64,000 nt of DNA from the NCBI GenBank assembly GCA_035491875.1, contig DATJKB010000744.1, forward strand, positions 919 through 64,918, written 5' to 3'. Each line of letters opens with the position of its first letter. The stretch's first letter is position 1. Made by a program: the position numbers and the translations under genes. Source of the stretch: Pyrinomonadaceae bacterium. GTDB lineage: Bacteria; Acidobacteriota; Blastocatellia; Pyrinomonadales; Pyrinomonadaceae. Below the pieces are notes generated by a model. The model had not been told where the DNA came from. It was given only the letters and a program-made list of their open reading frames with translations, and ran no database searches. This document shows positions 1-64,000 of this stretch, one piece after another.

Positions 1-1904
1 TTGAGAGAAGCGATGTCAGTGGGCGAGAAGTCGAGTGATGCAGTGGCGCTGTCCGCGAGATTGTTGACCGAGTCGCTTAAGCTAAGCGCTGTCGCAGATC
101 TGAGTTGTACGCTGATTGCGTCGCTCAAATTGAGACTATCGGAGAACGACGACGTTTGCGTCACTGCAACGAGCTTGTTCAGTGCATCACTCAGTCCGCT
201 GAGACTGTCTTCCAACTCGAAGTGCATATGCAGCGTGAGTGAGAATCCGGGTGCGACATAGGGCTCAAACGCTGCTGCGCCAACGCCATATTGGTCCTCG
301 GTGCAGTTGAGTTGGATCTGCGTCGTCTCGTCTGTCGCAAGTGCTTGGACCTCAGCTACACGTAGTACCTTGACGAAGTTGTCCACGTTATCGATGTACT
401 TGATGACACTACCCGGCTCCAATGTATAACCATCGCGATTCACCGTGAGACTGAACGGAGGACGTGGATATGAACCTGCACGGAGTTCTCGCGTTCCAAC
501 CAGCGCCGCACTCACTCCATTGCTCACTCCATCCAGCGATTGGGAGAGCGAGCGCGTGCGCCCGGTGAGCATCTTGTTCGCGGTGTCTTGGACATACCTT
601 GTCGCTTTGAGATAGTTGTTATCTCTGTCAACGTAATCGAAACTGAAATCATTCGCCGTGCTGGCCCATGTTCCCGGCGTGAAGCCATCGACTTTGATGA
701 CGTTGTAGAGTTCCGGTGATGATCCATCCGGTCCACGTCTGAACACAGGTAAGGAGCCAAACGAGTAATCTCTCTCGATCACCTTGTAACGAATCATTCC
801 CGAGTTGAATGAGTAGTAGATGATGGAGTCTCCCAGCGCGGTGAATTTGTCGAGCGCTGTTTCGACATCCGTATCCGCGTTCATCTCAATTGAGATTCCG
901 AGTCCGCGATCGAAGTGGGTCTGCGCGCCGAGTTGGAACGAAGCGAGGTCGATCTTACTCAATGGCAGCTTCTTGACGCCGAAGGTGGGCGAAGTTAACC
1001 ACTCGTAGCAGCACTCGGCGATATTCGCGTCTCCGTTGATGTCATGGTAAGCACTCACGCCGAGGTTGTTCGGGAGACGTCTGACTCGCAACTTGATCGG
1101 CCTGACCGCGGGTGCTCCTTGTGGAGTCGCAGCGAAGTATCCCGACTCAGGATAGCCGGAGAATCCATAGACGAGAAACAACGCCTTCCCACTCCACGAC
1201 GACGTATTCGCCCCTAATTGCGCAGCGATGTACGGATCAATCCCCTGTGTCGGCCAGAAGTGGCCGGGGATTGCTTTAGCGAGTGCGTACACCCCACCAT
1301 CGACGTGATCCCCGCCCCATGCTTGGGGATCGTCGATGAGGAATTGATTCCCAGCCGGAGCGCCGAAGCTGACGATGCGCTCATCTACTTTCACCGCTTC
1401 GATCGAGTCAATCACTCCATGACAAATCCCATAGAGGAACCCGCAGTAGTAGCGATAGGACGCAGTACGAAGTTGGCCCAGTCCCGCGACAATCGCTCCC
1501 AGCACCGCTCCTTCAGCCAGCCCAATGAACGCAGTCGGTGGATCAGGTGCAAGTCCGAACGTGCCACCACCTGCGACATACCCTGCTAATCCGTCCAATC
1601 CCGCGCTAATGAGCATTTGCGCGACTGAAACATCATTCTTCACCTTCTTGCTGTGAAAGTCGAAGTAGGAGATGAGATGCGGGACTGTTTCGACCGTGCC
1701 TGCGATGTAGGAGACAGTGTCGGAGGCTTCTCCCGGTGACACACTGAAGTCATTGAAAGTGGCGCGTTTAACTCCAGTGGGTTCGAGGAGAATGCCCAGT
1801 GCTTGTGAACCTGCGAGGAGGAGGGTCGAGGAGAGAACAGAGGAATTCGTCGGCCCGCGATTCAACGCGCTACCTGCTGCCCGTCCTAATGCGCCGCCAC
1901 TCAT
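1..1904 (-). CDS. Tail-tip / host-specificity protein (lambda J-like central fibre), distal end cut by window edge
   Basis: Not in the ORF track because no stop lies in the window. Hand translation from ATG 1904..1902 gives an uninterrupted 634-codon frame to position 1 (MSGGALGRAAGS...). It follows the DUF2163/BR0599-like gene as in lambda/GTA-type tail-tip modules. The last ~80 residues carry L-[ST]-D repeats like the 1286-aa protein. Confidence 0.6.
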   Translation of the reverse strand, partial: MSGGALGRAAGSALNRGPTNSSVLSSTLLLAGSQALGILLEPTGVKRATFNDFSVSPGEASDTVSYIAGTVETVPHLISYFDFHSKKVKNDVSVAQMLISAGLDGLAGYVAGGGTFGLAPDPPTAFIGLAEGAVLGAIVAGLGQLRTASYRYYCGFLYGICHGVIDSIEAVKVDERIVSFGAPAGNQFLIDDPQAWGGDHVDGGVYALAKAIPGHFWPTQGIDPYIAAQLGANTSSWSGKALFLVYGFSGYPESGYFAATPQGAPAVRPIKLRVRRLPNNLGVSAYHDINGDANIAECCYEWLTSPTFGVKKLPLSKIDLASFQLGAQTHFDRGLGISIEMNADTDVETALDKFTALGDSIIYYSFNSGMIRYKVIERDYSFGSLPVFRRGPDGSSPELYNVIKVDGFTPGTWASTANDFSFDYVDRDNNYLKATRYVQDTANKMLTGRTRSLSQSLDGVSNGVSAALVGTRELRAGSYPRPPFSLTVNRDGYTLEPGSVIKYIDNVDNFVKVLRVAEVQALATDETTQIQLNCTEDQYGVGAAAFEPYVAPGFSLTLHMHFELEDSLSGLSDALNKLVAVTQTSSFSDSLNLSDAISVQLRSATALSLSDSVNNLADSATASLDFSPTDIASL

Positions 1905-2038
1905 CTATTGAATCCTTGCTGGATGAAGATTACAATCACGATATGTTCAACTCGACAGGTGAAATAACTAAAACTTTAACTGGACCAATCAACTACACCG
2001 AAATCGTCTATGCTCTTTATTCATACTCCATCGCAGAA

Positions 2039-2311
2039 TCAATCATGCAGGACGTACGCGACGGGAAGCCTGTAGATCTTGAAGCGGTTGCATGGGCTAG
2101 TCGCTTTGAGTTCATCCCGCATATAGAAGTAGCGATCACCTCTTGACAATGTGTTGTATACTTGCGTCATGTGGACAGGTAAAGTAGCCGACGTAAGATT
2201 CTTTCCCTTTGTCATGTGGCAGTGGGAGCGGAACATGATGTATAAGCACTGGCTACATCCACCCCGTTGGTTTGAGGCGTGGCTGCTACTCCGTTCCTCG
2301 ATAGGACGCAT
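2039..2311 (-). CDS. Hypothetical small protein between tail-tip genes
   Basis: 90-aa track ORF co-oriented with the flanking tail genes. It sits where GTA-type modules carry a small peptidase, but only a loose Cys...His pattern is visible, so no function is assigned. Confidence 0.3.
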   Translation of the reverse strand: MRPIEERSSSHASNQRGGCSQCLYIMFRSHCHMTKGKNLTSATLPVHMTQVYNTLSRGDRYFYMRDELKATSPCNRFKIYRLPVAYVLHD

Positions 2312-2324
2312 TCGTCATCGTCTG

Positions 2325-3173
2325 CTATGACACCTCAATCCTCCCAATCGCATGAACGTTCTTATTCGCTTGCAGGTGGTTCCCACCAAACGCTGCCCCA
2401 TTACCAGTCTCCCCGCCGAACTTGTCCCTGCACGTCTGATAGAGATGATCATCCCCATCGATCAATGTCGCACTGTCCCCCACCTTTAACGACGACACGG
2501 GAAAGTTCTGTAGCAATGTAAGCACATCGCCCGTATGGTCTAAGATGAAGCGCTTATCCCCATTCGCGACCGAGAACACTCCCGCATTGAACCAGTGGTC
2601 GATCTGCGTAATCCCTGTCACTTGCACAGTGAAATTCTCCGTATCGATCGCGCTCACCACTACCGCAGTTGAGTGATTCGCCACCTGTGCCGGACAAGGA
2701 AACTGGTAAGTCATAAACGGACAAGTCGGAGCCCACTTCTCACTGAGCCCTTCACTCCCCGCCACTACCGCTGCCCAGTGTTGCGAGCGGATGATTCCAG
2801 TCGAACCGACGATCGGCGTCTCAATCACCACCCCGGACCAGATCTCGAACACGTCTCCGCCGATCTCATTCTGTCTCCACACGGTCACTTCCGTGTCGCC
2901 AGCGGGAGGGAATTCTCGGTGCGCGCGGATAATTGGGTTGCGATGACTGACAGTGATTTCCAAGTTCCCCCGATCCGCCTGTGGGGACATCGTTGGATCG
3001 TTGTGCGAGATGCCGCCGCGTGGATGGAGGAAGCGAGTCGAGATGGTGGCGATCGTGGCGTCAATAGCGATAGGCGCGGAAGTCCAGCGGAAAGTTCCAC
3101 TTGGGCCACGGAACTCGTATAGGAATGTTTGTGCAGCGGAGTATTCGCTAACTTCAACGGATGGGTAACTCAT
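2325..3173 (-). CDS. Tail-tip protein, DUF2163 / BR0599-like
   Basis: 282 aa. The C-terminal motif DGDDHLYQTCRDKFGG...FGGN resembles the BR0599 signature (GCD..TC..KF..NFGG). The gene lies downstream of the tape measure and upstream of the J-like gene. Confidence 0.55.
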   Translation of the reverse strand: MSYPSVEVSEYSAAQTFLYEFRGPSGTFRWTSAPIAIDATIATISTRFLHPRGGISHNDPTMSPQADRGNLEITVSHRNPIIRAHREFPPAGDTEVTVWRQNEIGGDVFEIWSGVVIETPIVGSTGIIRSQHWAAVVAGSEGLSEKWAPTCPFMTYQFPCPAQVANHSTAVVVSAIDTENFTVQVTGITQIDHWFNAGVFSVANGDKRFILDHTGDVLTLLQNFPVSSLKVGDSATLIDGDDHLYQTCRDKFGGETGNGAAFGGNHLQANKNVHAIGRIEVS

Positions 3174-3550
3174 ATTAGTCGGATCGTTAGAGAACTGATT
3201 GGAAACGTCCTCTTTCTCCCCTCCAACAACGTGAACGGCGCATCTAACAAGTCGTAGTACCTCGGACTACCTCCAGTTGACGCATCCCACAACCCCACTT
3301 CATCGGCCTGATCCCAGTCACCACCCGACGCACTCGGCGTCTCAAACTCCACTCCATTGCTAATCACCTTCGTCGCAGTGACCGGGAAGTTGGTGGAGTT
3401 AGCCGTGAGTGGAATGCGTGCGTAGCCGTTGCCGCTGAGTTCGCTACCTGCACCCCTAAAACCCACGTACCAGATCGCGGGCGGGGTGTAACTCGTGCCA
3501 TTGAAGTCGAGATTCAGGAAATCCGCTCCTGCGCTATCACTGATACTCAT
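3170..3550 (-). CDS. Conserved tail-associated protein of unknown function
   Basis: 126 aa with a 4-nt overlap to both neighbours. It is the first gene after the tape measure. The pattern ...WYVGF...ELSGNGYARIPL...WD..DEVGLWDA.TGG... recalls a family seen next to phage tail genes. Confidence 0.4.
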   Translation of the reverse strand: MSISDSAGADFLNLDFNGTSYTPPAIWYVGFRGAGSELSGNGYARIPLTANSTNFPVTATKVISNGVEFETPSASGGDWDQADEVGLWDASTGGSPRYYDLLDAPFTLLEGRKRTFPISSLTIRLI

Positions 3551-6500
3551 GCAAACTGCAATCCTCCAGTCTTACGATTCCACCTGCCGCGCACGATCTG
3601 CGCGCGTCTTCCTTGTGGCGTCAGTCGATGCGATTCCATTGCATCGCTCACCGCATCATCTCCAAGCGCGACAATCGTCCGCACTTCTCCATTTGACTTG
3701 CCTACCACCGCGCTCATCTGGTCTAAGTTGTAGATCCGCCCACTGACATTGGGCCGGAAGAATTCGTTGTCGTGGACTTGGTAGATTCGTCCCGCGTTGA
3801 CTGGCCCACCTGTCGCGCGCCCGCCACCGAACAGTCCACCGAGCACATCCGATACCTGTCCAATTCCGTGCCCGACTTCGTGGAGCGCCGAACTCAACCC
3901 GCTCTCGATGTCGAGTGGTGCTGTGCCGCCCATCGAACGAGTCAGTGCGTGAATCGCAGCGGTGTTGGATTGAGTTGCTTTCGTATTGTCTGAGACTGCT
4001 GCGTTTGGCTCACGTGCGCGTAGTAGCGGGTTGACGATCGCGCCAATCAGCCCCTCTGCACCTTGCGCTTGTCCGGTAATTAACTTCTCAAGGAACCCTT
4101 TGAACAACTCGTCGCGAATCTGTTTGGCAAAGTTCGTCGCGGATTGTTTTAACGACTTCCAGAACTCGTCGCTCGACTTACCAATCGCGTCAAAGATGTC
4201 AGACGCAATCGAAGCGAGATCATCCGCCACTTGCAGCATCTCCTGACGACGTTGCTCAGCGGCTTGCGTGGTAATTTGACCGAGGCGGGCTTGATGGAGT
4301 TCTTCTTCAGCTTCGGACTGCGCGCGAATTCCGCTCAATACCGCCGCCAATTCCTGCTCGTTCTTAATACGAATCTGCGCGAGTCTCGCCTCGTCATCCA
4401 ACCCGCTCATCACCTGATCATGCCGTCGCTTCTCCCGCTCGATCTCAAACTTCAACTCCGCATCCCAGAGCTGGTGGCGGGTGAGGATCGAGTTACGTAA
4501 AGGTTCAAGATTAGCTTCCCCTGCTTCGAGTCGGACATCAGCCGCACGTTGGAATGCGTCTCGGATTTGTGCGGCGAATTGGATCACGTGCTCAGCATCG
4601 GAACGAATCGCGGCGGCAATCGCACGACTACTGGATTCAATGAACGATTTGCGCTCAGCGTTCAGCTCATCAAGCTTATTCCGCGCCTCGTTGCGCTTCT
4701 CAGCATTGTCACCAGCTTCCCTCAGCTCCTGTCGAATGAGTTGCTCTCTCGCGTTGAACACCCGCAGCGCCTGATTCTCCTCGAATTCAGCCGCTTGTTG
4801 CTCGGTAACAATACGGAAGTCAGCTTGCTCACGTATGCGCGCCTTGACTTGATCGGTTTGCGTTTCAATGATACGTAACTGAGATTGCGCGGTCGCTTGT
4901 CCGATGCGCAACTGCTCAGCGGCAGACTCATCGGTGATCTGCTGGACTTCCTTCGCACTGCGACGTTCCTCTTCCTTAATCCGTGCATTGATCTCCGCGA
5001 CTTTAATCGCACGCTGTCCCGGCTTGCGAATCTTCTCAGCTTCGTCTAACTCCTTCCGCAACCCTGCAATCGTCTCCTGACGACGACGGAGTTCGAGATT
5101 GATTGCATCCTGCGTGTAGCGATTGCGTGAGACAAGGTTCTGGTCTAACTGTCGTTCCAGTGCGTCATGCTCAGCTTGTAGTCCTTTCAACGTCTCCTGT
5201 AGTGAGATCTCCGCCAGTCGTCGCGCGGTCTCAGCCGGATCTTCTCCTTTATGCCCACCGCGTCCTTTCGGCGCGAATGCACTGCGAATCTTATTCGCCG
5301 CATTCTCAGCCACGTCCTGCGCTTGACGATCCTGCGTGAAAGTGCGTCGTGCAAGAGTCGAATCAGGAAGCGGTGCTTTCTCTCCAATTGTTTTGCCAAT
5401 CAACTCCGCAATGTCGGAAGTAGTATCCCCGCTTGGTGATTTGAAAGAGCGTGCGATACGCAACTGGATCGTGACCGGAATGAGCAGTGATAACCCGGTC
5501 AGCTTTAGTAAGATCGCGCCGAGGTTAGTCAGCGTCTCCGCTACATGCTCAATTGCCTTGGCCCAGTCAGCGATCTCAGTGCGATTGGTTGCGATCCAAT
5601 TGCTGAACTTAGTCGCAGCGTCGAGCACGGTCGGGAGTGCTTCTTCACCGATGACGCGCTTAACTGATTCAAATTGTGCTTCGATGAGAATGAGCTGATC
5701 GTGAAACTTGCCCGCAGTCTTAATTCCATCTTTATCAATATGAACGCCAGCGTCGATAAACTGCTTCTTGAGTCTGTCGAGTGCGCCATCAGCATTCCCG
5801 ACGCTTTCCTCGATTTGATCAACGACACCCGCGACCTCTCTCCCGCCGCGCCCGAAGATCTGCATCGCTGCGCCTGTGCGGGCGTTGCCACGCTCAACCT
5901 TGCTCAGTAGATCAATTAATTGCCCGAGTGCGATGTTCGGATTATCAAGATCGACTCCAAGTTTCTTTAATCCAATGCTCAGTCGTGAAGTCCCGCCCTC
6001 GCTTGCGTCCACTAGCTTCCGCTGCAACTGGCCCACGGAGCCAATGAACTTGTCGATATTGGATCCAGCCTGCCGTGTAGTGATTTCGAGAACTTGCAAA
6101 TTGTCCGTACTCAGTCCGGTTTGACGACTGAGATCGTCGAGATGTTCCTCCGTGTCCGTGACGGACTTTGCGAGGTAGAACATCCCTACTGCTGCGCTGA
6201 TTGAGAGCGCTGCCATTGCGGTCAGTCCGGCCACTACTACACCGACAGCTATTCCAACTGGCCCTAATATACCCAACAGACTCGCCGCACCCCCCGCCGC
6301 TCCTTCCATGCCTGCTGCTGCAACTAGTGACTTACCCGCGAGTTGCTCAAAGTTCAATGCGAGCTTACCGACTCCGACCGCAGTGAAGCCGAGATCGCCC
6401 GCTACTCGTTGACCTAATTGACGAAAGAGGAAGTTGTTTTGCAGGAATAGCTTCTGGAGATTTGCAAACACCCCACCTGTAGCCGCACCAACTTTCTTTG

Positions 6501-7059
6501 CTTCAGCTTCGACTACTTTTGAGCCGCCGCTGATAATCTTCGCGAGTTCCGCCTGAGTAAGAGTTGCGCCTGTTTTAGCGTCGCGGATGACAGTTGAGGT
6601 AGCCTTGGCGGCGTTTGTCACTCGACGCGCCAGCACCTGCTCCTCCGCTGCGGCCAGCCTGCTAGCTGCGCGGGCTTGCTCAGTATCGGCCAACGACCAC
6701 GCTTTCTCAACGGTCTTAGCCGCATTAGTAGCCTGTGTTCCCTGCCGCGCCCAGAAGGCAGTGCGATCAAACTTCGACGTAGCCTGCTCGACTTGCTTAA
6801 CAGTATTCTGCGCAGTGCTGACAACTTCAGCCGCAGCTTTCTTCTCACTTGCGAGATCAATGCCGAGGAAGCGTACAGGCGCACGTGAGGTGAGAGTTGA
6901 CTCAATTCTCTTCGCTTCATTCGCAACTGTTTGCGAGGCTCCGCCTAGACCACTGGCTTGCGCCTGAGTCTCTTTCAGCCGCTTCTGAACGTGATCGGTT
7001 ACGCGATCAAAGTCAGCCGACGTGGCGGAGTAGACCGCCCTTAGTTCTGCTACATCCAA
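3547..7059 (-). CDS. Tape measure protein
   Basis: 1170 aa with long Ala/Gln/Glu-rich coiled-coil stretches and a hydrophobic Gly/Ala-rich segment (GILGPVGIAVGVVVAGLTAMAAL). It lies immediately downstream of the G/GT chaperone pair. TTG start at 7059. Confidence 0.9.
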   Translation of the reverse strand: MDVAELRAVYSATSADFDRVTDHVQKRLKETQAQASGLGGASQTVANEAKRIESTLTSRAPVRFLGIDLASEKKAAAEVVSTAQNTVKQVEQATSKFDRTAFWARQGTQATNAAKTVEKAWSLADTEQARAASRLAAAEEQVLARRVTNAAKATSTVIRDAKTGATLTQAELAKIISGGSKVVEAEAKKVGAATGGVFANLQKLFLQNNFLFRQLGQRVAGDLGFTAVGVGKLALNFEQLAGKSLVAAAGMEGAAGGAASLLGILGPVGIAVGVVVAGLTAMAALSISAAVGMFYLAKSVTDTEEHLDDLSRQTGLSTDNLQVLEITTRQAGSNIDKFIGSVGQLQRKLVDASEGGTSRLSIGLKKLGVDLDNPNIALGQLIDLLSKVERGNARTGAAMQIFGRGGREVAGVVDQIEESVGNADGALDRLKKQFIDAGVHIDKDGIKTAGKFHDQLILIEAQFESVKRVIGEEALPTVLDAATKFSNWIATNRTEIADWAKAIEHVAETLTNLGAILLKLTGLSLLIPVTIQLRIARSFKSPSGDTTSDIAELIGKTIGEKAPLPDSTLARRTFTQDRQAQDVAENAANKIRSAFAPKGRGGHKGEDPAETARRLAEISLQETLKGLQAEHDALERQLDQNLVSRNRYTQDAINLELRRRQETIAGLRKELDEAEKIRKPGQRAIKVAEINARIKEEERRSAKEVQQITDESAAEQLRIGQATAQSQLRIIETQTDQVKARIREQADFRIVTEQQAAEFEENQALRVFNAREQLIRQELREAGDNAEKRNEARNKLDELNAERKSFIESSSRAIAAAIRSDAEHVIQFAAQIRDAFQRAADVRLEAGEANLEPLRNSILTRHQLWDAELKFEIEREKRRHDQVMSGLDDEARLAQIRIKNEQELAAVLSGIRAQSEAEEELHQARLGQITTQAAEQRRQEMLQVADDLASIASDIFDAIGKSSDEFWKSLKQSATNFAKQIRDELFKGFLEKLITGQAQGAEGLIGAIVNPLLRAREPNAAVSDNTKATQSNTAAIHALTRSMGGTAPLDIESGLSSALHEVGHGIGQVSDVLGGLFGGGRATGGPVNAGRIYQVHDNEFFRPNVSGRIYNLDQMSAVVGKSNGEVRTIVALGDDAVSDAMESHRLTPQGRRAQIVRGRWNRKTGGLQFA

Positions 7060-7070
7060 AGTAACTCACC

Positions 7071-7783
7071 TCACATCTCATACGGATCGACCGGAATAAT
7101 CGGCATCAATTTCGCACTTCCGATGTTGTGCGACTTCGCCTCACGATTCGCTTGTAGGATGATTCGCGCCTCCTCCTGATAGTGAAGGGGCACGCGACTT
7201 AGCAACCAGACCGGAACTTGGAGAAACCGGGCTATGCGATGCTGGTCAACGTAGCTTGGTTTTCTTCCAGCGGGGTTGCCGGGGTGAGTGAGCCAGCGTC
7301 GGTAGTCTCGGAGATCATCTGGCTGGCTGCTGTCGTTGGGATCTCCGGCGATTTTGGGACTGAGTGCTCCAAACAGAAGCTATACAAGTCGGTGACAAAG
7401 TCGGGATGTAGTCGATTCAACTCGTCGAGAGTGATCGGAATCGTCTCACCATCTCGTGTCAACTCCCAGCCCATAAGCACAGGAGTGTCAGGTGTGCCCG
7501 CGAGGAGCCGCGCGTAGATCTCACGCTGAATTTCCAACTGTCGTGCTCGCGCATCGAAGTTCAATGCCACCCGTTCATTGTCGTCTTTCTTTGCCTTCTT
7601 GAACGCTTCAGTTGCTTGCGCATCGCCGTCCTTAGCCTGCTGGTGAATCTCGCGAAACATCTGCGCGGCACTACGAAAGAAGTCCGGCGTGAAGGCGTCA
7701 GTATTGAACGTCACCTCCATCGACTTGCCGTGACGAGTGAAAGTTTCAGTCTGGGGATTAGCTTGAAATTGGAGTACGTCCAT
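7071..7783 (-). CDS. Tail assembly chaperone GT fusion (-1 frameshift product, about 237 aa)
   Basis: After the slippery heptamer CCCAAAA (7358..7352) the -1 frame stays open for 93 codons. I checked every triplet from 7356 down to 7074. The stop is TGA 7073..7071, 12 nt before the tape measure start. Confidence 0.6.
7232..7783 (-). CDS. Tail assembly chaperone (G-like)
   Basis: 183-aa acidic protein located between the major tail protein and the tape measure. It contains an in-frame slippery site. Confidence 0.75.
   Translation of the reverse strand: MDVLQFQANPQTETFTRHGKSMEVTFNTDAFTPDFFRSAAQMFREIHQQAKDGDAQATEAFKKAKKDDNERVALNFDARARQLEIQREIYARLLAGTPDTPVLMGWELTRDGETIPITLDELNRLHPDFVTDLYSFCLEHSVPKSPEIPTTAASQMISETTDAGSLTPATPLEENQATLTSIA
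7352..7358 (-). promoter_or_regulatory. Programmed -1 ribosomal frameshift heptamer C CCA AAA
   Basis: X XXY YYZ pattern in the correct zero-frame register (GTC CCA AAA TCG). The downstream -1 ORF fills the otherwise non-coding 7071..7231 gap. Confidence 0.6.
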
Positions 7784-7953
7784 CAGCGAGCAACCTCTTT
7801 GATCATTGAGTTGAAATAAGCACCATACTGGAGCAGGAGGATGAGTAGCGCTGCGAAATACGTGAGACGACAGATTTCACGTAATCTCACATACGAGTCG
7901 TTCAGGACGAGAAATCCCGCCAGCGCCAGAATTGTAATAACCAGTGTAAGCAT
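7783..7953 (-). CDS. Small two-TM membrane protein (56 aa)
   Basis: Found by hand, below the track cutoff: MLTLVITILALAGFLVLNDSYVRLREICRLTYFAALLILLLQYGAYFNSMIKEVAR. Its ATG overlaps the tail-protein stop (TAATG) and its stop overlaps the chaperone ATG (TGATG). Confidence 0.4.
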   Translation of the reverse strand: MLTLVITILALAGFLVLNDSYVRLREICRLTYFAALLILLLQYGAYFNSMIKEVAR

Positions 7954-9296
7954 TAGAGTGCCGTCAGCGAGTTGATCACCTCGATCTCATACGCTGCTCC
8001 ACTTGCGTGTTCAGAAGTGAAATCCGCATTGTGCAGCGAGTTAAAGTTAAACTTGTAACCAAACACTCCATTTGCATCTTCCTGCTTCTCGGGATTACCG
8101 AACTTCGCCGCGACATCGACGCGGATCGTCTCATTGTTCACGCCGACATCAATCTCATTCCCAGTTGCGAGTAATCTCACCCACTTCCACGGGTTGGTCT
8201 TCACCGCATTGTACAGCGCGCGGGACTGAGCGTTGTGTGGAGTAGAGAATGAGCAAGTGACATCGGCAGCGATTCGCACGGTTGACTGGAACGAATCGTA
8301 GTCGGTGTTCAATGCCCAGAAGGGTTGCACTTTGTCTCCGATGCGAAAGTCGCCTGCGTAGGCTTGTGCAACTTTGGTTGTGCCGATTGCGCCAAACGTA
8401 TCGTTGACAAAAATATCCACATGCATACGACTGACGGGGGATTGTGCAATTGAGCTAATGTCCGCTCCACCTGCAATCGCAGTCGCAACGACGTAAGTCC
8501 CACCCCCAGTCAATCCAGTTGAGTCCACCGTGATCGCGCTGACATTTGTCCCCTTCAACGTGCCTTGGAAGATGATCGTAATAGGAGTCGTCGAAATCGG
8601 CCCGCCACTAACTACTACGTCTCCCGGAGCGAGATTGGAGAGGGCGATGAGTGCAGCCTGAATCTCAGCCGCGGTCGCGTCGAAGTCGATGGCTGAAGTA
8701 GTCTGAGCGGAGTAAGTGATCGTGAAAGTTCCAGCAGTGACAGTGCCGGACTTAGTAATCGTCTGCTCCTCGTCGGTTTTTGTCGTAAGCGGCTCATTAT
8801 CCACCGGAAAGCGCGCGAACAAATTGCCCGTCATATTCGACGCATCGTTCGTCCACTCCAAGCCGAACGAGGAGAATTTCAACCCTTCCCCAACCTGTAC
8901 CGCATCGCTATCACCTTCCTCGATCGTGAATGACTTAGGCAAAGGATCAGCCCCGGACGACACTGGTGCAAATAACCAGCTCCGCGCATTCGTCGCTCCA
9001 ATCGGAGTCGCAGGCTCACTTGCAGTCTGCAATCCAATCAGCCCACTCAACGGATAGATCACTTGATTGTAATCAGCGATTCCATTCCACGTTCCATTCG
9101 CCCACATCTTTTGCGGGACGGAAGTGGTAGGAATATTGAACCCGCGCGCACGGAACAGTTGAAACTCAGCCTGCGGGTTGAGCGAGATGTTCACGCCGGG
9201 TAGTCGTCGAGTAGCCGCAACTCTTACTCCGTAATCATGCTCAACACCAATTTGCAGGATCGTATCAACTGCCGCTCTAACATCAAGTAGGGCCAT
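7953..9296 (-). CDS. Major tail (tube) protein with inserted display-type domain
   Basis: 447 aa, located between the tail terminator and the chaperone genes. A central ~95-aa insert (TFTITYSAQTTSAIDFDATAAEIQAALIAL...) is shared with two head-proximal proteins. Confidence 0.6.
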   Translation of the reverse strand: MALLDVRAAVDTILQIGVEHDYGVRVAATRRLPGVNISLNPQAEFQLFRARGFNIPTTSVPQKMWANGTWNGIADYNQVIYPLSGLIGLQTASEPATPIGATNARSWLFAPVSSGADPLPKSFTIEEGDSDAVQVGEGLKFSSFGLEWTNDASNMTGNLFARFPVDNEPLTTKTDEEQTITKSGTVTAGTFTITYSAQTTSAIDFDATAAEIQAALIALSNLAPGDVVVSGGPISTTPITIIFQGTLKGTNVSAITVDSTGLTGGGTYVVATAIAGGADISSIAQSPVSRMHVDIFVNDTFGAIGTTKVAQAYAGDFRIGDKVQPFWALNTDYDSFQSTVRIAADVTCSFSTPHNAQSRALYNAVKTNPWKWVRLLATGNEIDVGVNNETIRVDVAAKFGNPEKQEDANGVFGYKFNFNSLHNADFTSEHASGAAYEIEVINSLTAL

Positions 9297-9313
9297 TGGT
9301 TATCGTCTCCAAG

Positions 9314-9814
9314 TTAGACTACGTTTACCGCGTCGTTCAAATTCACTGAATCACCCATCTCCACTACCTTGCGTCCCAGACTGAACACTTCCAGTCGATA
9401 CAACCCGCCGAGGTGGAAATAGAGCGTGCCTGCGACAGTCGGATCGCGCTCCATGAACTGCACGGCAGCTTCTCGTCGCGAACTGACAGCGAACATATCG
9501 CCAGCAGTGGAGATGAAGCTGTCCTTAGTCGTCTTACCCACGATTTCATCGATGCGATCCGCTGCCAGATTGACGAGAGACGACGGACTGCCGCGCGAGA
9601 TAACTTTGACGAGATAGAGCGGACGAGCGAGAATCCGCACCGTGCCCAGTCCTTGAAAGTCGGAATCGGACGCGAGGGAGTAGATAACGAGCGGGTAGAT
9701 CGGTGATTGCGGGAGGGCGTATTTGTAGATTCGCCCGCCGACAACTGACGTAATTTCGCCATCGCTCGCAAGCTTGTCATGTAACCAGTTCTCCGCTGCG
9801 GGTAGTTCATTCAC
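9314..9814 (-). CDS. Tail terminator / tail completion protein (DUF3168-like)
   Basis: 166 aa. The N-terminal pattern ...ITSVVGGRIYKYALPQSPIYPLVIYSL... is typical of DUF3168 proteins. It lies directly upstream of the tail tube gene. GTG start. Confidence 0.5.
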   Translation of the reverse strand: MNELPAAENWLHDKLASDGEITSVVGGRIYKYALPQSPIYPLVIYSLASDSDFQGLGTVRILARPLYLVKVISRGSPSSLVNLAADRIDEIVGKTTKDSFISTAGDMFAVSSRREAAVQFMERDPTVAGTLYFHLGGLYRLEVFSLGRKVVEMGDSVNLNDAVNVV

Positions 9815-9957
9815 TGTCGCCTCGCTCTGACGATGATCAAAATCTCCTCGATATACCTAGCTGGAACATTGACCAGATGGACTACTGGCAAGTTAAGGAA
9901 TCGCGCTACTTCAATCACTTCAATCCACATCAGTTCGTCGTAGACAAGTTCACTCAC
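9811..9957 (-). CDS. Hypothetical 48-aa protein
   Basis: Hand-found ORF that fills the 9815..9953 gap, with GTGA overlaps at both ends. No motif recognised. Confidence 0.25.
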   Translation of the reverse strand: MSELVYDELMWIEVIEVARFLNLPVVHLVNVPARYIEEILIIVRARRQ

Positions 9958-10400
9958 GGTTCCCTTACCTTACGCACAACTCCAGTAGTCGGACCTCGTC
10001 GCTGTGTTACTGAACGCCTTACGCCAATCGTCGCAGTCGGTGGCATTCCACCTTTCAATACTGTCTCAGTCACTTGCTTAGCTTCGGCCTTGTACTGGCG
10101 CTTAGCCGACTCGAACGCAGGGAGAAACCACGGCTGCGCTTCCTGTCTCACTGTGCCGAACTCGACCAGCCCTGAGTAGAATTGAGGCGCAACGACATCC
10201 ACTCGAACATTCGCACTCTCAGTTGCAGGCACTTCCTCCGGTTCTTTGTGCGTCGTGTCAGCCATCAGTCCGGTGTCACGGGGAGCAATCTGCTGGGCTA
10301 CTGCAACGTGTGAGTCCGCTGCACGATGCAAACCCACGCCCATTGCGCGATGCATTCGTTGGCGAATTTCAGGAATTCGACTCTTCAGGGTTGCTGACAT
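9954..10400 (-). CDS. HK97 gp10-family head-tail protein
   Basis: 148 aa. The motif APRDTGLMADT...VVAPQFYSGLVEFGTVRQEAQPWFLPAFE matches the gp10-family signature (..tG.L....Ya..vEfGT....aqPfl.pa). Confidence 0.65.
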   Translation of the reverse strand: MSATLKSRIPEIRQRMHRAMGVGLHRAADSHVAVAQQIAPRDTGLMADTTHKEPEEVPATESANVRVDVVAPQFYSGLVEFGTVRQEAQPWFLPAFESAKRQYKAEAKQVTETVLKGGMPPTATIGVRRSVTQRRGPTTGVVRKVREP

Positions 10401-10770
10401 CTAGCACTCCAGCGACTGTGATCAATGCTTCAAATGATTCATCCAGTCGTTTTAATTGCGTGAATATCAATTCACCTTTTCCGTCCCGTGGGGCAACTGC
10501 TACCCGCTGACTAGGTTTGATGGCTTGTGTCACTGTGGTCACTCGCAAGTAGAGCTTCTGGGTTACTGCGCCTCTGGGAGCGGAACCGACAATTGCTTCC
10601 ATGTCATCGACTGCTTCGACTAAGCCGGGAACTGTTTCGATCGTGTTCCAACTCTCACCAAATCCACCCGAGCCATCGTTCGTCGTTGACAATTCCTGAA
10701 TCGCACATGAATCAGGGAGATATTGCTCAGCTAATACTTTCGCCTGAGCTATCAGAATCGCAGGCGTCAT
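10369..10770 (-). CDS. Head-tail adaptor / head closure protein
   Basis: 133 aa, located between the connector and the gp10-like gene. Call is by size and synteny only. Confidence 0.45.
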   Translation of the reverse strand: MTPAILIAQAKVLAEQYLPDSCAIQELSTTNDGSGGFGESWNTIETVPGLVEAVDDMEAIVGSAPRGAVTQKLYLRVTTVTQAIKPSQRVAVAPRDGKGELIFTQLKRLDESFEALITVAGVLDVSNPEESNS

Positions 10771-11294
10771 GCAATCACCACTGGCAGTCGCAATCCGCGT
10801 AACAGTCGTGCCACGTGAATGGGCAAGCCACTCGTGTCGGTTGTCGCTACTGAAGTCACGGTAGACGACGCCGACTGCTGCTGGTACTTCACCTCGACTG
10901 AGTTTCCGATCTTCAAAGAACTAATTGGCCCGAGCCCGGTCGTGAGCGCGGCAGCCCCTCCCGCTGGTCCTAACGTCAGTAAGTAGAAAGCTAACTCGCA
11001 AGTCGCATTCAGTAACGGCACGGGCATCTCGGTTTCATCGTACAACCCGAGAATCAGCTCATCCTCAATCCCAAACCTCGGCCATTTCAATGCTTGAGTG
11101 AGAGTTGCGGCTCGACCGACGTAATCGTACTCCTCCAGCCACTGCGTCGCAGTCATCAGCGCACGTTCCTGATCGTCTGGAACCGCACTGTCCCACGCAT
11201 TCGGCAGGAGCATGTTTTCAAAGAACAAGTTGGCGTAGGCGAGGGTGGGGTAGGAGTTCGCGTTCACGCCTCCTATTGTTGCGTCCAGTGTCAT
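10767..11294 (-). CDS. Head-tail connector (adaptor, gp15/DnaT-like type)
   Basis: 175 aa. The motif NSYPTLAYANLFF...WDSAVPDDQERALMTATQWLEEYDYVGRA...ALKWPRFG resembles the sY.t..eAd.yf...W...k..AL..At..id...f.G pattern of this adaptor family. Confidence 0.6.
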   Translation of the reverse strand: MTLDATIGGVNANSYPTLAYANLFFENMLLPNAWDSAVPDDQERALMTATQWLEEYDYVGRAATLTQALKWPRFGIEDELILGLYDETEMPVPLLNATCELAFYLLTLGPAGGAAALTTGLGPISSLKIGNSVEVKYQQQSASSTVTSVATTDTSGLPIHVARLLRGLRLPVVIA

Positions 11295-11455
11295 GTCTCG
11301 GTCTTCCGCTTACACGTACATTCACTCTCTCCGAAATCGCAAGTCCTGCAAATCCGATTCTCCTGTCCGGGAGGGCAAGGTCTACCCATGAGGTAGTTGT
11401 ATAGATCCACCTTACCGCCGCAGGTCTTGCAGGGAATGTCCCACTCGTCCGTCAT
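11291..11455 (-). CDS. Small Cys-rich zinc-ribbon protein (54 aa)
   Basis: Hand translation gives MTDEWDIPCKTCGGKVDLYNYLMGRPCPPGQENRICRTCDFGESECTCKRKTET, with two CxxC pairs. ATGA overlaps at both ends fill the gap between two structural genes. Confidence 0.45.
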   Translation of the reverse strand: MTDEWDIPCKTCGGKVDLYNYLMGRPCPPGQENRICRTCDFGESECTCKRKTET

Positions 11456-11967
11456 ATCACCGTCCACACCGGGCGCGAATCATCTCCCGTGTTCTCGTAA
11501 ATGTCGTGGTTCGTTGTGTCAACGCAGCAGTTCCCGGTGATAACCCCTTTGTAGTCACCTTTCACCCCGGCAGTGGAGTTGTTCGACGACGCATCCCCGG
11601 TCAGTCCCGTGCAAGTGTCATTGTCATAAGCGATGTTGAGAGTTGCGTCATTAGCCGCCGATTGGAGAGCAGTCAGTGCAACATTCGCCCCTGTACCCCC
11701 GACTGAGAACATCGCCATGACATCTACATCCGCTGCGAGGGCTGCTCGAACCTTCGTTGCAACTTGAGTCGCGGTATCGTTCAACGCAACTGCAACCGTT
11801 AGCGTCTTCGGCGATCCGGTCATCCCTGCGGCAGTCACAGTGACTGACATGTTCCCGCCGAGCGTAATCGTTCCGACAATCACCGCAGTCTCGACCTGAT
11901 ACACCCCACTCGTAGGCACGCCAGCCTTCGTCAACGCCGCTCCGAAGTTTCTAAATCTCGTGCTCAC
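11452..11967 (-). CDS. Structural protein carrying the shared display-type domain
   Basis: 171 aa, within the head module. It has a diverged copy of the domain seen in the 168-aa and 447-aa proteins (ETAVIVGTITLGGN...VATKVRAAL...). Confidence 0.5.
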   Translation of the reverse strand: MSTRFRNFGAALTKAGVPTSGVYQVETAVIVGTITLGGNMSVTVTAAGMTGSPKTLTVAVALNDTATQVATKVRAALAADVDVMAMFSVGGTGANVALTALQSAANDATLNIAYDNDTCTGLTGDASSNNSTAGVKGDYKGVITGNCCVDTTNHDIYENTGDDSRPVWTVI

Positions 11968-12299
11968 TGAGCCGGAGTCTCCTCAATTGGCTTGGACTTA
12001 GATGGAGCAGCCTGAGGTTTCACTTTAGCTTCCGCACTTGGCTTAGTCTCAGGTTCTACTTTAACTTCCTTCACCTCAGACTTTACTTCAACTGGTGCAT
12101 CGAGAGTTTTGAGCATCTCCGCATATCGCACTGGGATCGTTCCACCTCTCCCAGCCAGCACGAACGCAGCCTCTTTCGGCACTTCCTCGCCTTGTTTAAC
12201 GACGATAATCTCCGTCTGGTCCTCGTTGAGATAGAGATCCTCCTGCGCTACCATTCGGTATGCGCCTCGTGCATCGGTTTTAACAATGGTTAAGCCCAT
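11964..12299 (-). CDS. Hypothetical head-module protein with Lys/Pro/Glu-rich tail
   Basis: 111 aa with a 4-nt overlap to the next gene. It has a low-complexity C-terminus (VKSEVKEVKVEPETKPSAEAKVKPQAAPSKSKP). Confidence 0.45.
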   Translation of the reverse strand: MGLTIVKTDARGAYRMVAQEDLYLNEDQTEIIVVKQGEEVPKEAAFVLAGRGGTIPVRYAEMLKTLDAPVEVKSEVKEVKVEPETKPSAEAKVKPQAAPSKSKPIEETPAQ

Positions 12300-12313
12300 T
12301 CAGTCTCCAATTC

Positions 12314-12820
12314 TCATGTCTGACTGCCCACAACTGTCCACGTAGCCACTGGGCCACTAGTCGCAGTGTTCACGTACACCGTGCCCGCAGAGTCCACGCC
12401 CATTTCCTTCGGCTGCGCATATCGACCACTTGCATTCACTCCCGGCGTAGTAGTGGCGATAGCGAGAGTTGGCGCAGTTCCTGTCAGACTGTTTTTGAAC
12501 ACGGTCATCAGCTCAACGTTCTCTTTCGCACGGATTGCGCCAAAAGTCAGGAGCACTGTGCCGATACCCGCAGTCACCGTTCCCGCACTCGCCACACACC
12601 CATTCGTGCCAAGTGAAGGATGTGCGTCAAGGGCCGCTTGGATATTTGCGAGTAGGGTGTTGTTCGTCGCTGACCACGTGATCGCGGAAGTGTTATTCCC
12701 CTCGAAGCGGAGAATGAAAGTTCCGCCTGTCGGAGTGCCGCCGATGGTGAGCGTTTGCACCTCACTGGTTCCCGCTGTCAGGGTGCCCAGATCGCGTAAC
12801 CTGTTTGGAGTTGATGCCAT
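12314..12820 (-). CDS. Putative head decoration protein carrying the shared display-type domain
   Basis: 168 aa, immediately downstream of the major capsid gene. Motif: EVQTLTIGGTPTGGTFILRFEGNNTSAITWSATNNTLLANIQAAL. Confidence 0.5.
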   Translation of the reverse strand: MASTPNRLRDLGTLTAGTSEVQTLTIGGTPTGGTFILRFEGNNTSAITWSATNNTLLANIQAALDAHPSLGTNGCVASAGTVTAGIGTVLLTFGAIRAKENVELMTVFKNSLTGTAPTLAIATTTPGVNASGRYAQPKEMGVDSAGTVYVNTATSGPVATWTVVGSQT

Positions 12821-12881
12821 TGCTTTGAATCTCCCTATTCAATTGGAGGACCAGCATGAACCAGTCCTCCGCTTAACCCGC

Positions 12882-14177
12882 TTACGACGCCAATCCGGTC
12901 GCTTTACAAAACGCCGACGCCCTGAAAATTTCCAAACTCTCCCGCATCTCAGCAACGATCGTCTTCTTATTCTCGATCAATTGATTGCCGATCGTGCCGA
13001 CGATGATCGTGATGCCTTGACGACGGCTAATATGCGAATAGAGTTGGAAGTCGCCAGTGAGTGCAGTTCCGGCAGTCATCGCAGTTGTCACCACGACCGA
13101 CTTACCGAAGATGCGCTCCGGGCCGGGATCGCTCGGCGCACCCCAGATGTACAGGCCGTCGAGGGTCTTGGCGAGACGAATCGGAGTCCAGTTGTTCGGA
13201 TGGACGACTACCGCAGTCGGCTCAGCGAATCCTGTCGTACGAACCTTTGTCATCGCTTTGTAGATCGTGTCGATATTCGTATCACCTGCCGCAGCTTGTG
13301 TCTGCACACCGGACTTGACAAGGAAACCTGTGATCTGCGGCGGTGTGCCAGTGCCGTTGAGCAGATAGTCTTCCTCTTTTAACTGGAGCATCATGCTCAA
13401 TCGATTATTGATGATGCCCTGAATACCGGGAACGTCGTCGAGTTGCTCGGTTGTTACCGGGATGTAGACGGCGATTTTCTCGACCGGGACAGTCACCTCA
13501 GTCCATTCGAGTTCAGCTTCTGGCTTGGGATCACCTTCAGTTACGGCAGCCGCAGGATTAGCATTAGTCGATGCCGTACCCCATGTTGTCTCTTCCATGT
13601 ACTTGATCGAGGTGAGGGTTGTGGCATCAGTTGGGACAAGATCCGCCACAGTCGGACGACGGAGCGCGAAGTTAACAACTGTCGCTGTACGATCATTCGG
13701 CGGTGCGAATCCCGCGCTGGTCGTCATCAAGGTCTTCAACGCCCGCATGTCCAAATTCTCGCCGATCGTATACTGGTAATGCGGCTGGCCATCGTGGAGT
13801 CCTTTGTGAGATTTATAGACTGGAGAGTCGGTGAAGATCTCGCCGATTGATTTGAATGCGTTCGACGGCTGGAATCCGCCTTTGTCGTCAACAATGAATG
13901 GCACTTGACGATTCACCGTGTTCGCTTTGGCGTGCTTCTCCACTGTCTGTTTGAACACTTCGTCCATCTCGCGCAGGTTCTCCCAACGCTTCGTGGCCTC
14001 GGTGATCTCCTTGTTCTTCATGCGGACGATCTCAACCTCGTCCGCGTCCATGACGATCTGGCCGTCTTTGGTATGAGACTTGAAGTAAGTCTCCAATTCA
14101 GCAATTTTAATGTCCTTGTACGCGCCGAGTTCATTAAGACTCAGGTTTTCAAAAGTATTGACCTGTACGTCAGCCAT
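12882..14177 (-). CDS. Major capsid protein, HK97 fold
   Basis: 431 aa with an N-terminal coiled-coil delta-like region followed by a typical HK97-family body. It is directly downstream of, and overlaps, the prohead protease gene. Confidence 0.9.
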   Translation of the reverse strand: MADVQVNTFENLSLNELGAYKDIKIAELETYFKSHTKDGQIVMDADEVEIVRMKNKEITEATKRWENLREMDEVFKQTVEKHAKANTVNRQVPFIVDDKGGFQPSNAFKSIGEIFTDSPVYKSHKGLHDGQPHYQYTIGENLDMRALKTLMTTSAGFAPPNDRTATVVNFALRRPTVADLVPTDATTLTSIKYMEETTWGTASTNANPAAAVTEGDPKPEAELEWTEVTVPVEKIAVYIPVTTEQLDDVPGIQGIINNRLSMMLQLKEEDYLLNGTGTPPQITGFLVKSGVQTQAAAGDTNIDTIYKAMTKVRTTGFAEPTAVVVHPNNWTPIRLAKTLDGLYIWGAPSDPGPERIFGKSVVVTTAMTAGTALTGDFQLYSHISRRQGITIIVGTIGNQLIENKKTIVAEMRESLEIFRASAFCKATGLAS

Positions 14178-15279
14178 TGTGTGACTCCTTTAACTGTTGG
14201 AATTGGTTGTACTGGAATTCCGCAGCCTGCTGGAGCGCGTTACGCTGATCTCTTGTCGTAACTGCTTCTTTGACCATCTTCTCGAACTCGGAGGCGAGGG
14301 CGATCGGGTGCTCAGCTAATTTCTTCAGTTGAGCAATCAACTCGTTCATTTTATCGACTCTCCGTTGCGAGAAAGCACGGCCATCTTTGATAGCGCGAAA
14401 CTCCTGCTTCCTTGCCAAGCGGCCACTGAGCACGTCGAGTGCGGTAGCGGCTTTGGTGTAGTGGGCAATCAACTCCTCAACAGCGGTCGCCACCTTGAGG
14501 GAGTGGGTATCGAGATCGTCGTCGTACGCAGCCGCGAGAGCCGCGTCGAGAGCTTTAGTGGTAAACGGTGGTACTTTTTCCGACTCTACTTCATCAAGCA
14601 GGGACTTCAGTTCAACATGAGCAATCGACTTCAATGGAACCGCCGCAGTGCGTGGCTCCACAGGCATATGGGTCAAGGAAACTTCGATGATGGGCCACGA
14701 CTTCAGCTCGAAGGCTTTCTTGACTGGAACGCGCTCGACGAGGTGTGGAGCAGATCCAGTGGACCAGCCCAGCTTACCTGCCTTCGCCAGCCCATAGACC
14801 GCCTTTTCGTAGTCGTCCGACTCGTTCAGCTTTGTCTCAAACCAAACTCCAGCATCGTCAACTCGGTAAGTCGCACGACCCAATCGGCGGCGCTTCAGCA
14901 CTGAATCCAAACCGTGATCCCACATCGCCAGTAGTGACTCCCGACCATTCAGTTCGAGGTCGGTAGATTTGGTAAAATAATCGCCTTGCAGATCAGGATC
15001 ATCGGCAGTGGTAAACAGCACGCCATACCCGCCCACACGCCCATCGCCCAACGCCTTCACCGCGCCGCCATAGAAAACCAGCGCATCTGTCGCATTATCC
15101 ATTGGCGGTTTACCCTCGCTTTCAATGTCGAGATAGGAGAAGGATTTACCCTCACTTGCGTATAAGGCGCGGACTTGCGCTTCGGCCATCGAGCGGCTGT
15201 CGTGGCAGTGGACGGTACTACCGTCTGTGATTTTCACAACACAGAAACGACCGTCTCTCTCTTCCACTCGCCACGGCAT
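14170..15279 (-). CDS. Prohead protease (HK97 family) with scaffold-like C-terminal half
   Basis: 369 aa. The N-terminal half contains ...GGYGVLFTTADDPDLQGDYF...LLAMWDHGLD..., which is protease-like. The C-terminal half is helical and charged. It lies between the portal side and the capsid gene. Confidence 0.75.
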   Translation of the reverse strand: MPWRVEERDGRFCVVKITDGSTVHCHDSRSMAEAQVRALYASEGKSFSYLDIESEGKPPMDNATDALVFYGGAVKALGDGRVGGYGVLFTTADDPDLQGDYFTKSTDLELNGRESLLAMWDHGLDSVLKRRRLGRATYRVDDAGVWFETKLNESDDYEKAVYGLAKAGKLGWSTGSAPHLVERVPVKKAFELKSWPIIEVSLTHMPVEPRTAAVPLKSIAHVELKSLLDEVESEKVPPFTTKALDAALAAAYDDDLDTHSLKVATAVEELIAHYTKAATALDVLSGRLARKQEFRAIKDGRAFSQRRVDKMNELIAQLKKLAEHPIALASEFEKMVKEAVTTRDQRNALQQAAEFQYNQFQQLKESHNG

Positions 15280-15292
15280 CTTGATGAGTCCT

Positions 15293-15324
15293 CAAACAAA
15301 GAAACCCGCCACTCACCGGACGGG
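15293..15324 (-). terminator. Intrinsic terminator downstream of homing endonuclease gene
   Basis: On the minus strand: CCCGTC-CGGTGAGT-GGCGGG followed by TTTCTTTGTTTG. It ends 13 nt before the protease start. Confidence 0.6.
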
Positions 15325-15377
15325 CTGTTACGCGATCCGGTAAATAGCGGGCGGGGCTGATTGCTCAGCGTGCGACC
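15293..15377 (-). repeat. Structured ~85-nt element, copy A (hairpin 1 - GATCGCG - terminator hairpin)
   Basis: Aligns with 17434..17515. The blocks cgcgatc, ggcgggg and tgcgacc are shared with identical spacing. Both hairpins are preserved by compensatory changes: GCTGA/TCAGC versus GCTCG/CGAGC, and CCCGCC/GACGGG versus GCCTGTC/GACAGGC. Confidence 0.6.
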
Positions 15378-15397
15378 CTGATTAAATTGTTAAAAAG

Positions 15398-16234
15398 CTA
15401 CTGACGTTTCACCAATCGACAATGCTTGTCCAGTAAACCTATCGCAGTTAGTTCCGCTCGTTGCAGAACAGTTAGATTAACATGCGGATAGCGTTCCGCG
15501 AATCTTTTCAACTTCTTTGCGTTCTCTTCAGTCATCCGTCCTTTGATCTCCACGTAGCGATCTTCGGCAGGCAAGTAGAAGTCTGGTGTGTAGCTCGTGC
15601 CGCCAAGATTGAACCAGCGTGGCTCGTACCGCCAATCAATTCCCTGTTCATCCAACCACTCTGCGTAAGCCACTTCCCAACGCGAGCGCATGAGATATTT
15701 TCCTTTTGGGCCATCGTAGTGCGCTCGATACTTGTTGTAGTCCGGGATACGTCCAACCTGTTTGGCCGACATCGCCGCCACTGAGGCGTTGGTAAATATA
15801 GTTAAGCCTTTGTTCCATGACGACTGTCCTTTTCGGGCCTCTGACAACTTTTGTCGATGTGTCTCGCTGCGTGGTTTTGCGTTTGCGGCTTGCAGATTGG
15901 CTAAGTGCTCAGGGGTAAACTCCTTGCCTTTTTGGCTCGCTGAACTTTTGGCACCAATAGCTTGCCGTTCTTCCTCGGAGCGCTTGGCCCATACTTCCTT
16001 GAGTACCTTTACCCGTAACGCTTTGGTTTCCGGTCTACTAAGACCGTGGGCTATCGCCTTACCGCGTGCTATCGGATCGCGAAAACGAGCTGGCTTTCCC
16101 TTTTTCGTTCTCGTATTGGCAGCCGCAACCGCTTCTCGCCACTTACTACTATTACGACGCCCTTCCGCTAGCTTCTCAGCGTGTTCCCCGGACGTATGAT
16201 TCAAAGATCTGCATCTGGTACATCTTTCTTCCAT
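15398..16234 (-). CDS. Free-standing homing endonuclease: NUMOD3 repeats + PD-(D/E)XK nuclease domain
   Basis: Three to four NUMOD3-like repeats (RSETHRQKLSEARKGQSSWNKG, FTPEHLANLQAANAK, others). The C-terminus reads RWEVAYAEWLDEQGIDWRYEP...YTPDFYLP...YVEIKG, giving E...PD...EIK. The start was moved to ATG 16234 behind AAGGAGGAA; the track starts at GTG 16267. Confidence 0.65.
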   Translation of the reverse strand: MEERCTRCRSLNHTSGEHAEKLAEGRRNSSKWREAVAAANTRTKKGKPARFRDPIARGKAIAHGLSRPETKALRVKVLKEVWAKRSEEERQAIGAKSSASQKGKEFTPEHLANLQAANAKPRSETHRQKLSEARKGQSSWNKGLTIFTNASVAAMSAKQVGRIPDYNKYRAHYDGPKGKYLMRSRWEVAYAEWLDEQGIDWRYEPRWFNLGGTSYTPDFYLPAEDRYVEIKGRMTEENAKKLKRFAERYPHVNLTVLQRAELTAIGLLDKHCRLVKRQ

Positions 16235-16257
16235 CTTGTAATTCCTCCTTGAAATGG

Positions 16258-16287
16258 AGTATACCACAAGATGCTACATTGCCGCAA
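16258..16287 (-). promoter_or_regulatory. Extended -10 promoter for the NUMOD3 endonuclease gene
   Basis: On the minus strand: TTGCGG-N18 (last two nt TG)-TATACT. The core GTGGTATACT is nearly identical to the promoter of the neighbouring HNH gene. Confidence 0.4.
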
Positions 16288-16290
16288 ACA

Positions 16291-16815
16291 CTATCCTGAT
16301 ATCGTATAACTCACGGAAAGTGTATTTGAAGTTGATTTGTTTATTGTGCTGAACGTCACGTGTGACAGGAGCGTGCCTGCCGTCGCACTCGACGTATTAA
16401 ACAACCCCGCCTCACCCAGCGTCCCGGTTGCTTCATCAGTGGCGAAACTCACCTCTGCGCGCCACGACGGAGGATTGCTTGTCAGATTCGTAGTAGTGAA
16501 CGTGCCGATCGTCTTGCGTCCCACTGACGCAGTGATTTCAGATCCGAGCGCAGTGTCGCTTGTCGCTGGCGCAGTAGTCGAAGTTCCAACTGCAATCGCA
16601 TTGATCGAGTTCGTCTGGTTGGAGAATGAACCAATCTTCTCCAGTACCCAGCGGCGTCCAGCGGTCACTACCGTGTTCATGCGCATACGATCGCCCACTG
16701 GCTCACCGTTGAAGGCGTTGTGGAGTTGCATCTCAATACAGCCCCGGAGTAGATACGTATCGCCCATTTCTTCAACGACAGCGGGTTGAATAGTGTCTTT
16801 TTTCTTCCGACTCAT
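16291..16815 (-). CDS. Hypothetical structural-type protein (174 aa)
   Basis: Track ORF with AGGAG 9 nt upstream. Ser/Thr/Gly-rich and predicted beta-rich. It lies between the two endonuclease genes. Confidence 0.5.
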   Translation of the reverse strand: MSRKKKDTIQPAVVEEMGDTYLLRGCIEMQLHNAFNGEPVGDRMRMNTVVTAGRRWVLEKIGSFSNQTNSINAIAVGTSTTAPATSDTALGSEITASVGRKTIGTFTTTNLTSNPPSWRAEVSFATDEATGTLGEAGLFNTSSATAGTLLSHVTFSTINKSTSNTLSVSYTISG

Positions 16816-16832
16816 TCGTTCATCTCCTATCG

Positions 16833-17435
16833 GTGAAGTGGTATAATTCGCTCGTGAGCCCCAACAACGTCGAACAATGGAAGCCCGTTAACGGCTTTGA
16901 TTTGTTGTATGAAGTTTCTAATCATGGCCGGGTTAGAAATATCTCTCCACGTCCTAGAACTTCGATCAATCGAATCCGCAAGCCGCAAATCAACGGACGA
17001 AACGGACGTGGCTATTATTTCGTCGTGCTGAGTAACGGAAGAGAGCACCGTAGACAGGCCCTCATCCATCACTTGGTAGCGGAAGCTTTTATTGGGCCAC
17101 GTCCAGCGGGTTACGAAATCAATCACCTCGACGGTGACAAGCTCAACAATCACGCCGAGAACCTTGAATACTGTACTGTTCTGGAAAATCATCAACATGC
17201 CTCCAGAACTGGACTTGCAGCATTTGGTGACAGAAACGGCTCACGTAAACATCCTGAGCGTCTACCTCGCGGGCAAGATAACTTCATGACCAAGTTGCAA
17301 GATGCGCAGGTTTCTGAAATCAAGCAATTACTCAAGCTCGGTTTACCTCAGGCTGAAATCGGTCGAAAATTCAATATCGCTCAGAGCGTCATCTGCCGGA
17401 TTAACACTGGTCAAATCTGGAAACATATCCAGTAA
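16833..17435 (+). CDS. HNH homing endonuclease (NUMOD4 + HNH_3 type)
   Basis: Motifs: WKPVNGFDLLYEVSNHGRVRNI (NUMOD4-like) and ...HHLVAEAFIGPRP.GYEINHLDGDKLNNHAENLEY (HNH). It is on the opposite strand to all neighbours. The true start may be GTG 16854. Confidence 0.85.
   Translation: MKWYNSLVSPNNVEQWKPVNGFDLLYEVSNHGRVRNISPRPRTSINRIRKPQINGRNGRGYYFVVLSNGREHRRQALIHHLVAEAFIGPRPAGYEINHLDGDKLNNHAENLEYCTVLENHQHASRTGLAAFGDRNGSRKHPERLPRGQDNFMTKLQDAQVSEIKQLLKLGLPQAEIGRKFNIAQSVICRINTGQIWKHIQ
16839..16847 (+). promoter_or_regulatory. Extended -10 promoter TGGTATAAT inside the annotated 5' end of the HNH ORF
   Basis: TGnTATAAT at 16839..16847. The predicted transcription start, about 7 nt downstream, coincides with the in-frame GTG 16854. 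Confidence 0.4.
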
Positions 17436-17464
17436 AAACGAAAAGCCTGTCATCACAGACAGGC
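17434..17464 (-). terminator. Intrinsic terminator after the 67-aa gene
   Basis: On the minus strand: GCCTGTC-TGTGAT-GACAGGC followed by TTTTCGTTTTT. Confidence 0.6.
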
Positions 17465-17515
17465 GACTAGCGCGATCTGCAAAATGACAGGCGGGGCTCG
17501 GTTCGAGCTGCGACC
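17434..17515 (-). repeat. Structured ~85-nt element, copy B
   Basis: Direct repeat of 15293..15377 (see that entry). It spans the gap between the stop codons of the HNH gene and the 67-aa gene. Confidence 0.6.
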
Positions 17516-17718
17516 TAAGAAGTTGTCAATCCAAGCTGTTGAATTACCGCACTATCGATGTACTTCGCGGCCCGGCGCTGGGCCAGTAGAAACTCTCTCA
17601 TCTCCTCGCGCACAATGCGTCTGATTTCGACCTCAAGCGCTTCAGTCAGCCGGATTCTATCACCGATTGGCTCGGTTGCAACAGGTTTTATCAGGCGGGG
17701 GATGGATTGGGTGCTCAT
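17515..17718 (-). CDS. Hypothetical protein (67 aa)
   Basis: Track ORF, co-oriented and 6 nt from the upstream gene. Confidence 0.4.
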   Translation of the reverse strand: MSTQSIPRLIKPVATEPIGDRIRLTEALEVEIRRIVREEMREFLLAQRRAAKYIDSAVIQQLGLTTS

Positions 17719-17724
17719 TCGGAA

Positions 17725-18054
17725 TCAATCTTGCCTGCCGTAAATTGCTTCCATTGTGTGTTTATCGTTTGCGCGAGCCTGTTTTAACATCAACTCAATC
17801 GTGCCATCGGGATCTGGACGTTTAAGGTATTTGGCTTTCCACGTCTCAGTACAAGCACACGGTTCCTTACCGCCGCACCACCACTGATGCTGTTTTAGGC
17901 TAGGAATAATAGTTCCTGCCAAGATTTCTAGATCGTCCGGCTCACATGGACCTTCATGGGCCATAGGCAAATCGCAAAGCAATGAAAATCTCCATCCGTT
18001 TCGTTCGATGCTTGGTAGCCGCTTCCCGCATTTTAGGCTGCTAAATTTGCTCAC
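17725..18054 (-). CDS. Hypothetical Cys-rich protein (109 aa)
   Basis: Track ORF with a 4-nt overlap to the portal stop. Confidence 0.45.
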   Translation of the reverse strand: MSKFSSLKCGKRLPSIERNGWRFSLLCDLPMAHEGPCEPDDLEILAGTIIPSLKQHQWWCGGKEPCACTETWKAKYLKRPDPDGTIELMLKQARANDKHTMEAIYGRQD

Positions 18055-19463
18055 GAAACCAACCTCGCTGTTGAAATTGCCGGACTAGGTTTTACCCCAC
18101 TTGTGCCGTTATCGCTTGCACCGTTTCCATTGTTACTCGCAGTTGCGGTCGTAGTCGCAGGAGCAGCGGCATGAGCTGGCGCAGTGGCATCGCGCGCCTG
18201 CGTTGCCCCACCTCTCGGGACGAAATATACGTCGTCAGCCTCAGTTGCGTCCAGTCCGATCGCTCGACGGTACTCAGCGCGAGTAATTCCGCCGCCTAAA
18301 TAATCCTCGCGAATACGTTTGTGACGAGCAGTTTCATCCTCTTGCAGTGCCTTCACATCGGCAGTGTCGTAGAAGACGTAGTGGTTAGGCTGGTTATCAA
18401 AATCGGGCAGCAGGTGATGCGTGAGAGTCTCAGCAAGGTGCTTCCAAAGAGGGACTAGGTAGTTATTAGTAAACCTTTGCTGGCTCTGGAATACATTATT
18501 ATAAATCGAATGCTCCCCCGCCGAGCCAAACTCCATTACCGTACCCGGAATCCCCTTCACCGCGCAAAATCTCTCTTCAGCGAGATAGCGTTGTAGTCTC
18601 AGGTCTAATTCCTGTGGCGAAAACTGCAACTTCTTCGGCTCAGCGTTGGTGATGATCGGCGGCGTGAATTTCTTATCACCGGAGATCTGCGCCATCAGCA
18701 GCTTCTTGATGTTGTTGATGTCTTCCTGCCCGAGTTCGCCAGCTTTATTGTCGATGGACAGGAAGTAGCGGAACCCAGCATCATTCGCCATCAAATTCGC
18801 ATACCAGTTTGCCGATTCGTTGTCACCGAAGATCTCGCGGAAGATGGCGGGGGTGGACGCGAGTCCATAGCGGGGGTTGGCGGGGTCTAGGCCATTGCGG
18901 AAGTGGATGACATCAGTGACAGGGATCGGCAACCAGTCTGGGCCGCGTTTAACTTCATAGTGGGAGATGAAGGACGATCCGTCTTCGGGGTACCTAGCCC
19001 GGATCGTACCATGCGGCTCATACCAAAGTTCTTTCACCCGCCCTTGATCGTTGCGCTCTTTGCGAATGTAAGCGTTGTCGGTCATCACCCAACTGGTGGA
19101 GACGGCTTTGAGCATCGTCGGGGCATCGTAGAAGTCGTTGGGCCGATACCAGAGTTTGACGAGGGAGTGGTTATCGACGATCACTTCCTCGTTCCCTTGC
19201 TGCTCGCGGACTTGCAGCTCAGCTTCAGAGGCAGAGTTACCCACTGCGGTTACTGCGGCCATCATCAACGACGACATCGTGAGATCGCCGACCGCGGAGG
19301 CGTAGTCGCGCTCAGTTCCTTTGAAGCCGATGAGGAGTTGATTAACCGCTTGATCGAAGTCGGCCCATGTCGGGAAGACGGAGACGAGGTTGGGTGGGGA
19401 AGGCGCAGGGAAGCGGAGTGACTTCCATGCAGCGGACATTCGATCTAGAAAGTTGAGGGCCAT
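18051..19463 (-). CDS. Portal protein (HK97 family)
   Basis: 470 aa with a typical portal-family core (...WYRPNDFYD...ANLMANDAGFRYFLS...). The C-terminal tail is Ala/Thr/Ser-rich. It lies upstream of the protease-capsid block. Confidence 0.9.
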   Translation of the reverse strand: MALNFLDRMSAAWKSLRFPAPSPPNLVSVFPTWADFDQAVNQLLIGFKGTERDYASAVGDLTMSSLMMAAVTAVGNSASEAELQVREQQGNEEVIVDNHSLVKLWYRPNDFYDAPTMLKAVSTSWVMTDNAYIRKERNDQGRVKELWYEPHGTIRARYPEDGSSFISHYEVKRGPDWLPIPVTDVIHFRNGLDPANPRYGLASTPAIFREIFGDNESANWYANLMANDAGFRYFLSIDNKAGELGQEDINNIKKLLMAQISGDKKFTPPIITNAEPKKLQFSPQELDLRLQRYLAEERFCAVKGIPGTVMEFGSAGEHSIYNNVFQSQQRFTNNYLVPLWKHLAETLTHHLLPDFDNQPNHYVFYDTADVKALQEDETARHKRIREDYLGGGITRAEYRRAIGLDATEADDVYFVPRGGATQARDATAPAHAAAPATTTATASNNGNGASDNGTSGVKPSPAISTARLVS

Positions 19464-19466
19464 CGC

Positions 19467-19706
19467 TTAACGGGAATCGGTCGTTACTATCCTAAGAATA
19501 GTCGGCTTATCGTCACTCGCTACAATGATCGTCATGCTGTCGCCGTCGTATAAATCAATCGGGAAGTCATCGTTAGAAACAATGAGCGCAACGGGTGGTC
19601 CAGCTTCTGGACGTAGCTTGTGACGACGGGTAAGTAGCCCACTGCGAATCTCTGACAGCGGACGCTTGGTCTCCAGTAGCTCTTTAGTTAATTTAAGCTC
19701 GGCCAT
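19467..19706 (-). CDS. Hypothetical protein (79 aa)
   Basis: Track ORF, abutting its neighbours. Confidence 0.4.
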   Translation of the reverse strand: MAELKLTKELLETKRPLSEIRSGLLTRRHKLRPEAGPPVALIVSNDDFPIDLYDGDSMTIIVASDDKPTILRIVTTDSR

Positions 19707-19907
19707 TTAGTCCCAGTCGTCAGCTTCTTCAAAAGTAACCTTTAGACCAAGTTTTTGCCACAGCGGATCAAGGGAACCGGAACGAAGGTCCATGTCGTCA
19801 GAGCGAATCTTTGTTAAACTCTCCCCGTCCAGCAGCACGTCATATTCAGGTTCCTCAAGGTACGAACCATCATCTTCAGGTATCGGTCGAAAGATAAGTT
19901 CCCGCAT
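19707..19907 (-). CDS. Hypothetical acidic protein (66 aa)
   Basis: Track ORF 19707..19940. The start was moved to ATG 19907, which overlaps the upstream stop (TGATG). Confidence 0.4.
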   Translation of the reverse strand: MRELIFRPIPEDDGSYLEEPEYDVLLDGESLTKIRSDDMDLRSGSLDPLWQKLGLKVTFEEADDWD

Positions 19908-20176
19908 CACCGCTCCTTCACCAGCACGTAGATCGTCCAATCATCCTCTCTAGCACCCGCTGTCTTGACGTGATTCGTGATTGCGTAGCGCTTGCCTTTC
20001 ACTCCACCCGACAACCAGACGACGGTGTTAGAGGGATCGAGAATCGCGTCCGATTCGACCATGATGCCGCTGTCAGCGGAGAACACACTCGTCTGAATCG
20101 TATCCCCTGCAAGATAAGTAGACCAATCGAAGGGATAGTCGAGCACGGCGTTTGGATCTTGGATGAAGGGGGTCAT
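19907..20176 (-). CDS. Conserved phage protein of unknown function
   Basis: 89 aa. The pattern DPNAVLDYPFDWSTYLAGDTIQTS...VWLSGGVKGKRYAITNHVKTAGAREDDWTIYVLV recurs in many tailed-phage structural regions. Confidence 0.5.
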   Translation of the reverse strand: MTPFIQDPNAVLDYPFDWSTYLAGDTIQTSVFSADSGIMVESDAILDPSNTVVWLSGGVKGKRYAITNHVKTAGAREDDWTIYVLVKER

Positions 20177-20370
20177 TGCTTAACGGGGTTTACGTTGGGA
20201 ATGATGTCACGCTCAAGAAATTGCATCGTGCGCTCACACTGACAACCATCTTGCCAGACTTTTTCTAGAAGCTGAGCAAGCGCCCATTCCGATCTTTGGT
20301 CTAATTTGTGCAGCCGCGCAAAAACACGGGCTTCAACTTTCGACGTTTCACTAATTTCGATGTCAGCCAC
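20173..20370 (-). CDS. Hypothetical protein (65 aa)
   Basis: Track ORF with a GTG start and a 4-nt overlap downstream. Confidence 0.4.
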   Translation of the reverse strand: MADIEISETSKVEARVFARLHKLDQRSEWALAQLLEKVWQDGCQCERTMQFLERDIIPNVNPVKQ

Positions 20371-20542
20371 GTATTATCCCCTTCCCTACTGTGACGGGAG
20401 TCCAATCGGATAGTACTACATCGCTTGCGTCTTGCTTGTCCGCGAACCAGATGCCAAAGTCGTAGACATCCTTGTACGCTTCGTCGTCAACTTCAGCGCC
20501 GTACTGCTTAATCAGGTCACGCAACTCTGCGGGGTCGATCAT
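20363..20542 (-). CDS. Hypothetical acidic protein (59 aa)
   Basis: Hand-found: MIDPAELRDLIKQYGAEVDDEAYKDVYDFGIWFADKQDASDVVLSDWTPVTVGKGIIRG. It has an ATGA overlap with the transferase gene stop. Confidence 0.35.
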   Translation of the reverse strand: MIDPAELRDLIKQYGAEVDDEAYKDVYDFGIWFADKQDASDVVLSDWTPVTVGKGIIRG

Positions 20543-21858
20543 TTCTTTTTACTCTTGGACGAAGACTTAGTTGCCACCTTCCGCTTCTTGTACCCATTAC
20601 TCGACAAACTCATTTCATGATGGGCCTTTCCGTTGTTGGTAAACCGTCTGACTGATTTGGGTGGCTGGCCCAGACTCGGCAAGTCAGCGGGTGGCTGTCG
20701 CCATGCTCTACAATAGATATTGTAACCGGACAACTGAAAATCAACCCGTTTAAACTCGCGCTCTTTTAGCATAACTTCCAAAGTCTGTGGAGTAAAGAAG
20801 AATTGATGGAAGTTCTCTTTGTAGGTTTGGGCTCCCAGAACGACATTCATCACGTCGTCATCGACCTTGTTCTGCATGATGCGCTCTGCGGCCCATTGGA
20901 TATTCGGGAGCACGAGTCGCAGTTCACCGTCTGGTTTGAGTACGCGAACCGCTTCGTCCATGACTTTGACGACATCCGCACGGGAGAAATGTTCAAACAC
21001 GTGCGAACTATAGACTTGATCAAATTCCCCGGTCGCGAATGGTAGTTGACGCAGATCCGCACGGTAGTCAGGGTTAACATCCTCGCGAATATCGACTGTC
21101 AATACGTCACCTTCATCAGACTGGTATTTACTCTCACCACAGCCTAAGTCGAGAATCTTTTTCTGACCCTTGACTGCGGTAGTGGCGCGGCGCATCGGCG
21201 GGGAGTCGGCTGGGAGCGTCGTCGCAGTCATCGTGTTGTAATCCCAGTGTTCGCACAGGACCGCGCCGTCAGCGTAGATCTTAAACCCTGCGTCTCTTAC
21301 CAGTTTTGAAAACCAAAGATCTTCCGTCCACACTTCTGCTTTCGTCTTGCCGTCGAAGTATGCGCTGAGATCGTCAACTGTGCGAAACCAAGGCTTAGGC
21401 AAGTGCTTGAAGACTTCCGTTTTGATCAACGTGCAGCCCATCGCAATGCCATCAACTTCAAATAGCTCGCCCGCTTTCCAATCGAAGTATGGACCAGCGC
21501 CCATACCGCGAAACACCATCGGCATTGCAGGCGGAGATTTATGGCAGTAGATACCGCCGATGACCATTGCCTCTGGCCTGTTCTCGGCTTGATAGATGAG
21601 CTGACGCAAAGTGTGGCCCGGTGCAACGACATCTTCGTCAAGGGTAAAAAGGTAACGGGCTCCGTTTGCGATCGCCTGCTCAGCGAAGTAATTGCGCGCT
21701 TCTGCAATCGGCGCTTTCCACGTATGGCAAGTGATGACGTTGTAGCACATGGGCGGATGGAGGGCCGCGTAACCGAAGGCCCACTGCGGCACGATGGGCC
21801 GACCGCTGAGGGGAATACCAATCATTAGACCAGTGAACATTGGGTAGTGTCCAGACAT
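20539..21858 (-). CDS. Bifunctional GT-A glycosyltransferase / class I SAM methyltransferase fusion
   Basis: 439 aa. The N-terminal half has a DxD-type motif (LFTLDEDVV) and TEDLWFSKLVRDAGFKIY..CEHW. The C-terminal half has methyltransferase motif I ILDLGCGES, then FDQVYSSHVFEHF and LKPDGELRLVLPN. The tail is basic. Confidence 0.8.
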   Translation of the reverse strand: MSGHYPMFTGLMIGIPLSGRPIVPQWAFGYAALHPPMCYNVITCHTWKAPIAEARNYFAEQAIANGARYLFTLDEDVVAPGHTLRQLIYQAENRPEAMVIGGIYCHKSPPAMPMVFRGMGAGPYFDWKAGELFEVDGIAMGCTLIKTEVFKHLPKPWFRTVDDLSAYFDGKTKAEVWTEDLWFSKLVRDAGFKIYADGAVLCEHWDYNTMTATTLPADSPPMRRATTAVKGQKKILDLGCGESKYQSDEGDVLTVDIREDVNPDYRADLRQLPFATGEFDQVYSSHVFEHFSRADVVKVMDEAVRVLKPDGELRLVLPNIQWAAERIMQNKVDDDVMNVVLGAQTYKENFHQFFFTPQTLEVMLKEREFKRVDFQLSGYNIYCRAWRQPPADLPSLGQPPKSVRRFTNNGKAHHEMSLSSNGYKKRKVATKSSSKSKKK

Positions 21859-21873
21859 TCAGTCTCCTTATAG

Positions 21874-22107
21874 TTAGAATTCGTCGGTGCGGCGAAACTC
21901 TCTTCCGAGGCTTGTAGTACTAAACATAGCAGTGCTTATCATCGTATGCTCACCAAAGTAGCCGGAGGTACTAAAGTATCCGCGCTCACGGGGATCGACT
22001 CCCGCTCGTAGTCGAATCGGATCACCTTGATGAACGTAGCGATTAGGCGCACCACAACCAGCACAGGTTTCGTCTCTTACGAATCGTCCACAGTATTCAC
22101 AGTTCAT
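21874..22107 (-). CDS. Zinc-ribbon protein (77 aa)
   Basis: Motif: MNCEYCGRFVRDETCAGCGAPN (CxxC...CxxC). Confidence 0.45.
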   Translation of the reverse strand: MNCEYCGRFVRDETCAGCGAPNRYVHQGDPIRLRAGVDPRERGYFSTSGYFGEHTMISTAMFSTTSLGREFRRTDEF

Positions 22108-22108
22108 T

Positions 22109-22330
22109 TCAATTCAGCCTTCCATTGCTCGAAACAGTTGACGCAGGCTTCAACTTGTACCTCAGTCGCAACCTGTCCACACTCACCGCGAAGTGATTCT
22201 CGTCGAAAGTGAACGGCAGCCCGCACTCGTCGCAGTGGATTGTCACTTCAGCGATGAACTCAATCGGAGAGCGATCGACGATGCGCCCTACTTCAACCGA
22301 GCCGCTGAAGGATTCGTGCGTGCAGGTCAT
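22109..22330 (-). CDS. Hypothetical protein (73 aa)
   Basis: Track ORF, tightly packed. Confidence 0.4.
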   Translation of the reverse strand: MTCTHESFSGSVEVGRIVDRSPIEFIAEVTIHCDECGLPFTFDENHFAVSVDRLRLRYKLKPASTVSSNGRLN

Positions 22331-22521
22331 CGAGATTCATCTCCGTCATGATCGCGATACTTGGTAATCTGAACAACTCCACCTTCAAATAACTGATCGT
22401 CTTCCGATGAATCGCCAACCCCATACTCAGCTAATTGTTGAAAGTGGGCCGCAAGCCGCTTGAAAGCATCGTCAATGTTCTCAGCCTCAAAGGTCGCATT
22501 GGCAAACAAGCAAAATTTCAT
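22327..22521 (-). CDS. Hypothetical acidic protein (64 aa)
   Basis: Track ORF with 4-nt overlaps. Confidence 0.4.
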   Translation of the reverse strand: MKFCLFANATFEAENIDDAFKRLAAHFQQLAEYGVGDSSEDDQLFEGGVVQITKYRDHDGDESR

Positions 22522-22775
22522 AGCTCCTCATAATCCCGCTTCAATGTCTCCCTTGTCGTCGTGTATTCCTCACTACAATCCTTCACCTTCACGAGAAAGA
22601 GGTCGTTGGGATCGTCTGAGGATGGATCAACCAAGCACCGCACGAAGACGATTGCCGGATTGCGCAAGTAGCGCTTTGTGCAGGAGTGGTTCTCAGTTGC
22701 GACCTGACCGCAGAGGCCGCAGTTGAGTGTGATTGAGACGCCATCAGCTACTGCGAGTTTGTCGGAGAAGGCCAT
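22518..22775 (-). CDS. Hypothetical protein (85 aa)
   Basis: Track ORF with a 4-nt overlap. Confidence 0.4.
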   Translation of the reverse strand: MAFSDKLAVADGVSITLNCGLCGQVATENHSCTKRYLRNPAIVFVRCLVDPSSDDPNDLFLVKVKDCSEEYTTTRETLKRDYEEL

Positions 22776-22994
22776 TCACTTCACCTCAAAGTTTGGTTCA
22801 GGGGAGAACTCAACTTCCAGTCCGTAGATCTTTGGCCTGCCGGACGTGAGTGGATACATTGGCAGCAAGGGCACGAGTTCATCAACGAGCGCATCCCAGC
22901 TACGGGTATCACAGACCAGCCGCTCCGGCTTCTTACCTATTTGCTGCATCACGACTATCTGCTGACGGATGTTATTGAGCAGGAATTCCCCCAC
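22776..22994 (-). CDS. Hypothetical protein (72 aa)
   Basis: Track ORF, abutting the previous gene. Confidence 0.4.
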   Translation of the reverse strand: MGEFLLNNIRQQIVVMQQIGKKPERLVCDTRSWDALVDELVPLLPMYPLTSGRPKIYGLEVEFSPEPNFEVK

Positions 22995-23178
22995 TGTCCC
23001 TCCTCTCCACCGCCCGTCGATACGAATTGATGAACCGAATCACACTGTCGTCGGATTCCATCTGCGGCATGTTGAGTAGTTGATCCACGATCGCCTGCGC
23101 TTTGTCCGCGTTATCAGGGTGGTGCTCGTTGATGTCGGCGACGATCAGTTCGCGGAGTTGGATGCGGGCGGTGCTCAT
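22972..23178 (-). CDS. Hypothetical protein (68 aa)
   Basis: Track ORF. Confidence 0.4.
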   Translation of the reverse strand: MSTARIQLRELIVADINEHHPDNADKAQAIVDQLLNMPQMESDDSVIRFINSYRRAVERRDSGGIPAQ

Positions 23179-23183
23179 TGAGA

Positions 23184-23495
23184 TTATTTAATGAAGCGCC
23201 GAACTACGTAACCTCGATAACGATTAGCGTCGAACCCCGGACACTGGAAAAGCCCCTGCGCGGTGAATACCCATTCTCCTGCATTGGCTGAACGCATAGT
23301 CTTCTCGATTTCAACGGTGACAATCGTACTACTATCAGTCGCCGATACAGGGATTTTTAACTGGGCCGTCAGTGCAGTATTCTTAGCTTTCAGATTTTCG
23401 ATTTCGTTCTCAGCGCTTCCTAACTGGCAACGCAGTGCGGCAACCTGTTTATTCAGGGCCTTGTTGGACCTTTGCGCAATATCGAGAGCGTTCAT
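23184..23495 (-). CDS. Hypothetical coiled-coil protein (103 aa)
   Basis: Track ORF. The N-terminal half shows a heptad-like pattern (ALNKQVAALRCQLGSAENEIENLKAKNTALTAQL). Confidence 0.45.
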   Translation of the reverse strand: MNALDIAQRSNKALNKQVAALRCQLGSAENEIENLKAKNTALTAQLKIPVSATDSSTIVTVEIEKTMRSANAGEWVFTAQGLFQCPGFDANRYRGYVVRRFIK

Positions 23496-23590
23496 TGAAT
23501 CGTTACCGTTTAGAATTTCACTAATCGACAGTCGATTCTCAAAGGCATCAGGTACGCCATCGCCATCGCTATCTGGATAAACATCTAAAG

Positions 23591-26500
23591 CTAATTCAGC
23601 CTTGCTCGTTCGATTCTCGTCATTCTGTCACTCGGCGGCACTACAATTCCTGTTCGTTTAGCTGGGATCGTCACCCTCGCGCGGGATGGTACTACAATAT
23701 GTCGTTTAGCGCTAGGGGTGTAGGGATAGCGGAGGTCGAAATAGTGGTCAGTAAGTGTGATCGTATCGGTGAGTTGCAACTCGATGCGTAGTTCATTGCC
23801 GAGCGAGATCGAGATCGCGTCGGTCAGTAGCAACGAATCACTCGGCGCCTCGTCCAAGTCCGGCCCGCGCAGGTCAATGGCGACACTGTCTGAGATGACG
23901 AGCGTGTCGTCGAACTCAATGAACCCAGCGCTGAACTTCGCGAGCGAGTCAGTGAGTGCGAGCGCGTCGCTGAGTTGAAGCTGGCCTGTACCAAACAAGG
24001 AAACTGAGTCAGTGAAGATTGGCCCATTATCCGCGATAATCAGGGTTAGACCAGGGGTAAACAGGGCGGAATCAGCTAATAATGCAACATTATCCGCAAG
24101 TGAGAGGATGTGGGTGAGAGTGGTGGTGGACGAGTCGGTGAGGGCGATCGAATCAGACGTAGCGAGTTCGTAACCCAATTGCAACTGAACACTATCGGTG
24201 AGTGTGAGTGAGTCAGCAAGAGACTGATTATAGCTGAGTGTCGTTGCGATGGAATCCGTCAGCGTAAAACTATCAGCGAGTTGCGTGCGATATGACAGGT
24301 TGAGTTGTACGTCATCAGTTAGAGTGAGGTTGTCCGAGAACGCGAGATTGTAACTCACACGCAGGGAGATATTATCGCTGAGCGAGAGCACATCCGCATT
24401 CGCAATCTCATAACCCACCTGCAACTGGATTGAATCACCGAAGACGAGAGCGTCAGTCAGTGGGAGCAAGTGGTTCAAAGTGGGAAAGATCGAGTCCGAG
24501 AGTGCGAAGAGATCGCTAAAGGAAGTTCGCAAACCTTCGATCAATGCCGAGGAATCGTCGAGATTCGCCACCGTGTCGGCGACGGAGAGCAAGTAGTCGA
24601 GTCTGAGTAAAACTTCATCAGTGAGCGGTGTAAGCGCATCTGTCACGCCAACCTCGCGCAACGGCCCCTGTGGCGCACTAGTGAGGATGTCGTCCATGAG
24701 GAAACTGGCGTCGTCGGTGAGAGCGAGGCCATAGCCGAGGACGAGGGAATCGATTAACGTGATGGAGTCACTGAAGCTCAGTACTTCGCCAAGCGTGAAA
24801 GTGAGTGAATCGCTGAGAGTGTTGAGCGAGTCGGTAAAGGTTAGCCGTTGTTCAAGTCGCTGCGTCTCATTATCGAGAAGATTGTCGATTGAGTCGGCGA
24901 ATTGCAGCTCATAGGCGAGTCGGAGCGAGACGTTGTCTGCGAGAACTAGCGAATCACTGAAATTGAGGAGTTCGTTAAGTCTGACTGAGATCGAGTCGGT
25001 AAAGGTTGCAACGTTATCCGTGAATAGTAGTCCGAAGCCGAGTGCGACCTCGTCAGTAAGGACGAGTAGGTCTGAGAAAGCGCGCAACTGGTCTAGTCGA
25101 TGTGACTCAGCGTCCGTGAGCAGAAGTGAATCACTCGCGCTCTCTGCATAGCCGAGGGTGATGACAACGCTATCAATAATGATGAGTGAATCGCTGAAGT
25201 CGAGTAAGTGATCGAGTTGCGTGGAGATCGAGTCAGTAAGAATCGCAGCAGTATCTGCGAAAATTAACCCAATACCCAACGCAAGTGAGTCAGTGAGTGT
25301 GATCGTCTCCGTGAAAGTGAATCGATAACTTAGCTCGTTAGTCTCCGCGTCAGTCAGAACGAGAGTGTCAGTCGCTTGTTCCTCGTAGCCTAGTGTCGTT
25401 AACTCACTGTCGGTGAGAGTGAGCGAGTCGGAGAGTGCTGCTAGCTGGCCCAACTGGAGACTGACACTGTCATTAAACGACTGGAGCGAGTCGGAAAATT
25501 GGGCGAGATAGCCGAGTTGAACCGCAACGCTATCAGTGAGCGAGACTGAATCAACGCAACTCAATCCATGTCCCAGCGCGCACGAATCATCCAGTGACAG
25601 TTGATCGTCTAGCTCCAGCTCCAGCACGCTGCTGATGACATGCAGGTGGAGAGTGAAGGCGTCAGTGAGAGCGAGAGAGTCTGAAGTACGCAACTCTCCG
25701 TCACTGTGCAGATTGAGAGTCTCGGTCAGTGCATCCAGCGCCTCTGTTATCAGCAACCCGTAACCAATCGCGAAAGGCGTAGTCGCACCCTCTTGAACTT
25801 GAGAGATTGATAAATGCGCAATCGCCGAATCGCCACTGTCGAACGTTCCATTGATGGCGATCCGCAATATCGTCGAGGTAAAGACGTGCTCGACAGTGGT
25901 ATTGTTCGCAGGCCAATTAGCGGCGGTATGGATCGTCCCCGTGGCGTCGGCGAATTCTCCGGCGTTGGTATCTATCGGGCTAAAGGTAATGAACGGCGTG
26001 TTGTTGTCTCGTACTTCAATATAGCTCCGCGCACTGGCGCTGAAGTCACCAATAGCCAGACCGACGCGATACGTACCAGCGGTAGGAAGATCGAGACGGA
26101 AGACGTACGTAGCCTCTTCTTCGTTAGTAGCAAGGTGCGCTCCGGCCAGTCTCGGATCAGTGCCAGTGGAGCGATCGACACGGGCTATTCCCGGTATTTG
26201 ATAACCGAAATTAAAGTCATCCCGGGTAACAGGATAGGTATTCGATAGTACGTAGGTCTGATCTGCGCCATCGGTGACGAAGGTAGAAGTGGAGCGAAAG
26301 TTGAATCCGTGCGTTAGCTCGGGAATCGAGTCCGATAGAGTGATTAAGTCTGAAAAAGCAAGCTGGATAGTAACGAGGCGAGATTCATCGTCCGTGAGCG
26401 GTTCGAGTGAATCGGTGAGGGCGAGAGTTATGCCAAGTTGGATAGTTGCGGCATCAGCCGTGTTGAATGAGTTGTCTGCGAGCGCCAGTCGTTGCGAGAG

Positions 26501-27451
26501 GAGGAGTTGATGCGAGTCGGCCCAGTTAGCAGCTTCCGTATCAGCGAGCGCAAGTAAGTAGCCAAGTAGTTGTGCATTCGCATCTGAGAGTGCAGCGAGA
26601 GTATCGGCGAGAGTTGTTTGAGTGCCGAGGAGACGCGCTTCTCCGTCAGTGAGGGTTACTGTGTCAGTCGCAGCGACACTGTAGCCGAGGACGATTTGAG
26701 CAGTGTCAGTGAGAGCGTTGAGCGTGTCCGCGTGGAGATTGCCATAACCCAGCCCACGCGCATCAGCGAGATTATTGACATCGTCCGAAGCTGACTGCGT
26801 GAGCGGCACGGTAATGTCGATCTCCATCGCGTGCGCGCAGAACTGGGTGGATGACGCTGCCCCAAAAGTGATCGTCGTACCAGTGAAGCCTGACGCACGT
26901 GAGGCGGATTCAAGGGCAACTGTGTCATTAATCTGGCTCGTGTCGAGAATTTCAGTCCAGTTAGTCGGGGGAGTTGTCGTCGTGTCGGCTGAGCCTTGCG
27001 CGACGAGTGTGCCGTTGTTGGTGAGCGCGGCTTGATTCAGGGTTGGAGCCGCAGTCCCAGCCGCTTGGTTGTTCTGCGATCCTTTGCTACGGACTGCGTT
27101 TGCTCCGGTGCGTGTGACTCCCGTGCAGGGAACGACGTGGATCGTGCCGGAGGTGTTGCTGCCAGTTGCAACTGTGATCGTCGTCGCAGTCGTATTCACC
27201 ATCAAGGCCGTGCGAATGAACACGCTGAGTCGATAGTTCACTGTGGAGATAGCAAAGTTGAGCGTGTCGATGAGGTCGTAGGTGCCGGAATTGTCGTCTG
27301 AGCAAGTGGGAGTGTCGTTCGTGTTCGCGGCGACGCAACAGTAGACGACGACGAGATCTCCCACTGCCGGAGTGAAAGTCGCAGTGCGATTCCCCGTGCC
27401 GGAGGACGAGCCACCAGATGCTACCCCAGCCGTGCGTACCGCGAAGGCCAT
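23591..27451 (-). CDS. Giant repeat protein (1286 aa): N-terminal globular domain, central beta-sandwich-like domain, ~40 copies of a 20-aa SDSLxLTD repeat; probable fibre/host-recognition protein
   Basis: Single long ORF. Residues 1-215 are Thr/Ala/Gly-rich and globular. Repeats occupy residues 222-378. A non-repetitive domain occupies 383-560. Repeats occupy 585-1236. The C-terminal tail is basic. Confidence 0.8.
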   Translation of the reverse strand: MAFAVRTAGVASGGSSSGTGNRTATFTPAVGDLVVVYCCVAANTNDTPTCSDDNSGTYDLIDTLNFAISTVNYRLSVFIRTALMVNTTATTITVATGSNTSGTIHVVPCTGVTRTGANAVRSKGSQNNQAAGTAAPTLNQAALTNNGTLVAQGSADTTTTPPTNWTEILDTSQINDTVALESASRASGFTGTTITFGAASSTQFCAHAMEIDITVPLTQSASDDVNNLADARGLGYGNLHADTLNALTDTAQIVLGYSVAATDTVTLTDGEARLLGTQTTLADTLAALSDANAQLLGYLLALADTEAANWADSHQLLLSQRLALADNSFNTADAATIQLGITLALTDSLEPLTDDESRLVTIQLAFSDLITLSDSIPELTHGFNFRSTSTFVTDGADQTYVLSNTYPVTRDDFNFGYQIPGIARVDRSTGTDPRLAGAHLATNEEEATYVFRLDLPTAGTYRVGLAIGDFSASARSYIEVRDNNTPFITFSPIDTNAGEFADATGTIHTAANWPANNTTVEHVFTSTILRIAINGTFDSGDSAIAHLSISQVQEGATTPFAIGYGLLITEALDALTETLNLHSDGELRTSDSLALTDAFTLHLHVISSVLELELDDQLSLDDSCALGHGLSCVDSVSLTDSVAVQLGYLAQFSDSLQSFNDSVSLQLGQLAALSDSLTLTDSELTTLGYEEQATDTLVLTDAETNELSYRFTFTETITLTDSLALGIGLIFADTAAILTDSISTQLDHLLDFSDSLIIIDSVVITLGYAESASDSLLLTDAESHRLDQLRAFSDLLVLTDEVALGFGLLFTDNVATFTDSISVRLNELLNFSDSLVLADNVSLRLAYELQFADSIDNLLDNETQRLEQRLTFTDSLNTLSDSLTFTLGEVLSFSDSITLIDSLVLGYGLALTDDASFLMDDILTSAPQGPLREVGVTDALTPLTDEVLLRLDYLLSVADTVANLDDSSALIEGLRTSFSDLFALSDSIFPTLNHLLPLTDALVFGDSIQLQVGYEIANADVLSLSDNISLRVSYNLAFSDNLTLTDDVQLNLSYRTQLADSFTLTDSIATTLSYNQSLADSLTLTDSVQLQLGYELATSDSIALTDSSTTTLTHILSLADNVALLADSALFTPGLTLIIADNGPIFTDSVSLFGTGQLQLSDALALTDSLAKFSAGFIEFDDTLVISDSVAIDLRGPDLDEAPSDSLLLTDAISISLGNELRIELQLTDTITLTDHYFDLRYPYTPSAKRHIVVPSRARVTIPAKRTGIVVPPSDRMTRIERARLN
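23744..25699 (-). repeat. In-frame tandem ~60-nt (19-21 aa) repeats, block 2
   Basis: Unit consensus: [ST]D[ST]LxLTD + 12 residues with alternating hydrophobics (for example SDSLTLTDSELTTLGYEEQA, TDTLVLTDAETNELSYRFTF). It includes a ~79-aa four-unit super-repeat duplicated at 24899..25375. Confidence 0.85.
26318..26788 (-). repeat. In-frame tandem ~60-nt repeats, block 1
   Basis: About 8 more degenerate units of the same family (ADTLNALTDTAQIVLGYSVA, TDTVTLTDGEARLLGTQTTL, others). Confidence 0.7.
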
Positions 27452-27555
27452 GAGTGGGAATGTAGCATGGAATTAGCGATGAAGTTGAGGTATAATGCGC
27501 GGCATCTTCCAATCCCTATGGAACCAACTAGGGCCAGCTTGCTTTTCCGACAGGT

Positions 27556-27795
27556 TTACAGGCTGGCTTTGGTTGTGTTTGCGACCTTAGCTTCCCGACG
27601 CAGGTCCGCAGCCAGTCCTCCAAGCGTGGCGGCAATCATAAACTTGCCCCATAACCACCAGTCAACGTGCGTGCCGCCGAGGTTACACCAATAGCCGAAG
27701 AGGATGCCGCTGAGAAGGGCAATAATGCGACTGGCCCAGATCATTGTCATTAACCCTTCGAGTGCCCAATATGCCACGAACCACAGAAGTCGCAC
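27556..27795 (-). CDS. Small multi-TM membrane protein (holin-like topology)
   Basis: 79 aa with 2-3 hydrophobic helices and a charged C-terminus (ADLRREAKVANTTKASL). An alternative start at ATG 27750 overlaps the upstream stop. No endolysin lies nearby, so a lysis role is not supported. Confidence 0.4.
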   Translation of the reverse strand: MRLLWFVAYWALEGLMTMIWASRIIALLSGILFGYWCNLGGTHVDWWLWGKFMIAATLGGLAADLRREAKVANTTKASL

Positions 27796-28007
27796 TGATA
27801 GGCGTCATAACTATCTCCGGTCTTTGCGTGCATTGCCTCCGCTGCTGTTTCCGCCGTCTCGCGATGGCCGTACTTTACCTTTGGGCAATTGAAGACAAAT
27901 TCCACGCTGCGAGCGTTGGCGATCATAGATTCAATCTCGGCGCGTTGTTCGTCCGTCATCTCAGCAAGTGCGCGCTCCCAGAGTTCGTACTGTGCTATGG
28001 TTCTCAT
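27750..28007 (-). CDS. Hypothetical protein with C-terminal CxxC..H motif (85 aa)
   Basis: Track ORF. Confidence 0.4.
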   Translation of the reverse strand: MRTIAQYELWERALAEMTDEQRAEIESMIANARSVEFVFNCPKVKYGHRETAETAAEAMHAKTGDSYDAYQCDFCGSWHIGHSKG

Positions 28008-28168
28008 CTCCGCTCCGATTCCAACTGGCCCACACGACGCTGGAGGTCGCGGATTTGATCAGTGGAGCCCTTACTCACCCATACAATCATAATAACCAGT
28101 GCAAGCACGGAAAAAATTAGCAGGCATCCTACTTGCTGCGTCGTCAGTTCTTCGCCTCGCTCACTCAT
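28004..28168 (-). CDS. Single-TM membrane protein with coiled-coil tail (54 aa)
   Basis: Track ORF 28004..28252. The start was moved to ATG 28168, which is preceded by AAGGAG. Sequence: MSERGEELTTQQVGCLLIFSVLALVIMIVWV... Confidence 0.4.
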   Translation of the reverse strand: MSERGEELTTQQVGCLLIFSVLALVIMIVWVSKGSTDQIRDLQRRVGQLESERR

Positions 28169-28430
28169 TGCTCGGGCTCCTTGATCGCCTCGGAGGTAGT
28201 TTCCGGCGGGCTCGTTCAGCCGACTCGCAAATTGCATTACCAGTAGCAGCAATTAAATCCAATGACCCGCTATTACGCGCCCTGACAAGCATCTTTACCC
28301 CTTCCTGAAAAGGAACCCAATGACCCCAGTAGCCGGGTTCGGCGTCTGCTGTCATCGTCACGATCTCTTCGAGCATTTTGGACGCCTTGATGTAGCGCGT
28401 AAACCGTTCGCGATCGTATTCATCGCTCAC
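28161..28430 (-). CDS. Hypothetical protein (89 aa)
   Basis: Track ORF. Confidence 0.4.
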   Translation of the reverse strand: MSDEYDRERFTRYIKASKMLEEIVTMTADAEPGYWGHWVPFQEGVKMLVRARNSGSLDLIAATGNAICESAERARRKLPPRRSRSPSNE

Positions 28431-28696
28431 TTCTGCTCCTTCCCCGCACCGTTCGCAACTCCATATTCAGCTATTATGTCAACAATTAAGTCACGACAAC
28501 TCTCGGCAAGACTTTTGTTCTTTGTTTCCAGCGCAATCTCCGTCAGGGCATGGACCGCCATTGTCGCATTCTCGCGATCTGCATGAACCTCCACCTCGGC
28601 AAAGAAAGGCGGCATCTTATAAACACCGCCCTCGCACTTCTCATCAATACCGGGTATTTTCTTTAAGTCGTCAAATGAAATCTCTCCGCCCATCAC
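28427..28696 (-). CDS. Hypothetical protein (89 aa)
   Basis: Track ORF with a GTG start. Confidence 0.4.
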   Translation of the reverse strand: MMGGEISFDDLKKIPGIDEKCEGGVYKMPPFFAEVEVHADRENATMAVHALTEIALETKNKSLAESCRDLIVDIIAEYGVANGAGKEQK

Positions 28697-28863
28697 TTCC
28701 CCTCCTTCTTCCGCGTTTCACTCACTGGTCCATTCTTCTTGTTACTCGGCGTATCTCTCAGTGGAGAGAGACCCCAACATGCCCCGCACTGACGCGGCTG
28801 CTCAACGCGCGGAATGAACTTGTGCCCGCAGTGACGACAGGTGGCGTAGACGAGTTTGACCAT
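28693..28863 (-). CDS. Zinc-ribbon protein (56 aa)
   Basis: Hand translation: MVKLVYATCRHCGHKFIPRVEQPRQCGACWGLSPLRDTPSNKKNGPVSETRKKEGK. Its stop overlaps the next start. Confidence 0.45.
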   Translation of the reverse strand: MVKLVYATCRHCGHKFIPRVEQPRQCGACWGLSPLRDTPSNKKNGPVSETRKKEGK

Positions 28864-28866
28864 AGG

Positions 28867-29112
28867 TTACGAATCCAAGTGATCACCTAAGTGCTTACTG
28901 ACAACATCTGCCAAGTAGAGATCGTCGTCCCAGTCGTTATCGCCGTGCTCCTCACATAGACCACGCAGGACAGCAATCGTATCGACCCGCTCTTTAATTA
29001 ACTCCTCACGGCTATACTCATCGCTGTCGAGATGTCGTAGTGCCGTACCTAACATCTCGCGATAGATCGACTTCTGGCCCAGTGCGTAGGCAGCCTCTTC
29101 TCGTTCATCCAT
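28867..29112 (-). CDS. Hypothetical protein (81 aa)
   Basis: Track ORF 28867..29178. The start was moved to ATG 29112, which is preceded by GGAG. Confidence 0.4.
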   Translation of the reverse strand: MDEREEAAYALGQKSIYREMLGTALRHLDSDEYSREELIKERVDTIAVLRGLCEEHGDNDWDDDLYLADVVSKHLGDHLDS

Positions 29113-29323
29113 GTTGCGGCTCCGGTAAATTATGAGCCGCGCGATATTCACGCCTTGCTCGCTGACGGGCCATGTCACGACGAGTACGGCGAGAAATCCG
29201 ACGACAGTTGCCGCGCTCGATCGTTTCGCCGTTACGTTTGACTTGCTCGGTCCACGTCTCCCAGTAGGGCATGGTCACGACAAATGTCTGAAAGCGTGTG
29301 TGACGCTCGGCTTGACGTTGCAT
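29105..29323 (-). CDS. Hypothetical basic protein (72 aa)
   Basis: Track ORF. Confidence 0.35.
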   Translation of the reverse strand: MQRQAERHTRFQTFVVTMPYWETWTEQVKRNGETIERGNCRRISRRTRRDMARQRARREYRAAHNLPEPQHG

Positions 29324-29334
29324 TGTCTATCTCC

Positions 29335-29538
29335 TTAGTAACCGCTATTCCACTGCACAGCCTTTTCAAATGAACAATGCCTAACCACGTAGCCGCCCGA
29401 GTTAGATTCACTCAATACCGGAGCGCAAGGGCAGTCCGTTCCAGTATAATGATAGTAATTCACCTGTTCGCCTTCATCTTCAAAGACGTGCAATATCTCG
29501 GGTTTGCCGTCATGGGCTAGTACAAGAATTTTCACCAC
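29335..29538 (-). CDS. Hypothetical protein (67 aa)
   Basis: Track ORF. Confidence 0.4.
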   Translation of the reverse strand: MVKILVLAHDGKPEILHVFEDEGEQVNYYHYTGTDCPCAPVLSESNSGGYVVRHCSFEKAVQWNSGY

Positions 29539-29540
29539 GA

Positions 29541-29738
29541 CTACTTTCTCCCCGACTTTGCGCTACTGGCTCGCTCGCCGTAATAACGATCGTATAGCTC
29601 GCGTTGCAATGCTGGCATCTTCAGGCCAACTCCTTCAAGAAGATGATGCAGTGCAATCATAATCAACTGCTCATCGGTCTTCGGAGCGTAGAGCAGATTA
29701 CGTTGCCGCTCGATTGCTTCGTCCATGTTCGCGCTCAT
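29541..29738 (-). CDS. Hypothetical protein (65 aa), first gene of the operon behind the tRNA-like leader
   Basis: Track ORF with GGAG 8 nt upstream of ATG 29738. Confidence 0.45.
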   Translation of the reverse strand: MSANMDEAIERQRNLLYAPKTDEQLIMIALHHLLEGVGLKMPALQRELYDRYYGERASSAKSGRK

Positions 29739-29766
29739 CGTCGTCGCTCCATTTTAATCGTTGTTA

Positions 29767-29868
29767 GGTGTCCCGCCGACGCGGACTCGAACCGCGATCC
29801 CTTAGTTCCGTTTTACGGAGCACCTGACTGGCAGGCGGCGTCTTCCTCTTTGCACACAGCAGCGAGAC
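29767..29868 (-). ncRNA. tRNA-like element forming the 5' leader of the small-gene operon
   Basis: It has a canonical T arm, CGCGG-TTCGAGT-CCGCG (29796..29780). GTCTCGC (29868..29862) can pair with GCGGGAC (29776..29770), and ACC follows. Internal hairpins lie at 29821..29837 and 29807..29819. It does not fit a standard cloverleaf. Confidence 0.35.
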
Positions 29869-29875
29869 GGGGATT

Positions 29876-29905
29876 AGAATAGCCCGTTCCACAAGATATT
29901 GTCAA
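29876..29905 (-). promoter_or_regulatory. Sigma70-type promoter TTGACA-N18-TATTCT
   Basis: On the minus strand: -35 at 29905..29900 and -10 at 29881..29876. The predicted start is about 29869, at the 5' end of the tRNA-like element. Confidence 0.5.
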
Positions 29906-29908
29906 CCC

Positions 29909-29950
29909 GAGAAGATTACAGGGCGAGCAGCTTACCCTAGCCACCCGCCC
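29909..29950 (-). terminator. Terminator-like 12-bp hairpin after the tRNA cluster
   Basis: On the minus strand: GGGCGGGTGGCT-AGGGTA-AGCTGCTCGCCC (with G-U pairs) followed by TGTAATCTTCTC. The U tract is only moderate. Confidence 0.45.
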
Positions 29951-29958
29951 CATTGAGT

Positions 29959-30031
29959 TTGCGATAGCAGGAGTCGAACCTGCGACCTCAAGATTATAAG
30001 TCTTGCGCTCTGCCAGTTGAGCTATGTCGCG
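29959..30031 (-). tRNA. tRNA with anticodon UAU (Ile, AUA), class I
   Basis: Fold: D arm GCTC-AACTGGCA-GAGC, anticodon arm CAAGA-CTTATAA-TCTTG (anticodon 29998..29996), variable AGGTC, T arm GCAGG-TTCGACT-CCTGC. Acceptor CGCGACA/TATCGCA has two C-A mismatches (1-72 and 6-67). A73. No encoded CCA. Confidence 0.7.
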
Positions 30032-30083
30032 GTTTTGATCATCTATATCCGTGTCCGGCTTGCCATTGCGCTAAGTTTCAATG

Positions 30084-30168
30084 TCCCATGTTCTACCGCT
30101 GAACTACGGACGCATAAGTAATATTTGGAGCGTCCGGTGGGAATCGAACCCACGCATAGGACTGTTAG
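30084..30168 (-). tRNA. Split, circularly permuted tRNA-like gene (Gly-type acceptor): 3' half - 12-nt linker - 5' half
   Basis: The 3' half (30168..30126) has a T arm GTGGG-TTCGATT-CCCAC, then CGGACGC-T-CCA. The 5' half (30113..30084) is GCGTCCG-TA-GTTC-AGCGGTA-GAAC-A-TGGGA. The acceptor strands are 7/7 complementary and the anticodon-stem strands TGGGA/TCCTA pair. Confidence 0.45.
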
Positions 30169-30274
30169 TTTTGCTTTAGCTTACCTTCATTCAGATAGTG
30201 ATCGGTTTAAGATTCTGTGGAATAGGTTGATTCTCATGTTCAGCCTAAGCCTCAGATTAAAACTTCCACACTCG

Positions 30275-31006
30275 CTAGCCTAACACGTATTCAAATAACG
30301 TGTCAGCGATCTTTTGCCTCGGAGCTTCGACCTCGTTGGCCTTGCCGCGTGCTAACTTGACCGCGCTAAGCAGTTCCTCAATCTTCGTAATCAGTTCCTC
30401 TTTCTGCGGCACGGGAAGCGCCGCCGACAGCTTAGTCTGGTCCCAGTAGCCGACTGTTACGTCTTTAGTTAGTTGGGCCACCTGAGCCGGGTGTTCCTTC
30501 GTCGCTTCTGAGACAGTCTTAAAGTCAACTATCTTCTCGGTACGGTGGCGAGTTGTAATATCCGTACGCCACTGTCCGGTTGATGGGTCTACTTTCCACT
30601 CCTCGGATTCGTCCAACGTAGGCAGTTTCTCGACGTAGTTACGAAAGTGGTCCAACTGCTTGCTTAGGAATAGCAAATGAGTAACAGGTACCGCTATAAG
30701 AATCACCTGACCGTTAACTTCCACATCGGCCCGCGCTTCCATGTTGGCCCAGTCCTTCGTCGCAGTCAGGTCGATCAATTCAGTCTTGGCTTTGATGAAC
30801 TTGTCAATTTCTTTACGCGCGTCTAACTGTACTCGCTTATGTTCAGGAGGTAGCGGTTCACCGCCTTCGTCCTTTGGTCGATACGTGCGAGCTAGTCCGT
30901 TAAACGAATCGGGCTTTAACGCTTCCCGTTCCAGCATTGCGGTGACAGATCCTATCTTGTTCTTCGCGTCTTCTTCGATAGCGATGATTTGATGTAGTTT
31001 TGGCAT
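30275..31006 (-). CDS. Conserved hypothetical protein (243 aa)
   Basis: Track ORF 30275..31018 (TTG start). ATG 31006, behind GGAGAAGGA, is preferred. The protein is helical and charged. No motif assigned. Confidence 0.6.
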   Translation of the reverse strand: MPKLHQIIAIEEDAKNKIGSVTAMLEREALKPDSFNGLARTYRPKDEGGEPLPPEHKRVQLDARKEIDKFIKAKTELIDLTATKDWANMEARADVEVNGQVILIAVPVTHLLFLSKQLDHFRNYVEKLPTLDESEEWKVDPSTGQWRTDITTRHRTEKIVDFKTVSEATKEHPAQVAQLTKDVTVGYWDQTKLSAALPVPQKEELITKIEELLSAVKLARGKANEVEAPRQKIADTLFEYVLG

Positions 31007-31039
31007 TTCCTTCTCCAACGATTAAGATTTAGAAAAGGA

Positions 31040-31068
31040 ACAATACACTGTGCACAACATCTTGTCAA
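31040..31068 (-). promoter_or_regulatory. Sigma70-type promoter TTGACA-N17-TATTGT
   Basis: On the minus strand: -35 at 31068..31063 and -10 at 31045..31040. It drives the 30275..31006 gene. Confidence 0.5.
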
Positions 31069-31090
31069 CTCGAATTGCTTATGCTACACT
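31062..31090 (+). promoter_or_regulatory. Sigma70-type promoter TTGTCA-N17-TACACT
   Basis: -35 at 31062..31067 overlaps the -35 of the divergent promoter, forming the palindrome TTGTCAA. -10 at 31085..31090. Confidence 0.5.
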
Positions 31091-31194
31091 CCCCCTCGAT
31101 CACTCCTCCGTGGAGTGGTTTCCTGTATGGTGAGGACTGGCCCGTTGTGCGAGGGGCATGGCGGGCTGGTTCTGATTGGGAGAGCGAGTCGCGT

Positions 31195-31443
31195 ATGTCT
31201 AGCCTATCAACCGGAAGCGACGAATTTGAATACGCCACGCGCGACGACGTGAACATTGCAATTCTGCGAGAAATTGCAAAGATTCGTTTTCGTGAACGAT
31301 TCCGCCGAACAGGGCCACTGATCGCGCGGGGTATTGTTAAAAACCTTATCGCTGCCGGAGTTGATTTCAGTAAGGTAGACTTCTCGAAAGTCACGGAGCC
31401 GACAGACGAAGAGTTAGACGCGATTTACGAGGACTTCAAATGA
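31195..31443 (+). CDS. Hypothetical protein (82 aa)
   Basis: Track ORF 31075..31443. Its 5' part overlaps the promoter, so ATG 31195 is preferred. The start is uncertain. Confidence 0.4.
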   Translation: MSSLSTGSDEFEYATRDDVNIAILREIAKIRFRERFRRTGPLIARGIVKNLIAAGVDFSKVDFSKVTEPTDEELDAIYEDFK

Positions 31444-31775
31444 GCATTGCAAGTTCACTGAGACGGCGAGCACGTAAGTCGTCGTCGTTCATACTGAGAT
31501 CAGGCCCACGACCAGAGAAGACGTACTGGAATGGCGAGCCAGCAAACTGTCGCCGAGTGATTGTCCGCGTCGGTACAGTTGAAAAACCTACGTGGTGGTG
31601 CGCTGATATGGAAGGTACTGAGCGCGTGGCGGTTGAAGTCAACTACGGCAAGCAGACATTCTATCTTGACGATGAAAACGGATCGGCGTGGGGTAAGGTT
31701 ACAGGCGGCATGGGCGGGCCGGAGTGGGGTCACAAGAGTTTGCCTGATGACTCGGAGGTTATCCGTGAACGCTGA
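31440..31775 (+). CDS. Hypothetical protein (111 aa)
   Basis: Track ORF with an ATGA overlap to the previous gene. Confidence 0.45.
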   Translation: MSIASSLRRRARKSSSFILRSGPRPEKTYWNGEPANCRRVIVRVGTVEKPTWWCADMEGTERVAVEVNYGKQTFYLDDENGSAWGKVTGGMGGPEWGHKSLPDDSEVIRER

Positions 31776-31792
31776 GATCGGAGAGCAGTATT

Positions 31793-32044
31793 TTGTCACC
31801 TAGCTTAACCCTCTTAATTTCAACTGTCTCAGGTTTCGTACTGAGTCTCTCAATCTGCTTACTTCTATCTGGTTGCAATCCTTTGAACCGGATTGGCTAT
31901 GCGGTGTTTGTAAGTTTAACCCCAGCGATCGTCCCACTCATTGCAATGAAGATCTGGAAGTTATCGTCAAGATGGATAGCGATCCTCTACGCGGGTTTAT
32001 TCTGGGTGATCGTAATTCTTCAGGGAGTGTTGAGAGATGTCTGA
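31793..32044 (+). CDS. Membrane protein with lipobox-like signal (LLLSGC) and two further TM helices
   Basis: 83 aa with a TTG start and GGAGAG 7 nt upstream. Confidence 0.45.
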   Translation: MSPSLTLLISTVSGFVLSLSICLLLSGCNPLNRIGYAVFVSLTPAIVPLIAMKIWKLSSRWIAILYAGLFWVIVILQGVLRDV

Positions 32045-32468
32045 AGAACTAAGTGGAAGAGAGCTTGAGCTTGAAGTAGCAAAGCGCGTCTTTAACTTTC
32101 GTTGGTTTCATTGCGAGGCAAATGAAGTCGAGCGTAACCAGTTTCTCTCACCGGGGACTGCGGAAGTATGGCGCGAACTGGGATGGGTCTTGACTGAAAT
32201 CGATGGAATGCAGGACGATCAGTTCAACGATGACATTCCGAAGTTTGCCAGATCCATTGAAGCTGCAATGCGGGTAGTTGAGAAGATGCGGGAACAGGGC
32301 TGGTCATTCGCCTGTACGTTGTACGAAGGAAAGTTGCCTTACGCATCATTCTGCAAGGGCACAGTGAAGTCGAGCAGGAATGCCGAGGCCGAGTCACTCG
32401 CGGAAGCAATCTGTCTCGCCGCTCTAGCCGCTATCGAATCTACGCATACAGCACCCGTCTCGGCCTGA
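32037..32468 (+). CDS. Phage ABA-sandwich-domain protein
   Basis: 143 aa. LSGRELELEVAKRVF..W near the N-terminus and SIEAAMRVVEKMREQGW...AESLAEAICLAALAAIE match the pattern of this phage family. The gene converges on the terminase gene end. Confidence 0.5.
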   Translation: MSEELSGRELELEVAKRVFNFRWFHCEANEVERNQFLSPGTAEVWRELGWVLTEIDGMQDDQFNDDIPKFARSIEAAMRVVEKMREQGWSFACTLYEGKLPYASFCKGTVKSSRNAEAESLAEAICLAALAAIESTHTAPVSA

Positions 32469-34839
32469 TGCTGGCTCCGTGCCATGCGAGGGCGAGGCTG
32501 ATGACGCAATTATGGACCACGATGCCATTCGCTATAAATGATCTATCTTCGGCAACTTGAAGATTATAGACCGTGCCTTCAAATTGCCGTTCGGCAATAG
32601 TCTCCACGGGAGAGCCGTAACTAACCGGAGAGAGCTTTCGGGAATGATTATTCTCGGAACCGTCTTCTTTTATCGTAACCCAATATTGAGGCTTAGTAGA
32701 CTTTTCGTAACGCCGCCGCTCATATTTTCTTACCGTTGCGTATAGCCCATTTGCGAGAGCTAGATCTCGCATTCCTAAAGCCAGTCGCGCACTTGTGGTC
32801 GCACCTATCGTGTAGCCGGGAGACTGAACCGTAACGCCGTTCGGTTGCGTTACGTGTGGAGGACGGTGCCAACCATCGCCAGCCAACCATTCATCTACCA
32901 CTGTTTTACCGTGAACTTGTAAACGGTGAAAGTAAGGCGGGAGCTGTTTCTCGCCGGAGGATGAATAACAGGTCTTCAGGGCATGCCATAATAGCTTACT
33001 GGAAAACGTTAAGGCCACGCAGTTACTTCGCGCCTTCTCCGCTCTATTAGAAATTCTCAGCAAGTTGAGATAGTAGCGAAAGTACTCAATCGAATGCACA
33101 TCTTTAACGTTAAATGCGAGGCTCATGGTCCAGCCCGAAGAATTGGAACAGTGACCATCGGCAAGAAAGCGCCCGAGCAAGCTTGCAAATCCTTCATCAA
33201 GTTGCAGTTCTCGCAACTTGATATTCACCGCGCATTTCCCATTGGTGTAAAACTCACGTTCTGTCAGTACATCGCCAACACGCAGTACTGGAGATTCAAC
33301 TACCGTTACCGCACGGTAAGATTTACGCCAGTCGCCCGGTAATACCCACTGCTCGCGTGTAAATGGACCAGAGACATCGCCGGTGTAGTCGCGGCAGACA
33401 GCCAATATTGGGTGATTGTGGCTCAGCGACAGTTCTAGCTGATTTCTAAATTTACAATCATAAAACAGGCCCGAGAAGGGCTTGGTAATCGCCCTCTCTA
33501 CGGGCATATAGCGACCGCGATGAGTAAGCACCTGATCACCGGGTTGGACTTCTTCAATTGGACGATAGCCAGTCAATGTTTTAATCAGCGTTCCCTGCGG
33601 CAAACAGTCATCGTGATAACCTTCCGGGCTCGAATATCTCAGCATCCCACTCGGCAATCTCTCAGCTTCATAGGCTTGCAATTCAGCAATCAGTACTGGG
33701 TTATCAATTATGCGCAAATCGCCTTTCTCCAACGCAAGCGCGAGCGAGTCTATCGCTTCAGCTTTAGACGCATTCGTGGTCGTAAATGGGTGGACGTTGT
33801 AGCCTTCACGCTGGAGTTGCTCAATCAGCGGAATGCCGATGGAGTTGTGCTCAGGGATGAGAGTCTTCGTCTTAAACTTCGTGGCGAGCGTGCGCAACCT
33901 CTCAATCTGCACGGTGTAGTCGATCTGATTGAAGCGATCCACGTAGACCAACTCCTTCGTCGTCACGTCAATTACACTCAGCACCGTGAAATCGTTATAC
34001 TTGCCCCAGTCGATTCCGATCAGGTAGTTATGTCCATCGAGGGCTGAGTCTTGAGCAGTGGCACAAGCTGATTCGAGCACTCGTCTAAACACTCCACCCG
34101 CGTCGTCGATGAACTCAGCCAGATACTCTTGTCGAAAGATGCGCTCCGGCAGTTCCAATCGCGCCGCTTCGATCTCTTTGTCGAGATCGGTGAGGGTAGT
34201 ATTGACCGACGACGGCATCTGCCACGAGCGCCATTCGTCTTTGAGTGGATCTTGTCCCCAGTTGTAGATCGTGCGGAAAAAGTTCGAGCCACGTGGAGTG
34301 GAGAGGAACCACGCATCACCTTGATAGTCAGTGAGAGTGGGTCGAATTGACGCTTGCCATGCATCTCCCAGATAACGCACGAGGGCTGCTTCGTCAACGA
34401 TCACCAGCTTGTACTTGCGACTTCTACCTGCGTCGGGATTGTCCAGCGACCAGCACTCCAGCACCCCTTTCGTCGAGAGTTCCAGTCGATGCTCCTGCGT
34501 GGATTTGTCCACTGTCACTGGAGCGAACACTCGTTGTAAGTCGCGCCAGCTATCTGCGAGAATCTTGTATGAGGGTGCGAACCACCCGACAGGCCAACCC
34601 GCCATGAGATAGTCGCCACTGACATCCTGACCGAATACTGACTTACCCGCGCGTCGGCCTAACGCAGCAACATTGAACCTGCGCGCTTCAGCTTTCATCT
34701 TCTTCTGCGCTTCGTGAAGAGCGGGACGAATCAACCCGCCGCCCTTGAGTCGCTGTCGCCGCGCATCCTCCAGCTTGTCCTCGATGGGCCAGAGGTGCTT
34801 GAGACGGAGGGATGGTGGGAGATTGAGATCGTCGCTCAT
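32440..34839 (-). CDS. terL: Terminase large subunit interrupted by an intein
   Basis: 799 aa. Walker A GRRAGKS and Walker B KLVIVDEA are present. The nuclease domain motifs run ...IGIDWGKYNDF... and end at GYHDD, where the intein begins. The C-extein resumes CVISLALAW. Confidence 0.9.
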   Translation of the reverse strand: MSDDLNLPPSLRLKHLWPIEDKLEDARRQRLKGGGLIRPALHEAQKKMKAEARRFNVAALGRRAGKSVFGQDVSGDYLMAGWPVGWFAPSYKILADSWRDLQRVFAPVTVDKSTQEHRLELSTKGVLECWSLDNPDAGRSRKYKLVIVDEAALVRYLGDAWQASIRPTLTDYQGDAWFLSTPRGSNFFRTIYNWGQDPLKDEWRSWQMPSSVNTTLTDLDKEIEAARLELPERIFRQEYLAEFIDDAGGVFRRVLESACATAQDSALDGHNYLIGIDWGKYNDFTVLSVIDVTTKELVYVDRFNQIDYTVQIERLRTLATKFKTKTLIPEHNSIGIPLIEQLQREGYNVHPFTTTNASKAEAIDSLALALEKGDLRIIDNPVLIAELQAYEAERLPSGMLRYSSPEGYHDDCLPQGTLIKTLTGYRPIEEVQPGDQVLTHRGRYMPVERAITKPFSGLFYDCKFRNQLELSLSHNHPILAVCRDYTGDVSGPFTREQWVLPGDWRKSYRAVTVVESPVLRVGDVLTEREFYTNGKCAVNIKLRELQLDEGFASLLGRFLADGHCSNSSGWTMSLAFNVKDVHSIEYFRYYLNLLRISNRAEKARSNCVALTFSSKLLWHALKTCYSSSGEKQLPPYFHRLQVHGKTVVDEWLAGDGWHRPPHVTQPNGVTVQSPGYTIGATTSARLALGMRDLALANGLYATVRKYERRRYEKSTKPQYWVTIKEDGSENNHSRKLSPVSYGSPVETIAERQFEGTVYNLQVAEDRSFIANGIVVHNCVISLALAWHGASIRPRRVLYA
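32509..33606 (-). mobile_element. Intein (366 aa) with LAGLIDADG-type homing endonuclease domain
   Basis: It starts CLPQGTLIKT at residue 412 (codon 33606..33604 is TGT). It ends ...ANGIVVHN (codon 32511..32509 is AAT), followed by Cys+1. Internal LLGRFLADGH and DEWLAGDGWH resemble the two LAGLIDADG motifs. Confidence 0.8.
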
Positions 34840-35180
34840 TCGATAATGTCCGACCAGTCCATCGCGTCTACTTCTGCACGTACGCGCTCACGCGCAAACT
34901 GTTGAAGCTCAAGCGCCTCAGTTTTCCCGACGATGGCTATCAACGGCGCTAAGCTATCCGGCGTAACGCGCATGATTACAATTCGACGATCGGGTTGAGC
35001 GATGATTACCAAACCGTGCTCAATGGCCCATTCATCAATCTGCTCGTGGCTCCATCCGGCAAACGCGGTTGAAAGTTCAGACGAGCAGCGATAAGTTCTA
35101 CCATTCGCGTCAACGTCTTTAACGATTCGCTCACGGATTCTCGACAAAAGGTCGAAGGGATATTCAGGAACGGTGTCCAT
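34836..35180 (-). CDS. Hypothetical protein upstream of terL (possible small terminase subunit by position only)
   Basis: 114 aa with an ATGA overlap to the terL start. No DNA-binding motif recognised. Confidence 0.4.
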   Translation of the reverse strand: MDTVPEYPFDLLSRIRERIVKDVDANGRTYRCSSELSTAFAGWSHEQIDEWAIEHGLVIIAQPDRRIVIMRVTPDSLAPLIAIVGKTEALELQQFARERVRAEVDAMDWSDIIE

Positions 35181-35222
35181 CGTCGCGCAGTATACAATAG
35201 AACTTGACGGGTATGTGCGCTG

Positions 35223-35510
35223 CTATTCGTTCAACGCAGATCGCAGCCAGTCACTGAGAGTCTTAATGTATTGCTGCTTCATCTCAATCGACTCGCGTAG
35301 TAAGCAAATCGCCGAGGCGTTTGAAATGGCGCAAGAGTAAGGTTCCTGTCGAACGAAAGTAGAAACCGTTATAGTTGCCTCGCCTAGCGGTAGTGAATCC
35401 AACACCCTGATCAGATCAGCAGCATTGGCAATCTCACCTTGCAGTTTAACGATAGCACTTGCGTTGTGAGCAATACTACCAGCAGTGTCGCGGTCTAGTG
35501 CGTTGTCCAT
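35223..35510 (-). CDS. Hypothetical protein (95 aa)
   Basis: Track ORF 35223..35600. ATG 35510 is preceded by a perfect AAGGAGG (35521..35515), so the hydrophobic N-terminal extension in the track is probably not translated. Confidence 0.5.
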   Translation of the reverse strand: MDNALDRDTAGSIAHNASAIVKLQGEIANAADLIRVLDSLPLGEATITVSTFVRQEPYSCAISNASAICLLRESIEMKQQYIKTLSDWLRSALNE

Positions 35511-35519
35511 AATTCCTCC

Positions 35520-35548
35520 TTGACATCCATCATCGCACAAGATATTGT
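35520..35548 (+). promoter_or_regulatory. Sigma70-type promoter TTGACA-N17-TATTGT
   Basis: -35 at 35520..35525 and -10 at 35543..35548. This is the start of the plus-strand block. Confidence 0.5.
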
Positions 35549-35571
35549 TAGGAGTCAATAGTAGGGCGAGA

Positions 35572-36084
35572 ATGAGAAGAGCTAACCTAAAAAACATCAA
35601 AGAAGGCGACCGTGTTTGGGTTGATTACGACCGAAAACAAATCATTTGCACGGTAGTCAGGTTAACGCCTAAGCAGGTCGTAACAGACTGGCCGTGGGGG
35701 AAGGACGGCGCGCGATTCTATCGCGGCAAGCTATCTCGATACGATAAGCAGCCGCATTATCGCAAGATTGGTTACAGCGGGTGGTACGGCTCAGAGATCC
35801 AAGCCATTGCAACCAAATCTCAATGCGCCGAGTACGATGCGGCACAAGAGCAGCGGAAGCAAGAGGCCGAACGGGAAACACTGGCCCGCCAAGAAAAAGA
35901 GGCACATCGCGGTAAACTAAACGCGCTATTCGGTAAACGTATGGTATGTGTTTACGAGAGCCATCATAATAAAAGCGCCGAGTGGCTGGTGCACGTAAGC
36001 CTAACAACGCAGGGGGTCATCAAGCTAGCCGCGCTACTGGAAGCACTGACCATGCAGGAATTACCATCATGGGAAACGGATTGA
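35572..36084 (+). CDS. Hypothetical protein (170 aa)
   Basis: Track ORF 35545..36084. ATG 35572 lies downstream of the promoter. Confidence 0.5.
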   Translation: MRRANLKNIKEGDRVWVDYDRKQIICTVVRLTPKQVVTDWPWGKDGARFYRGKLSRYDKQPHYRKIGYSGWYGSEIQAIATKSQCAEYDAAQEQRKQEAERETLARQEKEAHRGKLNALFGKRMVCVYESHHNKSAEWLVHVSLTTQGVIKLAALLEALTMQELPSWETD

Positions 36085-36338
36085 TCGAGACGAAAAACGA
36101 TCCCAAAACTAGAACCATCCACGTCCGCTGCACCTTCATCATCCCAGTCGAAGTGCCGGACGATCCGAGCTATGACGCCGTGTTCGACATCGAGGAGAAC
36201 CATTGTCCGGGGACGGGGCGAGTGGGAGCGGGAGCGGCGATCGAGCGGTACATAGACGAATGTGGTGAACAGGGGATTTGCTGGGCTTGTGCGTTGGGTG
36301 AGGAGAATAAGATCGTGGAGGTGAAATCGTCACGGTGA
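36069..36338 (+). CDS. Hypothetical Cys-containing protein (89 aa)
   Basis: Internal ATG of track ORF 35982..36338, chosen to avoid a long overlap. Confidence 0.4.
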   Translation: MGNGLIETKNDPKTRTIHVRCTFIIPVEVPDDPSYDAVFDIEENHCPGTGRVGAGAAIERYIDECGEQGICWACALGEENKIVEVKSSR

Positions 36339-36580
36339 GCACGCGACTGCAAAACGAACTTCGTCTCCTCTACGCAGTGGAAGCCGCGTACAAACTCCCC
36401 GCTGCGCCGATCATTCGTCAACTCATTGCGTGGGAGGATGCGGGATTGCCGGATGTACTCCCACCCATGCCCGAGTGGCGAGAGTTCGCATGGCCTGCGA
36501 GTGGCGGGGTGAATTTGGAGGACTACTGGCGCACGGTGGATAAGGGCAAGTTGCAGAAGTGGAGTGGGCCGTACTTATGA
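36335..36580 (+). CDS. Hypothetical protein (81 aa)
   Basis: Track ORF with a GTGA overlap. Confidence 0.4.
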   Translation: MSTRLQNELRLLYAVEAAYKLPAAPIIRQLIAWEDAGLPDVLPPMPEWREFAWPASGGVNLEDYWRTVDKGKLQKWSGPYL

Positions 36581-36948
36581 GTAGGCCGAGAGCCGGACAT
36601 GCGTGGACAGCGTTCAAGGATTCGTCGGGACGGTTTATTCACCTGATTGCCAAATCTGACGGACGCTGGATTACCACCGGAGAAGCGCAGGGCTGGCATC
36701 GCTGTCCGAGGTGTCGGAAGCCATTCGATGTAGATCCGTTCGATTCCGGCTTGTGTGTCCATTGTTACTTTTACGGGAACGACTTACCCTCGGACGAGTT
36801 CTGGCGCATTCACAAAAGCGGCTACCCATTCGCGCCCTACAATATCGGCCAGCGCGTAACGAAGAATCGCCTAGACCTGAGCGGGCTCAGCAGAGGCGAC
36901 TGGCGCAAGGCGCTGCGAGAACAACAGGCTATGGAGTCAGCCAAATGA
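36577..36948 (+). CDS. Hypothetical protein with CxxC...CxxC (123 aa)
   Basis: ATG 36577 has an ATGA overlap. Motif: HRCPRCRKPFDVDPFDSGLCVHC. Confidence 0.45.
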   Translation: MSRPRAGHAWTAFKDSSGRFIHLIAKSDGRWITTGEAQGWHRCPRCRKPFDVDPFDSGLCVHCYFYGNDLPSDEFWRIHKSGYPFAPYNIGQRVTKNRLDLSGLSRGDWRKALREQQAMESAK

Positions 36949-37136
36949 TCACTCCAGACGACGCTCTCAATCTCCTGCTCGACTACCCGACAATCATCCA
37001 TCTCGTGCTGGATGGGTACGAGCCGAGGTTGGCGAGCGTGCTCATTGAGATGTTTCGTGAGTTGGATGATGAGACGGCGAGGATGAGTGTGAAGTTGTGG
37101 GCACAGGCGGCGGAGAAAGAATGCAACAACAACTAA
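36945..37136 (+). CDS. Hypothetical protein (63 aa)
   Basis: ATG 36945 has an ATGA overlap with the previous stop. Confidence 0.4.
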   Translation: MITPDDALNLLLDYPTIIHLVLDGYEPRLASVLIEMFRELDDETARMSVKLWAQAAEKECNNN

Positions 37137-37339
37137 CAACTGACACACCAACTGAAACAGGCTGGTATCCTACTTATTCTACATGGGACGAGAACGAAGG
37201 CATGTTTCCCGGCGCGCATTACTGGAACGGATCAGAATGGGAACCCATAACGACAGCATCGATCACACGCTGGTCCGTAAAATTCGATACGGAACACGAG
37301 GCGCGAATACATGCGGATCAATACGATCCCGAGCGATAG
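37121..37339 (+). CDS. Hypothetical protein (72 aa)
   Basis: ATG 37121 is preceded by GGAGAAAGA. Confidence 0.4.
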   Translation: MQQQLTTDTPTETGWYPTYSTWDENEGMFPGAHYWNGSEWEPITTASITRWSVKFDTEHEARIHADQYDPER

Positions 37340-37356
37340 CAGTGAGGAGCACGCAA

Positions 37357-37740
37357 TTGAACGAAACAGCACACGGCAAGTTGGATAAGGTCAACACTCG
37401 GTTATGTCGAGAGCGGTTATCCGTGTCCTCGTATCTGCAAGCTCTTTATCCTAACTTCAGCTTCTGTGGTCGCTGCGAGTTTCCGTGGCCCGTGGTTCGG
37501 TCGCATGACACGTCATACAGATCGGGTAGTTCATGCTTCCCGCTTTGCGAAGACTGCTGGCAGGAGTTAGGGACGCCCGCAAATCGACTCCCTTACTACA
37601 TGGCACTGATGGACCTATGGGAGAGCGAAGCGCACAGGCTGGATCTTGAGTCCGAACTGGCCGAGTTGCCGCAACGTCGTGAACTGGTTCGGCGAGCGGT
37701 GCTGGAAGAGGGACGGGAACCGGGAGAGGCGAGGAATTGA
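37357..37740 (+). CDS. Cys-rich hypothetical protein (127 aa)
   Basis: TTG 37357 is preceded by GAGGAG. Motifs: FCGRCEFPW and CFPLCEDCW. The start is uncertain. Confidence 0.4.
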   Translation: MNETAHGKLDKVNTRLCRERLSVSSYLQALYPNFSFCGRCEFPWPVVRSHDTSYRSGSSCFPLCEDCWQELGTPANRLPYYMALMDLWESEAHRLDLESELAELPQRRELVRRAVLEEGREPGEARN

Positions 37741-37741
37741 G

Positions 37742-37987
37742 ATGATCGATCACGACGACAACTGCGGCGGCTGTCGCGTCAACCAACGAATGCATAAGCA
37801 TGGCGGTTGCTTCGTCACGAGCGATCTAGCTTACTGTAGGCGTTGTGGTCCAACACGTAACTCAAGCTCATACCTGCATCAAGTTCAAGGGAAGTCCTAC
37901 TGCGCCTCCTGTGCTGACATCATGGCGCAAGCTCACGCCGAGAGCTTCTACGTGGCGGGGATGTATGGCGTGATGCCGAGTTTGTAG
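37742..37987 (+). CDS. Cys-rich hypothetical protein (81 aa)
   Basis: ATG 37742. Three CxxC pairs: CGGC, CRRC and CASC. Confidence 0.45.
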   Translation: MIDHDDNCGGCRVNQRMHKHGGCFVTSDLAYCRRCGPTRNSSSYLHQVQGKSYCASCADIMAQAHAESFYVAGMYGVMPSL

Positions 37988-38021
37988 CTTAGGTAAATTC
38001 AACGCCCGAAAGGTAACTCAC

Positions 38022-38372
38022 ATGTTCAATGAATGGATTCCGTTACGCGGTAGCAACCCGCCCAAGGATACGCCGCTACTGACCGCGGATCGCTACGGGA
38101 ATATCTGTAGCGCCAGAATGTTGGGTAATGTCTGGATTGGCACAAAACTGGGACGAGAACCTACGCATTGGGCGCTCTTACCCCCGCCGCCAGAGCAGCC
38201 CTCCGGCGAGTCCCTGTTCGAGCCCGGTCACTGCAATATGTGCGGTGCTACTGAATCTTTATCGATAATTCAGGTCGTTTCTACCGGAGTTATCCGCACG
38301 GTATGTGAGTACTGCCGGGGACCGCGGAATAACAATAACTACCGCGAATGGCTGGGCGACCAGAAAGACTGA
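38022..38372 (+). CDS. DUF551-like protein
   Basis: Motif: NEWIPLRGSNPPKDTPLL...VWIG...EPTHWALLPPPPE, matching the W...P...vl...THW.pLP.pP pattern. Confidence 0.5.
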   Translation: MFNEWIPLRGSNPPKDTPLLTADRYGNICSARMLGNVWIGTKLGREPTHWALLPPPPEQPSGESLFEPGHCNMCGATESLSIIQVVSTGVIRTVCEYCRGPRNNNNYREWLGDQKD

Positions 38373-38373
38373 T

Positions 38374-38736
38374 ATGAAGCTACATGAAATCGACTCTACT
38401 AAACGCTACGTGCTGGCGATCGAGTGCGCTGACATCGCCACAGAAGATCTCAGTCGAATGCAGGAGCGACTCCAGGAGCGTGGACTGTACAATATCACTA
38501 TCGTCGCAGGGCCAGTCTCCATGTCGGAACCATTGCGCTACTGGGGCATCTGGGTAAGTCCGCCGAATCAGCAGCCGGGCTGGGCACGTAACGGCAGTGG
38601 CGACTTTCTCTACTACCCAAGTCCAGTGCTGGCTGAAGCGCGTCGAACAGATCTAGGCTGGGAGCACTGCGAGGTGAAGGAGTTCACGCTCGGTGATACA
38701 CTGCGGGATGTGGAGGATTGCCTTCGGAAAGGCTAA
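38374..38736 (+). CDS. Hypothetical protein (120 aa)
   Basis: ATG 38374 lies 2 nt after the previous stop. Confidence 0.45.
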   Translation: MKLHEIDSTKRYVLAIECADIATEDLSRMQERLQERGLYNITIVAGPVSMSEPLRYWGIWVSPPNQQPGWARNGSGDFLYYPSPVLAEARRTDLGWEHCEVKEFTLGDTLRDVEDCLRKG

Positions 38737-38742
38737 ATCGCG

Positions 38743-39351
38743 ATGACATGGCTCGACAACGAGGGACAGGTCAGACCGCAATCATGGGAGGAGTATTGCG
38801 AGATCGAAGCAGGTAAGCGCCGCCTGCCGGAATGGATGATTCCGAGTCGTAACTATCTGCCGCAACCATTACACCCGCCTCCACGTCGCATCGCAAAAGA
38901 AGAATCGCGCGAGAAGATCTTAAAGATGCGACTGCGGCTATTTCACGCTGATCCGCATTGCTTCTGGTGCGGACAAAAAACTCTCTACGGCGCAGTGGGA
39001 AATCCCTTACAAACTACCGTAGACCATCTTTATTCACGTCTCCACCCTGAAAGAGCGAATCGCTATCGGGAACAGAAAGGCGTGCTGCACGTATTAGCTT
39101 GTTCAGTTTGTAACAATGAGCGCGGAGTCTGCGAACAGCAACAGCGACCCTTTATTCCAAAACTGGCAGAGCGGCTGTCTTTCGCTCGGCAGGCAGATGC
39201 AACGCTGGCAGGTGGAGGTGGTACTAGTCCATCGCAGACTAACTCCCTGCAAGGGATTGCGTCGGAGGAGCCATCCCGATTGCCGCCGATGCGAGTAATC
39301 CAAACACTGGAAGAAGCTATCGAGTACGCACGGAATAATCCGTCGAGATGA
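38743..39351 (+). CDS. HNH endonuclease
   Basis: Motif CFWCGQKT...TVDHLYSRLHPER...VLACSVCNNERG (C..C...DH...C..CN). Confidence 0.7.
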   Translation: MTWLDNEGQVRPQSWEEYCEIEAGKRRLPEWMIPSRNYLPQPLHPPPRRIAKEESREKILKMRLRLFHADPHCFWCGQKTLYGAVGNPLQTTVDHLYSRLHPERANRYREQKGVLHVLACSVCNNERGVCEQQQRPFIPKLAERLSFARQADATLAGGGGTSPSQTNSLQGIASEEPSRLPPMRVIQTLEEAIEYARNNPSR

Positions 39352-39448
39352 GCAGGTAACAAGATGTTGTATAAGTCGAGAAGGGGAAAATTTACACGAG
39401 GGTGTGACCCCACCCCTCCAGCTCCCCCAACACTTTTAGATTTGAGGT

Positions 39449-39745
39449 GTGAGAGTGATGATGATGATGATCGATTCAGACGATGATAACGACGACGACA
39501 ATCGACTACGCCACGTGAGCAGGTACGGGCGCAGTCAGAGACATGATCGCGGGACGGTGAAAGGTGATAATGATCGTAAAACTACCGCAGTCTTCGCCGG
39601 GGGATTTGCTTTTATGATGCTTCTACTGGCGTTGTCAGTTGCGGCGCGTAGTGGTTGGCCCAGTGTTGCGATACTACCTACAATACTAATACCCCCTATC
39701 TCGTTTGGGTTAATGTATTTCTTTTTGCGATGGCTGGATCTATGA
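39449..39745 (+). CDS. Membrane protein with Asp-rich N-terminus and two TM helices (98 aa)
   Basis: Track ORF. The start is uncertain. Confidence 0.4.
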   Translation: MRVMMMMIDSDDDNDDDNRLRHVSRYGRSQRHDRGTVKGDNDRKTTAVFAGGFAFMMLLLALSVAARSGWPSVAILPTILIPPISFGLMYFFLRWLDL

Positions 39746-39831
39746 CAGCCTAGAACCACGTGGCCCAACGATGACAGTGACGACTATACGCAGTTGTGAG
39801 TAGTGGTCTAAGTGGGTTGTTGAGGGATTAC

Positions 39832-39920
39832 GCTGGCGTAGCACAATGGCAGTGCGGCGGACTTATAATCCGTAAGCCCCGGATTAGGGCGTGATGAAGG
39901 TTCGAGTCCTTCCGCCAGCA
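39832..39920 (+). tRNA. Class II (long variable arm) tRNA with anticodon UAU
   Basis: Fold: acceptor GCTGGCG/CGCCAGC 7/7, D arm GCAC-AATGGCA-GTGC, anticodon arm GCGGA-CTTATAA-TCCGT (anticodon 39864..39866), T arm GAAGG-TTCGAGT-CCTTC. The variable region is 22 nt with a GCCC/GGGC stem. A73. No encoded CCA. Confidence 0.75.
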
Positions 39921-39958
39921 TTAGTTGTGGTCTATGTCTGCTACTGAGAGTAGGGCGG

Positions 39959-40072
39959 TTAATAACGAGGGCGCGAGTTCTGGTACACACGGTAAGCCAA
40001 CCATGCTACGCCACCTACTCCTCCAGCGTATATAGCACACAGGAAAATCAGCGCAAATAAGCTCGAATTCAT
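39959..40072 (-). CDS. Possible 37-aa single-TM peptide
   Basis: Hand-found: MNSSLFALIFLCAIYAGGVGGVAWLAYRVYQNSRPRY. It lies 15 nt downstream of the HTH gene. It is very short, so the call is weak. Confidence 0.2.
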   Translation of the reverse strand: MNSSLFALIFLCAIYAGGVGGVAWLAYRVYQNSRPRY

Positions 40073-40087
40073 ATTGCTTCTGCTCCG

Positions 40088-40612
40088 TTACGAAGGATTG
40101 AGCGCGTCTTCATCGACTACTTCCCCTTGTGCCGACAACTCCTCGCTACTACCACTGGTTGCGCTAACATCAATCGCCGGACTCAACTGCCGCTGCTCAC
40201 TCTCTCCCACTTGCACACTATGCTCTCCTGTGAGTAGTTCAGCTAACTTACTCAGATCAATCTTCGCTCCGTCTGTTTCACTTTGCGCATACTTCAACCA
40301 GTCTAGTGGATCTTTCTCAGTACAAAGGACGCCGTTCTCATCCATCAGCGAACGAATGACCCGCATTACATGACGCATGCGTTCGGCACGTGAGGAAACG
40401 TCCAGCATTACAGATAACCGATCTACTTCCAGGCAAAATTCAGGATCGTCTAACCAGTTGTAAATAGTTGCCCGGCAAACCCCTACGTCATCCGCGACAT
40501 ACTGCTTATTATAGCCTAAAGCCAGTAAAGACGCGGCTCTGGAGCGAGTCTTATCCCAGACGATTTTCTGTTGCTGATGACGCGTGTAATCGGAAACGTA
40601 AGAAGTACTCAT
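40088..40612 (-). CDS. HTH DNA-binding protein (terminase-small-subunit-like N-terminus)
   Basis: 174 aa. LLALGYNKQYVADDVGVCRATIYNWLDDPEF resembles the HTH of small terminase or regulator proteins. The C-terminus is acidic. Confidence 0.45.
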   Translation of the reverse strand: MSTSYVSDYTRHQQQKIVWDKTRSRAASLLALGYNKQYVADDVGVCRATIYNWLDDPEFCLEVDRLSVMLDVSSRAERMRHVMRVIRSLMDENGVLCTEKDPLDWLKYAQSETDGAKIDLSKLAELLTGEHSVQVGESEQRQLSPAIDVSATSGSSEELSAQGEVVDEDALNPS

Positions 40613-40642
40613 CGCAACAAGAGTTTACACAACTTTGTTTCA

Positions 40643-40879
40643 TTAGACTAGAGGTAGCGTTAATCGCGGGTTAAACAGGTGGATTCCCGCTAGTGTTGTT
40701 ATTGTTTGGTAGGGTTTAACAATCCGACAGGCTGGCATTGGAACGGTGTACCCTTTACGTGAAGTCGAGCACTCCGTACACAAGGGACAATGACGTTGAT
40801 CGCAACGTGGATTGCGACACTTCAGGCAGCCGTGACGGCGTACCTGTTTGAGTTTCGGATGATGACGATCTGTGATCAC
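40643..40879 (-). CDS. Cys/Arg/His-rich hypothetical protein (78 aa)
   Basis: Track ORF. Its composition is unusual, so the region could instead be non-coding. Confidence 0.3.
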   Translation of the reverse strand: MITDRHHPKLKQVRRHGCLKCRNPRCDQRHCPLCTECSTSRKGYTVPMPACRIVKPYQTITTLAGIHLFNPRLTLPLV

Positions 40880-40888
40880 TAGTAGTCC

Positions 40889-41089
40889 TCAGTAGTCAAC
40901 CCCCATCCGCGCAGTTGTCTCAGTCGTCTCAGGTCGTTCTTCCGTAGTCGCATCAGTCGCAATTATCACGGTAACGACTGTCAGCAGCACCGCCCAGAAC
41001 GAGAATATCACCTGCGGCATAATAGACTGGGAGCGGATTACGCCAACGAGAGCTGTAACCGCCAAAAGAAAGGTAACGAAAGAGATCAC
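40889..41089 (-). CDS. Two-TM membrane protein (66 aa)
   Basis: Track ORF with a GTG start. Confidence 0.4.
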   Translation of the reverse strand: MISFVTFLLAVTALVGVIRSQSIMPQVIFSFWAVLLTVVTVIIATDATTEERPETTETTARMGVDY

Positions 41090-41238
41090 TGATAGATCCT
41101 CCCTGCTCGCTCAATCCGCCCACTCGTCTCCTCACTTACCCTCGTCAACCACGATTGCAACCCGTAGTAGACACCGAAAGAGAGCGCGAGGATGAGGAGA
41201 ATGGTTAGGGTGTAGTCGGATAAGGTTAGACGTTGCAT
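41086..41238 (-). CDS. Single-TM membrane protein (50 aa)
   Basis: Hand-found: MQRLTLSDYTLTILLILALSFGVYYGLQSWLTRVSEETSGRIERAGRIYQ. It has a GTGA overlap downstream. Confidence 0.35.
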   Translation of the reverse strand: MQRLTLSDYTLTILLILALSFGVYYGLQSWLTRVSEETSGRIERAGRIYQ

Positions 41239-41444
41239 GGGGTTAGATCCTTTGTTGTCGTGATTTCGGATTCCATTTGCATCGCTAAGGCTGACCGCGA
41301 CTCAACCAATGTGAACTCATTGCCACATACGCCGCAGTATCGTACACCGCGCCTCTCCGTCCTCGACTGCGATGAATGAATCCGGCAAGTAGGGCAATAG
41401 GCCGACTCTCTTGCTGGTAGCTTGTTACCTTGTTTCGTACTCAT
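41226..41444 (-). CDS. Zinc-ribbon protein (72 aa)
   Basis: Motif: CPTCR...CGVCG. Confidence 0.4.
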   Translation of the reverse strand: MSTKQGNKLPARESAYCPTCRIHSSQSRTERRGVRYCGVCGNEFTLVESRSALAMQMESEITTTKDLTPCNV

Positions 41445-41459
41445 GTTCTCTCACTCGCA

Positions 41460-41657
41460 TCAACTCAACTCCGCGTTGGTGGTGGTTGCACGCACCTGTA
41501 ACCGATCACCGTCAATGCGTGTAGTCACTAATCCCTTACATTGCAAGGCTAGTACCTCGCCGAGATAATGACGATGATGATCCAGCCACTGATCAGGTCT
41601 TGAGCGCGCGGTCCTGAGAATCATTGTTTCAATCGCTGTCATCTTCGTCTCACTCAT
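41460..41657 (-). CDS. Hypothetical protein (65 aa)
   Basis: Track ORF. Confidence 0.4.
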   Translation of the reverse strand: MSETKMTAIETMILRTARSRPDQWLDHHRHYLGEVLALQCKGLVTTRIDGDRLQVRATTTNAELS

Positions 41658-41680
41658 ACTCCCTCCCGTGGGTTGGTTGG

Positions 41681-41866
41681 TTAGTCGCAGGATTGCAGTC
41701 TATTGCTTCCCTGCGCCTTTATAAAAGCCGTCACTTTTGACTTGTGCCAAGTCTCGCCGCCGTCAAAGGAATAATACTTCACGTTCCAACTAAACTTGAC
41801 TTCGAGCCAGTACCAAATTCCGGTTGGCCTGTGAATCACTCGCTTCATAATCGCCGTTGCGCCCAT
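41681..41866 (-). CDS. Hypothetical protein (61 aa)
   Basis: Track ORF. Confidence 0.4.
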   Translation of the reverse strand: MGATAIMKRVIHRPTGIWYWLEVKFSWNVKYYSFDGGETWHKSKVTAFIKAQGSNRLQSCD

Positions 41867-41983
41867 TCCCTCACCCCTTTCGCTTCGGTCTGCGCGCGAG
41901 TCGTGCTAATCCATTCCAGTAACAAAACCAGCACAATCCCTGCGCGTAATTCAGTGCTCGTTCAAGTTTACAGTGTTTGCACA

Positions 41984-42145
41984 TTACTTAACCTTCCCTT
42001 CAATCCTATCCAACTCAGCCTTGACCGCTTCCCGCACCACCCATGAAGGCGGGCGGTCGATCTGTTTCGCTACCCGCTTAAGTCGTCGGATTAAAGCCTC
42101 TTCCACGCGGGCGAATAACATTTTGTCTTTAGTGGTTGTCGCCAT
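41984..42145 (-). CDS. Ribbon-helix-helix (CopG/Arc-like) regulator (53 aa)
   Basis: Hand translation: MATTTKDKMLFARVEEALIRRLKRVAKQIDRPPSWVVREAVKAELDRIEGKVK. This shows a beta strand followed by two helices. It is divergent from the early promoter. Confidence 0.55.
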   Translation of the reverse strand: MATTTKDKMLFARVEEALIRRLKRVAKQIDRPPSWVVREAVKAELDRIEGKVK

Positions 42146-42155
42146 GTCGAAGGAC

Positions 42156-42184
42156 AGACTACACTAGCCGTCAATCTATGTCAA
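42156..42184 (-). promoter_or_regulatory. Sigma70-type promoter TTGACA-N17-TAGTCT for the RHH operon
   Basis: On the minus strand: -35 at 42184..42179 and -10 at 42161..42156. The -10 ends 11 nt before ATG 42145, so the leader is about 4 nt or less. Confidence 0.45.
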
Positions 42185-42231
42185 GCATTTATTCGCGGTC
42201 AATTTGAACAATGAAATAATTGAGATTGTGC

Positions 42232-42260
42232 TTGACAACGCTAGACAATGATAGTAGAGT
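42232..42260 (+). promoter_or_regulatory. Sigma70-type promoter TTGACA-N17-TAGAGT (early plus-strand block)
   Basis: -35 at 42232..42237 and -10 at 42255..42260. Confidence 0.55.
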
Positions 42261-42283
42261 GCTTCTTACGGAGACAAACTAAA

Positions 42284-42517
42284 ATGATTACCTATCACTA
42301 CAACGGCAAGCGAGTTGATCTGAAACTTAACGGCGAAGATAACCCGTCATGCCCGAACTGCAATCGATACAACGCCATGCTGTTTGAGCGTATGTGTAAC
42401 GGGCCATCCGATGATTACGTTCTTAAGTGCCGCGATTGTGGTGCTGAGGTAATTGTAATAACAAGAGAGGTTGAAATCGAAGTCGAGCCAGACTTAGAAC
42501 AGTTACGACAGGAATGA
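42284..42517 (+). CDS. Zinc-ribbon protein (77 aa)
   Basis: Internal ATG of track ORF 42248..42517, downstream of the promoter, with GGAG upstream. Motifs: CPNCN...CRDCG. Confidence 0.5.
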   Translation: MITYHYNGKRVDLKLNGEDNPSCPNCNRYNAMLFERMCNGPSDDYVLKCRDCGAEVIVITREVEIEVEPDLEQLRQE

Positions 42518-42551
42518 AGACGGTCCCAAGGACGGCTACAGTGTCAGATAC

Positions 42552-42713
42552 GTGCGAGCGGACAATTACGCACAGCTCGTCGCGGCACTGCGAGACGAAC
42601 TTGAGGCAATCCGCCTCTGGCAATCAGCGCGGAATGTTCCGGCTGACGTTCGTGACGGATTGCAAATCAGCACGGAGAAGATTCGCCAAGTACTCAGCCG
42701 CGTGCGGGGGTAG
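42552..42713 (+). CDS. Possible 53-aa helical protein (GTG start)
   Basis: The third frame reads VRADNYAQLVAALRDELEAIRLWQSARNVPADVRDGLQISTEKIRQVLSRVRG. This is far more protein-like than the two track ORFs covering the region. The Shine-Dalgarno signal is weak. Confidence 0.3.
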   Translation: MRADNYAQLVAALRDELEAIRLWQSARNVPADVRDGLQISTEKIRQVLSRVRG

Positions 42714-42737
42714 GGAATGATGACGTTGAAATATTCG

Positions 42738-42766
42738 TTGACAACGGAAGTGACGCCTGATACTCT
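42738..42766 (+). promoter_or_regulatory. Sigma70-type promoter TTGACA-N17-TACTCT
   Basis: -35 at 42738..42743 and -10 at 42761..42766. Confidence 0.4.
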
Positions 42767-42808
42767 GTCGCACGGCAGAAAACCGTAGCAACGGAAAGTT
42801 GAGCGAGT

Positions 42809-42982
42809 ATGAGCCGTTACAAAAGGAAACCGGAACGTAAGACTAGATGCGAAAGTTGTAAGACGCCGCTGACCACTACCCGCAAACTGCAACGGTTCTG
42901 TTCGGACATTTGCAGGTGGCGAGCATGGGATCGCGAACATCCGAGACAAAACATTCAACGAAAGGCAGAATCAAATGCATAA
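42809..42982 (+). CDS. Small zinc-finger protein (57 aa, C..C...FCS..C type)
   Basis: Hand translation: MSRYKRKPERKTRCESCKTPLTTTRKLQRFCSDICRWRAWDREHPRQNIQRKAESNA. Confidence 0.45.
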   Translation: MSRYKRKPERKTRCESCKTPLTTTRKLQRFCSDICRWRAWDREHPRQNIQRKAESNA

Positions 42983-43670
42983 CCGTAAGAACTTCGCAAT
43001 CGGCTCATTGGTAGCCAAATCAGAAGATACCCGTTTCAGTCTGGCAACTGTTCAGATCCATCGGGATAAAACCGTGGCCTGTGACGGGCACGTGCTCGCG
43101 CTCGTGTCGAACACTGAAACCGAGAACGAGAATTTTCCACTCATTGACAACGTTACGCCACTTGCTGAGTTTGAACCATTTCTGATTCCTGCCGCACAAG
43201 CCGCTGCCATCGTTAAGGCGATTCCGAATGAACGCCAACTGCCAGCATTGAACCATGCACTTATCGGCGTCAACGGTGACGGGCAGTCGAAAGTTATCGC
43301 TACTACCGACCTTGAGACTAAGACGGTATTCAAGGTTGACGAGTCGCCACAGCCACCCTCGAAACAGTTTCCAAAGTGGGAGAAAGCTATCCCTGACGGC
43401 GAGCCCGTGGCAGTAGCAACACTCGATTTGAATCTATTACTGCCAGCATTGAAAGCAATGGCTGCGTTCGGGCCGGATAGAACCAAATCCGTCACGATGC
43501 GCGTGTATAAGTCTGAACACGACAAGCCAGATCGTTCTTTCACTCCTGTACGGTTTGACGCGCGGAACTGGGATACAGGGCAGCACATGACCGTTGTGGC
43601 AATGCCGATGAATGACGTAATCGAGGCGAAGGACTGGACGACCGCATCGGAAAAGGAGTCGCATGACTGA
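42975..43670 (+). CDS. Sliding-clamp (DnaN)-like protein, short form
   Basis: 231 aa. VACDGHVLALVS resembles the clamp motif ATDGHRLA. KQFPKWEKAIPDG resembles the FPdy..viP motif. Confidence 0.45.
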   Translation: MHNRKNFAIGSLVAKSEDTRFSLATVQIHRDKTVACDGHVLALVSNTETENENFPLIDNVTPLAEFEPFLIPAAQAAAIVKAIPNERQLPALNHALIGVNGDGQSKVIATTDLETKTVFKVDESPQPPSKQFPKWEKAIPDGEPVAVATLDLNLLLPALKAMAAFGPDRTKSVTMRVYKSEHDKPDRSFTPVRFDARNWDTGQHMTVVAMPMNDVIEAKDWTTASEKESHD

Positions 43671-43827
43671 GCATCGGACTACGCCCACTCAACCCCGCGC
43701 CCAACGCTTCTACTGCCCCGGTTGCTGCGAGTGGCATGAGACGTCGAGGCTGCTGGAAGCAGTGCGGGAGGAGGCGGAGCGAATCAGAGTGGAGAAAAAC
43801 GATGCCGACAACAGCAAAGAGCTTTAA
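43663..43827 (+). CDS. Small Cys-containing protein (54 aa)
   Basis: Hand-found, with AAAAGGAG upstream and an ATGA overlap. Sequence: MTEHRTTPTQPRAQRFYCPGCCEWHETSRLLEAVREEAERIRVEKNDADNSKEL. Confidence 0.35.
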   Translation: MTEHRTTPTQPRAQRFYCPGCCEWHETSRLLEAVREEAERIRVEKNDADNSKEL

Positions 43828-44290
43828 CGGCCGCGAAGCTGAAATCGATGAACTGTATAGCAAAGGGCCAGTAAGGCGCGGGCCGTTCTACTGCTCGCCG
43901 TGGTGCGGCGCGAATTGCACTATCGCGGCCTATGATGCCGCGTGTTTCAAAGGCAAGGCACTGGCTGAGCAGCTTGGCCCGAACTGGAAGCCGCGCATCT
44001 GGGAGAACATGGGCTGGTATTACTGCGCCATCGACGCGAGCGGTTACTGGAAGGTCCATGCGCATGAATACGCAGACGGAGACGTTCACTACACTGCGTT
44101 CCTCGGCGAGCCGGGTAGTGCTGGCGGTAAGTGGGCTGAGTCTGGTAAGACGCCGCAGGCCGCGATTGAGAAAACTAAACATGTTGCGCGGGCAGCGTTA
44201 CGAGAGCTACGGAAGGTGATTGATGCAAGTTTAGTGAATAGCGGAGAGCTATACCTGCGCACCCAGCCACGAAAGGACGGGGAAGGATGA
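43802..44290 (+). CDS. Hypothetical protein (162 aa)
   Basis: Internal ATG of track ORF 43736..44290. Confidence 0.45.
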   Translation: MPTTAKSFNGREAEIDELYSKGPVRRGPFYCSPWCGANCTIAAYDAACFKGKALAEQLGPNWKPRIWENMGWYYCAIDASGYWKVHAHEYADGDVHYTAFLGEPGSAGGKWAESGKTPQAAIEKTKHVARAALRELRKVIDASLVNSGELYLRTQPRKDGEG

Positions 44291-44448
44291 TCGTGAACAC
44301 TGACTATGAGCGCGATAACCCGGAGCGCCGGGAAACTGAACGCTGGTTCAAACCTGCGATATACCCGAGCAACGTCTACGTCTGCCCGTTGTGTGAATTG
44401 CCGGAGACAGAGGGCGTCTACGAATACGAATGTGACTGTTGGGGCTAA
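44287..44448 (+). CDS. Small Cys-rich protein (53 aa)
   Basis: Hand-found with an ATGA overlap. Sequence: MIVNTDYERDNPERRETERWFKPAIYPSNVYVCPLCELPETEGVYEYECDCWG. Confidence 0.35.
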   Translation: MIVNTDYERDNPERRETERWFKPAIYPSNVYVCPLCELPETEGVYEYECDCWG

Positions 44449-44488
44449 CTCAACTCATCAGACCGCAACTTGGAAAGAGGATCAGGTG

Positions 44489-44923
44489 ATGACTAAGACC
44501 TTGACTGAATATCTCTACGGAATTATGCAAAATGGATCAGATGGCGTCGGTGGCGATTGGAGCGCGGAAGAAGCCGCGAAGGCTATCGAGTACGAAGCTG
44601 AACAGTATCTCAAGTCACAACGCACGCAACCCGCGCCGGAGACCGGGGAGTGGTCGGTAGTCGCGAATGAGACTGCCTCTGATTATTATCACTTAATTCA
44701 AAATAATCAGACTATCGGCGTGTTGCTGGTTAAGCCGGAAATCGCCGCGCAAATCATCGCTGACCACGCTGCCGTGCCGCGACTTGAGGACGCTCTCATC
44801 CAAGCTCGTAACAATGCGCAAGTGTTCATAGGCGCTCAATATCTCGATACGGCGCGACAAGGACTGGCAGAGATCGTCAAACAGATCGACGCCGCTCTCA
44901 CCACCCTGCGCCGGGAGGGGTAA
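44489..44923 (+). CDS. Hypothetical protein (144 aa)
   Basis: Internal ATG of track ORF 44306..44923. Confidence 0.45.
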   Translation: MTKTLTEYLYGIMQNGSDGVGGDWSAEEAAKAIEYEAEQYLKSQRTQPAPETGEWSVVANETASDYYHLIQNNQTIGVLLVKPEIAAQIIADHAAVPRLEDALIQARNNAQVFIGAQYLDTARQGLAEIVKQIDAALTTLRREG

Positions 44924-44976
44924 GAGAGTGAATCAGGCTGTGCATAAATAAATTCTCACTATTTCGCTTTACCCTA

Positions 44977-45005
44977 TTGACAAGTCGATATATAGAGAGT
45001 ATAAC
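44977..45005 (+). promoter_or_regulatory. Sigma70-type promoter TTGACA-N17-TATAAC
   Basis: -35 at 44977..44982 and -10 at 45000..45005, followed by AAGGAGG and ATG 45035. Confidence 0.55.
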
Positions 45006-45034
45006 TACCTTCGACTTTAAGGAGGACAACGAAG

Positions 45035-45724
45035 ATGTTACATAACGAACCATACAGACTCGACAAAACACTAAGCCCTGAACGACCGTTCGCTGATGTG
45101 TTGAAACAGACATATACACGGATGGACGGAATGGATACCAAGCTGCGTGAATCCATCGCAGATGCTGTTGCCCGAATCGCTGTCGATCCGACGGATGGAA
45201 TTTCATGGCGTGGTGAGGGACTTATCGAAGATCAAACGACGCTGACCGTGCTGATTGAAGCCAGCTACTCTCTGTCTAAAGCGGCGACATTGGAAGACGT
45301 CCTGCCCGCTTTCGAGCAATTCTGCGAACGGTATAAAGGCTATGTTATCTCGTGGGCACATCAAGGCGAAACGTCCTCGTCTACCATGTCCAATATCGCC
45401 AGTCGGGCCACGCTTGCAGCGACTGCGAAGATGTTTGGTTCATGGGGCTTTGCGCAAGAGCTTGAACGGGAAATAAAAAGAGACATTGAGGAAAGTAGAA
45501 AACGGCTAGTCGTTGTCGAGTTTGTCGATTTGAAAGTTGACGAATGGTTCCGAGCAGAACCGGACGTGGCCGCTATGAGCTATCGCAAGCTGTCACCGCG
45601 CAAGGCAGTCGAAGGAGTATGGCCCATTGCCGATGCGAAGAAGCTGACATTTAGCCCGCGCGATCACGTGTACGTCTGGCGGGTTCCGTTAGAGTCGGAT
45701 GTTCTATACGAGGCGGCGGCGTAG
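45035..45724 (+). CDS. Hypothetical protein (229 aa) with its own strong promoter and ribosome-binding site
   Basis: Track ORF. No motif recognised. Confidence 0.55.
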   Translation: MLHNEPYRLDKTLSPERPFADVLKQTYTRMDGMDTKLRESIADAVARIAVDPTDGISWRGEGLIEDQTTLTVLIEASYSLSKAATLEDVLPAFEQFCERYKGYVISWAHQGETSSSTMSNIASRATLAATAKMFGSWGFAQELEREIKRDIEESRKRLVVVEFVDLKVDEWFRAEPDVAAMSYRKLSPRKAVEGVWPIADAKKLTFSPRDHVYVWRVPLESDVLYEAAA

Positions 45725-45726
45725 TT

Positions 45727-45888
45727 ATGGCCCAAACGTTAAAGCAGCTACTTTGCCTTCGCTGTGGTCATCGCTGGTGGCCGCGTGCAACCGAGAAGCC
45801 ACGCACCTGTGCAAGTTGCAATTCACCGTACTGGGACAGACCACGACAGAAAACGAAGCCGGGACCGAAAGGGAGAGGGAGCAGATGA
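45727..45888 (+). CDS. Zinc-ribbon protein (53 aa)
   Basis: Hand translation: MAQTLKQLLCLRCGHRWWPRATEKPRTCASCNSPYWDRPRQKTKPGPKGRGSR. Confidence 0.4.
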   Translation: MAQTLKQLLCLRCGHRWWPRATEKPRTCASCNSPYWDRPRQKTKPGPKGRGSR

Positions 45889-46097
45889 TTGATTTTGACG
45901 ATCTGACTACGAAGGAAAAGGCTGCGATTGCGCGTTTACGGAAGCTCGCTAAGACGTGGCCTAAAACGCTTGCGTTATTTTCAAACAGCGGCACGCTTGA
46001 GGTCCACAGGTGCGGCGACGGTGAGCCATATACGGGCGACACGCTCATAGATGAAGTTTATGGAATAACCAACGACGGCGGAGATCGCGACGACTAA
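45885..46097 (+). CDS. Hypothetical protein (70 aa)
   Basis: ATG 45885 has an ATGA overlap. It is the internal start of track ORF 45699..46097. Confidence 0.4.
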   Translation: MIDFDDLTTKEKAAIARLRKLAKTWPKTLALFSNSGTLEVHRCGDGEPYTGDTLIDEVYGITNDGGDRDD

Positions 46098-46121
46098 CCC
46101 CACCACCCGAGGAGGCGAAGG

Positions 46122-46352
46122 ATGAGCAAGATCAGTATTGAGGGCAGGATTGGAAATAATTGCAAAGTCGGTAATGCTCACACCGTCGAGATTCACGAGC
46201 ATTATAACGGTTCCGAAAAAGATGCATTCGGCGGCGCGCGAGAGTGGCCGCACGTAACTGCAAAGATCGGATTTCAGGTAGGCGAGGAGCGCCGGGCTAT
46301 CGACTTCGCGCGGAAGCTAACCGCACTCATCAGGGAGGAATTCGGACAATGA
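46122..46352 (+). CDS. Hypothetical protein (76 aa)
   Basis: Track ORF. Confidence 0.45.
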   Translation: MSKISIEGRIGNNCKVGNAHTVEIHEHYNGSEKDAFGGAREWPHVTAKIGFQVGEERRAIDFARKLTALIREEFGQ

Positions 46353-46504
46353 CTGACGAACTTACCCAAACCTTAATCATTGCGTTGCAAGGCGCAGCGG
46401 AAGAGAAGGATCGCGACGCTAACCAGATGGATCTGTGGGCTGGCCAGTCGCGTTCCGGGGGTTGGTCCACGCATCAAGTGGATGCGCAGTTAAAAGCTGG
46501 CTGA
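46349..46504 (+). CDS. Hypothetical protein (51 aa)
   Basis: ATG 46349 has an ATGA overlap. Confidence 0.35.
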   Translation: MTDELTQTLIIALQGAAEEKDRDANQMDLWAGQSRSGGWSTHQVDAQLKAG

Positions 46505-46573
46505 CAAGCTGCGCCGTGAAGCGGCGGGCATACGAAGCGTAATTGCGCAAGCAGCAGAAAGGATCAGACGACA

Positions 46574-46993
46574 ATGACTACAACCACCACCCACGACTCC
46601 GCGACGTGTCAGGCTAACGCAGGTAACCCATGCGCCATGTGTGCCGCCGCCATCAAATTCGAGAAACGACAAGTGCTGGAACGAGTGCGGGAGGCGTTGA
46701 GCGAACCCGACTGCGACTGCGCACTTCATCGACTCTCTCAGACTGAGCGAGCACGAGTGATCGATGCGGCGATTGACGCGACGAATGCGGAGGTTCGTGT
46801 AAATGGAGGTTACCTACTCCCCTCTTTCGATGACGACTGGGAACTTGCGCCGTTGTCGATGACGAAGACCACTGAGCGCGAGTGTGCTGAGTACTGGTAT
46901 GAGCAGGGGAAGCGAGCGGAACGACGCGAGTTGCAGCAAAACTCCGACATGCGCGAGATGTTCCGCGTCGGGAATGAGAGGGTAATGAAATGA
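46574..46993 (+). CDS. Hypothetical protein (139 aa)
   Basis: Track ORF. Confidence 0.45.
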   Translation: MTTTTTHDSATCQANAGNPCAMCAAAIKFEKRQVLERVREALSEPDCDCALHRLSQTERARVIDAAIDATNAEVRVNGGYLLPSFDDDWELAPLSMTKTTERECAEYWYEQGKRAERRELQQNSDMREMFRVGNERVMK

Positions 46994-47184
46994 TCGACGC
47001 TGACAAGCTAAGGGAACGACTCCGCGAGCGAGTTACCGAATCCCGCTCAGACTACGACCACGGCTACTGTCTCAACTGCGAGGCGCAACTGATGAGCGCG
47101 GACGTGGAGAATGATCACACCTGTACGAATTGCGGGAGCGGAATGGACGCGGATGATGAGGACTGTTGTCACTTCGACGACTGA
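46990..47184 (+). CDS. Zinc-ribbon protein (64 aa)
   Basis: Motif: CLNCEAQL...CTNCGSG. Confidence 0.45.
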   Translation: MIDADKLRERLRERVTESRSDYDHGYCLNCEAQLMSADVENDHTCTNCGSGMDADDEDCCHFDD

Positions 47185-47214
47185 CTCCCAGTGATTGCAG
47201 GGAAAGGGGAATAG

Positions 47215-47427
47215 ATGGCTGACACGCTGAAGGAACGGTTGCAAGAGGCTTTTAAGGATCACGTCGAGAAGGACCACGGGCTGATTGCCGGGCCTGATCG
47301 CTTGCTTGAGCGCGTTCTCAAGTCTGTTGGTGAGTGGCTGGAAACTGACGAGGAACAATGGCGCGACACCGAGTCTGAATATGTCGCGGAAGCGTTGCGC
47401 GACTTGCGAGTAAATCAACTGAGATGA
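47215..47427 (+). CDS. Hypothetical acidic protein (70 aa)
   Basis: Track ORF. Confidence 0.45.
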   Translation: MADTLKERLQEAFKDHVEKDHGLIAGPDRLLERVLKSVGEWLETDEEQWRDTESEYVAEALRDLRVNQLR

Positions 47428-47714
47428 AGCTGAATAAAAAAGACGCCCAGACATGGCGGAAAAACATTGAGCAGGTGACAGTACGGATCTCATCCCGCAC
47501 TAACGATGGCGTCGTATCCGAGTTGCTGATTGATCCGTTGAGAGACGATCCTGAAATCATGGCCGTATTAACCGTGAAGTATCTTGAACAAATAGCCGAT
47601 CACTGGCCGACAAGTGAGCCGCTCGACAGAAAGTGTAAGCAGGAATTGTACGATGCCGCATCTCTGATTAATGTCTTACTACTTGAGCTAAGACGCGAAG
47701 AGCAACTAAGGTGA
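47424..47714 (+). CDS. Hypothetical protein (96 aa)
   Basis: Track ORF with a 4-nt overlap. Confidence 0.45.
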   Translation: MKLNKKDAQTWRKNIEQVTVRISSRTNDGVVSELLIDPLRDDPEIMAVLTVKYLEQIADHWPTSEPLDRKCKQELYDAASLINVLLLELRREEQLR

Positions 47715-47914
47715 AACACCAATGGGAAGAATTTCAGAACCCGAATTCCTTTATACGGAGAAGGCGGTGTTTGAACTGTAAAGCAGAACAGGAGCATACG
47801 ACAGAATATCGGTGGGGCCGCGTATTTCGCTATCAGTGGTGGCCCCTTGTTGGGAGATGTCGTACACAGAGTCAGAGGAGACGACAACGCAGGAGCAACC
47901 CCAATGAGCAATGA
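47711..47914 (+). CDS. Hypothetical basic protein (67 aa)
   Basis: Track ORF with a GTGA overlap. Confidence 0.35.
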   Translation: MKHQWEEFQNPNSFIRRRRCLNCKAEQEHTTEYRWGRVFRYQWWPLVGRCRTQSQRRRQRRSNPNEQ

Positions 47915-48131
47915 GGCGACAGCGAAACGTAAGAAGACCGAGGCGGTAGTCATGGTTCCGTTTGATAAGTGGCTGGCCCTGACCAATGCGTTAGAGGCTA
48001 CTCCTGACATTGCAATTGCCGATCTAATTAAGAAGGCAGAGCGAATCGTGAGCGCGCGCAAAAGGAACGGGCGGCGAATCATTGAGCTAGAGGGCCAACT
48101 GCTGAAGAAATGTCCTGATCTGGACAGTTAA
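47904..48131 (+). CDS. Hypothetical protein (75 aa)
   Basis: Internal ATG of track ORF 47847..48131. Confidence 0.4.
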   Translation: MSNEATAKRKKTEAVVMVPFDKWLALTNALEATPDIAIADLIKKAERIVSARKRNGRRIIELEGQLLKKCPDLDS

Positions 48132-48145
48132 AGAAGGGGCTGATT

Positions 48146-48562
48146 ATGGCTGACGAATACGAAGAAGTTCTTGCGGGAACGCTCTCGCTCGGTTATCTGG
48201 ACTGCACGTTGCTGGAATACGCGCGCGGAATCAAATACTTCGTTGACGAAGAGTCCCGCAAACCCAACTGCGATACACACCTTATCAACTTATTACGCCG
48301 TGCGGCTTGTGTTGGCTGGGAGAACATCCACCTGTTCCAGCAATCACCAATAGCCACCACAGTAAACGAACGTGATGCCCTACTTGCAGAGGTAGGCCGA
48401 CTGCGGGAGGCGCTGGTGAAAGCAGCGATACCTTACGAGGCGCTGCTAGCGGACGCTGAAAGTCGCAAGTGGATCGCGCCTGAAGTGTGGGCCGCAATTG
48501 AAGCTGCCGTGATCGAATCTCGCGCCGCACTAAGCGGAAAGGTAGGTGAAGGGAATGGCTAG
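48146..48562 (+). CDS. Hypothetical protein (138 aa)
   Basis: Track ORF. Confidence 0.5.
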   Translation: MADEYEEVLAGTLSLGYLDCTLLEYARGIKYFVDEESRKPNCDTHLINLLRRAACVGWENIHLFQQSPIATTVNERDALLAEVGRLREALVKAAIPYEALLADAESRKWIAPEVWAAIEAAVIESRAALSGKVGEGNG

Positions 48563-48725
48563 TAGGTTCGCAACTGAGTTATCAGCAAAGTTAACCAGCG
48601 GCGTTCCTGAGAATGTTTTGGAATGGGGCCGCAGGATCATCGACGGAGAACTTCAGGAAGTGCAGGAAGTGCTCGCAGGGGTAATTCGTGAGCACGACGA
48701 AGTGAAAGGCTGTGAATCATCGTGA
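48555..48725 (+). CDS. Hypothetical protein (56 aa)
   Basis: Hand-found: MASRFATELSAKLTSGVPENVLEWGRRIIDGELQEVQEVLAGVIREHDEVKGCESS. It fills the gap between two track ORFs. Confidence 0.3.
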   Translation: MASRFATELSAKLTSGVPENVLEWGRRIIDGELQEVQEVLAGVIREHDEVKGCESS

Positions 48726-49006
48726 GCAGAGAAACGCTACTAAAGGATGACGACGGCGAGGTTTATTCACTGGACAATCTCGCCACGCAAAAGTGGCTGG
48801 ACGGTCATTACAGTGGCTTGGATGATTGCTGCGCTTATCTGGAAAAGAAAGCAACGCAGTTGTTTAGCCAGCGACAGCGAGACAAGGCCGTCGAGTTACA
48901 GAACCTCGCAGACGAACTGAAGAAGGAACTTCGGCCCGCAATGGTGAAGCGGGCGAAGGAACACGAGGTCGAGTTCCCGTCGAAAGTGAAAGGCACAACA
49001 GCATGA
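48722..49006 (+). CDS. Hypothetical protein (94 aa)
   Basis: Track ORF with a GTG start. Confidence 0.45.
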   Translation: MSRETLLKDDDGEVYSLDNLATQKWLDGHYSGLDDCCAYLEKKATQLFSQRQRDKAVELQNLADELKKELRPAMVKRAKEHEVEFPSKVKGTTA

Positions 49007-50586
49007 GCACTCAATACACAATTGATGAAATCAAAGAAGGTTGTGCGCCGCTATGGGGCAACGTTGAATGTATGACGTGTTCGCGGTTGCTGAGTTACAT
49101 CGACTACTTACTCTCCCAGCTTAAAGACGGTGGAACTACGAAATGCGTTTGCGGCCATCCTAAATCAGACCACGAACTATTCAGCGACCACGATGAGTGC
49201 TTAGGCTGTCGCGGATTGGACGAACCATGTAGTGAATTCCGCGCCACCGCCCCCACCGAGACGAGTACGCGGTGCGGGGAGTGCGGGCATGAGCGGAAAT
49301 GGTCAGAGCGTAATAGTGAGATTTGCGATTACAACCTAACCGATACTGACCGCTACGTACCGTGTGGCTGCAAGTGCGTATTCCCTGCATCGACTGAACA
49401 GGCGGGGGAGCAGGTGTGCGGCTGCACGGATCACGATCCCGAAGTCTGCCTTGAGGGTGAAGTGGACGAAGGTTCGCGTTATTGTCACTGCACCTGCCAT
49501 GTTCCCGTGGGAACCACGCGCTCTAACACGATCCAATGGTGCGGCATGTGTCGCTCGCTCGATATTGTTACGGGAACTAAAGAGGGGTATCAGCTTGTCC
49601 ACGATCATGTCTTCAAGAAGTGGACGGGAACTCCGAATCTGTTGTGTTGGTGCGGGGCCGTAAGAACGCCCGAAGAAGTTGCGAGTACCGCCCCTGCTCC
49701 CTCAGTAGCGCAACCAGAAGCCGATCCTTATGAGGGCCGTAGGGTTTCAGACAGCGCTCTACGTTTAGTCGAAGAAATTAGGACGAGGCTAGCGGATTCC
49801 GGCTTCACTAATGACTTGGTATTTCAGCTAGCGGAAAATTTACTAGAGCAAGAGAGAAAACAAAAAGAACAGCGTCAGTCAGCGGGCCATACTGTCGAGT
49901 GCGATGTCTGGATTCGGGCTGACGCGATTTGCACATGCGGAGACGGCACTACTACCCCAACCACAACAGCAGTAGAAGATGTTGTTAGAGAGATTATGGA
50001 CCACTTTCTGTCAGTTGAGATTGACGAGTTACCGGATTCTCGAACAGTCCGAGCAATCCTCTCTCGTTACTTACCAGCACAGCAACCAGAAGTTGAGGCG
50101 ATGGGCCATATCACGTCGTTCCTTGATTTAACCTTCATCGCGCGTAATGGTCGCGTCATGTCCACGCCTGAAATCATCGCCAGAATCAAGGAAGTCAGTG
50201 CGGAGCTGGATCAGTTACGCGAAAGCGCGGATGAAATCGAGCGGCTTAAAGGTGAGGTAGAACGACTCACAGCCAAGTATCGCGAATACGAACAGAATTA
50301 CATTCTGCCTTGCTTTCGCTGGGCCGACGAAATCGGATTTGACTTGCGCGAAGCGGTCAAGGACAACACTGGAAAGAACTGCGTCGAGTTGCTTGTAGCT
50401 GAACTTCGCAGACGCGACACCACCGCCCGCGCTGATGCTATTGGAGAGTGCGCGAACGCCGTCAGGACGATGACTGATTTAGATTACAGCGACGGCGACG
50501 GATTACGAACTATCGATCCGCGCGGATTGCGGGAGATTGCAACCACGCTTGAGCAACTCAAGGGAGAGGGAAGTGAGTCAAGTTGA
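49003..50586 (+). CDS. Large Cys/His-rich protein with coiled-coil C-terminus (527 aa)
   Basis: Track ORF. About 30 Cys lie in the first 215 residues, in CxC, CxxC and CHC spacings. The C-terminal third is helical (EIERLKGEVERLTAKYREYEQ). Confidence 0.6.
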   Translation: MSTQYTIDEIKEGCAPLWGNVECMTCSRLLSYIDYLLSQLKDGGTTKCVCGHPKSDHELFSDHDECLGCRGLDEPCSEFRATAPTETSTRCGECGHERKWSERNSEICDYNLTDTDRYVPCGCKCVFPASTEQAGEQVCGCTDHDPEVCLEGEVDEGSRYCHCTCHVPVGTTRSNTIQWCGMCRSLDIVTGTKEGYQLVHDHVFKKWTGTPNLLCWCGAVRTPEEVASTAPAPSVAQPEADPYEGRRVSDSALRLVEEIRTRLADSGFTNDLVFQLAENLLEQERKQKEQRQSAGHTVECDVWIRADAICTCGDGTTTPTTTAVEDVVREIMDHFLSVEIDELPDSRTVRAILSRYLPAQQPEVEAMGHITSFLDLTFIARNGRVMSTPEIIARIKEVSAELDQLRESADEIERLKGEVERLTAKYREYEQNYILPCFRWADEIGFDLREAVKDNTGKNCVELLVAELRRRDTTARADAIGECANAVRTMTDLDYSDGDGLRTIDPRGLREIATTLEQLKGEGSESS

Positions 50587-50617
50587 CCGAAAGTTTAACT
50601 CCGTTGTTCGACCACTA

Positions 50618-50724
50618 GGGAGGATAGGGAGGACTAACCTATTTACCCTGTATATTTTACCTCGGGCGGCGCGATAGTAATAGAGTATAAATAGAGAATG
50701 CCTCCCTATCCTCCCTATCCTCCC
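50618..50724. repeat. 16-bp perfect inverted repeat (GGGAGGATAGGGAGGA / TCCTCCCTATCCTCCC) around an AT-rich 75-nt spacer; right arm lies within 2.7 tandem copies of CCTCCCTAT
   Basis: Arms at 50618..50633 and 50709..50724. The element sits in the convergent gap between the 527-aa gene and the helicase gene. Confidence 0.6.
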
Positions 50725-50738
50725 CAATTGCACGGTTA

Positions 50739-51989
50739 TCATGCACGCAGCTTCAGCCCTCGATAGTAAACGTTGCCAATCTTGACTTTATGGAATCCAA
50801 GGCGTTGCATTTCTTCGGAGAAGCGGGGCGAGGCAAGGGGCTTATGGCCCGTATCGGAGCACCATTCTCGGTACATTTCATAGAGAGTTTGTGCTTGAAT
50901 TTTCCCAGTAGAATCGGCCTCACAACGCTCCTCAACAAACATCCTCGGAATATCATTGTTGATCCGATAGTGCTCAGTTGCCGCTTGAACTACGTCGGGA
51001 ATCTGGAATCGTCCGCGTTGAAGAAGTCGCTGCAATCCGATTCGCGCCCAGTTGAGGATTGCCATACCGGACACTTGAATTTCCTCTTTCACGCGCGGAT
51101 CTCGTTTGTTTTCGTCGATTGATGGGAAATGGACCAGTTTCACTCGGCGAAAGATACCAGCGCCTTTGTCATCCACTCGCGGCAGCTCATTCATCGCCCA
51201 GAGGATTTTGCACTGAGAGGCGAAAGTGACAGGATCGCGGAACTTACGATCTACGGTGACTCTCTCACCAGAAATAAGCGCGTTGACGATATGGGCGGAT
51301 TTGATGAAATGGGCGGGTTGTTCAGTCGAGATTACCAGAGTCTTGCCGGGGAGATTGGTAAGGCCGAAGTTACTTGTCTCAATATCCGATAGCCCGAGTA
51401 CTCCACACTGCGCACCTAACATCGACTCTAATCCGGTGATAAATGTAGATTTGCCGCCACCGGGAGGGCCATACAACCAAACGGCTATCTCATACTTTGT
51501 TAATCCAGTGATTGCATATCCCGCAAATTCTTGCAGGAAGTTGGCTACTTCTTCGCCGACGACTTCAAACAGAAACTTTAACCAACAATCCGAAGTTGCG
51601 TCAGGATCATAAGCAAAAGGCAACTTCGAGGTTCGATAATTCTCAGGCAAGTGCCCACGACGTTCTCCGGTCAGGAAGTCAAGTGTGCAATCGTCAAATA
51701 TAAGCAAGCCTTTATCTCGATCGAATTGGCTGTCGGAAATAAATCTGTGAGCTTTGATAAGATTATAAAGGGAGTTGATGAGAGCATTGTCAACTTTGAT
51801 AGCTACCTGTCGTTGGCCCATTACTGATTCTTGGATCTCACGGCGAATCAGTAATTCGTGAACGACAGGCCAAACTCCATTGTCATATCTGCGCCATTCC
51901 CCGAGCCCGTAGATTGTATTTGGATAATCAGCCAGATACCTGTCGCGTAGACGGATCTGGCGTAAATCCAGTTTAGGGGATGATGGCAT
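50739..51989 (-). CDS. SF3 helicase, phage/plasmid primase P4 / D5 family C-terminal type
   Basis: 416 aa. Walker A YGPPGGGKST is present. KTLVISTEQP..., then ALISGERVTVDRKFRDP... and ILWAMNELP match this family. No primase domain is seen. Confidence 0.8.
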   Translation of the reverse strand: MPSSPKLDLRQIRLRDRYLADYPNTIYGLGEWRRYDNGVWPVVHELLIRREIQESVMGQRQVAIKVDNALINSLYNLIKAHRFISDSQFDRDKGLLIFDDCTLDFLTGERRGHLPENYRTSKLPFAYDPDATSDCWLKFLFEVVGEEVANFLQEFAGYAITGLTKYEIAVWLYGPPGGGKSTFITGLESMLGAQCGVLGLSDIETSNFGLTNLPGKTLVISTEQPAHFIKSAHIVNALISGERVTVDRKFRDPVTFASQCKILWAMNELPRVDDKGAGIFRRVKLVHFPSIDENKRDPRVKEEIQVSGMAILNWARIGLQRLLQRGRFQIPDVVQAATEHYRINNDIPRMFVEERCEADSTGKIQAQTLYEMYREWCSDTGHKPLASPRFSEEMQRLGFHKVKIGNVYYRGLKLRA

Positions 51990-52004
51990 TTGATAGAGCA
52001 GTAC

Positions 52005-52238
52005 TTAAGCAACTAGATCGAATCGATCACGACGGAGCACTTTGGTCTGCTTTGCTTCCGTCTTCGACCGCCGGGTGAGATAGTCCAATTCTTCCGCCGG
52101 AATAGCTTTGCGCTCTCCAAACGCACTGATGCAGCCGATGCGCTTTTCCTTAATGGCGAGGTAAACTGCGGCCTCTGAAATACCAACGCGCTTGGCAAAT
52201 TCCTGAACTGTTAAATACTTTCCATTGGACTTGCTCAT
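52005..52238 (-). CDS. HTH DNA-binding protein (MerR/excisionase-like)
   Basis: 77 aa. YLTVQEFAKRVGISEAAVYLAIKEKRI is a helix-turn-helix. Confidence 0.6.
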   Translation of the reverse strand: MSKSNGKYLTVQEFAKRVGISEAAVYLAIKEKRIGCISAFGERKAIPAEELDYLTRRSKTEAKQTKVLRRDRFDLVA

Positions 52239-52246
52239 AGGTGCTC

Positions 52247-52276
52247 AATATAAATCTTGAATACATTTGATGTCAA
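52247..52276 (-). promoter_or_regulatory. Sigma70-type promoter TTGACA-N18-TATATT
   Basis: On the minus strand: -35 at 52276..52271 and -10 at 52252..52247. The -10 ends 9 nt before ATG 52238, so the mRNA is essentially leaderless. Confidence 0.5.
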
Positions 52277-52289
52277 TGGAAATAAAACC

Positions 52290-52318
52290 TTGATTCTGTT
52301 CAAGGAAGGATGTATAGT
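52290..52318 (+). promoter_or_regulatory. Sigma70-type promoter TTGATT-N17-TATAGT
   Basis: -35 at 52290..52295 and -10 at 52313..52318. The -10 ends 12 nt before ATG 52330. Confidence 0.5.
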
Positions 52319-52329
52319 CCCAAATCACG

Positions 52330-53451
52330 ATGAAAACATCTCGCACAGCGATCACTACATATCAAAGCTGCCCGCGCAAACGTTACTTACAATTCCACTA
52401 CAACTCAACCGGAATCGAACCTCGTCGTCAAGCCGTGCCGCTCGTCTGGGGTCAGGGATTGCATGTAGGAGTTGCGTCGCTCTTGCAGGGCCACGAACCG
52501 GATGACGCTGTCGGACATGCGCTCCTTGCCTACGCCGATCAATGCGAGGAACGCGACTTTGACATCGACGATCTCGAATCTCAGTCATTCGTCTACAAGG
52601 AAGGTCAAGCACTGATCGAGGGATTCATTCGCGCATGGGCGATAGAACGCCTGCCCGACTTTCTCGGGACTTACGAAGTGATCGAGGTTGAGCGAGAGGG
52701 ATTGTGGAGTGAGTGGACTGACAACATTGATCTCGCCTATCGTCCAGACGCCCTCTTGCGCAAGCTCAACACAGGCGGATTGTACATCTTCAATCTGAAG
52801 TCATCCTACGCTTGGACGGATCGAGAATTGAAGTCGTCTCGTTACAATGTGCAGGGATTGAGTGAGATGGCAGCTATCGAGCAGAGATTAGGAGAGAAAG
52901 TCGCTGGAATTCAGGATGAGATCTTCATCAAGGGTTCGAGACAGAAGCAGAAAGACGACTCCTACATTCAGGCTACTTTCCTCGTTCATCCGTGGCTCAA
53001 ATCTGGCATAACCTCGTCAGATGACGAATGGGCATGGCAATACTACTTCGAGAAGAACGGACGTAGATCATCGCTCGGGAATTCGTTTAGTCGAGTGAAC
53101 ATCTGGGAACACATGTCAATCAAGGAATGGATCGAGTTACTTGCAGATCGCAAGGTGCAGGACTCGAATGGACTGAGTGAGTTATTCGTCACTCCCATCC
53201 CGCATGAGAGGAACGCGGCTGAATTATCGGAATGGCTCGTGCAAGCTCAGCATCAGGAGTCGAGAATTGAACGTCAACTGAAAGTGCTCACTCCGGCTAT
53301 GCTCGATGAACATTTTCCAATGTATCGTCATTCGTGCTTCAACTATCAGCGAACCTGTTCGTATGCCCCAATCTGCCACGATCGATTAGATCCTGACTGC
53401 GGGCTGTATGTGCCGCGAGTTGATCATCACGAAGAAATTTCTCCCGACTAA
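52330..53451 (+). CDS. PD-(D/E)XK (Cas4/RecB-like) nuclease with Cys cluster
   Basis: 373 aa. Cys residues lie at YQSCPRKRY and at the C-terminal CFNYQRTCSYAPIC, matching a Cas4-type Fe-S pattern. YRPDALL supplies the Asp motif. The third motif reads IFNLKS, not ExK. Confidence 0.55.
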   Translation: MKTSRTAITTYQSCPRKRYLQFHYNSTGIEPRRQAVPLVWGQGLHVGVASLLQGHEPDDAVGHALLAYADQCEERDFDIDDLESQSFVYKEGQALIEGFIRAWAIERLPDFLGTYEVIEVEREGLWSEWTDNIDLAYRPDALLRKLNTGGLYIFNLKSSYAWTDRELKSSRYNVQGLSEMAAIEQRLGEKVAGIQDEIFIKGSRQKQKDDSYIQATFLVHPWLKSGITSSDDEWAWQYYFEKNGRRSSLGNSFSRVNIWEHMSIKEWIELLADRKVQDSNGLSELFVTPIPHERNAAELSEWLVQAQHQESRIERQLKVLTPAMLDEHFPMYRHSCFNYQRTCSYAPICHDRLDPDCGLYVPRVDHHEEISPD

Positions 53452-53462
53452 CGAAATAAGTG

Positions 53463-53492
53463 TTGACAGATGTCTAGACACTTGTCTATACT
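53463..53492 (+). promoter_or_regulatory. Sigma70-type promoter TTGACA-N18-TATACT with embedded palindromic operator
   Basis: -35 at 53463..53468 and -10 at 53487..53492. The spacer contains the perfect palindrome GTCTAGAC (53472..53479) within a 22-bp near-dyad (53465..53486). Confidence 0.55.
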
Positions 53493-53504
53493 CCGCTCCC
53501 TGAC

Positions 53505-53939
53505 ATGATTACTGCAAAACAGTTTAGGGCCATTCGAGAGAACCTTGAAATGTCACAAGAAGAGATAGCACGGGCTTTGGATGTTTCCGCTAAAACAATC
53601 TCTAGATGGGAAACCGGGGAATCTGCACCGACTAACTCATCGCTAAGGAGACTCGGCTGCTTTCTATATCAAAATGCTTCTCAAGCGTTGCCTTTAAAGG
53701 TTAGACAGAAATTGTATAGCTTGCGTCGAGAAGCTGCACATAAAGTTCATCGAGCAATCATTCAGGGAAAGCTGCCACGTCTTACAAATGGAAATGTACG
53801 TTGTGTTGATTGCCAGAAGAAGGCCCAACATTACGATCACAGGGATTACACCAAACCGCTGACTGTGGAGCCTGTTTGTCAAGGATGTAATTTCCGTAGA
53901 GGCTTGGCAGTTCTAACACTACAACATATCTGGAAGTAG
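53505..53939 (+). CDS. XRE-family HTH fused to an HNH-like zinc-finger module
   Basis: The N-terminus FRAIRENLEMSQEEIARALDVSAKTISRWETGES is a Cro/C1-type HTH. The C-terminus reads VRCVDCQKKAQHYDHRDYTKPLTVEPVCQGCNFRRG (C..C...DH.DY.KPL...C..CN). Confidence 0.6.
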   Translation: MITAKQFRAIRENLEMSQEEIARALDVSAKTISRWETGESAPTNSSLRRLGCFLYQNASQALPLKVRQKLYSLRREAAHKVHRAIIQGKLPRLTNGNVRCVDCQKKAQHYDHRDYTKPLTVEPVCQGCNFRRGLAVLTLQHIWK

Positions 53940-53945
53940 ACGAAA

Positions 53946-54158
53946 ATGGCCCTCAGCATCACTGCCACTTACACGCACGGCACTCAGAAATTTTGGGTGT
54001 ATGAGCACATGAGCGACGAGGGCATTTTCAAGTTCTGGATACCGCACACCAAACGAGTGCAGGGAACATCGAAGTTCTTATCCCAACGTCCACCAACGAC
54101 AATGGACATTCATGTTGAGTTTGAGCGAGACGAAACAAACAAAAAGGAATCTGAATGA
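53946..54158 (+). CDS. Hypothetical protein (70 aa)
   Basis: Track ORF. Confidence 0.4.
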   Translation: MALSITATYTHGTQKFWVYEHMSDEGIFKFWIPHTKRVQGTSKFLSQRPPTTMDIHVEFERDETNKKESE

Positions 54159-55081
54159 GCGACAACTACGCAGCATCAATTCTCTGTTATGGCAGCAGTG
54201 GCACGCTAAAAACTACTAATGTGGGCCAATTCGCAAAATACGTATTCGAGATAACGGGCGCTCCAGTACGGCTGATCAGTGCCGACCCCGGCGGCTGGGA
54301 AACAATCGAACCTTTCATCAAAGCGGGAATAATTCATCCCTATCGCCTCACGGATAGCAAGACGCTCCTTGAGAATATAAGATTGCTGATGAAGGGCCAT
54401 TGGCCTACGCCGGATGGAACGCTTGGCAAAGATCCAAATCTGGATAATGTCGGAGCGTATGCAGTTGAAGGTATTACTAGCATTTCCTTCCTGATCCTGC
54501 GACATTTGGTAAGCAAAGGCCAGAAAATTTCTGAAGACATCGTCGGCCAGTTTCGCGAGGGAGCCGAAGTATTCGGAGCAGCGGGACGATCACACTATGG
54601 TTTCGTGCAGCAATTCGCGCTCGATATGCTGGGCGTCGGCGGTTTTGGCTCGCTCCCTACCCTTTCAAAGCGGGTAATGTTTACGGCCCATGAGGGCAAA
54701 GGGCAGGACCAGCAAACACGGCAGACCGTCTACGGGCCTGCGGCTGTAGGCCAAGCTATTACAGGCGCGATCCCTTTCTATGTCTCTGATCTACTGCATT
54801 TCGAGACTGCCATAATCGATGCGAAGTCAAACAAAACCACAGTGCGTGCTTACTTGCGGCCTCATGCAGACAGTGAATTGCAGTCAATTGTCTGGCCCGC
54901 TAAACCGCGCATGCCTTTTGATCAGATTTCGGCTATTCAGGAAAAATGGCCGGAAGGTTATATCGATCTTAGCAAGGAATCACTCTACGACTATCTCAAA
55001 TTCATGGACTCAGTGCGAGAGAAATCTGCGAACTCAATTCTTGCATGGAAAGATTCGCTGAGCAAAGGTGCGATGAAATGA
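54155..55081 (+). CDS. RecA-fold P-loop ATPase (AAA_24 / Sak4-like)
   Basis: 308 aa. It has an N-terminal P-loop CYGSSGTLKTT. Its position between a Cas4-like nuclease and a putative SSB-like gene is typical of phage recombination modules. Confidence 0.5.
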   Translation: MSDNYAASILCYGSSGTLKTTNVGQFAKYVFEITGAPVRLISADPGGWETIEPFIKAGIIHPYRLTDSKTLLENIRLLMKGHWPTPDGTLGKDPNLDNVGAYAVEGITSISFLILRHLVSKGQKISEDIVGQFREGAEVFGAAGRSHYGFVQQFALDMLGVGGFGSLPTLSKRVMFTAHEGKGQDQQTRQTVYGPAAVGQAITGAIPFYVSDLLHFETAIIDAKSNKTTVRAYLRPHADSELQSIVWPAKPRMPFDQISAIQEKWPEGYIDLSKESLYDYLKFMDSVREKSANSILAWKDSLSKGAMK

Positions 55082-55311
55082 GAGCTAATCCAATCAGCAA
55101 GGAACTAAGAGACTTCGCCCGTGCGCATGATTTGTACGTGTTCCAGACTTGTGTCACCGGCCAATACCGCAAGAGCAGGGATGGTGGTACTGCAATCACT
55201 GGCCCGTGCTCAAAGCGTCTTGCGAAAGAACTTCGCGACTTCATCTGGAACTGGCACAAGCGAGTTATGAAATCAAACGAGAAACTAATCAAATCTGAAG
55301 GAGCAAATTAG
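55078..55311 (+). CDS. Hypothetical protein (77 aa)
   Basis: ATG 55078 has an ATGA overlap. Confidence 0.4.
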   Translation: MRANPISKELRDFARAHDLYVFQTCVTGQYRKSRDGGTAITGPCSKRLAKELRDFIWNWHKRVMKSNEKLIKSEGAN

Positions 55312-55312
55312 A

Positions 55313-55957
55313 ATGAGCACCCCTGAAACAGCAATGGCTGCCAATGGCAGCGATAACACTGAACGCGCTGAGCCAAACTTCGTAGACATCAACGATCCGA
55401 ATTTCATCGAAGGCGAATTAGAAGGATTCGACGACGAGAAAGATCCACTAGCCTTTGCCGTGGTGAGGGCTGGAACGTATGACGCTGAGCTGAATTTCTC
55501 CGAGCAAGATCCGGCTAAGCAATGGACTCAGCGTACTGACAAGTCGAATCATCCTTACTTGTCAACTCGCCTGACTGCGCGGATCTTGGATGGCCCCTTC
55601 GCGAATCGTCTGGTCAATGATGGCTTCGTCTCAACGATGGTCTTCGATGGGACTTGTGCAGTAGCAAAAGTGATCAAGGCAATCGGCGGAGAAGTGAAAG
55701 GATTGCGAACCTCTGCTGATCTCGCGCGCAAGTTGTCCCAGTCACTACCTGCCCGTGCTCGCATCCGAGTGCAAGTCCGCGCTCAGGAGAAGGGCGTCGC
55801 TAAGGCGTTCATCAAGGCCGAGAAAGACTTCCCGCAGAAAGATGATGGCACGCCTGACTTCGATAAAGTGGCGAATTCCGAAGGACCGGAGACTGGTGAT
55901 CAAGTCTACGTGCGGAGTGAGATCACCGGGTATATGGAAGTGAAACATGAAGACTGA
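55313..55957 (+). CDS. Putative ssDNA-binding-type protein (DUF669-like)
   Basis: 214 aa. The call rests mainly on position after the ATPase, its acidic termini, and a central beta-rich region. Confidence 0.35.
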   Translation: MSTPETAMAANGSDNTERAEPNFVDINDPNFIEGELEGFDDEKDPLAFAVVRAGTYDAELNFSEQDPAKQWTQRTDKSNHPYLSTRLTARILDGPFANRLVNDGFVSTMVFDGTCAVAKVIKAIGGEVKGLRTSADLARKLSQSLPARARIRVQVRAQEKGVAKAFIKAEKDFPQKDDGTPDFDKVANSEGPETGDQVYVRSEITGYMEVKHED

Positions 55958-56192
55958 GCTTCTCGAAATCTTACAGGCGTGTCCTTCGACCGAGCCTGCC
56001 ACATTCAGCGAGTTCCTTCGGGGGTTGTCAGACGTTCCCTCGAAGGGAGATCGAGAAGCATGGGCAGACTTGTTCGATAGAGTCCGTCAGGCTGAGAATA
56101 TGGGCCTGATTGAAGTTGAGCGCGATGTTAACGACCGGATGGAGTCTGTCATTCTGACTGGCGATGGCATTGCGTTTCTGAAGAAGAAATGA
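55947..56192 (+). CDS. Hypothetical protein (81 aa)
   Basis: Track ORF. Confidence 0.4.
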   Translation: MKTELLEILQACPSTEPATFSEFLRGLSDVPSKGDREAWADLFDRVRQAENMGLIEVERDVNDRMESVILTGDGIAFLKKK

Positions 56193-56332
56193 GCACCTGC
56201 AAGCATTATCAATGTCTGCTCTGCGGTGATCTGCACGAGACGCCGCAGGAAGCTGAGAAGTGTTGTCAGTCCTATGTGGAATTGCCAGCTTGCTCGAATT
56301 GCGAAGACAAATTTGAAGTCAGCCTGAATTGA
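56189..56332 (+). CDS. Small Cys-rich protein (47 aa)
   Basis: Hand translation: MSTCKHYQCLLCGDLHETPQEAEKCCQSYVELPACSNCEDKFEVSLN. It has an ATGA overlap. Confidence 0.35.
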   Translation: MSTCKHYQCLLCGDLHETPQEAEKCCQSYVELPACSNCEDKFEVSLN

Positions 56333-56335
56333 GTT

Positions 56336-59011
56336 ATGCCCATTCCTCTTCCATCACATTGCAAATCGTGCGTTCTCTATCCCGAGCATCGAGCAGGGTT
56401 GGGATTCTCGAATCTCGAAGGCTCAGGGACGAATGGCGTTCTGGTCGTCGCCGAAGCATTGGGAGAATACGAGGAGATTGATGGCCTACCCTTGCGTCCC
56501 ATGGCCCCGGCAGGCTCGGTCTTCCAGAAGTCGCTGAGATGGCAAGGACTGGATCGATCGGAGTTCACTTTGACGAATATCGTCAGATGTCGTCCTCCGA
56601 AGAACTGGTTAGATGGTGCTCCTTTCGAGAGAGAAGCGATTGATCATTGCCGTACCTACCTAGACGCGGTAATCAAAGAGCGCAAGCCGAAGTGCATTTT
56701 AGCTTTGGGGGGGATTGCGCTCAGAGAATTAACTGGGTTGAGTGGGGAGAAGAGGACGATCTCGCACTTGAGGGGATTCGTGCTGAATTCTCGCTATGAC
56801 ATCCCGCTCGTAGCAACTTATCATCCGTCGTTCATCGTGCGTGGAGCATCGCACTTACTTGGAGTCGTGATTCGTGACGTGAAATTAGCAACTCGCGTGG
56901 CTGCGACTGGGATTCCTGTTGAGCAAGTTGACTATCAGCTCAGCCCGACTCCGAACGAGGTTCGTCAGTGGTTCAACTCACTATTGCCGTCAGATCCAAT
57001 CTCACTCGACATCGAAACTGACATGTTCGAGAAAGACGATGTTGATTTTGCGTCAAACGCGAAGATCACTCAGATTCAATTCTCAGCGAAATCTGGAACA
57101 GCGATCGTCTTACCCTACATCTCCACCTACTTCGACGTGATTGGTGAAGTTCTTGCGTCAGCAAATCCGAAGTGGACGTGGAACGGCAGAATGTTCGACG
57201 TGCCAATTCTCAGAGCTGCTGGATTCGAGGTCAATGGAGAGCATCACGATTTGATGCTTGCATGGAGACATCTCCAGCCTGACTTCGATGCAGAATCGAG
57301 GTTGATGTCGTTGCAGAGTTGTACGTCATTCTATGCTCCATTCTTTAGACCGTGGAAACACGAGTCATCGATCGATCTGCCCCTCTATGGGGCAAAGGAC
57401 GCGGATTCGACATTCAGGTGTGGATCTGGACTCATGTCCGACTTGCAGAAGCGCGGGCTCTGGAGAGGATATTACGAGCACAAATTCAGATTGAAAGACG
57501 TGCTTGATGATCTGGGCAAGCGAGGACTGCCTGTGGATGCGCAGGGACAGGCTGAGTTTAGACTGGAAGTGATGACTGAGTCCGAGAAGTTGAGTAGTGA
57601 GTTGCAGCAACACATTCCATCTCAGTTGCTCGATCTGCACCCGAAACAAGGCTACAAAGTCATTCCGAAGCCGATCAAAGAATTAGTTGCGTCCTGCATA
57701 GGCCAGCCGATCGAGCAGATCGTTGCAAGGGTCAGGTCTGAGTTGAACTATGACTATCGAACGTTCGGCGTCAATGGCGACTCAGTTGAGAGATGGTGCA
57801 AAGCTCTGCCATTCAATCCCAACTCCTCGCAGCAACTTCTCCGCTATATCAAGCACATGAATTACAAAGTCCCCAAGAAATGGGGCGAGGACAAAGAGAC
57901 GACGGGGAAGGATGCGTTGGAGAAACTCTTTCACCAGACCGGGGATCGCGTCATTGGACTGGTGCGTGAAGTCCGCAAGATGAACAAATTAGTCTCAGCA
58001 TTTACGACAGGCAACTGGCGTCCTGCTGACGACGGCAGAGTTCATCCTACTTTCCTATTTGGGACTGCGACTGGTCAATTGAGTTGCCAGCGTCCCAACA
58101 TTCAGCAATTCCCCGTGCATGGAGATCTCGCGTGCAAATTCAAACGCATGATTCGCGCAGAATCCGGTCATACATTTATCTCACTCGACTTCAGATCGTT
58201 CCATGCTCGATCACTTGGATGGATCTCGCTCGACGAGGATTACTACAAACTCGCCGACTTCGACGTTCATTCATTTGTCACTGCTCATTTCGTGCGTCTG
58301 CCTGAAGCAGAACATTTGTTGTCATTACCTGATGAGCAGCTTAGATCTGCCCTGAGCAAAGTCAAATCTCAGTACAAGGACATTCGAGATCAGAAAGCCA
58401 AACGCGCGATCCTCGGACTCGGATTTCACATGGGAGTAAACAAGCTCTACATGATGAATGCGGACAGCTTTAATCCAACTCTTGACGAGGTTAAGTTGCT
58501 CGCGGGCAAAGGATGGAATTCGTGGAACGACGAGCGCCGACAGAAGTATGTCAACAAGTTCGGACTGGCAGAGGCGAAGAAGTTAGTCGCACTCATTCAA
58601 CGACTCTTTCCGAGAGCATTCTCTGACTTTCCACGAGACATCGAGGATCGAATTAGACGAGTGACGAAGTGCTATTTGAAGTCGCCAGCGGGATCGAATA
58701 GATGGTTTTGGGATCTCAACTTGGAAGAAGCAGTAGCGTTTCTCCCGGCGAACATCGCTCATGCTCATATTGACGATGTAGCACTAAGACTCAATGATCA
58801 GGGATTGCTCGACAAGTTTCAGCTCGTCAACTGGATTCACGATTCACTGCTATTCCATTGTCCAACTGATCTAGTTGATGAATGCACCTCGATCGTGCAG
58901 CGAGAGATGTCACTGCCGTCTGAGATTTGCGAGAACGAACTGGGCAAATTTCAATGCAACGTCGATGCGAAAGTAGGAGTTAGCTTAGCTGAAATGAAGG
59001 AAGTGAAATGA
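56336..59011 (+). CDS. DNA polymerase, family A, with N-terminal family-4 UDG-like domain and 3'-5' exonuclease domain
   Basis: 891 aa. UDG-like motifs: CKSC..., AEALGEYEEIDGLPLRPMAPAGSVF, and ATYHPSF. Exonuclease I motif: SLDIETD. Polymerase motifs: TATGQLSCQRPNIQQFP, motif A SLDFRSFHARS, motif B RDQKAKRAILGLGFHMG, motif C NWIHDSLLF. Confidence 0.9.
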   Translation: MPIPLPSHCKSCVLYPEHRAGLGFSNLEGSGTNGVLVVAEALGEYEEIDGLPLRPMAPAGSVFQKSLRWQGLDRSEFTLTNIVRCRPPKNWLDGAPFEREAIDHCRTYLDAVIKERKPKCILALGGIALRELTGLSGEKRTISHLRGFVLNSRYDIPLVATYHPSFIVRGASHLLGVVIRDVKLATRVAATGIPVEQVDYQLSPTPNEVRQWFNSLLPSDPISLDIETDMFEKDDVDFASNAKITQIQFSAKSGTAIVLPYISTYFDVIGEVLASANPKWTWNGRMFDVPILRAAGFEVNGEHHDLMLAWRHLQPDFDAESRLMSLQSCTSFYAPFFRPWKHESSIDLPLYGAKDADSTFRCGSGLMSDLQKRGLWRGYYEHKFRLKDVLDDLGKRGLPVDAQGQAEFRLEVMTESEKLSSELQQHIPSQLLDLHPKQGYKVIPKPIKELVASCIGQPIEQIVARVRSELNYDYRTFGVNGDSVERWCKALPFNPNSSQQLLRYIKHMNYKVPKKWGEDKETTGKDALEKLFHQTGDRVIGLVREVRKMNKLVSAFTTGNWRPADDGRVHPTFLFGTATGQLSCQRPNIQQFPVHGDLACKFKRMIRAESGHTFISLDFRSFHARSLGWISLDEDYYKLADFDVHSFVTAHFVRLPEAEHLLSLPDEQLRSALSKVKSQYKDIRDQKAKRAILGLGFHMGVNKLYMMNADSFNPTLDEVKLLAGKGWNSWNDERRQKYVNKFGLAEAKKLVALIQRLFPRAFSDFPRDIEDRIRRVTKCYLKSPAGSNRWFWDLNLEEAVAFLPANIAHAHIDDVALRLNDQGLLDKFQLVNWIHDSLLFHCPTDLVDECTSIVQREMSLPSEICENELGKFQCNVDAKVGVSLAEMKEVK

Positions 59012-59154
59012 ACGATCCTTATCCTGAACCTTTCGAGTGGTCCGTCGAATTCATCATGCCGATCATCGTTGGACTGATTCCACATGAATGTGAGCAGGGT
59101 TTCTATCCGCTGATTGATGGGAGTCTAATCGAATGTCCGACGTGCAGCAAATAA
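59008..59154 (+). CDS. Possible 48-aa protein
   Basis: Hand-found with an ATGA overlap to the polymerase stop. It competes with the 5' end of the next ORF. Confidence 0.25.
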   Translation: MNDPYPEPFEWSVEFIMPIIVGLIPHECEQGFYPLIDGSLIECPTCSK

Positions 59155-59318
59155 GTGATTCGGAAGACGCTAAGCAGTGGACTCCTGATCGAATAGCGTC
59201 GCTCAAGTGCGTCGTGCGCGAGGACGGGAGACGCTCGCATATCTTCCTCGATCACTCGAATAAGTGTGAGTGCGGGGATAAAGATTTGAATGCGTACAGA
59301 GACATGGAGCTAAGATGA
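59133..59318 (+). CDS. Hypothetical protein (61 aa)
   Basis: Track ORF. Confidence 0.35.
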   Translation: MSDVQQISDSEDAKQWTPDRIASLKCVVREDGRRSHIFLDHSNKCECGDKDLNAYRDMELR

Positions 59319-59512
59319 ACGATAACTTTCTAGCGCGATTCCGCAATGTCAACGTAGCCCGAGCTGATCAGGACTTCAAAGACTACGATCCACCTTATCT
59401 TAGCAATGAACAAACACACACGCTTTTGACGATCGAGCCGCCTGACTGGAAACTAAGTCTGACCGCGATTGAGATTGAGGCCATGAACGTTGCCAAGATG
59501 GAGACGCAATGA
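59315..59512 (+). CDS. Hypothetical protein (65 aa)
   Basis: Track ORF with a 4-nt overlap. Confidence 0.4.
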   Translation: MNDNFLARFRNVNVARADQDFKDYDPPYLSNEQTHTLLTIEPPDWKLSLTAIEIEAMNVAKMETQ

Positions 59513-59700
59513 CCCCTCCCAAACTCGCCATCGTAATCAATCTCAATCAGCTTGAGCAATTGATGAAGGAGTACGTCGCAGAGGAAATCTCAGGCGATGA
59601 ATTCGTTCACGAACAACTACGACTGGGGCACTTCCTGCTCTGGTTGTACAAGAGACGACAGGAGGAAATGGATGTCAGTTCACGTACAGACCGGACATAA
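59509..59700 (+). CDS. Hypothetical protein (63 aa)
   Basis: Track ORF with a 4-nt overlap. Confidence 0.4.
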   Translation: MTPPKLAIVINLNQLEQLMKEYVAEEISGDEFVHEQLRLGHFLLWLYKRRQEEMDVSSRTDRT

Positions 59701-59884
59701 GCTTGACGTGGTTTATAGCGTCAGTAGCGAGGGTCGTCAGCACCTTCAGGGTATTCAGCCCCACGGAGGCATACTACTCCCATTATATGAGAAGCAGGCG
59801 CAGGCACTTATCGACGTACTGCAAAGAATCTTAAACGAAATAACAGAGCAGGAGACAGCAAATGGCAAGAAGTCCACTGACTGA
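59672..59884 (+). CDS. Hypothetical protein (70 aa)
   Basis: ATG 59672 lies behind AGGAGGAAA. It is the internal start of track ORF 59597..59884. Confidence 0.4.
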   Translation: MSVHVQTGHKLDVVYSVSSEGRQHLQGIQPHGGILLPLYEKQAQALIDVLQRILNEITEQETANGKKSTD

Positions 59885-60302
59885 AACGATTCAACGAGTG
59901 AACGGCATGGTTCATTACGTACAAGAGAACCTGAGCGCTGATGAGTACCTATTGTTTCTTGATCTATGCGTACCTGAACCCGAACCGGAGACTGCTAAGC
60001 CCGCTAAGAAGAAGCGCAAGTCGTCGAGCAAGTCGTCACGTGCGTCGAAGCTCTCCACTGCAATTCGCGATAACCTACAGCGACGGGCTGTAACCGAGCA
60101 GTCAGATGACGATCCCAACGCCCACTGCCAGAAGGAATTCGATGGCGGCTTCATTTGCAACGAACCAGCCGACGCAAATGTCCACCACCTACGCGGCGCG
60201 ACCGGGTATCACGAGTTTGTCGTGGGGAAGTTGAGTGCGTCCGTTACTGAACCCTCGAACGATCCGAGCGAGTCGGCTGTAATTGCCGGAGCGGGAGACT
60301 GA
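59862..60302 (+). CDS. Hypothetical protein with Lys/Ser-rich linker (146 aa)
   Basis: Track ORF. Confidence 0.45.
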   Translation: MARSPLTETIQRVNGMVHYVQENLSADEYLLFLDLCVPEPEPETAKPAKKKRKSSSKSSRASKLSTAIRDNLQRRAVTEQSDDDPNAHCQKEFDGGFICNEPADANVHHLRGATGYHEFVVGKLSASVTEPSNDPSESAVIAGAGD

Positions 60303-60303
60303 T

Positions 60304-60909
60304 ATGGGCGGTCCTTCTATCAAGCGCGGTGAGTCGTCAGGCGACATTTGGACGCCGCAAGTCTTCATCGACGCCGTAGAGCGCAACTGGGGACCGCTAG
60401 CAGTGGATCTGGCCGCGACTCCCCAAAGCGCGAAGGCTCCGGTATGGATCGACGAGAAGCGCAACTCGCTATCGCCGGACGTGGGATGGTCTGTACTGCG
60501 TGGAAACCTATGGCTAAACCCGCCCTACTCGAACATTACACCGTGGGCGCGGAAGTGCGCCGAGTCTTACGAGTTGAACGAACAGGTCGAGATCTTCCTG
60601 CTCGTCCCTGCATCAATCGGAGCTAATTGGTTTTGGGACTGGGTGTGGCCTTACGCAACTGTCTACAGCGTGGGTCGGATGGTGTTCGACAACTGTTTCG
60701 ACAAGCACGGCAATCTCGTGACTACGCCCTACCCGAAGGACTTGATTCTTGCGCATTACACGAATACGACGCCGAGTAGCGTGCTACAACGCTGGCCGTG
60801 GAAGCTGTCGTTGACGAAGGAAGAAGCGGATTTAGTTATTGGTGCAATTCCATTACAAGCACTACCCGACGCGAGTGCGCAAAGTGCAGCGGGAGGTTCA
60901 AGTGAATGA
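60304..60909 (+). CDS. DNA N6-adenine methyltransferase (phage Dam type)
   Basis: The NPPY catalytic motif is present (NLWLNPPYSNITPWARKC). The size and layout are typical of phage Dam-like enzymes. ATG 60304. Confidence 0.75.
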   Translation: MGGPSIKRGESSGDIWTPQVFIDAVERNWGPLAVDLAATPQSAKAPVWIDEKRNSLSPDVGWSVLRGNLWLNPPYSNITPWARKCAESYELNEQVEIFLLVPASIGANWFWDWVWPYATVYSVGRMVFDNCFDKHGNLVTTPYPKDLILAHYTNTTPSSVLQRWPWKLSLTKEEADLVIGAIPLQALPDASAQSAAGGSSE

Positions 60910-61189
60910 CTTTGATGAAATTCTGAGGCGCGAGCCGCTAACGCAAGCGAATCTCGACATGCTGGCTCGAACGCTGCGACCGATTGAGGCAATAGTTGTC
61001 CGTCTCGGCGATGCCGATTTGTCGAAAGGCGCGGGGGTGCTTAGTAATAACCGGAAGTGTATCTGGACCAAAGACGGGCATCGAATTACGTTTACGATGA
61101 TTAGTGGCGGCGGATTTCTTAGCAGTCTCAGCAAAGAAGTCGATCCGGCTGCGAATCCCGACGCAACCCCCGCCCCGAGTGGAGAGTGA
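60902..61189 (+). CDS. Hypothetical protein (95 aa)
   Basis: GTG 60902 has a GTGA overlap. The start is uncertain. Confidence 0.35.
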   Translation: MNDFDEILRREPLTQANLDMLARTLRPIEAIVVRLGDADLSKGAGVLSNNRKCIWTKDGHRITFTMISGGGFLSSLSKEVDPAANPDATPAPSGE

Positions 61190-61192
61190 GAG

Positions 61193-61591
61193 ATGGAACG
61201 GATAACTTACATTAGCGAACAGGACAGGGATTACGCCAAAAGTCTGAAAGCTGCGCAAACGCATGACGCGCTCAAGGCTCACGTTTCTGCGTGGCGTTCG
61301 GTTGCGGACGACGCCTTTAAACAAGTAGCCGCGGAGTCGTTCGACTTTGCCGAATTTCAAGAGGGCCGTAAGAAGGAAAGTCGTAATGAATACGCGGGCG
61401 ATGGATGGGCCATGAAGTACGGAGCCATTCTGATGCCGGAAATAATGATCCGCGTTTGCGTTGTAGCGCAACAATATGGTGCTCCGTGGGGCTGCGCGTA
61501 CATTCGACTGAAAGAAGCAGGCGTTATCGACGATAGCAGTGGAATTGCGGTATGGAAGGAACACGACGACAGCTCCAACGACATCAGCTAA
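61193..61591 (+). CDS. Hypothetical protein (132 aa)
   Basis: Track ORF. Confidence 0.45.
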   Translation: MERITYISEQDRDYAKSLKAAQTHDALKAHVSAWRSVADDAFKQVAAESFDFAEFQEGRKKESRNEYAGDGWAMKYGAILMPEIMIRVCVVAQQYGAPWGCAYIRLKEAGVIDDSSGIAVWKEHDDSSNDIS

Positions 61592-61604
61592 CGAGGAGGG
61601 GGAG

Positions 61605-61754
61605 ATGAACGAGTTATGTGAGCATTGCGCTGGAACGATTCCGTACCATCGCGGACGGAAGGTGACGATTTGTACGCGCTGCCGTCTCGAAGGCCACACG
61701 TCGCCGCAAGAGGAATGCGAAGTCTGTCGCAGGTTGGACGAGGACGATAACTGA
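61605..61754 (+). CDS. Zinc-ribbon protein (49 aa)
   Basis: ATG 61605 lies behind GAGGAGGGGGAG. Motifs: CEHC...CTRC...CEVC. Confidence 0.4.
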   Translation: MNELCEHCAGTIPYHRGRKVTICTRCRLEGHTSPQEECEVCRRLDEDDN

Positions 61755-61954
61755 TGCCGTCGTGTTCCGAGTGCTCAACCGACTTTACTCCCCGTGACTA
61801 TCTCCACTTGTGCGATATGTGTGGCGAGCAATTGCAACGCTCCTACGATCAATTACAGGAGTTTCGGGCAGGGGTGTTGGGATTCGAGGTGATTAGTGGA
61901 CGAGTGATGTTCGGCGAAAGTGAGACGAAGGAGAGAGTTTGGAGGGTGGGATGA
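61754..61954 (+). CDS. Zinc-ribbon protein (66 aa)
   Basis: Motif: CSEC...CDMCG. Confidence 0.4.
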   Translation: MPSCSECSTDFTPRDYLHLCDMCGEQLQRSYDQLQEFRAGVLGFEVISGRVMFGESETKERVWRVG

Positions 61955-62397
61955 GTGACTCAACTAAAGAAGCAGAAACAAGACAATTTTCATTACGAGC
62001 AGTACTTACTGTAACGTCTGGTAGGCTGATTACCGAGATAGGCGAAATATATCAAATCCTTAATTGGATAACAGGCGATGAGATATTTACGCATCAGATC
62101 CCGCGCGCTATAGGGTCCGCCGCCCCGTGGCTTCTCAAATGCTTCCCCGAACTCGCGCCCGCGTCCGTCAATCTTGAGAGTCTGGATCGATGGATTAAGT
62201 CTGACCATACAGGTGGCCATGAGGGGATCAGGATGTGGATAACTGAATTGAAAATGATGTTTCCCGATCTGAAAGACCACTACGACATTGTGCCGCTGTC
62301 GGAGGGCTGGATCAGTATGGACCCGCGAATTGAAGCGGAAACGATCGTAGGAGATCGAAGGAAAGTGATAACAGTGGAAAGGCGGCATGACGTATGA
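61951..62397 (+). CDS. Hypothetical protein (148 aa)
   Basis: ATG 61951 has an ATGA overlap. Confidence 0.45.
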   Translation: MSDSTKEAETRQFSLRAVLTVTSGRLITEIGEIYQILNWITGDEIFTHQIPRAIGSAAPWLLKCFPELAPASVNLESLDRWIKSDHTGGHEGIRMWITELKMMFPDLKDHYDIVPLSEGWISMDPRIEAETIVGDRRKVITVERRHDV

Positions 62398-62588
62398 CGC
62401 TCCCACCCACCAAGCAGGAGATCAACGACGTGCTGGAGCGGTTGGACGAGAGTGAGTGGAAGTCTGACGCAGAGAAGCAAGGGCTCCCACTGGCAACGCG
62501 AACGAGCGGCACCGGGGCGAAGTTATTGGATGTAGACGCCACCCTCCGTCGCACGACCCCAACTTACAATAAGGAGAATCACAAATGA
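62394..62588 (+). CDS. Hypothetical protein (64 aa)
   Basis: Track ORF. Confidence 0.4.
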   Translation: MTLPPTKQEINDVLERLDESEWKSDAEKQGLPLATRTSGTGAKLLDVDATLRRTTPTYNKENHK

Positions 62589-62830
62589 CTAAAGTTAGAT
62601 CAATCAAACGTCCGTCAAAGATGGACCAACACAACGAAGCTATCAAGGCTGCAATGCCGGAAGTACGTGCGCTGGTTAAGAAGCATGGGCGCTCAATTAT
62701 CCGCTCTTGTATTGAGCGCATCTACCAGTACGAAAAGAAGGCTGCGCAGGTTGAGAAGTTGAAAGCTGAAGCCAACGCGTTAGAGCAGAAGCTAATGTCG
62801 GATGATGGCACGCTCAGCGCAGCTAGATAG
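62585..62830 (+). CDS. Hypothetical coiled-coil protein (81 aa)
   Basis: Track ORF. Confidence 0.4.
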   Translation: MTKVRSIKRPSKMDQHNEAIKAAMPEVRALVKKHGRSIIRSCIERIYQYEKKAAQVEKLKAEANALEQKLMSDDGTLSAAR

Positions 62831-62835
62831 TCACA

Positions 62836-63123
62836 GTGAAACGCTCCACGCGCACAACTCCAGTTGGTTTAGGCTGTCCGCGTTGTCATCGAGGTAACAG
62901 TTCGGTAATCGACTCCCGCGACTCACTCTCAGGTAAATCTCGGCGACGCCGTCACGAATGTAATCACTGCGGCGAGAGGTTTACTACTTATGAGATCACC
63001 GCTGCTGAGTATGAGAAAATCAAAGCAATGAGATTTGACGCTGCACAACTAGATGCAACGATTGCTACCTTACGCGCAGTGAAAGCTCAATTTGGAGAAA
63101 CCAATGGACATGCCAAAAACTGA
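62836..63123 (+). CDS. NrdR-like zinc-ribbon protein lacking the ATP-cone
   Basis: 95 aa. GCPRCHRGNSSVIDSRDSLSGKSRRRRHECNHCGERFTTYE matches the NrdR N-terminal signature CP.C....V.DSR......RRRR.C..C..RFTT.E. The remaining 45 residues are unrelated to an ATP-cone. Confidence 0.65.
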   Translation: MKRSTRTTPVGLGCPRCHRGNSSVIDSRDSLSGKSRRRRHECNHCGERFTTYEITAAEYEKIKAMRFDAAQLDATIATLRAVKAQFGETNGHAKN

Positions 63124-63337
63124 ATACGACTTCCTGCTGGGGTTTTACCTGCATCTTTCGGTGTTTGATCCTTTCACGTCCACGTTCACCTTTCTTACTC
63201 CACCTGAACGACAGGAAATAATGTTGACGATTTCGGTATTGAAGAGGAAGTTGCAGGAGATTATGCCGAAGGTTCAGGATCGGGAAACGAGTGAGAGTTC
63301 GAGACGCACGCAGCCGGATTACGGGAAGGAGAAGTGA
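63104..63337 (+). CDS. Hypothetical protein (77 aa)
   Basis: Internal ATG of track ORF 63092..63337. Confidence 0.35.
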   Translation: MDMPKTEYDFLLGFYLHLSVFDPFTSTFTFLTPPERQEIMLTISVLKRKLQEIMPKVQDRETSESSRRTQPDYGKEK

Positions 63338-63630
63338 TGAGTAGACTCGACGAAGCGTTTATAGCAGCAGCGGACATACATGAGAGCGATGAAATAGACG
63401 ATGGCCCGTATAACTTTCTTAGACTGGAATGTCTTGGCCCCGCGGGGAGCAAAATGCCGTGGGCGGCAATGTTTGATTGCTCTCAAGGAGATGACGAGTG
63501 GTTCGAGGATCGCTCAATCAACGATTACCCAACCGCATTTAGGGCCAATACGCCAGAAGACGCAATCTTTGGTGCGGTTGAAAAGTTCAATAAGTTAACA
63601 AGCAGGATCGCTAAACAGAGGGATGTTTAA
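63334..63630 (+). CDS. Hypothetical acidic protein (98 aa)
   Basis: Track ORF. It is the last gene of the plus-strand block. Confidence 0.4.
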   Translation: MMSRLDEAFIAAADIHESDEIDDGPYNFLRLECLGPAGSKMPWAAMFDCSQGDDEWFEDRSINDYPTAFRANTPEDAIFGAVEKFNKLTSRIAKQRDV

Positions 63631-63751
63631 TAATCCAAATTGAAAGGAGGACAAAGGAAATCACGTAGAAAAGGTTAATGATTCACTAGTATTCAGTTAA
63701 CGGATAACTCAACTGGATATTAGCGTTCATTTTGAGAAAAGAGAGCAGGAG

Positions 63752-63784
63752 AGGCGCTGCGTAAAGTGGCGTCTTTCTTGTTTG
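63752..63784 (+). terminator. Intrinsic terminator candidate
   Basis: AGGCGC-TGCGTAAAGTG-GCGTCT (one G-U pair) followed by TTCTTGTTTG. It sits in the convergent gap. Confidence 0.4.
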
Positions 63785-63785
63785 A

Positions 63786-64000
63786 TTAGTCTGAGGAGCG
63801 CGGTTTATCGGTCTCGCTATAGCTAATCTCGTGCGCGTCCAGCAGTCCCTTCAACCGCTTCATCTGATGCTCGTGCAGGGTTAGTCTAGTCGCTTGCTGC
63901 GCGCTGCGATTACGCTCATTCTCCAAGTCGAGCATCAAATCAGTAGCCTTTCTTTCCCAGTGATCACGCTCGTCCTGAAGTCGCTCAGCTTTTGTTATCG
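63786..64000 (-). CDS. C-terminal part of a coiled-coil protein whose start lies beyond the window
   Basis: Hand translation: ...TKAERLQDERDHWERKATDLMLDLENERNRSAQQATRLTLHEHQMKRLKGLLDAHEISYSETDKPRSSD, with stop TAA at 63788..63786. It is not in the track. Confidence 0.4.
   Translation of the reverse strand, partial: ITKAERLQDERDHWERKATDLMLDLENERNRSAQQATRLTLHEHQMKRLKGLLDAHEISYSETDKPRSSD

What the first reader, a model, noticed from the sequence alone, without database searches (positions are those of the whole stretch)
30084..30168. Apparent circularly permuted (split) tRNA: the 3' half with encoded CCA lies 12 nt upstream of its own 5' half
On the minus strand, 30168->30126 reads CTAACAG-TCCTA-TGC-GTGGG-TTCGATT-CCCAC-CGGACGC-T-CCA. 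That is an anticodon-loop-like heptamer, a 3' anticodon-stem strand, a canonical T arm, a 3' acceptor strand, U73 and an encoded CCA. After a 12-nt linker (AATATTACTTAT), 30113->30084 reads GCGTCCG-TA-GTTC-AGCGGTA-GAAC-A-TGGGA. That is a 5' acceptor strand, a D arm and a 5' anticodon-stem strand.

GCGTCCG/CGGACGC pair 7/7 and TGGGA/TCCTA pair 5/5 with one G-U. The two pieces are therefore halves of one cloverleaf, but in the order 3' half, linker, 5' half. I find no D arm upstream of the 3' half. I find no T arm downstream of the 5' half, only a weak CGGACAC at 30051-30057.

G1-C72, C2-G71, G3-C70 plus U73, and the GTTCAGCGGTAGAAC D arm, are tRNA-Gly-like. This gene order is known for permuted tRNA genes of the red alga Cyanidioschyzon. 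It is also known for permuted two-piece tmRNA genes of alpha-proteobacteria and some cyanobacteria. I am not aware of it in a phage tRNA cluster. The element sits directly upstream of an ordinary-looking tRNA and is probably co-transcribed with it. Where the anticodon loop is closed remains unresolved.
Basis: partly seen in the sequence, partly recalled or inferred. Interest (0 to 1): 0.8.

Follow-up and report, generated by a model that had tools for sequence, protein, structure and literature searches.

The report
tRNA-mimic RNA beside DUF7873 gene
The "back-to-front tRNA" is real, but it is the tRNA-shaped head of a ~170-base non-coding RNA of the Y-RNA-like (YrlA) design, which always follows a gene of unknown function (DUF7873) in many phages and bacteria; I found no description of that pairing.

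Summary
On the minus strand, 30168-30084 holds a T arm, a 3' acceptor strand plus TCCA, a 12-nt linker, a 5' acceptor strand and a D arm, in that order.

It is not a decoding tRNA. The two "anticodon-stem" strands continue into a long closing helix (whole RNA about 30203-30037), and there is no anticodon loop. This is the known layout of YrlA, the bacterial Y RNA described as resembling a circularly permuted tRNA. YrlA is also the best Rfam match, but below threshold (34 bits against 69).

Covariance models find the element after DUF7873 in 157 of 168 loci searched. Stems covary, and the tertiary 15-48 pair covaries without exception (149/149). No Ro/Rsr gene lies nearby. The Ro-binding motif is absent.

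The acceptor stem is almost always 7 bp. The loop starts N-C(CA), usually has U before G+1, and ranges from 5 to 104 nt. This predicts RNase P cleavage into a two-piece RNA, as shown experimentally for M. smegmatis YrlA.

Verdict: a new variant of a known kind, most likely the RNA partner of DUF7873.

The parts
31040..31068 (-). Promoter-like site (TTGACA-17-TATTGT) upstream of the DUF7873 gene. Candidate start of the DUF7873-ncRNA-tRNA transcript.
   Evidence: consensus match only
30275..31006 (-). DUF7873 (PF25283) gene, 243 aa from the ATG (the listed ORF reaches a TTG at 31018). It is the only conserved neighbour of the RNA.
   Evidence: Pfam E 7e-87. Identical to P0001. It is the only protein family shared by 84 bacterial and 85 viral loci.
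30204..30269 (-). Leader between the stop codon and the tRNA-like RNA, conserved in sequence across the phage clade. Possible hairpin. Possibly a remnant of the bacterial 'type A' element without its tRNA-like head.
   Evidence: Alignment A6: near-invariant, no covariation. Weak nhmmer link to the type A 3' flank of L011, E 0.005. Tentative.
30037..30203 (-). Whole tRNA-like ncRNA ('type B' element): closing stem plus tRNA-shaped head.
   Evidence: R1 96.8 bits, E 7e-20, model positions 1-159. Rfam YrlA full-length match 30064-30183, 34.3 bits.
30198..30203 (-). Outer helix P1, 5' strand (GATCAC).
   Evidence: Pairs with 30042-30037. 4 of 6 pairs change compensatorily in the phage clade.
30163..30180 (-). 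P2 5' strand (GCTAA, tentative) and conserved internal loop AGCAAAACTAACA.
   Evidence: Sequence conserved in 6/6 phage relatives. Pairing register not supported by covariation.
30157..30162 (-). P3 5' strand (GTCCTA), the analogue of the 3' strand of a tRNA anticodon stem.
   Evidence: Covaries family-wide, e.g. ATCGACG/CGTCGAT and GCCGTCG/CGACGGC.
30154..30156 (-). Variable-loop analogue TGC. C30154 is the counterpart of tRNA C48.
   Evidence: Levitt pair with G30099. 15-48 is G-C or A-U in 88/88 and 61/61 elements.
30137..30153 (-). T arm: GTGGG-TTCGATT-CCCAC.
30130..30136 (-). 3' acceptor strand CGGACGC.
   Evidence: 7/7 complementary to 30113-30107. Stem is 7 bp in 73/76 and 58/61 distinct elements.
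30126..30129 (-). Discriminator U plus encoded CCA, at the start of the acceptor loop.
   Evidence: TCCA in 6/6 phage relatives. NCCA in 20/24 non-actinobacterial and 28/61 viral elements. The C after the discriminator is present in 76/76 and 55/61.
30114..30125 (-). Remainder of the acceptor loop (AATATTACTTAT), variable except for the U at -1. Candidate intervening segment removed after RNase P cleavage.
   Evidence: Loop length ranges from 5 to 104 nt across the family. U(-1) in 21/24 and 41/61.
30107..30113 (-). 5' acceptor strand GCGTCCG. G+1 is the predicted RNase P site.
30090..30106 (-). U8-A9 and D arm GTTC-AGCGGTA-GAAC (A14 = 30100, G15 = 30099, G18 G19).
   Evidence: D stem was never a selection criterion, yet is 100% paired with compensatory changes. 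A14 invariant in 149/149.
30083..30088 (-). P3 3' strand TGGGAC.
30070..30082 (-). Conserved internal loop ATTGAAAC and P2 3' strand TTAGC (tentative).
   Evidence: GGACATTGAANCTTAG conserved in 5 of 6 phage relatives (L097 has GGCATTGAATCTTAG).
30037..30042 (-). Outer helix P1, 3' strand (ATGATC). It ends 5 nt before the downstream tRNA.
29959..30031 (-). tRNA(UAU) directly downstream. RNase P cleavage at its 5' end would also create the ncRNA's 3' end.
   Evidence: ARAGORN and Rfam tRNA, 66.4 bits. A homologous tRNA follows the element in all five phage relatives and in several Acidobacteria.
29921..29951 (-). GC-rich hairpin after the tRNA, the likely terminator of the unit. Relatives have a T tract after it; the window's tail is T-poor.
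   Evidence: Not called by the strict terminator scan.

Best explanation
Window 30203-30037 (minus strand) encodes a structured non-coding RNA of about 167 nt. Its 5' and 3' ends pair into a long stem interrupted by internal loops (P1, P2, P3). The tip of that stem is a complete tRNA body without an anticodon loop: variable loop, T arm, 7-bp acceptor stem closed by a loop, then D arm. This is the architecture of YrlA-type bacterial Y RNAs.

The RNA belongs to a large family that always lies just downstream of a DUF7873 gene, in tailed phages (often inside their tRNA arrays) and in many bacteria. I found no description of this family.

Proposed working, with the status of each step:
1. DUF7873, the RNA and the following tRNA are made as one transcript (inferred).
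2. RNase P cutting at the 5' end of the downstream tRNA releases the RNA's 3' end (inferred).
3. The RNA folds into a tRNA L-shape (shown by covariation, including the tertiary 15-48 pair).
4. DUF7873 binds the conserved stem and internal loops, as Ro binds the Y RNA stem, so that the tRNA-shaped head can engage tRNA-recognising factors (inferred from strict co-occurrence only).
5. In this phage the acceptor loop is probably cut by RNase P at G30113, and the upstream piece is trimmed to ...U-CCA. That gives a two-piece RNA held together by the acceptor, P3 and P1 helices (inferred from sequence signatures and from the M. smegmatis YrlA precedent).

It does not decode codons.
For: Architecture. 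The best Rfam match is YrlA over its full length, T arm then closed acceptor hairpin then D arm inside a stem. The same is seen for Streptomyces copies.

Structure.
- 27-sequence alignment: 22 of 23 pairs change on both sides, 87.8% paired against 67% in shuffles and 33-46% in slid controls.
- Phage clade, fetched by protein only: 96% paired, and outer helix P1 is compensatory.
- Tertiary Levitt pair 15-48 is G-C or A-U in 88/88 and 61/61 elements, and A14 is invariant. Neither was part of the model.

Linkage to DUF7873.
- R1 finds a full-length element after DUF7873 in 88 of the 90 sources searched (window and 89 fetched loci), on the same strand in all but L015.
- In viral loci it finds a full-length element in 69 of 78 with room, and a partial one in 7 more.
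- It finds the element in cultured phages Phendrix and Racecar, in gaps left unannotated in GenBank.
- There are no full-length hits elsewhere in about 1.7 Mb searched; the only off-site hits are weak partial matches (mostly 17-35 bits), largely at junctions of adjacent tRNA genes.
- DUF7873 is the only protein family shared by the loci.
- A model built from bacterial seeds alone finds the window element at E 7e-11.

No anticodon loop. The flanks form P1 and conserved internal loops.

RNase P and CCA signatures. 7-bp acceptor stem in 73/76 and 58/61. N-C always or nearly always. NCCA in 20/24 non-actinobacterial and 28/61 viral elements (1/64 expected by chance). U(-1) and G(+1) predominate. 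Loop length 5-104 nt. The two tRNA genes in the window do not encode CCA, so the CCA in the element is not a local habit. Precedent: M. smegmatis YrlA, the one characterised YrlA with a 7-bp acceptor stem, is cut by RNase P and receives CA in vivo, and both halves stay in the RNP (PMC4201824).
Against: - There is no expression, end-mapping or binding data, so every processing and RNP step is inferred.
- The YrlA model scores only 34.3 bits against a gathering score of 69.
- The DUF7873 model (pLDDT 82.5) matches no known fold, RNA-binding or otherwise.
- A host Rsr encoded elsewhere could still be the partner.
- About 11 kb of the 75-kb contig lies outside the window.
- The seed elements of alignment A2 were picked with a filter that required T-stem and acceptor pairing. 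Their 100% pairing in those two helices is partly by construction. The independent sets remove most of this concern but not all.
- In Actinobacteria the loop is only 6-9 nt and lacks CCA, so cleavage may not be universal.
Confidence: 0.75

Rival explanations
1. It is an ordinary YrlA Y RNA whose partner is the host's Ro60/Rsr protein, encoded elsewhere. The adjacency to DUF7873 would then be incidental, or would reflect a third component.
For: Same architecture, and YrlA is the best Rfam match. YrlA RNAs are known in phages, and Y RNAs lie next to tRNA genes in some bacteria (PMC4201824; 10.1101/312249). A subset of Streptomyces copies carries GACGAACG, which fits the Ro motif GNCGAAN0-1G.
Against: - Score is half the gathering threshold.
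- The Ro motif is absent from the window, from all phage relatives, and from about 74 of 88 elements at the homologous position.
- No TROVE protein is found in the window, in the 8-10 kb flanks of three bacterial loci, or as a recurrent neighbour in 169 loci. Published YrlAs lie within 4 kb of rsr on the same strand.
Confidence: 0.12
2. It is a cis-acting 3'-UTR element of the DUF7873 mRNA. The tRNA-like structure would recruit RNase P to define or stabilise the mRNA 3' end, as mascRNA does for MALAT1, and would have no function of its own in trans.
For: It is on the same strand and usually 50-300 nt after the stop codon. No promoter-like site lies between the gene and the RNA in the window. 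The RNase P-type signatures are present.
Against: - A closing stem of 30-40 nt per side with conserved internal loops is not needed for a processing signal.
- In L009 the element lies 1.5 kb downstream, and in L015 it is on the opposite strand.
- A permuted tRNA would be cut inside the element, not at its 5' edge.
Confidence: 0.07
3. It is a true circularly permuted or split tRNA gene, whose transcript is circularised or ligated and re-cut to give a decoding tRNA.
For: The 3' half precedes the 5' half. The rejoined halves make a perfect cloverleaf. CCA is encoded. The element lies beside a tRNA.
Against: - There is no anticodon loop. The flanks form conserved helices and internal loops that covary.
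- The sequences next to P3 differ completely between clades, so no conserved anticodon exists.
- Acceptor identity pairs are not conserved.
- No RtcB- or Rnl-type ligase was found in the window.
- From my own knowledge: bacteria lack the splicing endonuclease used for permuted tRNAs.
Confidence: 0.03
4. It is a two-piece (permuted) tmRNA, or the junction or remnant of two tandem tRNA genes.
For: The order of the acceptor pieces matches permuted tmRNA genes. There are weak partial matches to beta_tmRNA (18.2 bits) and tmRNA_permuted (16.2 bits). Junctions between adjacent tRNA genes do give weak hits to the model.
Against: - ARAGORN, which detects permuted tmRNA, reports none.
- The matches cover only the T arm and acceptor and are far below the gathering scores of 84 and 47.
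- There is no conserved tag reading frame downstream (the sequences differ among relatives), no G3-U70 pair, and the D arm is canonical.
- Against remnants: the two acceptor strands pair with each other and covary. There is no D arm upstream and no T arm downstream.
Confidence: 0.02

Closest known systems
YrlA (Y RNA-like A; Rfam RF02553; Chen et al. 2014, PMC4201824; crystal structure in Wang et al. 2018, 10.1101/312249)
   Same: - Modular ncRNA: the 5' and 3' ends form a stem, and the tip is a tRNA mimic in the order variable loop, T arm, closed acceptor stem, D arm.
- No anticodon loop.
- Conserved U8-A9, A14, GG and TTCRA loops, and the Levitt pair.
- Found in bacteria and phages, sometimes next to tRNA genes.
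- Explicitly described as resembling a circularly permuted tRNA.
   Different: - Scores half the Rfam gathering threshold.
- Lacks the GNCGAAN0-1G Ro-binding motif.
- Is not near a Ro60/TROVE gene, but always follows DUF7873.
- Acceptor stem is almost always exactly 7 bp, with an N-C(CA) start and a loop of very variable length. Most YrlAs have stems judged to be poor RNase P substrates.
- Bacteria usually carry two different tRNA-like elements in tandem (A and B).
Mycobacterium smegmatis YrlA (the RNase P-processed YrlA)
   Same: 7-bp acceptor stem. Cleaved by RNase P at the position equivalent to tRNA +1. The upstream piece ends in an encoded C plus an added CA. Both halves stay associated. 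The actinobacterial DUF7873-linked elements show exactly the 'N-C then non-CA' pattern.
   Different: That RNA is encoded beside rsr and was shown to bind Rsr. Here processing is only predicted, and in the window the full CCA is encoded.
Two-piece (circularly permuted) tmRNA of alpha- and beta-proteobacteria and some cyanobacteria
   Same: Gene order is T arm, 3' acceptor strand, CCA, intervening segment, 5' acceptor strand. Maturation removes the intervening segment and leaves two base-paired RNAs.
   Different: No tag reading frame, no pseudoknots, no G3-U70 pair. A full D arm and an anticodon-stem analogue are present. No SmpB-type partner is indicated.
Permuted tRNA genes of Cyanidioschyzon merolae and other algae (my own knowledge)
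   Same: The 3' half is encoded upstream of the 5' half. The ends of the precursor pair with each other.
   Different: Those mature into normal decoding tRNAs through a circular intermediate made by the splicing endonuclease and a ligase. Here there is no anticodon loop, the paired ends are conserved and covary as part of the mature fold, and the enzymes are not bacterial.
Other tRNA mimics released or recognised by RNase P (mascRNA/MALAT1, viral tRNA-like structures)
   Same: A tRNA-shaped module used for something other than decoding. Recognised by tRNA-processing enzymes.
   Different: Those have the normal 5'-to-3' order with free acceptor ends. They have no dedicated adjacent protein gene.

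Membership tests
YrlA / bacterial Y RNA (RF02553) | tRNA-like module in the order variable loop, T arm, loop-closed acceptor stem, D arm, enclosed by a stem formed from the RNA's two ends | tested here: met
   Full-length alignment to RF02553. Helices supported by covariation.
YrlA / bacterial Y RNA (RF02553) | tRNA tertiary signature: Levitt pair, U8-A9, A14, D-loop GG, T-loop TTCRA | tested here: met
   15-48 is G-C or A-U in 149/149 elements, A14 in 149/149. In the window: G30099-C30154, A30100, TA 30106-30105.
YrlA / bacterial Y RNA (RF02553) | GNCGAAN0-1G motif near the 5' end (presumed Ro60/Rsr contact) | tested here: not met
   Absent from the window and from all phage relatives. Present at a homologous position in only about 14 of 88 elements, all Streptomyces.
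YrlA / bacterial Y RNA (RF02553) | Encoded within about 4 kb of a Ro60/TROVE gene, on the same strand | tested here: not met
   No TROVE hit among the window's large ORFs. None in the flanks of L005, L086 or L088. No recurrent neighbour other than DUF7873 in 169 loci. About 11 kb of the contig was not seen.
YrlA / bacterial Y RNA (RF02553) | Score at or above the Rfam gathering threshold (69 bits) | tested here: not met
   34.3 bits in the window. 34.5 and 23.7 bits in Streptomyces L020. No family reached its gathering score over the elements of 11 loci.
YrlA / bacterial Y RNA (RF02553) | Physical binding to Ro60/Rsr | not testable with these tools
   Needs immunoprecipitation.
Circularly permuted tRNA gene (algal type) | 3' half encoded upstream of the 5' half of one cloverleaf | tested here: met
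Circularly permuted tRNA gene (algal type) | Joining the precursor ends recreates a 7-nt anticodon loop with a conserved anticodon | tested here: not met
   The flanks of P3 continue into internal loops and helices P2 and P1. The sequences flanking P3 are unrelated between clades.
Circularly permuted tRNA gene (algal type) | Processing machinery available (splicing endonuclease acting on a bulge-helix-bulge motif, plus an RNA ligase) | tested here: inconclusive
   No RtcB or Rnl family hit among 20 large ORFs of the window. Host genes cannot be examined.
Two-piece tmRNA | Tag-peptide reading frame with a resume codon, and pseudoknots in the coding piece | tested here: not met
   ARAGORN reports no tmRNA. 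RF04321 scores 16.2 bits against 47 and RF01850 18.2 against 84, each over the T arm and acceptor only. The downstream sequence is not conserved as an ORF.
Two-piece tmRNA | G3-U70 alanine identity pair in the acceptor stem | tested here: not met
   The window has G-C at that pair. Across the family it is GC 22, UA 2, AU 1, CG 1, GU 1 (columns 75/117).
DUF7873-linked tRNA-like RNA (family proposed here) | Full-length match to model R1 or R2, immediately downstream of a DUF7873 gene on the same strand | tested here: met
   Window 30037-30203(-): R1 96.8 bits. R2 (no phage seeds) 51.6 bits, E 7e-11. The gene at 30275-31006 is DUF7873.

The most novel reading that the evidence does not exclude
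DUF7873 and its downstream tRNA-shaped RNA(s) form a widespread ribonucleoprotein that does not depend on Ro and has not been described. It is present in hundreds of bacterial species (Streptomyces, Acidobacteria, Deinococcota, cyanobacteria and others), in at least 237 IMG/VR viral contigs and in 75 cultured phages, where it often sits inside tRNA arrays.

The RNA would be cut by RNase P inside its acceptor loop to give a two-piece molecule with a genuine N-CCA 3' end. That end could be aminoacylated, or targeted by enzymes and toxins that recognise the tRNA 3' end. The bacterial 'type A' copy has a tRNA-Leu-like D arm and an A discriminator.

The module would therefore act in tRNA metabolism or in phage-host conflict over tRNAs, rather than as a passive tether.
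Probability: 0.35. Interest if true: 0.85.

Novelty: new variant of a known kind. Interest (0 to 1): 0.65.

Why it matters
Y RNAs are understood only as partners of Ro60. It remains an open question why the bacterial ones mimic tRNA so closely, and what binds the tRNA-shaped head. Here the same permuted-tRNA design is tied to a different, uncharacterised protein family, with no Ro gene nearby, across many phyla and in many phages.

If DUF7873 is the partner, tRNA-mimicking RNPs are a broader class than Ro/Y RNA. DUF7873, a domain of unknown function, then gains a concrete and testable hypothesis.

The near-universal 7-bp acceptor stem, the N-C(CA) start and U(-1) make the family a natural test of whether such mimics are generally matured by RNase P into two-piece RNAs with tRNA-like 3' ends. 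That has so far been seen in one mycobacterial YrlA.

Practical points:
- The element lies in 400-500-nt gaps left unannotated in GenBank genomes of cultured phages (Gordonia phage Phendrix, Arthrobacter phage Racecar), so experiments are feasible.
- Annotation pipelines are currently blind to it.

Tried and rejected
- BLASTN of the locus and megablast of 24 kb against GenBank phages found only generic tRNA similarity, or nothing.
- A single-protein scan of IMG/VR with DUF7873 found nothing. The profile scan worked later.
- Exact-pattern scans for the conserved loop sequences (GGACATTGAANCTTAG in IMG/VR; AAAGCRAAACTRACAG-TCCT in JGI metagenomes) returned only chance matches.
- Single-sequence MFE folding of the region misfolds the T arm and is not significant (z = -1.5). 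Folding of 29740-29960 is also not significant.
- DUF7873 protein: PDB sequence search gave nothing below E 0.17 (the weak RelA/SpoT-type hits, about E 0.2, are treated as noise). Foldseek against PDB and BFVD gave nothing significant (best were Cas7-like chains, E about 0.01, TM 0.13). PHROGs, PADLOC and NCBIfam gave no hits.
- Literature searches for DUF7873, PF25283, permuted tRNA in phages and tRNA-like ncRNAs found nothing on this module.
- The P2 helix (GCTAA/TTAGC) could not be confirmed. Relatives suggest a different register, so it is listed as tentative.
- The idea that the conserved leader (30269-30204) is a 'type A' element that lost its tRNA head rests on one weak nhmmer hit (E 0.005) and on no covariation. 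It is left open.
- Scanning all neighbouring ORFs against Pfam for TROVE was too costly (313 ORFs). I replaced it with all-against-all clustering of neighbours.
Full report
**1. Observation**

The order is: GTCCTA (30162-30157), TGC, T arm GTGGG-TTCGATT-CCCAC (30153-30137), CGGACGC (30136-30130), TCCA (30129-30126), a 12-nt linker, GCGTCCG (30113-30107), TA, D arm GTTC-AGCGGTA-GAAC (30104-30090), A, TGGGAC (30088-30083).

ARAGORN and the Rfam tRNA model find no contiguous tRNA over either half. They find only the tRNA(UAU) at 29959-30031 and an 89-nt tRNA at 39832-39920. If the two halves are rejoined in silico through any 7-nt loop, ARAGORN calls a canonical 73-nt tRNA. So the two pieces are a complete tRNA body encoded in permuted order.

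**2. Context**

The window is a tailed phage. It has a large terminase with an intein, a portal, a capsid protein, a prohead protease, a D5-type primase/helicase and a PolA. The source contig is 75 kb and was binned with a Pyrinomonadaceae MAG.

The element lies in a 540-nt intergenic region. Its layout is: DUF7873 gene (30275-31006, Pfam PF25283, E 7e-87), a conserved 66-nt leader, the element, tRNA(UAU), a GC-rich hairpin. After that come a promoter-like site and the next gene.

**3. First lead**

A permissive Rfam scan of the region gave a full-length match to YrlA, the bacterial Y RNA-like family, at 30064-30183(-). It scored 34.3 bits, E 1e-5, against a gathering score of 69. The T arm, a loop-closed acceptor hairpin and the D arm aligned inside an enclosing stem.

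YrlA RNAs are tRNA mimics. [quoted passage not shown] They occur in bacteria and in phages that encode Ro60 (PMC4201824).

**4. Relatives**

The neighbouring protein has about 2,500 relatives at 90% clustering. Contigs encoding the closest ones (75-82% identity: L001, L002-4, L097, L098, L099) were fetched through the protein alone. All carry the same element at the same place.
- The acceptor stem changes compensatorily in every one: GCGTCCG, GGCCCCG, GGAGCCG, GCAGGCG, TGGGGCG, GCGGGCG.
- The T stem, D stem and P3 also covary.
- An outer helix formed by the extreme 5' and 3' ends covaries too. It is GATCAC/ATGATC in the window, GGTTGC/GCAACC in L001 and GGTCGT/ACGACC in L098.
- On this six-sequence alignment 96% of cells pair, and 15 of 29 pairs change on both sides. 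Slid controls pair at 31-51%.

The RNA therefore spans about 30203-30037, and the stem that looks like an anticodon stem (P3) is an internal helix. It is conserved in sequence in all six relatives, and so (with one variant, L097) is GGACATTGAANCTTAG on the other side. There is no anticodon loop.

**5. Family-wide picture**

Eighty bacterial loci encoding DUF7873 were fetched from GTDB representatives. They include Streptomyces, Kitasatospora, Acidobacteriota, Abditibacteriota, Myxococcota, cyanobacteria and Clostridia. At least 583 loci matched in total.

A simple pattern search already found a T arm followed by a perfect 7-bp hairpin within 800 nt downstream in 82 of 86 loci. There are two kinds:
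- 'Type A' comes first and has a tRNA-Leu-like D arm and an A discriminator.
- 'Type B' has a TAGTTCA-type D arm and a U or G discriminator. The window's element is type B.

A covariance model of type B (R1) found a full-length match in 88 of the 90 sources searched. Every match lies just after DUF7873, on the same strand in all but L015. The other hits are weaker partial ones that correspond to type A. In 80 IMG/VR viral loci (237 matched), R1 found a full-length element 112-761 nt after the gene in 69 and a partial one in 7. Two of the four loci without a hit have no sequence left after the gene.

Seventy-five cultured phage genomes encode DUF7873, annotated as 'hypothetical protein'. In Gordonia phage Phendrix and Arthrobacter phage Racecar the gene sits inside the tRNA array and is followed by an unannotated 400-500-nt gap. 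That gap holds the element (83.8 and 73.8 bits).

A second model built without any phage sequence (R2) recovers the window element at 51.6 bits, E 7e-11. It is the only significant hit in the 64 kb.

**6. It folds like tRNA**

On the 27-sequence seed, 22 of 23 pairs show changes on both sides. One caveat applies: T-stem and acceptor pairing were my selection criteria for those seeds. D-stem and P3 pairing were not.

Stronger evidence comes from the tertiary Levitt pair, which is not part of either model. The nucleotide just before the T stem (position 48) and the second D-loop nucleotide (position 15) are G-C or A-U in 88 of 88 elements, and in 61 of 61 distinct viral elements. There are no exceptions. 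A14 is invariant in all of them. In the window these are C30154, G30099 and A30100.

**7. Not a Ro-type locus**
- No TROVE or RtcB family is found among the window's large ORFs.
- None is found in the 8-10-kb flanks of Deinobacterium, Streptomyces or Blastocatellia loci.
- All-against-all clustering of ORFs shows that DUF7873 is the only protein family shared by the 84 bacterial or the 85 viral loci. The next real clusters reach 14 and 4 loci.
- The presumed Ro-binding motif GNCGAAN0-1G is absent from the window and the phage clade. It occurs at a homologous position in only about 14 of 88 elements.
- No Rfam family reaches its gathering score on these elements.
- The paper library holds nothing on DUF7873 or PF25283.

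The AlphaFold model of DUF7873 is confident (pLDDT 82.5) but matches no known fold.

**8. The acceptor loop**

Across 76 distinct type B elements the acceptor stem is 7 bp in 73. The nucleotide after the discriminator is always C.

Outside Actinobacteria:
- the loop starts N-CCA in 20 of 24 (1/64 expected by chance);
- it has U at -1 in 21 of 24;
- it has G at +1 in 23 of 24;
- it ranges from 5 to 104 nt.

The independent viral set gives a 7-bp stem in 58/61, NCCA in 28/61, U(-1) in 41/61, G(+1) in 54/61 and loops of 7-88 nt. All six members of the window's clade have TCCA, whereas the window's two ordinary tRNA genes do not encode CCA.

From my own knowledge, a 7-bp acceptor stem stacked on a T arm, U(-1), G(+1) and a 3' RCCA are the determinants of bacterial RNase P cleavage. 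Chen et al. showed that M. smegmatis YrlA, which has a 7-bp stem, is cut by RNase P in vitro and in vivo. The upstream piece receives CA, and both pieces remain in the RNP. The actinobacterial pattern here (N-C followed by something other than CA) matches that case.

I therefore predict that the window RNA is cut between U30114 and G30113 and trimmed to ...UCCA. This step is inferred, not shown.

**9. Verdict on the interpretations**
- A decoding permuted tRNA is disfavoured. There is no anticodon loop, the flanks are conserved and paired, no anticodon or identity set is conserved, and there is no ligase in the window.
- Two-piece tmRNA is rejected. There is no tag frame, no G3-U70 pair, no ARAGORN call, and only partial weak Rfam matches.
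- Remnants of tandem tRNAs are rejected, because the two acceptor strands pair with each other and covary.
- The element works like a YrlA. It fails three of the testable defining features of that family (score, Ro motif, Ro adjacency) and meets the two structural ones.
- I file it as a new variant of the YrlA-type tRNA mimic, whose likely partner is DUF7873.

**10. Limits**
- There is no expression or binding evidence.
- The function of DUF7873 is unknown.
- A host Rsr encoded elsewhere cannot be excluded.
- The P2 register and the nature of the conserved leader remain unresolved.
- Model E-values are rough because calibration was shortened.

Noticed in passing
window 29959-30031 (-); L001 6993-7065; L002 6976-7048; L097 3182-3257; L098 1807-1879; L099 1839-1911; L008, L010, L014, L016, L017: The tRNA directly 3' of the element has a homologous body in all relatives (GCGAC[AG]TAGCTCA...ATCGCA, anticodon stem mostly CAAGA/TCTTG, weak or mismatched 1-72 pair). 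The anticodon is different in nearly every one: TAT, ATT, TGA, GAA, CAT, TGT, and GAA, GAA, GAG, GTT in Acidobacteria. It looks like an anticodon-switching tRNA scaffold co-transcribed with the DUF7873 module. The TGA version lacks the long variable arm that SerRS needs.
   Followed up: partly
window 39832-39920 (+): A second tRNA with anticodon TAT. It is 89 nt long with a long, class II-like variable arm (Rfam tRNA 67.7 bits). A similar 92-nt tRNA(tat) occurs in viral locus L149 (1674-1765). A class II body with an Ile(AUA) anticodon is unusual and could mean non-standard charging.
   Followed up: no
bacterial loci, e.g. L020 6843-6957, L022 6866-6929, L010 6827-6895, L005 about 8848-8930: Most bacterial and many viral DUF7873 loci carry a second, different tRNA-like element ('type A') between the gene and element B. 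It has a tRNA-Leu-like D arm (TGGCGGAA..GGCAGACGC or TAGCCCAA..GGCAGAGGC), an A discriminator that is often ACCA, flanks rich in CTGA/TCAG repeats, and in Acidobacteria an extra hairpin after the D arm. The window lacks its tRNA-like head.
   Followed up: partly
window 29780-29796 (-), within 29773-29838: An isolated T-arm-like hairpin, CGCGG-TTCGAGT-CCGCG, followed by TCGGCGGGACACC. It lies in the leader of the next gene, downstream of a promoter-like site (29905-29876). There is a weak mascRNA-like Rfam hit (17.5 bits, E 1). No partner acceptor strand was found, and models R1 and R2 do not hit it.
   Followed up: partly
window 32440-34839 (-): The large terminase subunit (Terminase_6N) is interrupted by an intein (Hint_2 and Intein_splicing domains). 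Relative L001 has an intein signature in its UDG/PolA-like gene instead.
   Followed up: no
window 56336-59011 (+): A single 891-aa ORF fuses a uracil-DNA glycosylase-superfamily domain, a 3'-5' exonuclease and a family A DNA polymerase.
   Followed up: no
L121 2476-2873; L160 5707-5780, 6322-6396, 7032-7434; L152: In jumbo-phage contigs DUF7873 lies among large tRNA arrays (28 tRNAs in 8.7 kb in L152). It also lies near phage-encoded tmRNAs. L160 additionally has two tRNAs with anticodon TCA, which are opal-suppressor or SeC-like.
   Followed up: no
L182 (Arthrobacter phage Racecar) 4741-5151; L183 (Gordonia phage Phendrix) 4735-5243: GenBank annotations of cultured phages leave a 400-500-nt gap after the DUF7873 'hypothetical protein' inside their tRNA arrays. 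The tRNA-like RNA lies there unannotated.
   Followed up: yes
window 49003-50586 (+), 23591-27451 (-), 3547-7059 (-): Three large ORFs (527, 1286 and 1170 aa) have no Pfam hit. The 527-aa and 1286-aa ORFs also have no PHROGs or PADLOC hit, and the 527-aa ORF has none in NCBIfam.
   Followed up: no

Follow-up and report, generated by a model that had tools for sequence, protein, structure and literature searches.

The phage sequence in the window (the whole 64,000-nt stretch of DNA analyzed here) contains only two tRNA genes, 10 kb apart, and both specify the anticodon UAU. One of them encodes a tRNA with a long extra arm. Its parts, in which the two central hairpins are denoted H1 and H2, and the second gene are listed below, with the source of each assignment in parentheses.

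39832..39920, + strand: long-arm tRNA, anticodon UAU, 89 nt, without encoded CCA, 'type A' of the GAU-arm family (ARAGORN, Rfam, RNAfold, family model R1)
39832..39838, + strand: 5' strand of the acceptor stem, GCUGGCG, 7/7 pairs with 39913..39919 (sequence, MFE fold)
39841..39855, + strand: D arm, 4-bp stem GCAC/GUGC and 7-nt loop AAUGGCA, with A14, A15, G18 and G19; class I-like (sequence, MFE fold, family alignment)
39857..39873, + strand: H1, the decoding anticodon arm, GCGGA-CUUAUAA-UCCGU, with canonical U33, A37 and A38 (sequence, ARAGORN, MFE fold)
39864..39866, + strand: anticodon UAU, reads AUA (ARAGORN)
39876..39890, + strand: H2, the 'variable arm', GCCC-CGGAUUA-GGGC, resembling the anticodon arm of tRNA-Ile(GAU) (sequence, MFE fold, family alignment)
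39882..39884, + strand: G-A-U at positions 3-5 of the H2 loop, hallmark of the GAU-arm family and Ile pseudo-anticodon (family counts)
39891..39895, + strand: 5-nt connector GUGAU from H2 to the T stem, of class I variable-loop length; its final U can pair with A15 (sequence)
39896..39912, + strand: T arm, GAAGG-UUCGAGU-CCUUC (sequence, MFE fold, family alignment)
39913..39920, + strand: 3' strand of the acceptor stem, CGCCAGC, and discriminator A73 (sequence, MFE fold)
29959..30031, - strand: second, class I UAU tRNA, anticodon at 29996..29998, outside the GAU-arm family (ARAGORN; Rfam, 66.4 bits)

Structure of the long-arm tRNA and its surroundings

The gene at 39832..39920 encodes a real tRNA. 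ARAGORN identifies it as tRNA-Ile with anticodon tat (at position 33), and it matches the complete Rfam tRNA model RF00005 (positions 1-71) with 67.7 bits (E 1.4e-12; gathering threshold 29), 19-20 extra bases being aligned as an insertion in the variable region. The minimum free-energy (MFE) structure obtained with RNAfold is a five-helix cloverleaf of -36 kcal/mol (z = -2.8), and none of 200 shuffled sequences was as stable. The acceptor/T branch is 7/5. The gene encodes no CCA, and TTA follows directly on its 3' side. A preliminary description of this DNA had reported a well-formed long-arm tRNA with an AUA anticodon, a fully paired acceptor stem and A73, and was right to do so; it was also right that no stem is mismatched, the H1 stem GCGGA/UCCGU including one G27.U43 wobble and zero mismatches.

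That description assigned the tRNA to class II. The variable region of 22 nt (AA-GCCC-CGGAUUA-GGGC-GUGAU) is indeed longer than 10 nt and forms a 4-bp stem-loop, but the class II core is absent. Such a core has a 3-bp D stem, an enlarged D loop, an arm loop of 3-5 nt and few unpaired bases on the 3' side; here the D stem has 4 bp, the D loop and the arm loop have 7 nt each, and 5 unpaired nt follow the arm. The accompanying statement that long arms in bacteria never occur outside tRNA-Leu, Ser, Tyr and Sec was too strict. They are found in allo-tRNAs (PMC5389517) and in many Asn, Thr, Pro, Lys, Trp and Gln tRNAs of phage arrays, the latter with GNRA loops.

The second, class I UAU tRNA that had been noted does exist, but it lies on the minus strand and its acceptor stem contains two C.A mismatches (C1.A72 and C6.A67); it scores 39.3 bits against family model R1. 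Megablast searches of positions 37000-43000 against GenBank phages gave zero matches, and the window phage thus has no close cultured relative in that set. None of the neighbors of the long-arm tRNA in the window has a tRNA-related domain, and a scan for promoters and terminators around the gene gave nothing above shuffle expectation.

A family of UAU tRNAs with a GAU arm

We define the GAU-arm UAU family by four features, namely a UAU anticodon loop; a second hairpin with a 7-nt loop, G-A-U at loop positions 3-5 and a C:G closing pair; a connector of 5-6 nt to the T stem; and a 7/5 branch. All four are found in the 39832..39920 tRNA. Pattern scans recovered at least 160 distinct members in viral contigs and at least 67 further members in bacterial or MAG loci, mostly from Acidobacteriota and usually in dense tRNA arrays. 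The arrays of the relatives hold 12-38 tRNA genes and occur in phages, MAGs and Acidithiobacillus. Two cultured phages, Synechococcus phage S-SRM01 and Aeromonas phage 1233, carry a member that is unannotated. In a literature search, neither a long-arm phage tRNA-Ile(UAU) nor a second anticodon-like arm was found to have been described. GAU-arm UAU tRNAs form a large and almost undescribed family of phages, mobile tRNA arrays and Acidobacteriota.

Against family model R1 the window tRNA scores 100 bits, partly by construction, as it is one of the 16 seed sequences; an independent relative (L320) is 90% identical to it. Because R1 also matches every ordinary tRNA at 35-55 bits and does not separate a second group of relatives, type B, we used our own parser. 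In type B relatives the D stem of 4 bp carries a tetraloop and the anticodon stem is lengthened to 7 bp; they fall below the tRNA threshold of RF00005.

The fold is strongly conserved. In an alignment of 50 relatives (A3), standard pairs occupy 98.9% of pair cells, 23 of 24 pairs have changed on both sides, and the covariation score is 0.92, compared with 0.22 in shuffles. The acceptor helix (helix 1) is 99.7% paired, with both-side changes at 7/7 pairs, and H2 (helix 4) is 98.5% paired, its middle pair covarying among GC, AU, CG, UA and UG. Both U33-U34-A35-U36-A37 and the G-A-U of H2 are invariant (50/50). Among parsed relatives A73 is present in 124 of 139; CCA is encoded in about 80% of relatives, and the 7/5 branch, G18G19 and the T loop are also kept.

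A short intron was considered for the 22-nt segment and is unlikely. It has no bulge-helix-bulge motif, and because the H2 hairpin is conserved with covariation, it is best regarded as a retained RNA element. We know of no bacterial splicing machinery for so short an intron element.

The extra arm resembles the anticodon arm of tRNA-Ile(GAU)

Among the matches listed, G-A-U lies at the center of the H2 loop in 160 of 175 distinct long UAU tRNAs. A search pattern blind to the arm gave the same picture (83 of 95 long UAU tRNAs among the matches listed), and an anticodon-blind search keyed on the arm and the T arm returned long UAU tRNAs in 137 of about 175 matches listed; none of the matches listed placed a GAU arm on a long tRNA with any other anticodon. 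About 13% of the long-arm UAU tRNAs listed have GAAA or other loops instead. Among the matches listed, the GAU arm is thus a conserved feature confined to UAU tRNAs.

In its dimensions and sequence, H2 matches the anticodon arm of tRNA-Ile(GAU) and is not a Leu-, Ser- or Tyr-like arm. Throughout the family it has a stem of 4-5 bp and a 7-nt loop. Its closing pair, equivalent to 31:39, is C:G in 147 of the 160 members listed, and its third pair, equivalent to 29:41, is C:G in 144 of them, with the pair between covarying freely; the connector to the T stem measures 5 nt in 133 and 6 nt in 24 of the same 160. For comparison, the verified arm of E. coli tRNA-Ile(GAU) is CACCC-CUGAUAA-GGGUG. The exact canonical loop CUGAUAA occurs in H2 of two members (L001 and L275), and class I tRNA(GAU) genes with the H2-type loop CCGAUUA exist. 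The pair C29:G41 is on the list of E. coli Ile identity elements (PMC9976931), and no phage tRNA has it more often than tRNA-Ile(GAU), at 48% versus 10% in all others combined. The preliminary description had linked long arms in bacteria to tRNA-Leu, Ser, Tyr and Sec, but a conserved G-A-U with such tRNA-Ile-like C:G pairs is not a requirement of any bacterial Leu, Ser or Tyr system. In the window tRNA GAUUA can form a loop-loop or loop-stem pairing with UAAUC of H1 or with the T loop; as a family-wide feature this was rejected, the sequences showing it to be absent across the GAU-arm family.

H2 is not a fully canonical anticodon arm. It lacks U33 (mostly A instead) and usually A37, although R38' is usual. 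When H2 is deleted from the family members, of which there are at least 160, ARAGORN still reports tRNA-Ile(tat) for 155 of 160; when H1 is deleted, it reports tRNA-Ile(gat) for only 29 of 160, H2 thus fitting poorly as a canonical anticodon arm. These data bear on the notion of a two-headed tRNA in which both arms decode, GAU serving AUU/AUC and UAU serving AUA through alternative stacking. The dimensions of H2, the class I-length connector and the class I tRNAs with a CCGAUUA loop would suit such a molecule, but without U33 and usually without R37 it is highly improbable, the more so as most arrays listed with a long UAU tRNA already contain a separate tRNA(GAU) (59 of 84 viral and 25 of 31 genomic arrays). 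We know of no precedent for it.

AUA behaves as an isoleucine codon in carriers

The preliminary description had proposed that a class II body could let SerRS, LeuRS or TyrRS charge the tRNA and so recode AUA. In contigs that carry the family, the residues aligned at AUA are I 33%, L 18% and V 18%, a profile like that of AUU/AUC (I 47-49%, L 12-13%, V 17%) and unlike that of Leu codons (L 57-61%, I 8%). At conserved columns, AUA corresponds to I in 59% and L in 23%, and Leu codons to L in 89%. Two AUA codons of the window terminase are aligned with columns in which Ile makes up 76-78%: residue 363 is aligned with I in 91 and V in 29 of 120 sequences, and residue 377 with I in 93 and L in 21 of 120. 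Because AUA stands at isoleucine columns, not at those of Leu, Ser or Tyr, recoding is not supported, and by these alignments AUA is shown to behave as an Ile codon in contigs carrying the family. The evidence agrees with the fallback offered in that description, namely that this is a highly unusual Ile tRNA.

Charging by SerRS or TyrRS, with AUA read as Ser or Tyr, has the presence of a long arm in its favor and nothing else. It is extremely improbable: A73 excludes the SerRS determinant G73, the UAU anticodon lacks the G34/U35 determinants of TyrRS, the 7-nt loop and the 5 unpaired nt 3' of the stem are unlike tRNA-Ser or tRNA-Tyr, and AUA is aligned with Ser in 2% and Tyr in 2% of cases in contigs carrying the family.

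Charging by LeuRS, which would make AUA partly or wholly Leu during infection, has more to recommend it. Leu identity in bacteria depends on A73, on tertiary elements such as A15:U48 and others, and on a large variable region (PMC9976931); the window tRNA has A73, A15 and a connector-terminal U, with a minimal D loop, and about 90% of members have A73. The nematode nev-tRNA-Ile(UAU) is reported to be leucylated in vitro (PMC4300185). In addition, AUA occurs at Leu-conserved columns in 23% of cases, compared with 6-9% for AUU/AUC. Yet most AUA codons are at Ile columns, and the Leu-column cases are scattered and no more numerous than mutation would supply. AUA accounts for 33 such sites, ATT for 52 and ATC for 24, without excess over mutational input, and the donor codons UUA/CUA are enriched to 50% at the AUA sites, so that the counts fit one-step mutation from UUA/CUA. 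The D arm, moreover, is class I-like, the conserved GAU is left unexplained, and tRNA-Leu genes in the same arrays as the long UAU tRNA are often short-armed, so the arm is no mark of Leu there. On balance, we consider LeuRS charging unlikely. Recoding of AUA in a subset of the phages was also rejected, because the loci with Leu-column sites contain Ile-column sites as well.

The codon data also bear on whether the molecule acts in translation at all. A tRNA-like decoy or regulator, titrating for example IleRS or a toxin, has been suggested for allo-tRNA(UAU) genes near toxin-antitoxin genes, and in E. coli six allo-tRNA(UAU) variants with the anticodon changed to CUA showed no activity, two of them being toxic (PMC5389517). 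Such inactivity would follow if the native anticodon is needed for identity or folding, and is also compatible with no role in translation. Irregular tRNAs are also present in acidobacterial arrays, e.g., GAU tRNAs with C33. A decoy is nevertheless improbable, for the members keep the features that translation demands (the 7/5 branch, G18G19, T loop, A73, U33, A37 and, in about 80%, CCA). In addition, the long UAU tRNA fills the AUA slot of otherwise complete arrays, no short UAU tRNA standing alongside it in the 84 viral and 31 genomic arrays listed, and about 20% of the Ile codons aligned in the carrier contigs are AUA.

A proposed identity arm beside the decoding arm

The explanation that we favor, though still tentatively, is that the 39832..39920 tRNA is a functional elongator that reads the rare AUA codon as Ile for the phage, and that its GAU arm may supply a G34-type determinant to IleRS. 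Ordinary bacterial IleRS depends on G34 or lysidine-34 and works poorly with U34; because the anticodon begins with U, the phage would be unable to rely on TilS. In E. coli IleRS, relative kcat/Km is 360-fold lower for UAU than for LAU, and Trp905 of IleRS is conserved in species that bear tilS (PMC3575796); recognition of G34 is essential in both IleRS types (bioRxiv 10.64898/2026.02.03.703510). The window tRNA has A73 and the N34-A35-U36-A37-A38 loop of bacterial tRNA-Ile, but N34 is U, which is poor for an E. coli-type IleRS. The minor E. coli Ile determinants C4:G69, U12:A23 and C29:G41 are absent; the corresponding pairs are G4:C69, A12:U23 and, in H1, G29:C41.

In the proposed mechanism, the H1 loop CUUAUAA would pair with AUA on the ribosome as the decoding arm, while H2 would present IleRS with a GAU identity arm (G34'-A35'-U36'). 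The same helices could stack either way, with IleRS and the ribosome each selecting its own arrangement; either stacking seems possible because H1 follows the D stem after one nt, and H2 is followed by the class I-length 5-nt connector and the T arm. Identity and decoding would then reside in physically separate parts of one tRNA, the GAU arm for IleRS and the UAU arm for the ribosome, a possibility that we put forward with reserve. It could allow phages, mobile tRNA arrays and Acidobacteriota to decode AUA as Ile without TilS and lysidine or an altered IleRS, perhaps by way of a five-helix junction that stacks in two ways. IleRS charging, recognition of H2 by IleRS and alternative stacking are inferred.

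Several observations count against this mechanism. In a standard L-shape the tip of the variable arm is far from the anticodon-binding site of IleRS, so that the helices would have to stack differently or a contact of a new kind would be required. Bacterial IleRS uses t6A37 as a determinant (PMC9976931), and H2 usually lacks A37. Class I UAU tRNAs exist in phages, including that of the window, and the arm is thus not obligatory. Further points against the mechanism are the lack of U33 in H2, its poor fit as an anticodon arm once H1 is deleted, the long-arm UAU tRNAs without GAU, the share of AUA codons at Leu-conserved columns and the inactivity of the allo-tRNA(UAU) variants in E. coli.

An alternative that retains Ile charging is that IleRS reads the real UAU anticodon and that the GAU arm serves another purpose. 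It might recruit or block an enzyme modifying U34 or A37, reduce misreading of AUG, protect against anticodon nucleases or other tRNA-targeting defenses, or stabilize the unusual core. This agrees with AUA behaving as Ile and with H1 being a canonical arm, as well as with the long-arm UAU tRNAs that lack GAU and the GNRA-loop long arms on tRNAs of other specificities, which suggest that an arm in itself may serve structure or defense; tRNA arrays are discussed as anti-defense or stress elements in two papers (PMC12803027, PMC8421152). But it gives no reason for the invariant G-A-U, the tRNA-Ile-type C:G pairs, the dimensions of an anticodon arm or the occurrence of the motif, among the matches listed, on UAU tRNAs only, and it leaves the weakness of IleRS for U34 unsolved. 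Nor is there a conserved neighboring protein that could be a dedicated partner or enzyme: no cluster exceeds about 10% of the 231 loci. We therefore regard this alternative as rather unlikely. The top neighbor clusters across these loci are generic T4-like auxiliary genes.

To our knowledge, AUA stands alone among sense codons in being decoded by special chemistry in all three domains, namely lysidine, agmatidine or inosine/pseudouridine. A UAU tRNA with a distinctive extra arm, present in hundreds of phage contigs and many Acidobacteriota and largely missed by annotation, is of interest in this context, as tRNA-Ile(UAU) in bacteria is treated as a rare exception (bioRxiv 10.64898/2026.02.03.703510). 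The extra arm may serve isoleucine loading rather than mark a changed codon meaning. Should IleRS indeed use the GAU arm as an identity element, the arm would represent a new route by which tRNA identity is uncoupled from the anticodon, would account for the apparent inactivity of allo-tRNA(UAU) after an anticodon change, and would offer a design principle for codon reassignment with unmodified synthetases. Even if the identity-arm step is wrong, AUA recoding is removed as a false lead, and a testable family is defined, with Synechococcus phage S-SRM01 and Aeromonas phage 1233 as cultured models.

Relation to known systems

The closest described tRNAs are the nematode nev-tRNA-Ile(UAU), taken up below, and the allo-tRNA(UAU) group (Mukai et al. 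2017, NAR 45:2776, PMC5389517). Allo-tRNA(UAU) likewise combine a long extra arm with a UAU anticodon and are likewise concentrated in Acidobacteriota. Type B members share with them the allo/Sec-like D arm (4-bp stem and tetraloop) and the long anticodon stem; the window tRNA, in contrast to the Sec-like D arm and lengthened anticodon stem of allo-tRNAs, has a 7-nt D loop and a 5-bp anticodon stem. Allo-tRNAs have an 8/4 or 9/3 branch, mostly G73 or U73, and a presumed Ser identity (PMC5389517), whereas GAU-arm relatives have a 7/5 branch and A73. The main text of that paper mentions neither a GAU loop nor a likeness to tRNA-Ile; compared with its main-text description, the GAU-arm family likely overlaps the allo-tRNA(UAU) set.

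The nematode nev-tRNA-Ile(UAU) (Hamashima et al.; PMC4300185) is also a long-arm tRNA with an AUA anticodon and raises the same question of identity versus decoding. It is eukaryotic and has a Leu-type arm, with no GAU pseudo-anticodon reported in the available part of the paper; whereas it accepts Leu, the phage codons point to Ile. Mycoplasma mobile tRNA-Ile2(UAU) (Taniguchi et al. 2013, PMC3575796) is likewise a bacterial AUA decoder with U34 that is independent of TilS, but it is a class I tRNA and the solution is on the enzyme side, Arg865 of IleRS accepting U34. The GAU-arm family would be a tRNA-side solution for hosts with an ordinary IleRS. The canonical tRNA-Ile2, in which CAU is converted to lysidine by TilS, serves the same codon and amino acid. 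It needs lysidine for both IleRS recognition and pairing with AUA, and has no extra arm; G27.U43 and A31:U39 of E. coli tRNA-Ile2 are both found in H1 of the window tRNA.

Anticodon-arm-like hairpins read by the cognate synthetase according to identity rules are known from the E. coli thrS operator and yeast AspRS mRNA (PMC9976931). Those mimics reside in mRNAs and regulate translation, whereas H2 would act within a tRNA, in aminoacylation. The relatives share dense arrays with known tRNA array units and L-arrays, the window phage differing with its two tRNA genes; the available parts of that literature make no mention of a long UAU tRNA (PMC4758250, PMC8421152). As to the origin of the family, the nearest class I neighbors after deletion of H1 or H2 are scattered over many anticodons at low scores and are uninformative, with one exception: the D and T arms of the 39832..39920 tRNA recur in a tRNA(GAU) from Acidobacteriota (L381).

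The Window tRNA and Its Family

ARAGORN predicts the window tRNA as follows.

39832..39920, + strand: tRNA of 89 bases, anticodon UAU

The gene reads GCUGGCG-UA-GCAC-AAUGGCA-GUGC-G-GCGGA-CUUAUAA-UCCGU-AA in its 5′ part and GCCC-CGGAUUA-GGGC-GUGAU-GAAGG-UUCGAGU-CCUUC-CGCCAGC-A in its 3′ part; CCA is absent. The decoding anticodon arm (loop CUUAUAA) is referred to here as H1, and the extra hairpin in the variable region, with G-A-U in mid-loop, as H2. The Rfam tRNA model scores 67.7 bits over its full length, with the extra bases falling in the variable region. The minimum-energy structure computed with RNAfold is the five-helix cloverleaf as proposed (-36 kcal/mol); 200 shuffles gave no fold as good. 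These results uphold the preliminary description of a well-formed long-arm UAU tRNA; its stems, said there to be free of mismatches, do form the cloverleaf, with one G.U wobble in the anticodon stem.

A first pattern scan, whose sole requirements were a UAU anticodon arm and a T arm separated by a long gap, returned four viral contigs with long UAU tRNAs, in three of which the extra arm was like that of the window. Three further scans of viral contigs, each giving at least 120 matches, used the anticodon loop plus the arm motif, were blind to the anticodon (keyed on the 3′ half of the arm and the T arm only), or were blind to the arm. In all, viral contigs gave at least 175 distinct long UAU tRNAs; in 160 of 175, G-A-U occupies positions 3-5 of a 7-nt hairpin loop. 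Of about 175 matches listed in the anticodon-blind scan, 137 fell within a long UAU tRNA, and the arm motif is therefore a property of UAU tRNAs; among the matches listed, no long tRNA of any other anticodon carries a GAU arm.

When bacterial and archaeal genomes were scanned, one per species, at least 119 loci were obtained, which added at least 67 members to this GAU-arm family. Among the matches listed, these are chiefly from Acidobacteriota (more than 30 Pyrinomonadaceae species, together with Blastocatellia, Terriglobia and Bryobacterales); others are from Rhodobacter, Cereibacter, Acidithiobacillus, Pseudoxanthomonas, Aggregatibacter and further genera. The majority of members sit in tightly packed tRNA arrays, with as many as 38 genes in 8 kb. 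The tRNA is also present, though unannotated in the GenBank records, in Aeromonas phage 1233 and Synechococcus phage S-SRM01, both cultured. We conclude that the window tRNA is real and belongs to a widespread, conserved family.

The family comprises two body types, with both arms common to each. In type A, to which the window tRNA belongs, U8-N9 is normal, the D arm consists of a 4-bp stem and a loop of 7-8 nt, and the anticodon stem is 5 bp long. In type B, as in tRNA-Sec and allo-tRNAs, there is a single connector nucleotide, the D loop is a tetraloop and the anticodon stem has 7 bp, but the acceptor/T branch stays 7/5. Type B members (loci L233 3000..3089, L342, L317 and L014) are called by ARAGORN and go unreported by Rfam, being below the RF00005 gathering threshold. 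Type B-like members also occur as single tRNA genes on alphaproteobacterial chromosomes (L368, Rhodobacter capsulatus SP36; L342 and L398, Cereibacter). About 90% of family members have A73, about 80% encode CCA and about 60% have G1.U72.

Each of the five helices finds support in 50 type A members, drawn from phages and genomes alike: pairs form in 98.9% of cells, both-sided changes occur at 23 of 24 pairs, and the covariation score is 0.92, as compared with 0.22 for shuffled alignments and at most 0.16 for slid registers. Beyond the universal tRNA positions, U33-U34-A35-U36-A37 of H1 and G-A-U of H2 are fully invariant in this set, an invariance partly imposed by the search patterns, so that the arm-blind scan gives the fair estimate: among the matches listed, the G-A-U loop is present in 83 of 95 sequences fitting that pattern and in 27 of the 38 loci found solely by it, a subset that disfavors the commonest loop, the one with GAUU.

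Reading of the AUA Codon

The preliminary description had raised the possibility that a class II body with an Ile anticodon recodes AUA, with an unusual Ile tRNA as the alternative. ORFs were taken from the window, the Aeromonas phage locus L232 and the first 231 viral loci, 233 sequences in all, and compared all against all; for each codon we tallied the residues in homologues from other loci, ignoring the homologues' own AUA codons.

Residues in homologues, by codon
AUA: 2,025 positions; Ile 33%, Leu 18%, Val 18%, Ser 2%, Tyr 2%
AUU / AUC: 5,182 / 3,025 positions; Ile 47-49%, Leu 12-13%, Val 17%
Leu codons: 1,144-2,961 positions per codon; Leu 57-61%, Ile 8%

At conserved columns, where homologues agree to at least 80%, AUA (n=141) corresponds to Ile in 59%, Leu in 23% and Val in 6%, AUU/AUC to Ile in 74% and Leu in 8%, and Leu codons to Leu in 89%. 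These alignments indicate that AUA is read as isoleucine; they leave recoding unsupported and favor the unusual Ile tRNA.

Leucine decoding might be suspected from the Leu-conserved columns, which account for 23% of AUA sites vs 6-9% for AUU/AUC in the viral carrier loci L001-L231. However, a neutral explanation by mutational input appears sufficient, because these AUA sites are scattered over loci that have Ile-column sites too, because the counts (AUA 33, AUU 52, AUC 24) are not larger for AUA once adjusted for the one-step donor shares of Leu codons (UUA+CUA 33%, CUU 27%, CUC 8%), and because UUA/CUA donors are enriched to 50% at Leu-column AUA sites. The raised Leu share would therefore reflect the rarity of AUA among Ile codons. 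AUA is rare in the window as well (111 of 18,970 codons), with none in the capsid, portal and major tail genes. It does occur in the terminase:

32440..34839, - strand: terminase large subunit, interrupted by an intein (Hint_2 and Intein_splicing hits)

Among 120 homologues, residue 363 is Ile in 91 and Val in 29, and residue 377 is Ile in 93 and Leu in 21; a third AUA site, near the intein, is Leu in 36 of 40 aligned homologues. The terminase homologues are mostly about 450 aa long and align with no more than about half of the query.

Likeness of H2 to the Anticodon Arm of tRNA-Ile(GAU)

H2 resembles the anticodon arm of tRNA-Ile(GAU). It has a stem of 4-5 bp and a 7-nt loop with the consensus Y-N-G-A-U-N-R. 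Among the matches listed, the closing pair is C:G in 147/160 (equivalent to C31:G39) and the third pair C:G in 144/160 (C29:G41). The second pair, equivalent to N30:N40, covaries freely (G:C 83, A:U 28, U:A 24, C:G 16, U:G 9). The E. coli tRNA-Ile(GAU) arm, which we verified, is CACCC-CUGAUAA-GGGUG, as compared with GCCC-CGGAUUA-GGGC in the window; in two members, L001 and L275, the H2 loop is exactly the canonical CUGAUAA. On the 3′ side of H2 lie 5 nt in 133/160 of the matches listed, as many as in a class I variable loop; in ordinary class II tRNAs the variable arm is followed by just 1-3 nt.

Isoleucine identity elements in E. coli include C29:G41, G34, A35, U36, t6A37, A38 and A73 (PMC9976931). 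Among about 2,400 phage tRNAs, C29:G41 peaks in tRNA-Ile(GAU), at 48%, vs 10% in all other tRNAs combined; its equivalent is present in 90% of H2 arms. The same pools hold class I tRNA(GAU) genes with the H2-type arm CGC-CCGAUUA-GCG (C33, U37), which may be related, or ancestral, to the GAU arm:

L152 12129..12203; L185 1946..2021; L222 4921..4994; L400 7190..7264

tRNA Arrays and the Window Phage

Among the matches listed, arrays with a long UAU tRNA also hold tRNA(GAU) in 59 of 84 viral and 25 of 31 genomic cases, and none of these 84 and 31 holds a short UAU tRNA. The AUA slot of the arrays is filled by the long form. The co-occurrence of both forms in the window is thus unusual. The second, class I UAU tRNA of the preliminary description does exist, but on the minus strand and with the acceptor-stem mismatches C1.A72 and C6.A67:

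29959..30031, - strand: class I tRNA(UAU), Rfam 66.4 bits, no encoded CCA
30275..31018, - strand: DUF7873 protein (292 bits), directly upstream of this tRNA on the same strand

Many Pyrinomonadaceae species share a pairing in which the gene immediately upstream of the long UAU tRNA is a class I tRNA(GAU) that has C33 in place of U33, the loop being UCGAUAA or CCGAUAA (L319 6268..6341; L323 212..285; L345 976..1047; L380 36..109; L381 7331..7404).

Some arrays, of phages and of a MAG, contain 77-nt tRNA-Leu genes of class I length with a short variable loop (L320 3217..3459; L001 3984..4060; L003 7514..7852); there too the AUA tRNA is the long-armed one. In the preliminary description, long arms in bacteria were confined to Leu, Ser, Tyr and Sec tRNAs; this does not hold in phage arrays, where Asn, Thr, Pro, Lys, Trp, Gln and Met tRNAs also carry them (L001 2259..2346; L029, L045, L077, L092, L148, L212 and others), mostly with short loops, chiefly GAAA/GNRA-type tetraloops.

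The window, part of a 75.5-kb metagenome contig in ENA, is from a tailed phage, with genes for the intein-containing terminase, portal, major capsid and tape measure proteins, a D5-like primase-helicase and PolA:

56336..59011, + strand: family A DNA polymerase with an N-terminal uracil-DNA-glycosylase-superfamily domain

No close cultured relative of this phage was found. An acidobacterial host is pointed to by the named terminase homologues, from Acidobacteriia and Solibacter MAGs, and by the closest relative of the window tRNA among the matches listed (90% identity), which sits in a Blastocatellia MAG, within an array of 25 tRNA genes.

A Possible Identity Arm

Wild-type E. coli IleRS is poor on U34, its relative kcat/Km for UAU lying 360-fold below that for the lysidine anticodon; the Trp responsible is conserved in tilS-bearing species, and in Mycoplasma mobile the problem is met by a change in the enzyme (PMC3575796). 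G34 recognition is essential for both bacterial IleRS types (bioRxiv 10.64898/2026.02.03.703510). The host enzyme would be beyond the reach of a phage or mobile array, and TilS would be unusable for a U34 tRNA. Because GAU is invariant, the hairpin is the size of an anticodon arm and the motif is confined to UAU tRNAs, the most economical reading is that H2 supplies the IleRS determinants missing from UAU, and that the canonical loop of H1 would do the decoding. The two hairpins lie between N26 and a connector of class I length and so have one canonical junction each. Stacking on the D stem would then be open to either of them, with one arrangement perhaps selected by IleRS and the other by the ribosome.

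Several observations argue against an identity arm, however. The tip of a variable arm is usually distant from the anticodon-binding domain, H2 lacks U33 and A37, about 13% of long-arm UAU tRNAs among the matches listed lack GAU, and the window itself has a plain class I UAU tRNA. Moreover, among the matches listed, deletion of H1 yields an ARAGORN call of tRNA-Ile(GAU) in just 29/160, and deletion of H2 one of tRNA-Ile(UAU) in 155/160. Separation of identity and decoding into two arms would, if confirmed, be a new mechanism.

Relation to Described tRNAs

Of the tRNAs described so far, those of the allo-tRNA(UAU) group (Mukai et al., PMC5389517) come nearest, and the GAU-arm family probably overlaps that set. 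However, the defining feature of allo-tRNAs is an 8/4 or 9/3 branch, which the window tRNA lacks. These authors considered Ser identity or a non-translational role, and CUA-anticodon variants of allo-tRNA(UAU) were inactive (PMC5389517); such inactivity would be expected were isoleucine identity or folding to depend on the native arms. Another precedent, nematode nev-tRNA-Ile(UAU), is eukaryotic and is leucylated in vitro (PMC4300185). The reviews of non-canonical tRNAs and the tRNA-array papers examined mention neither the GAU arm nor a 7/5 long-arm tRNA-Ile(UAU), and our literature searches found no description of such a tRNA. We rate long-arm UAU tRNAs as a kind already known, of which the GAU-arm family is a variant.

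Long-arm UAU tRNAs without GAU were also seen (L264, L280, L281, L312 and L279, L284 and L002). They include a group in which a GAAA tetraloop goes with a long D stem, a pair with the arm loops CUAACAA and CUAGCAA, and one with G73 and a GGCA loop, which may be Ser-like.
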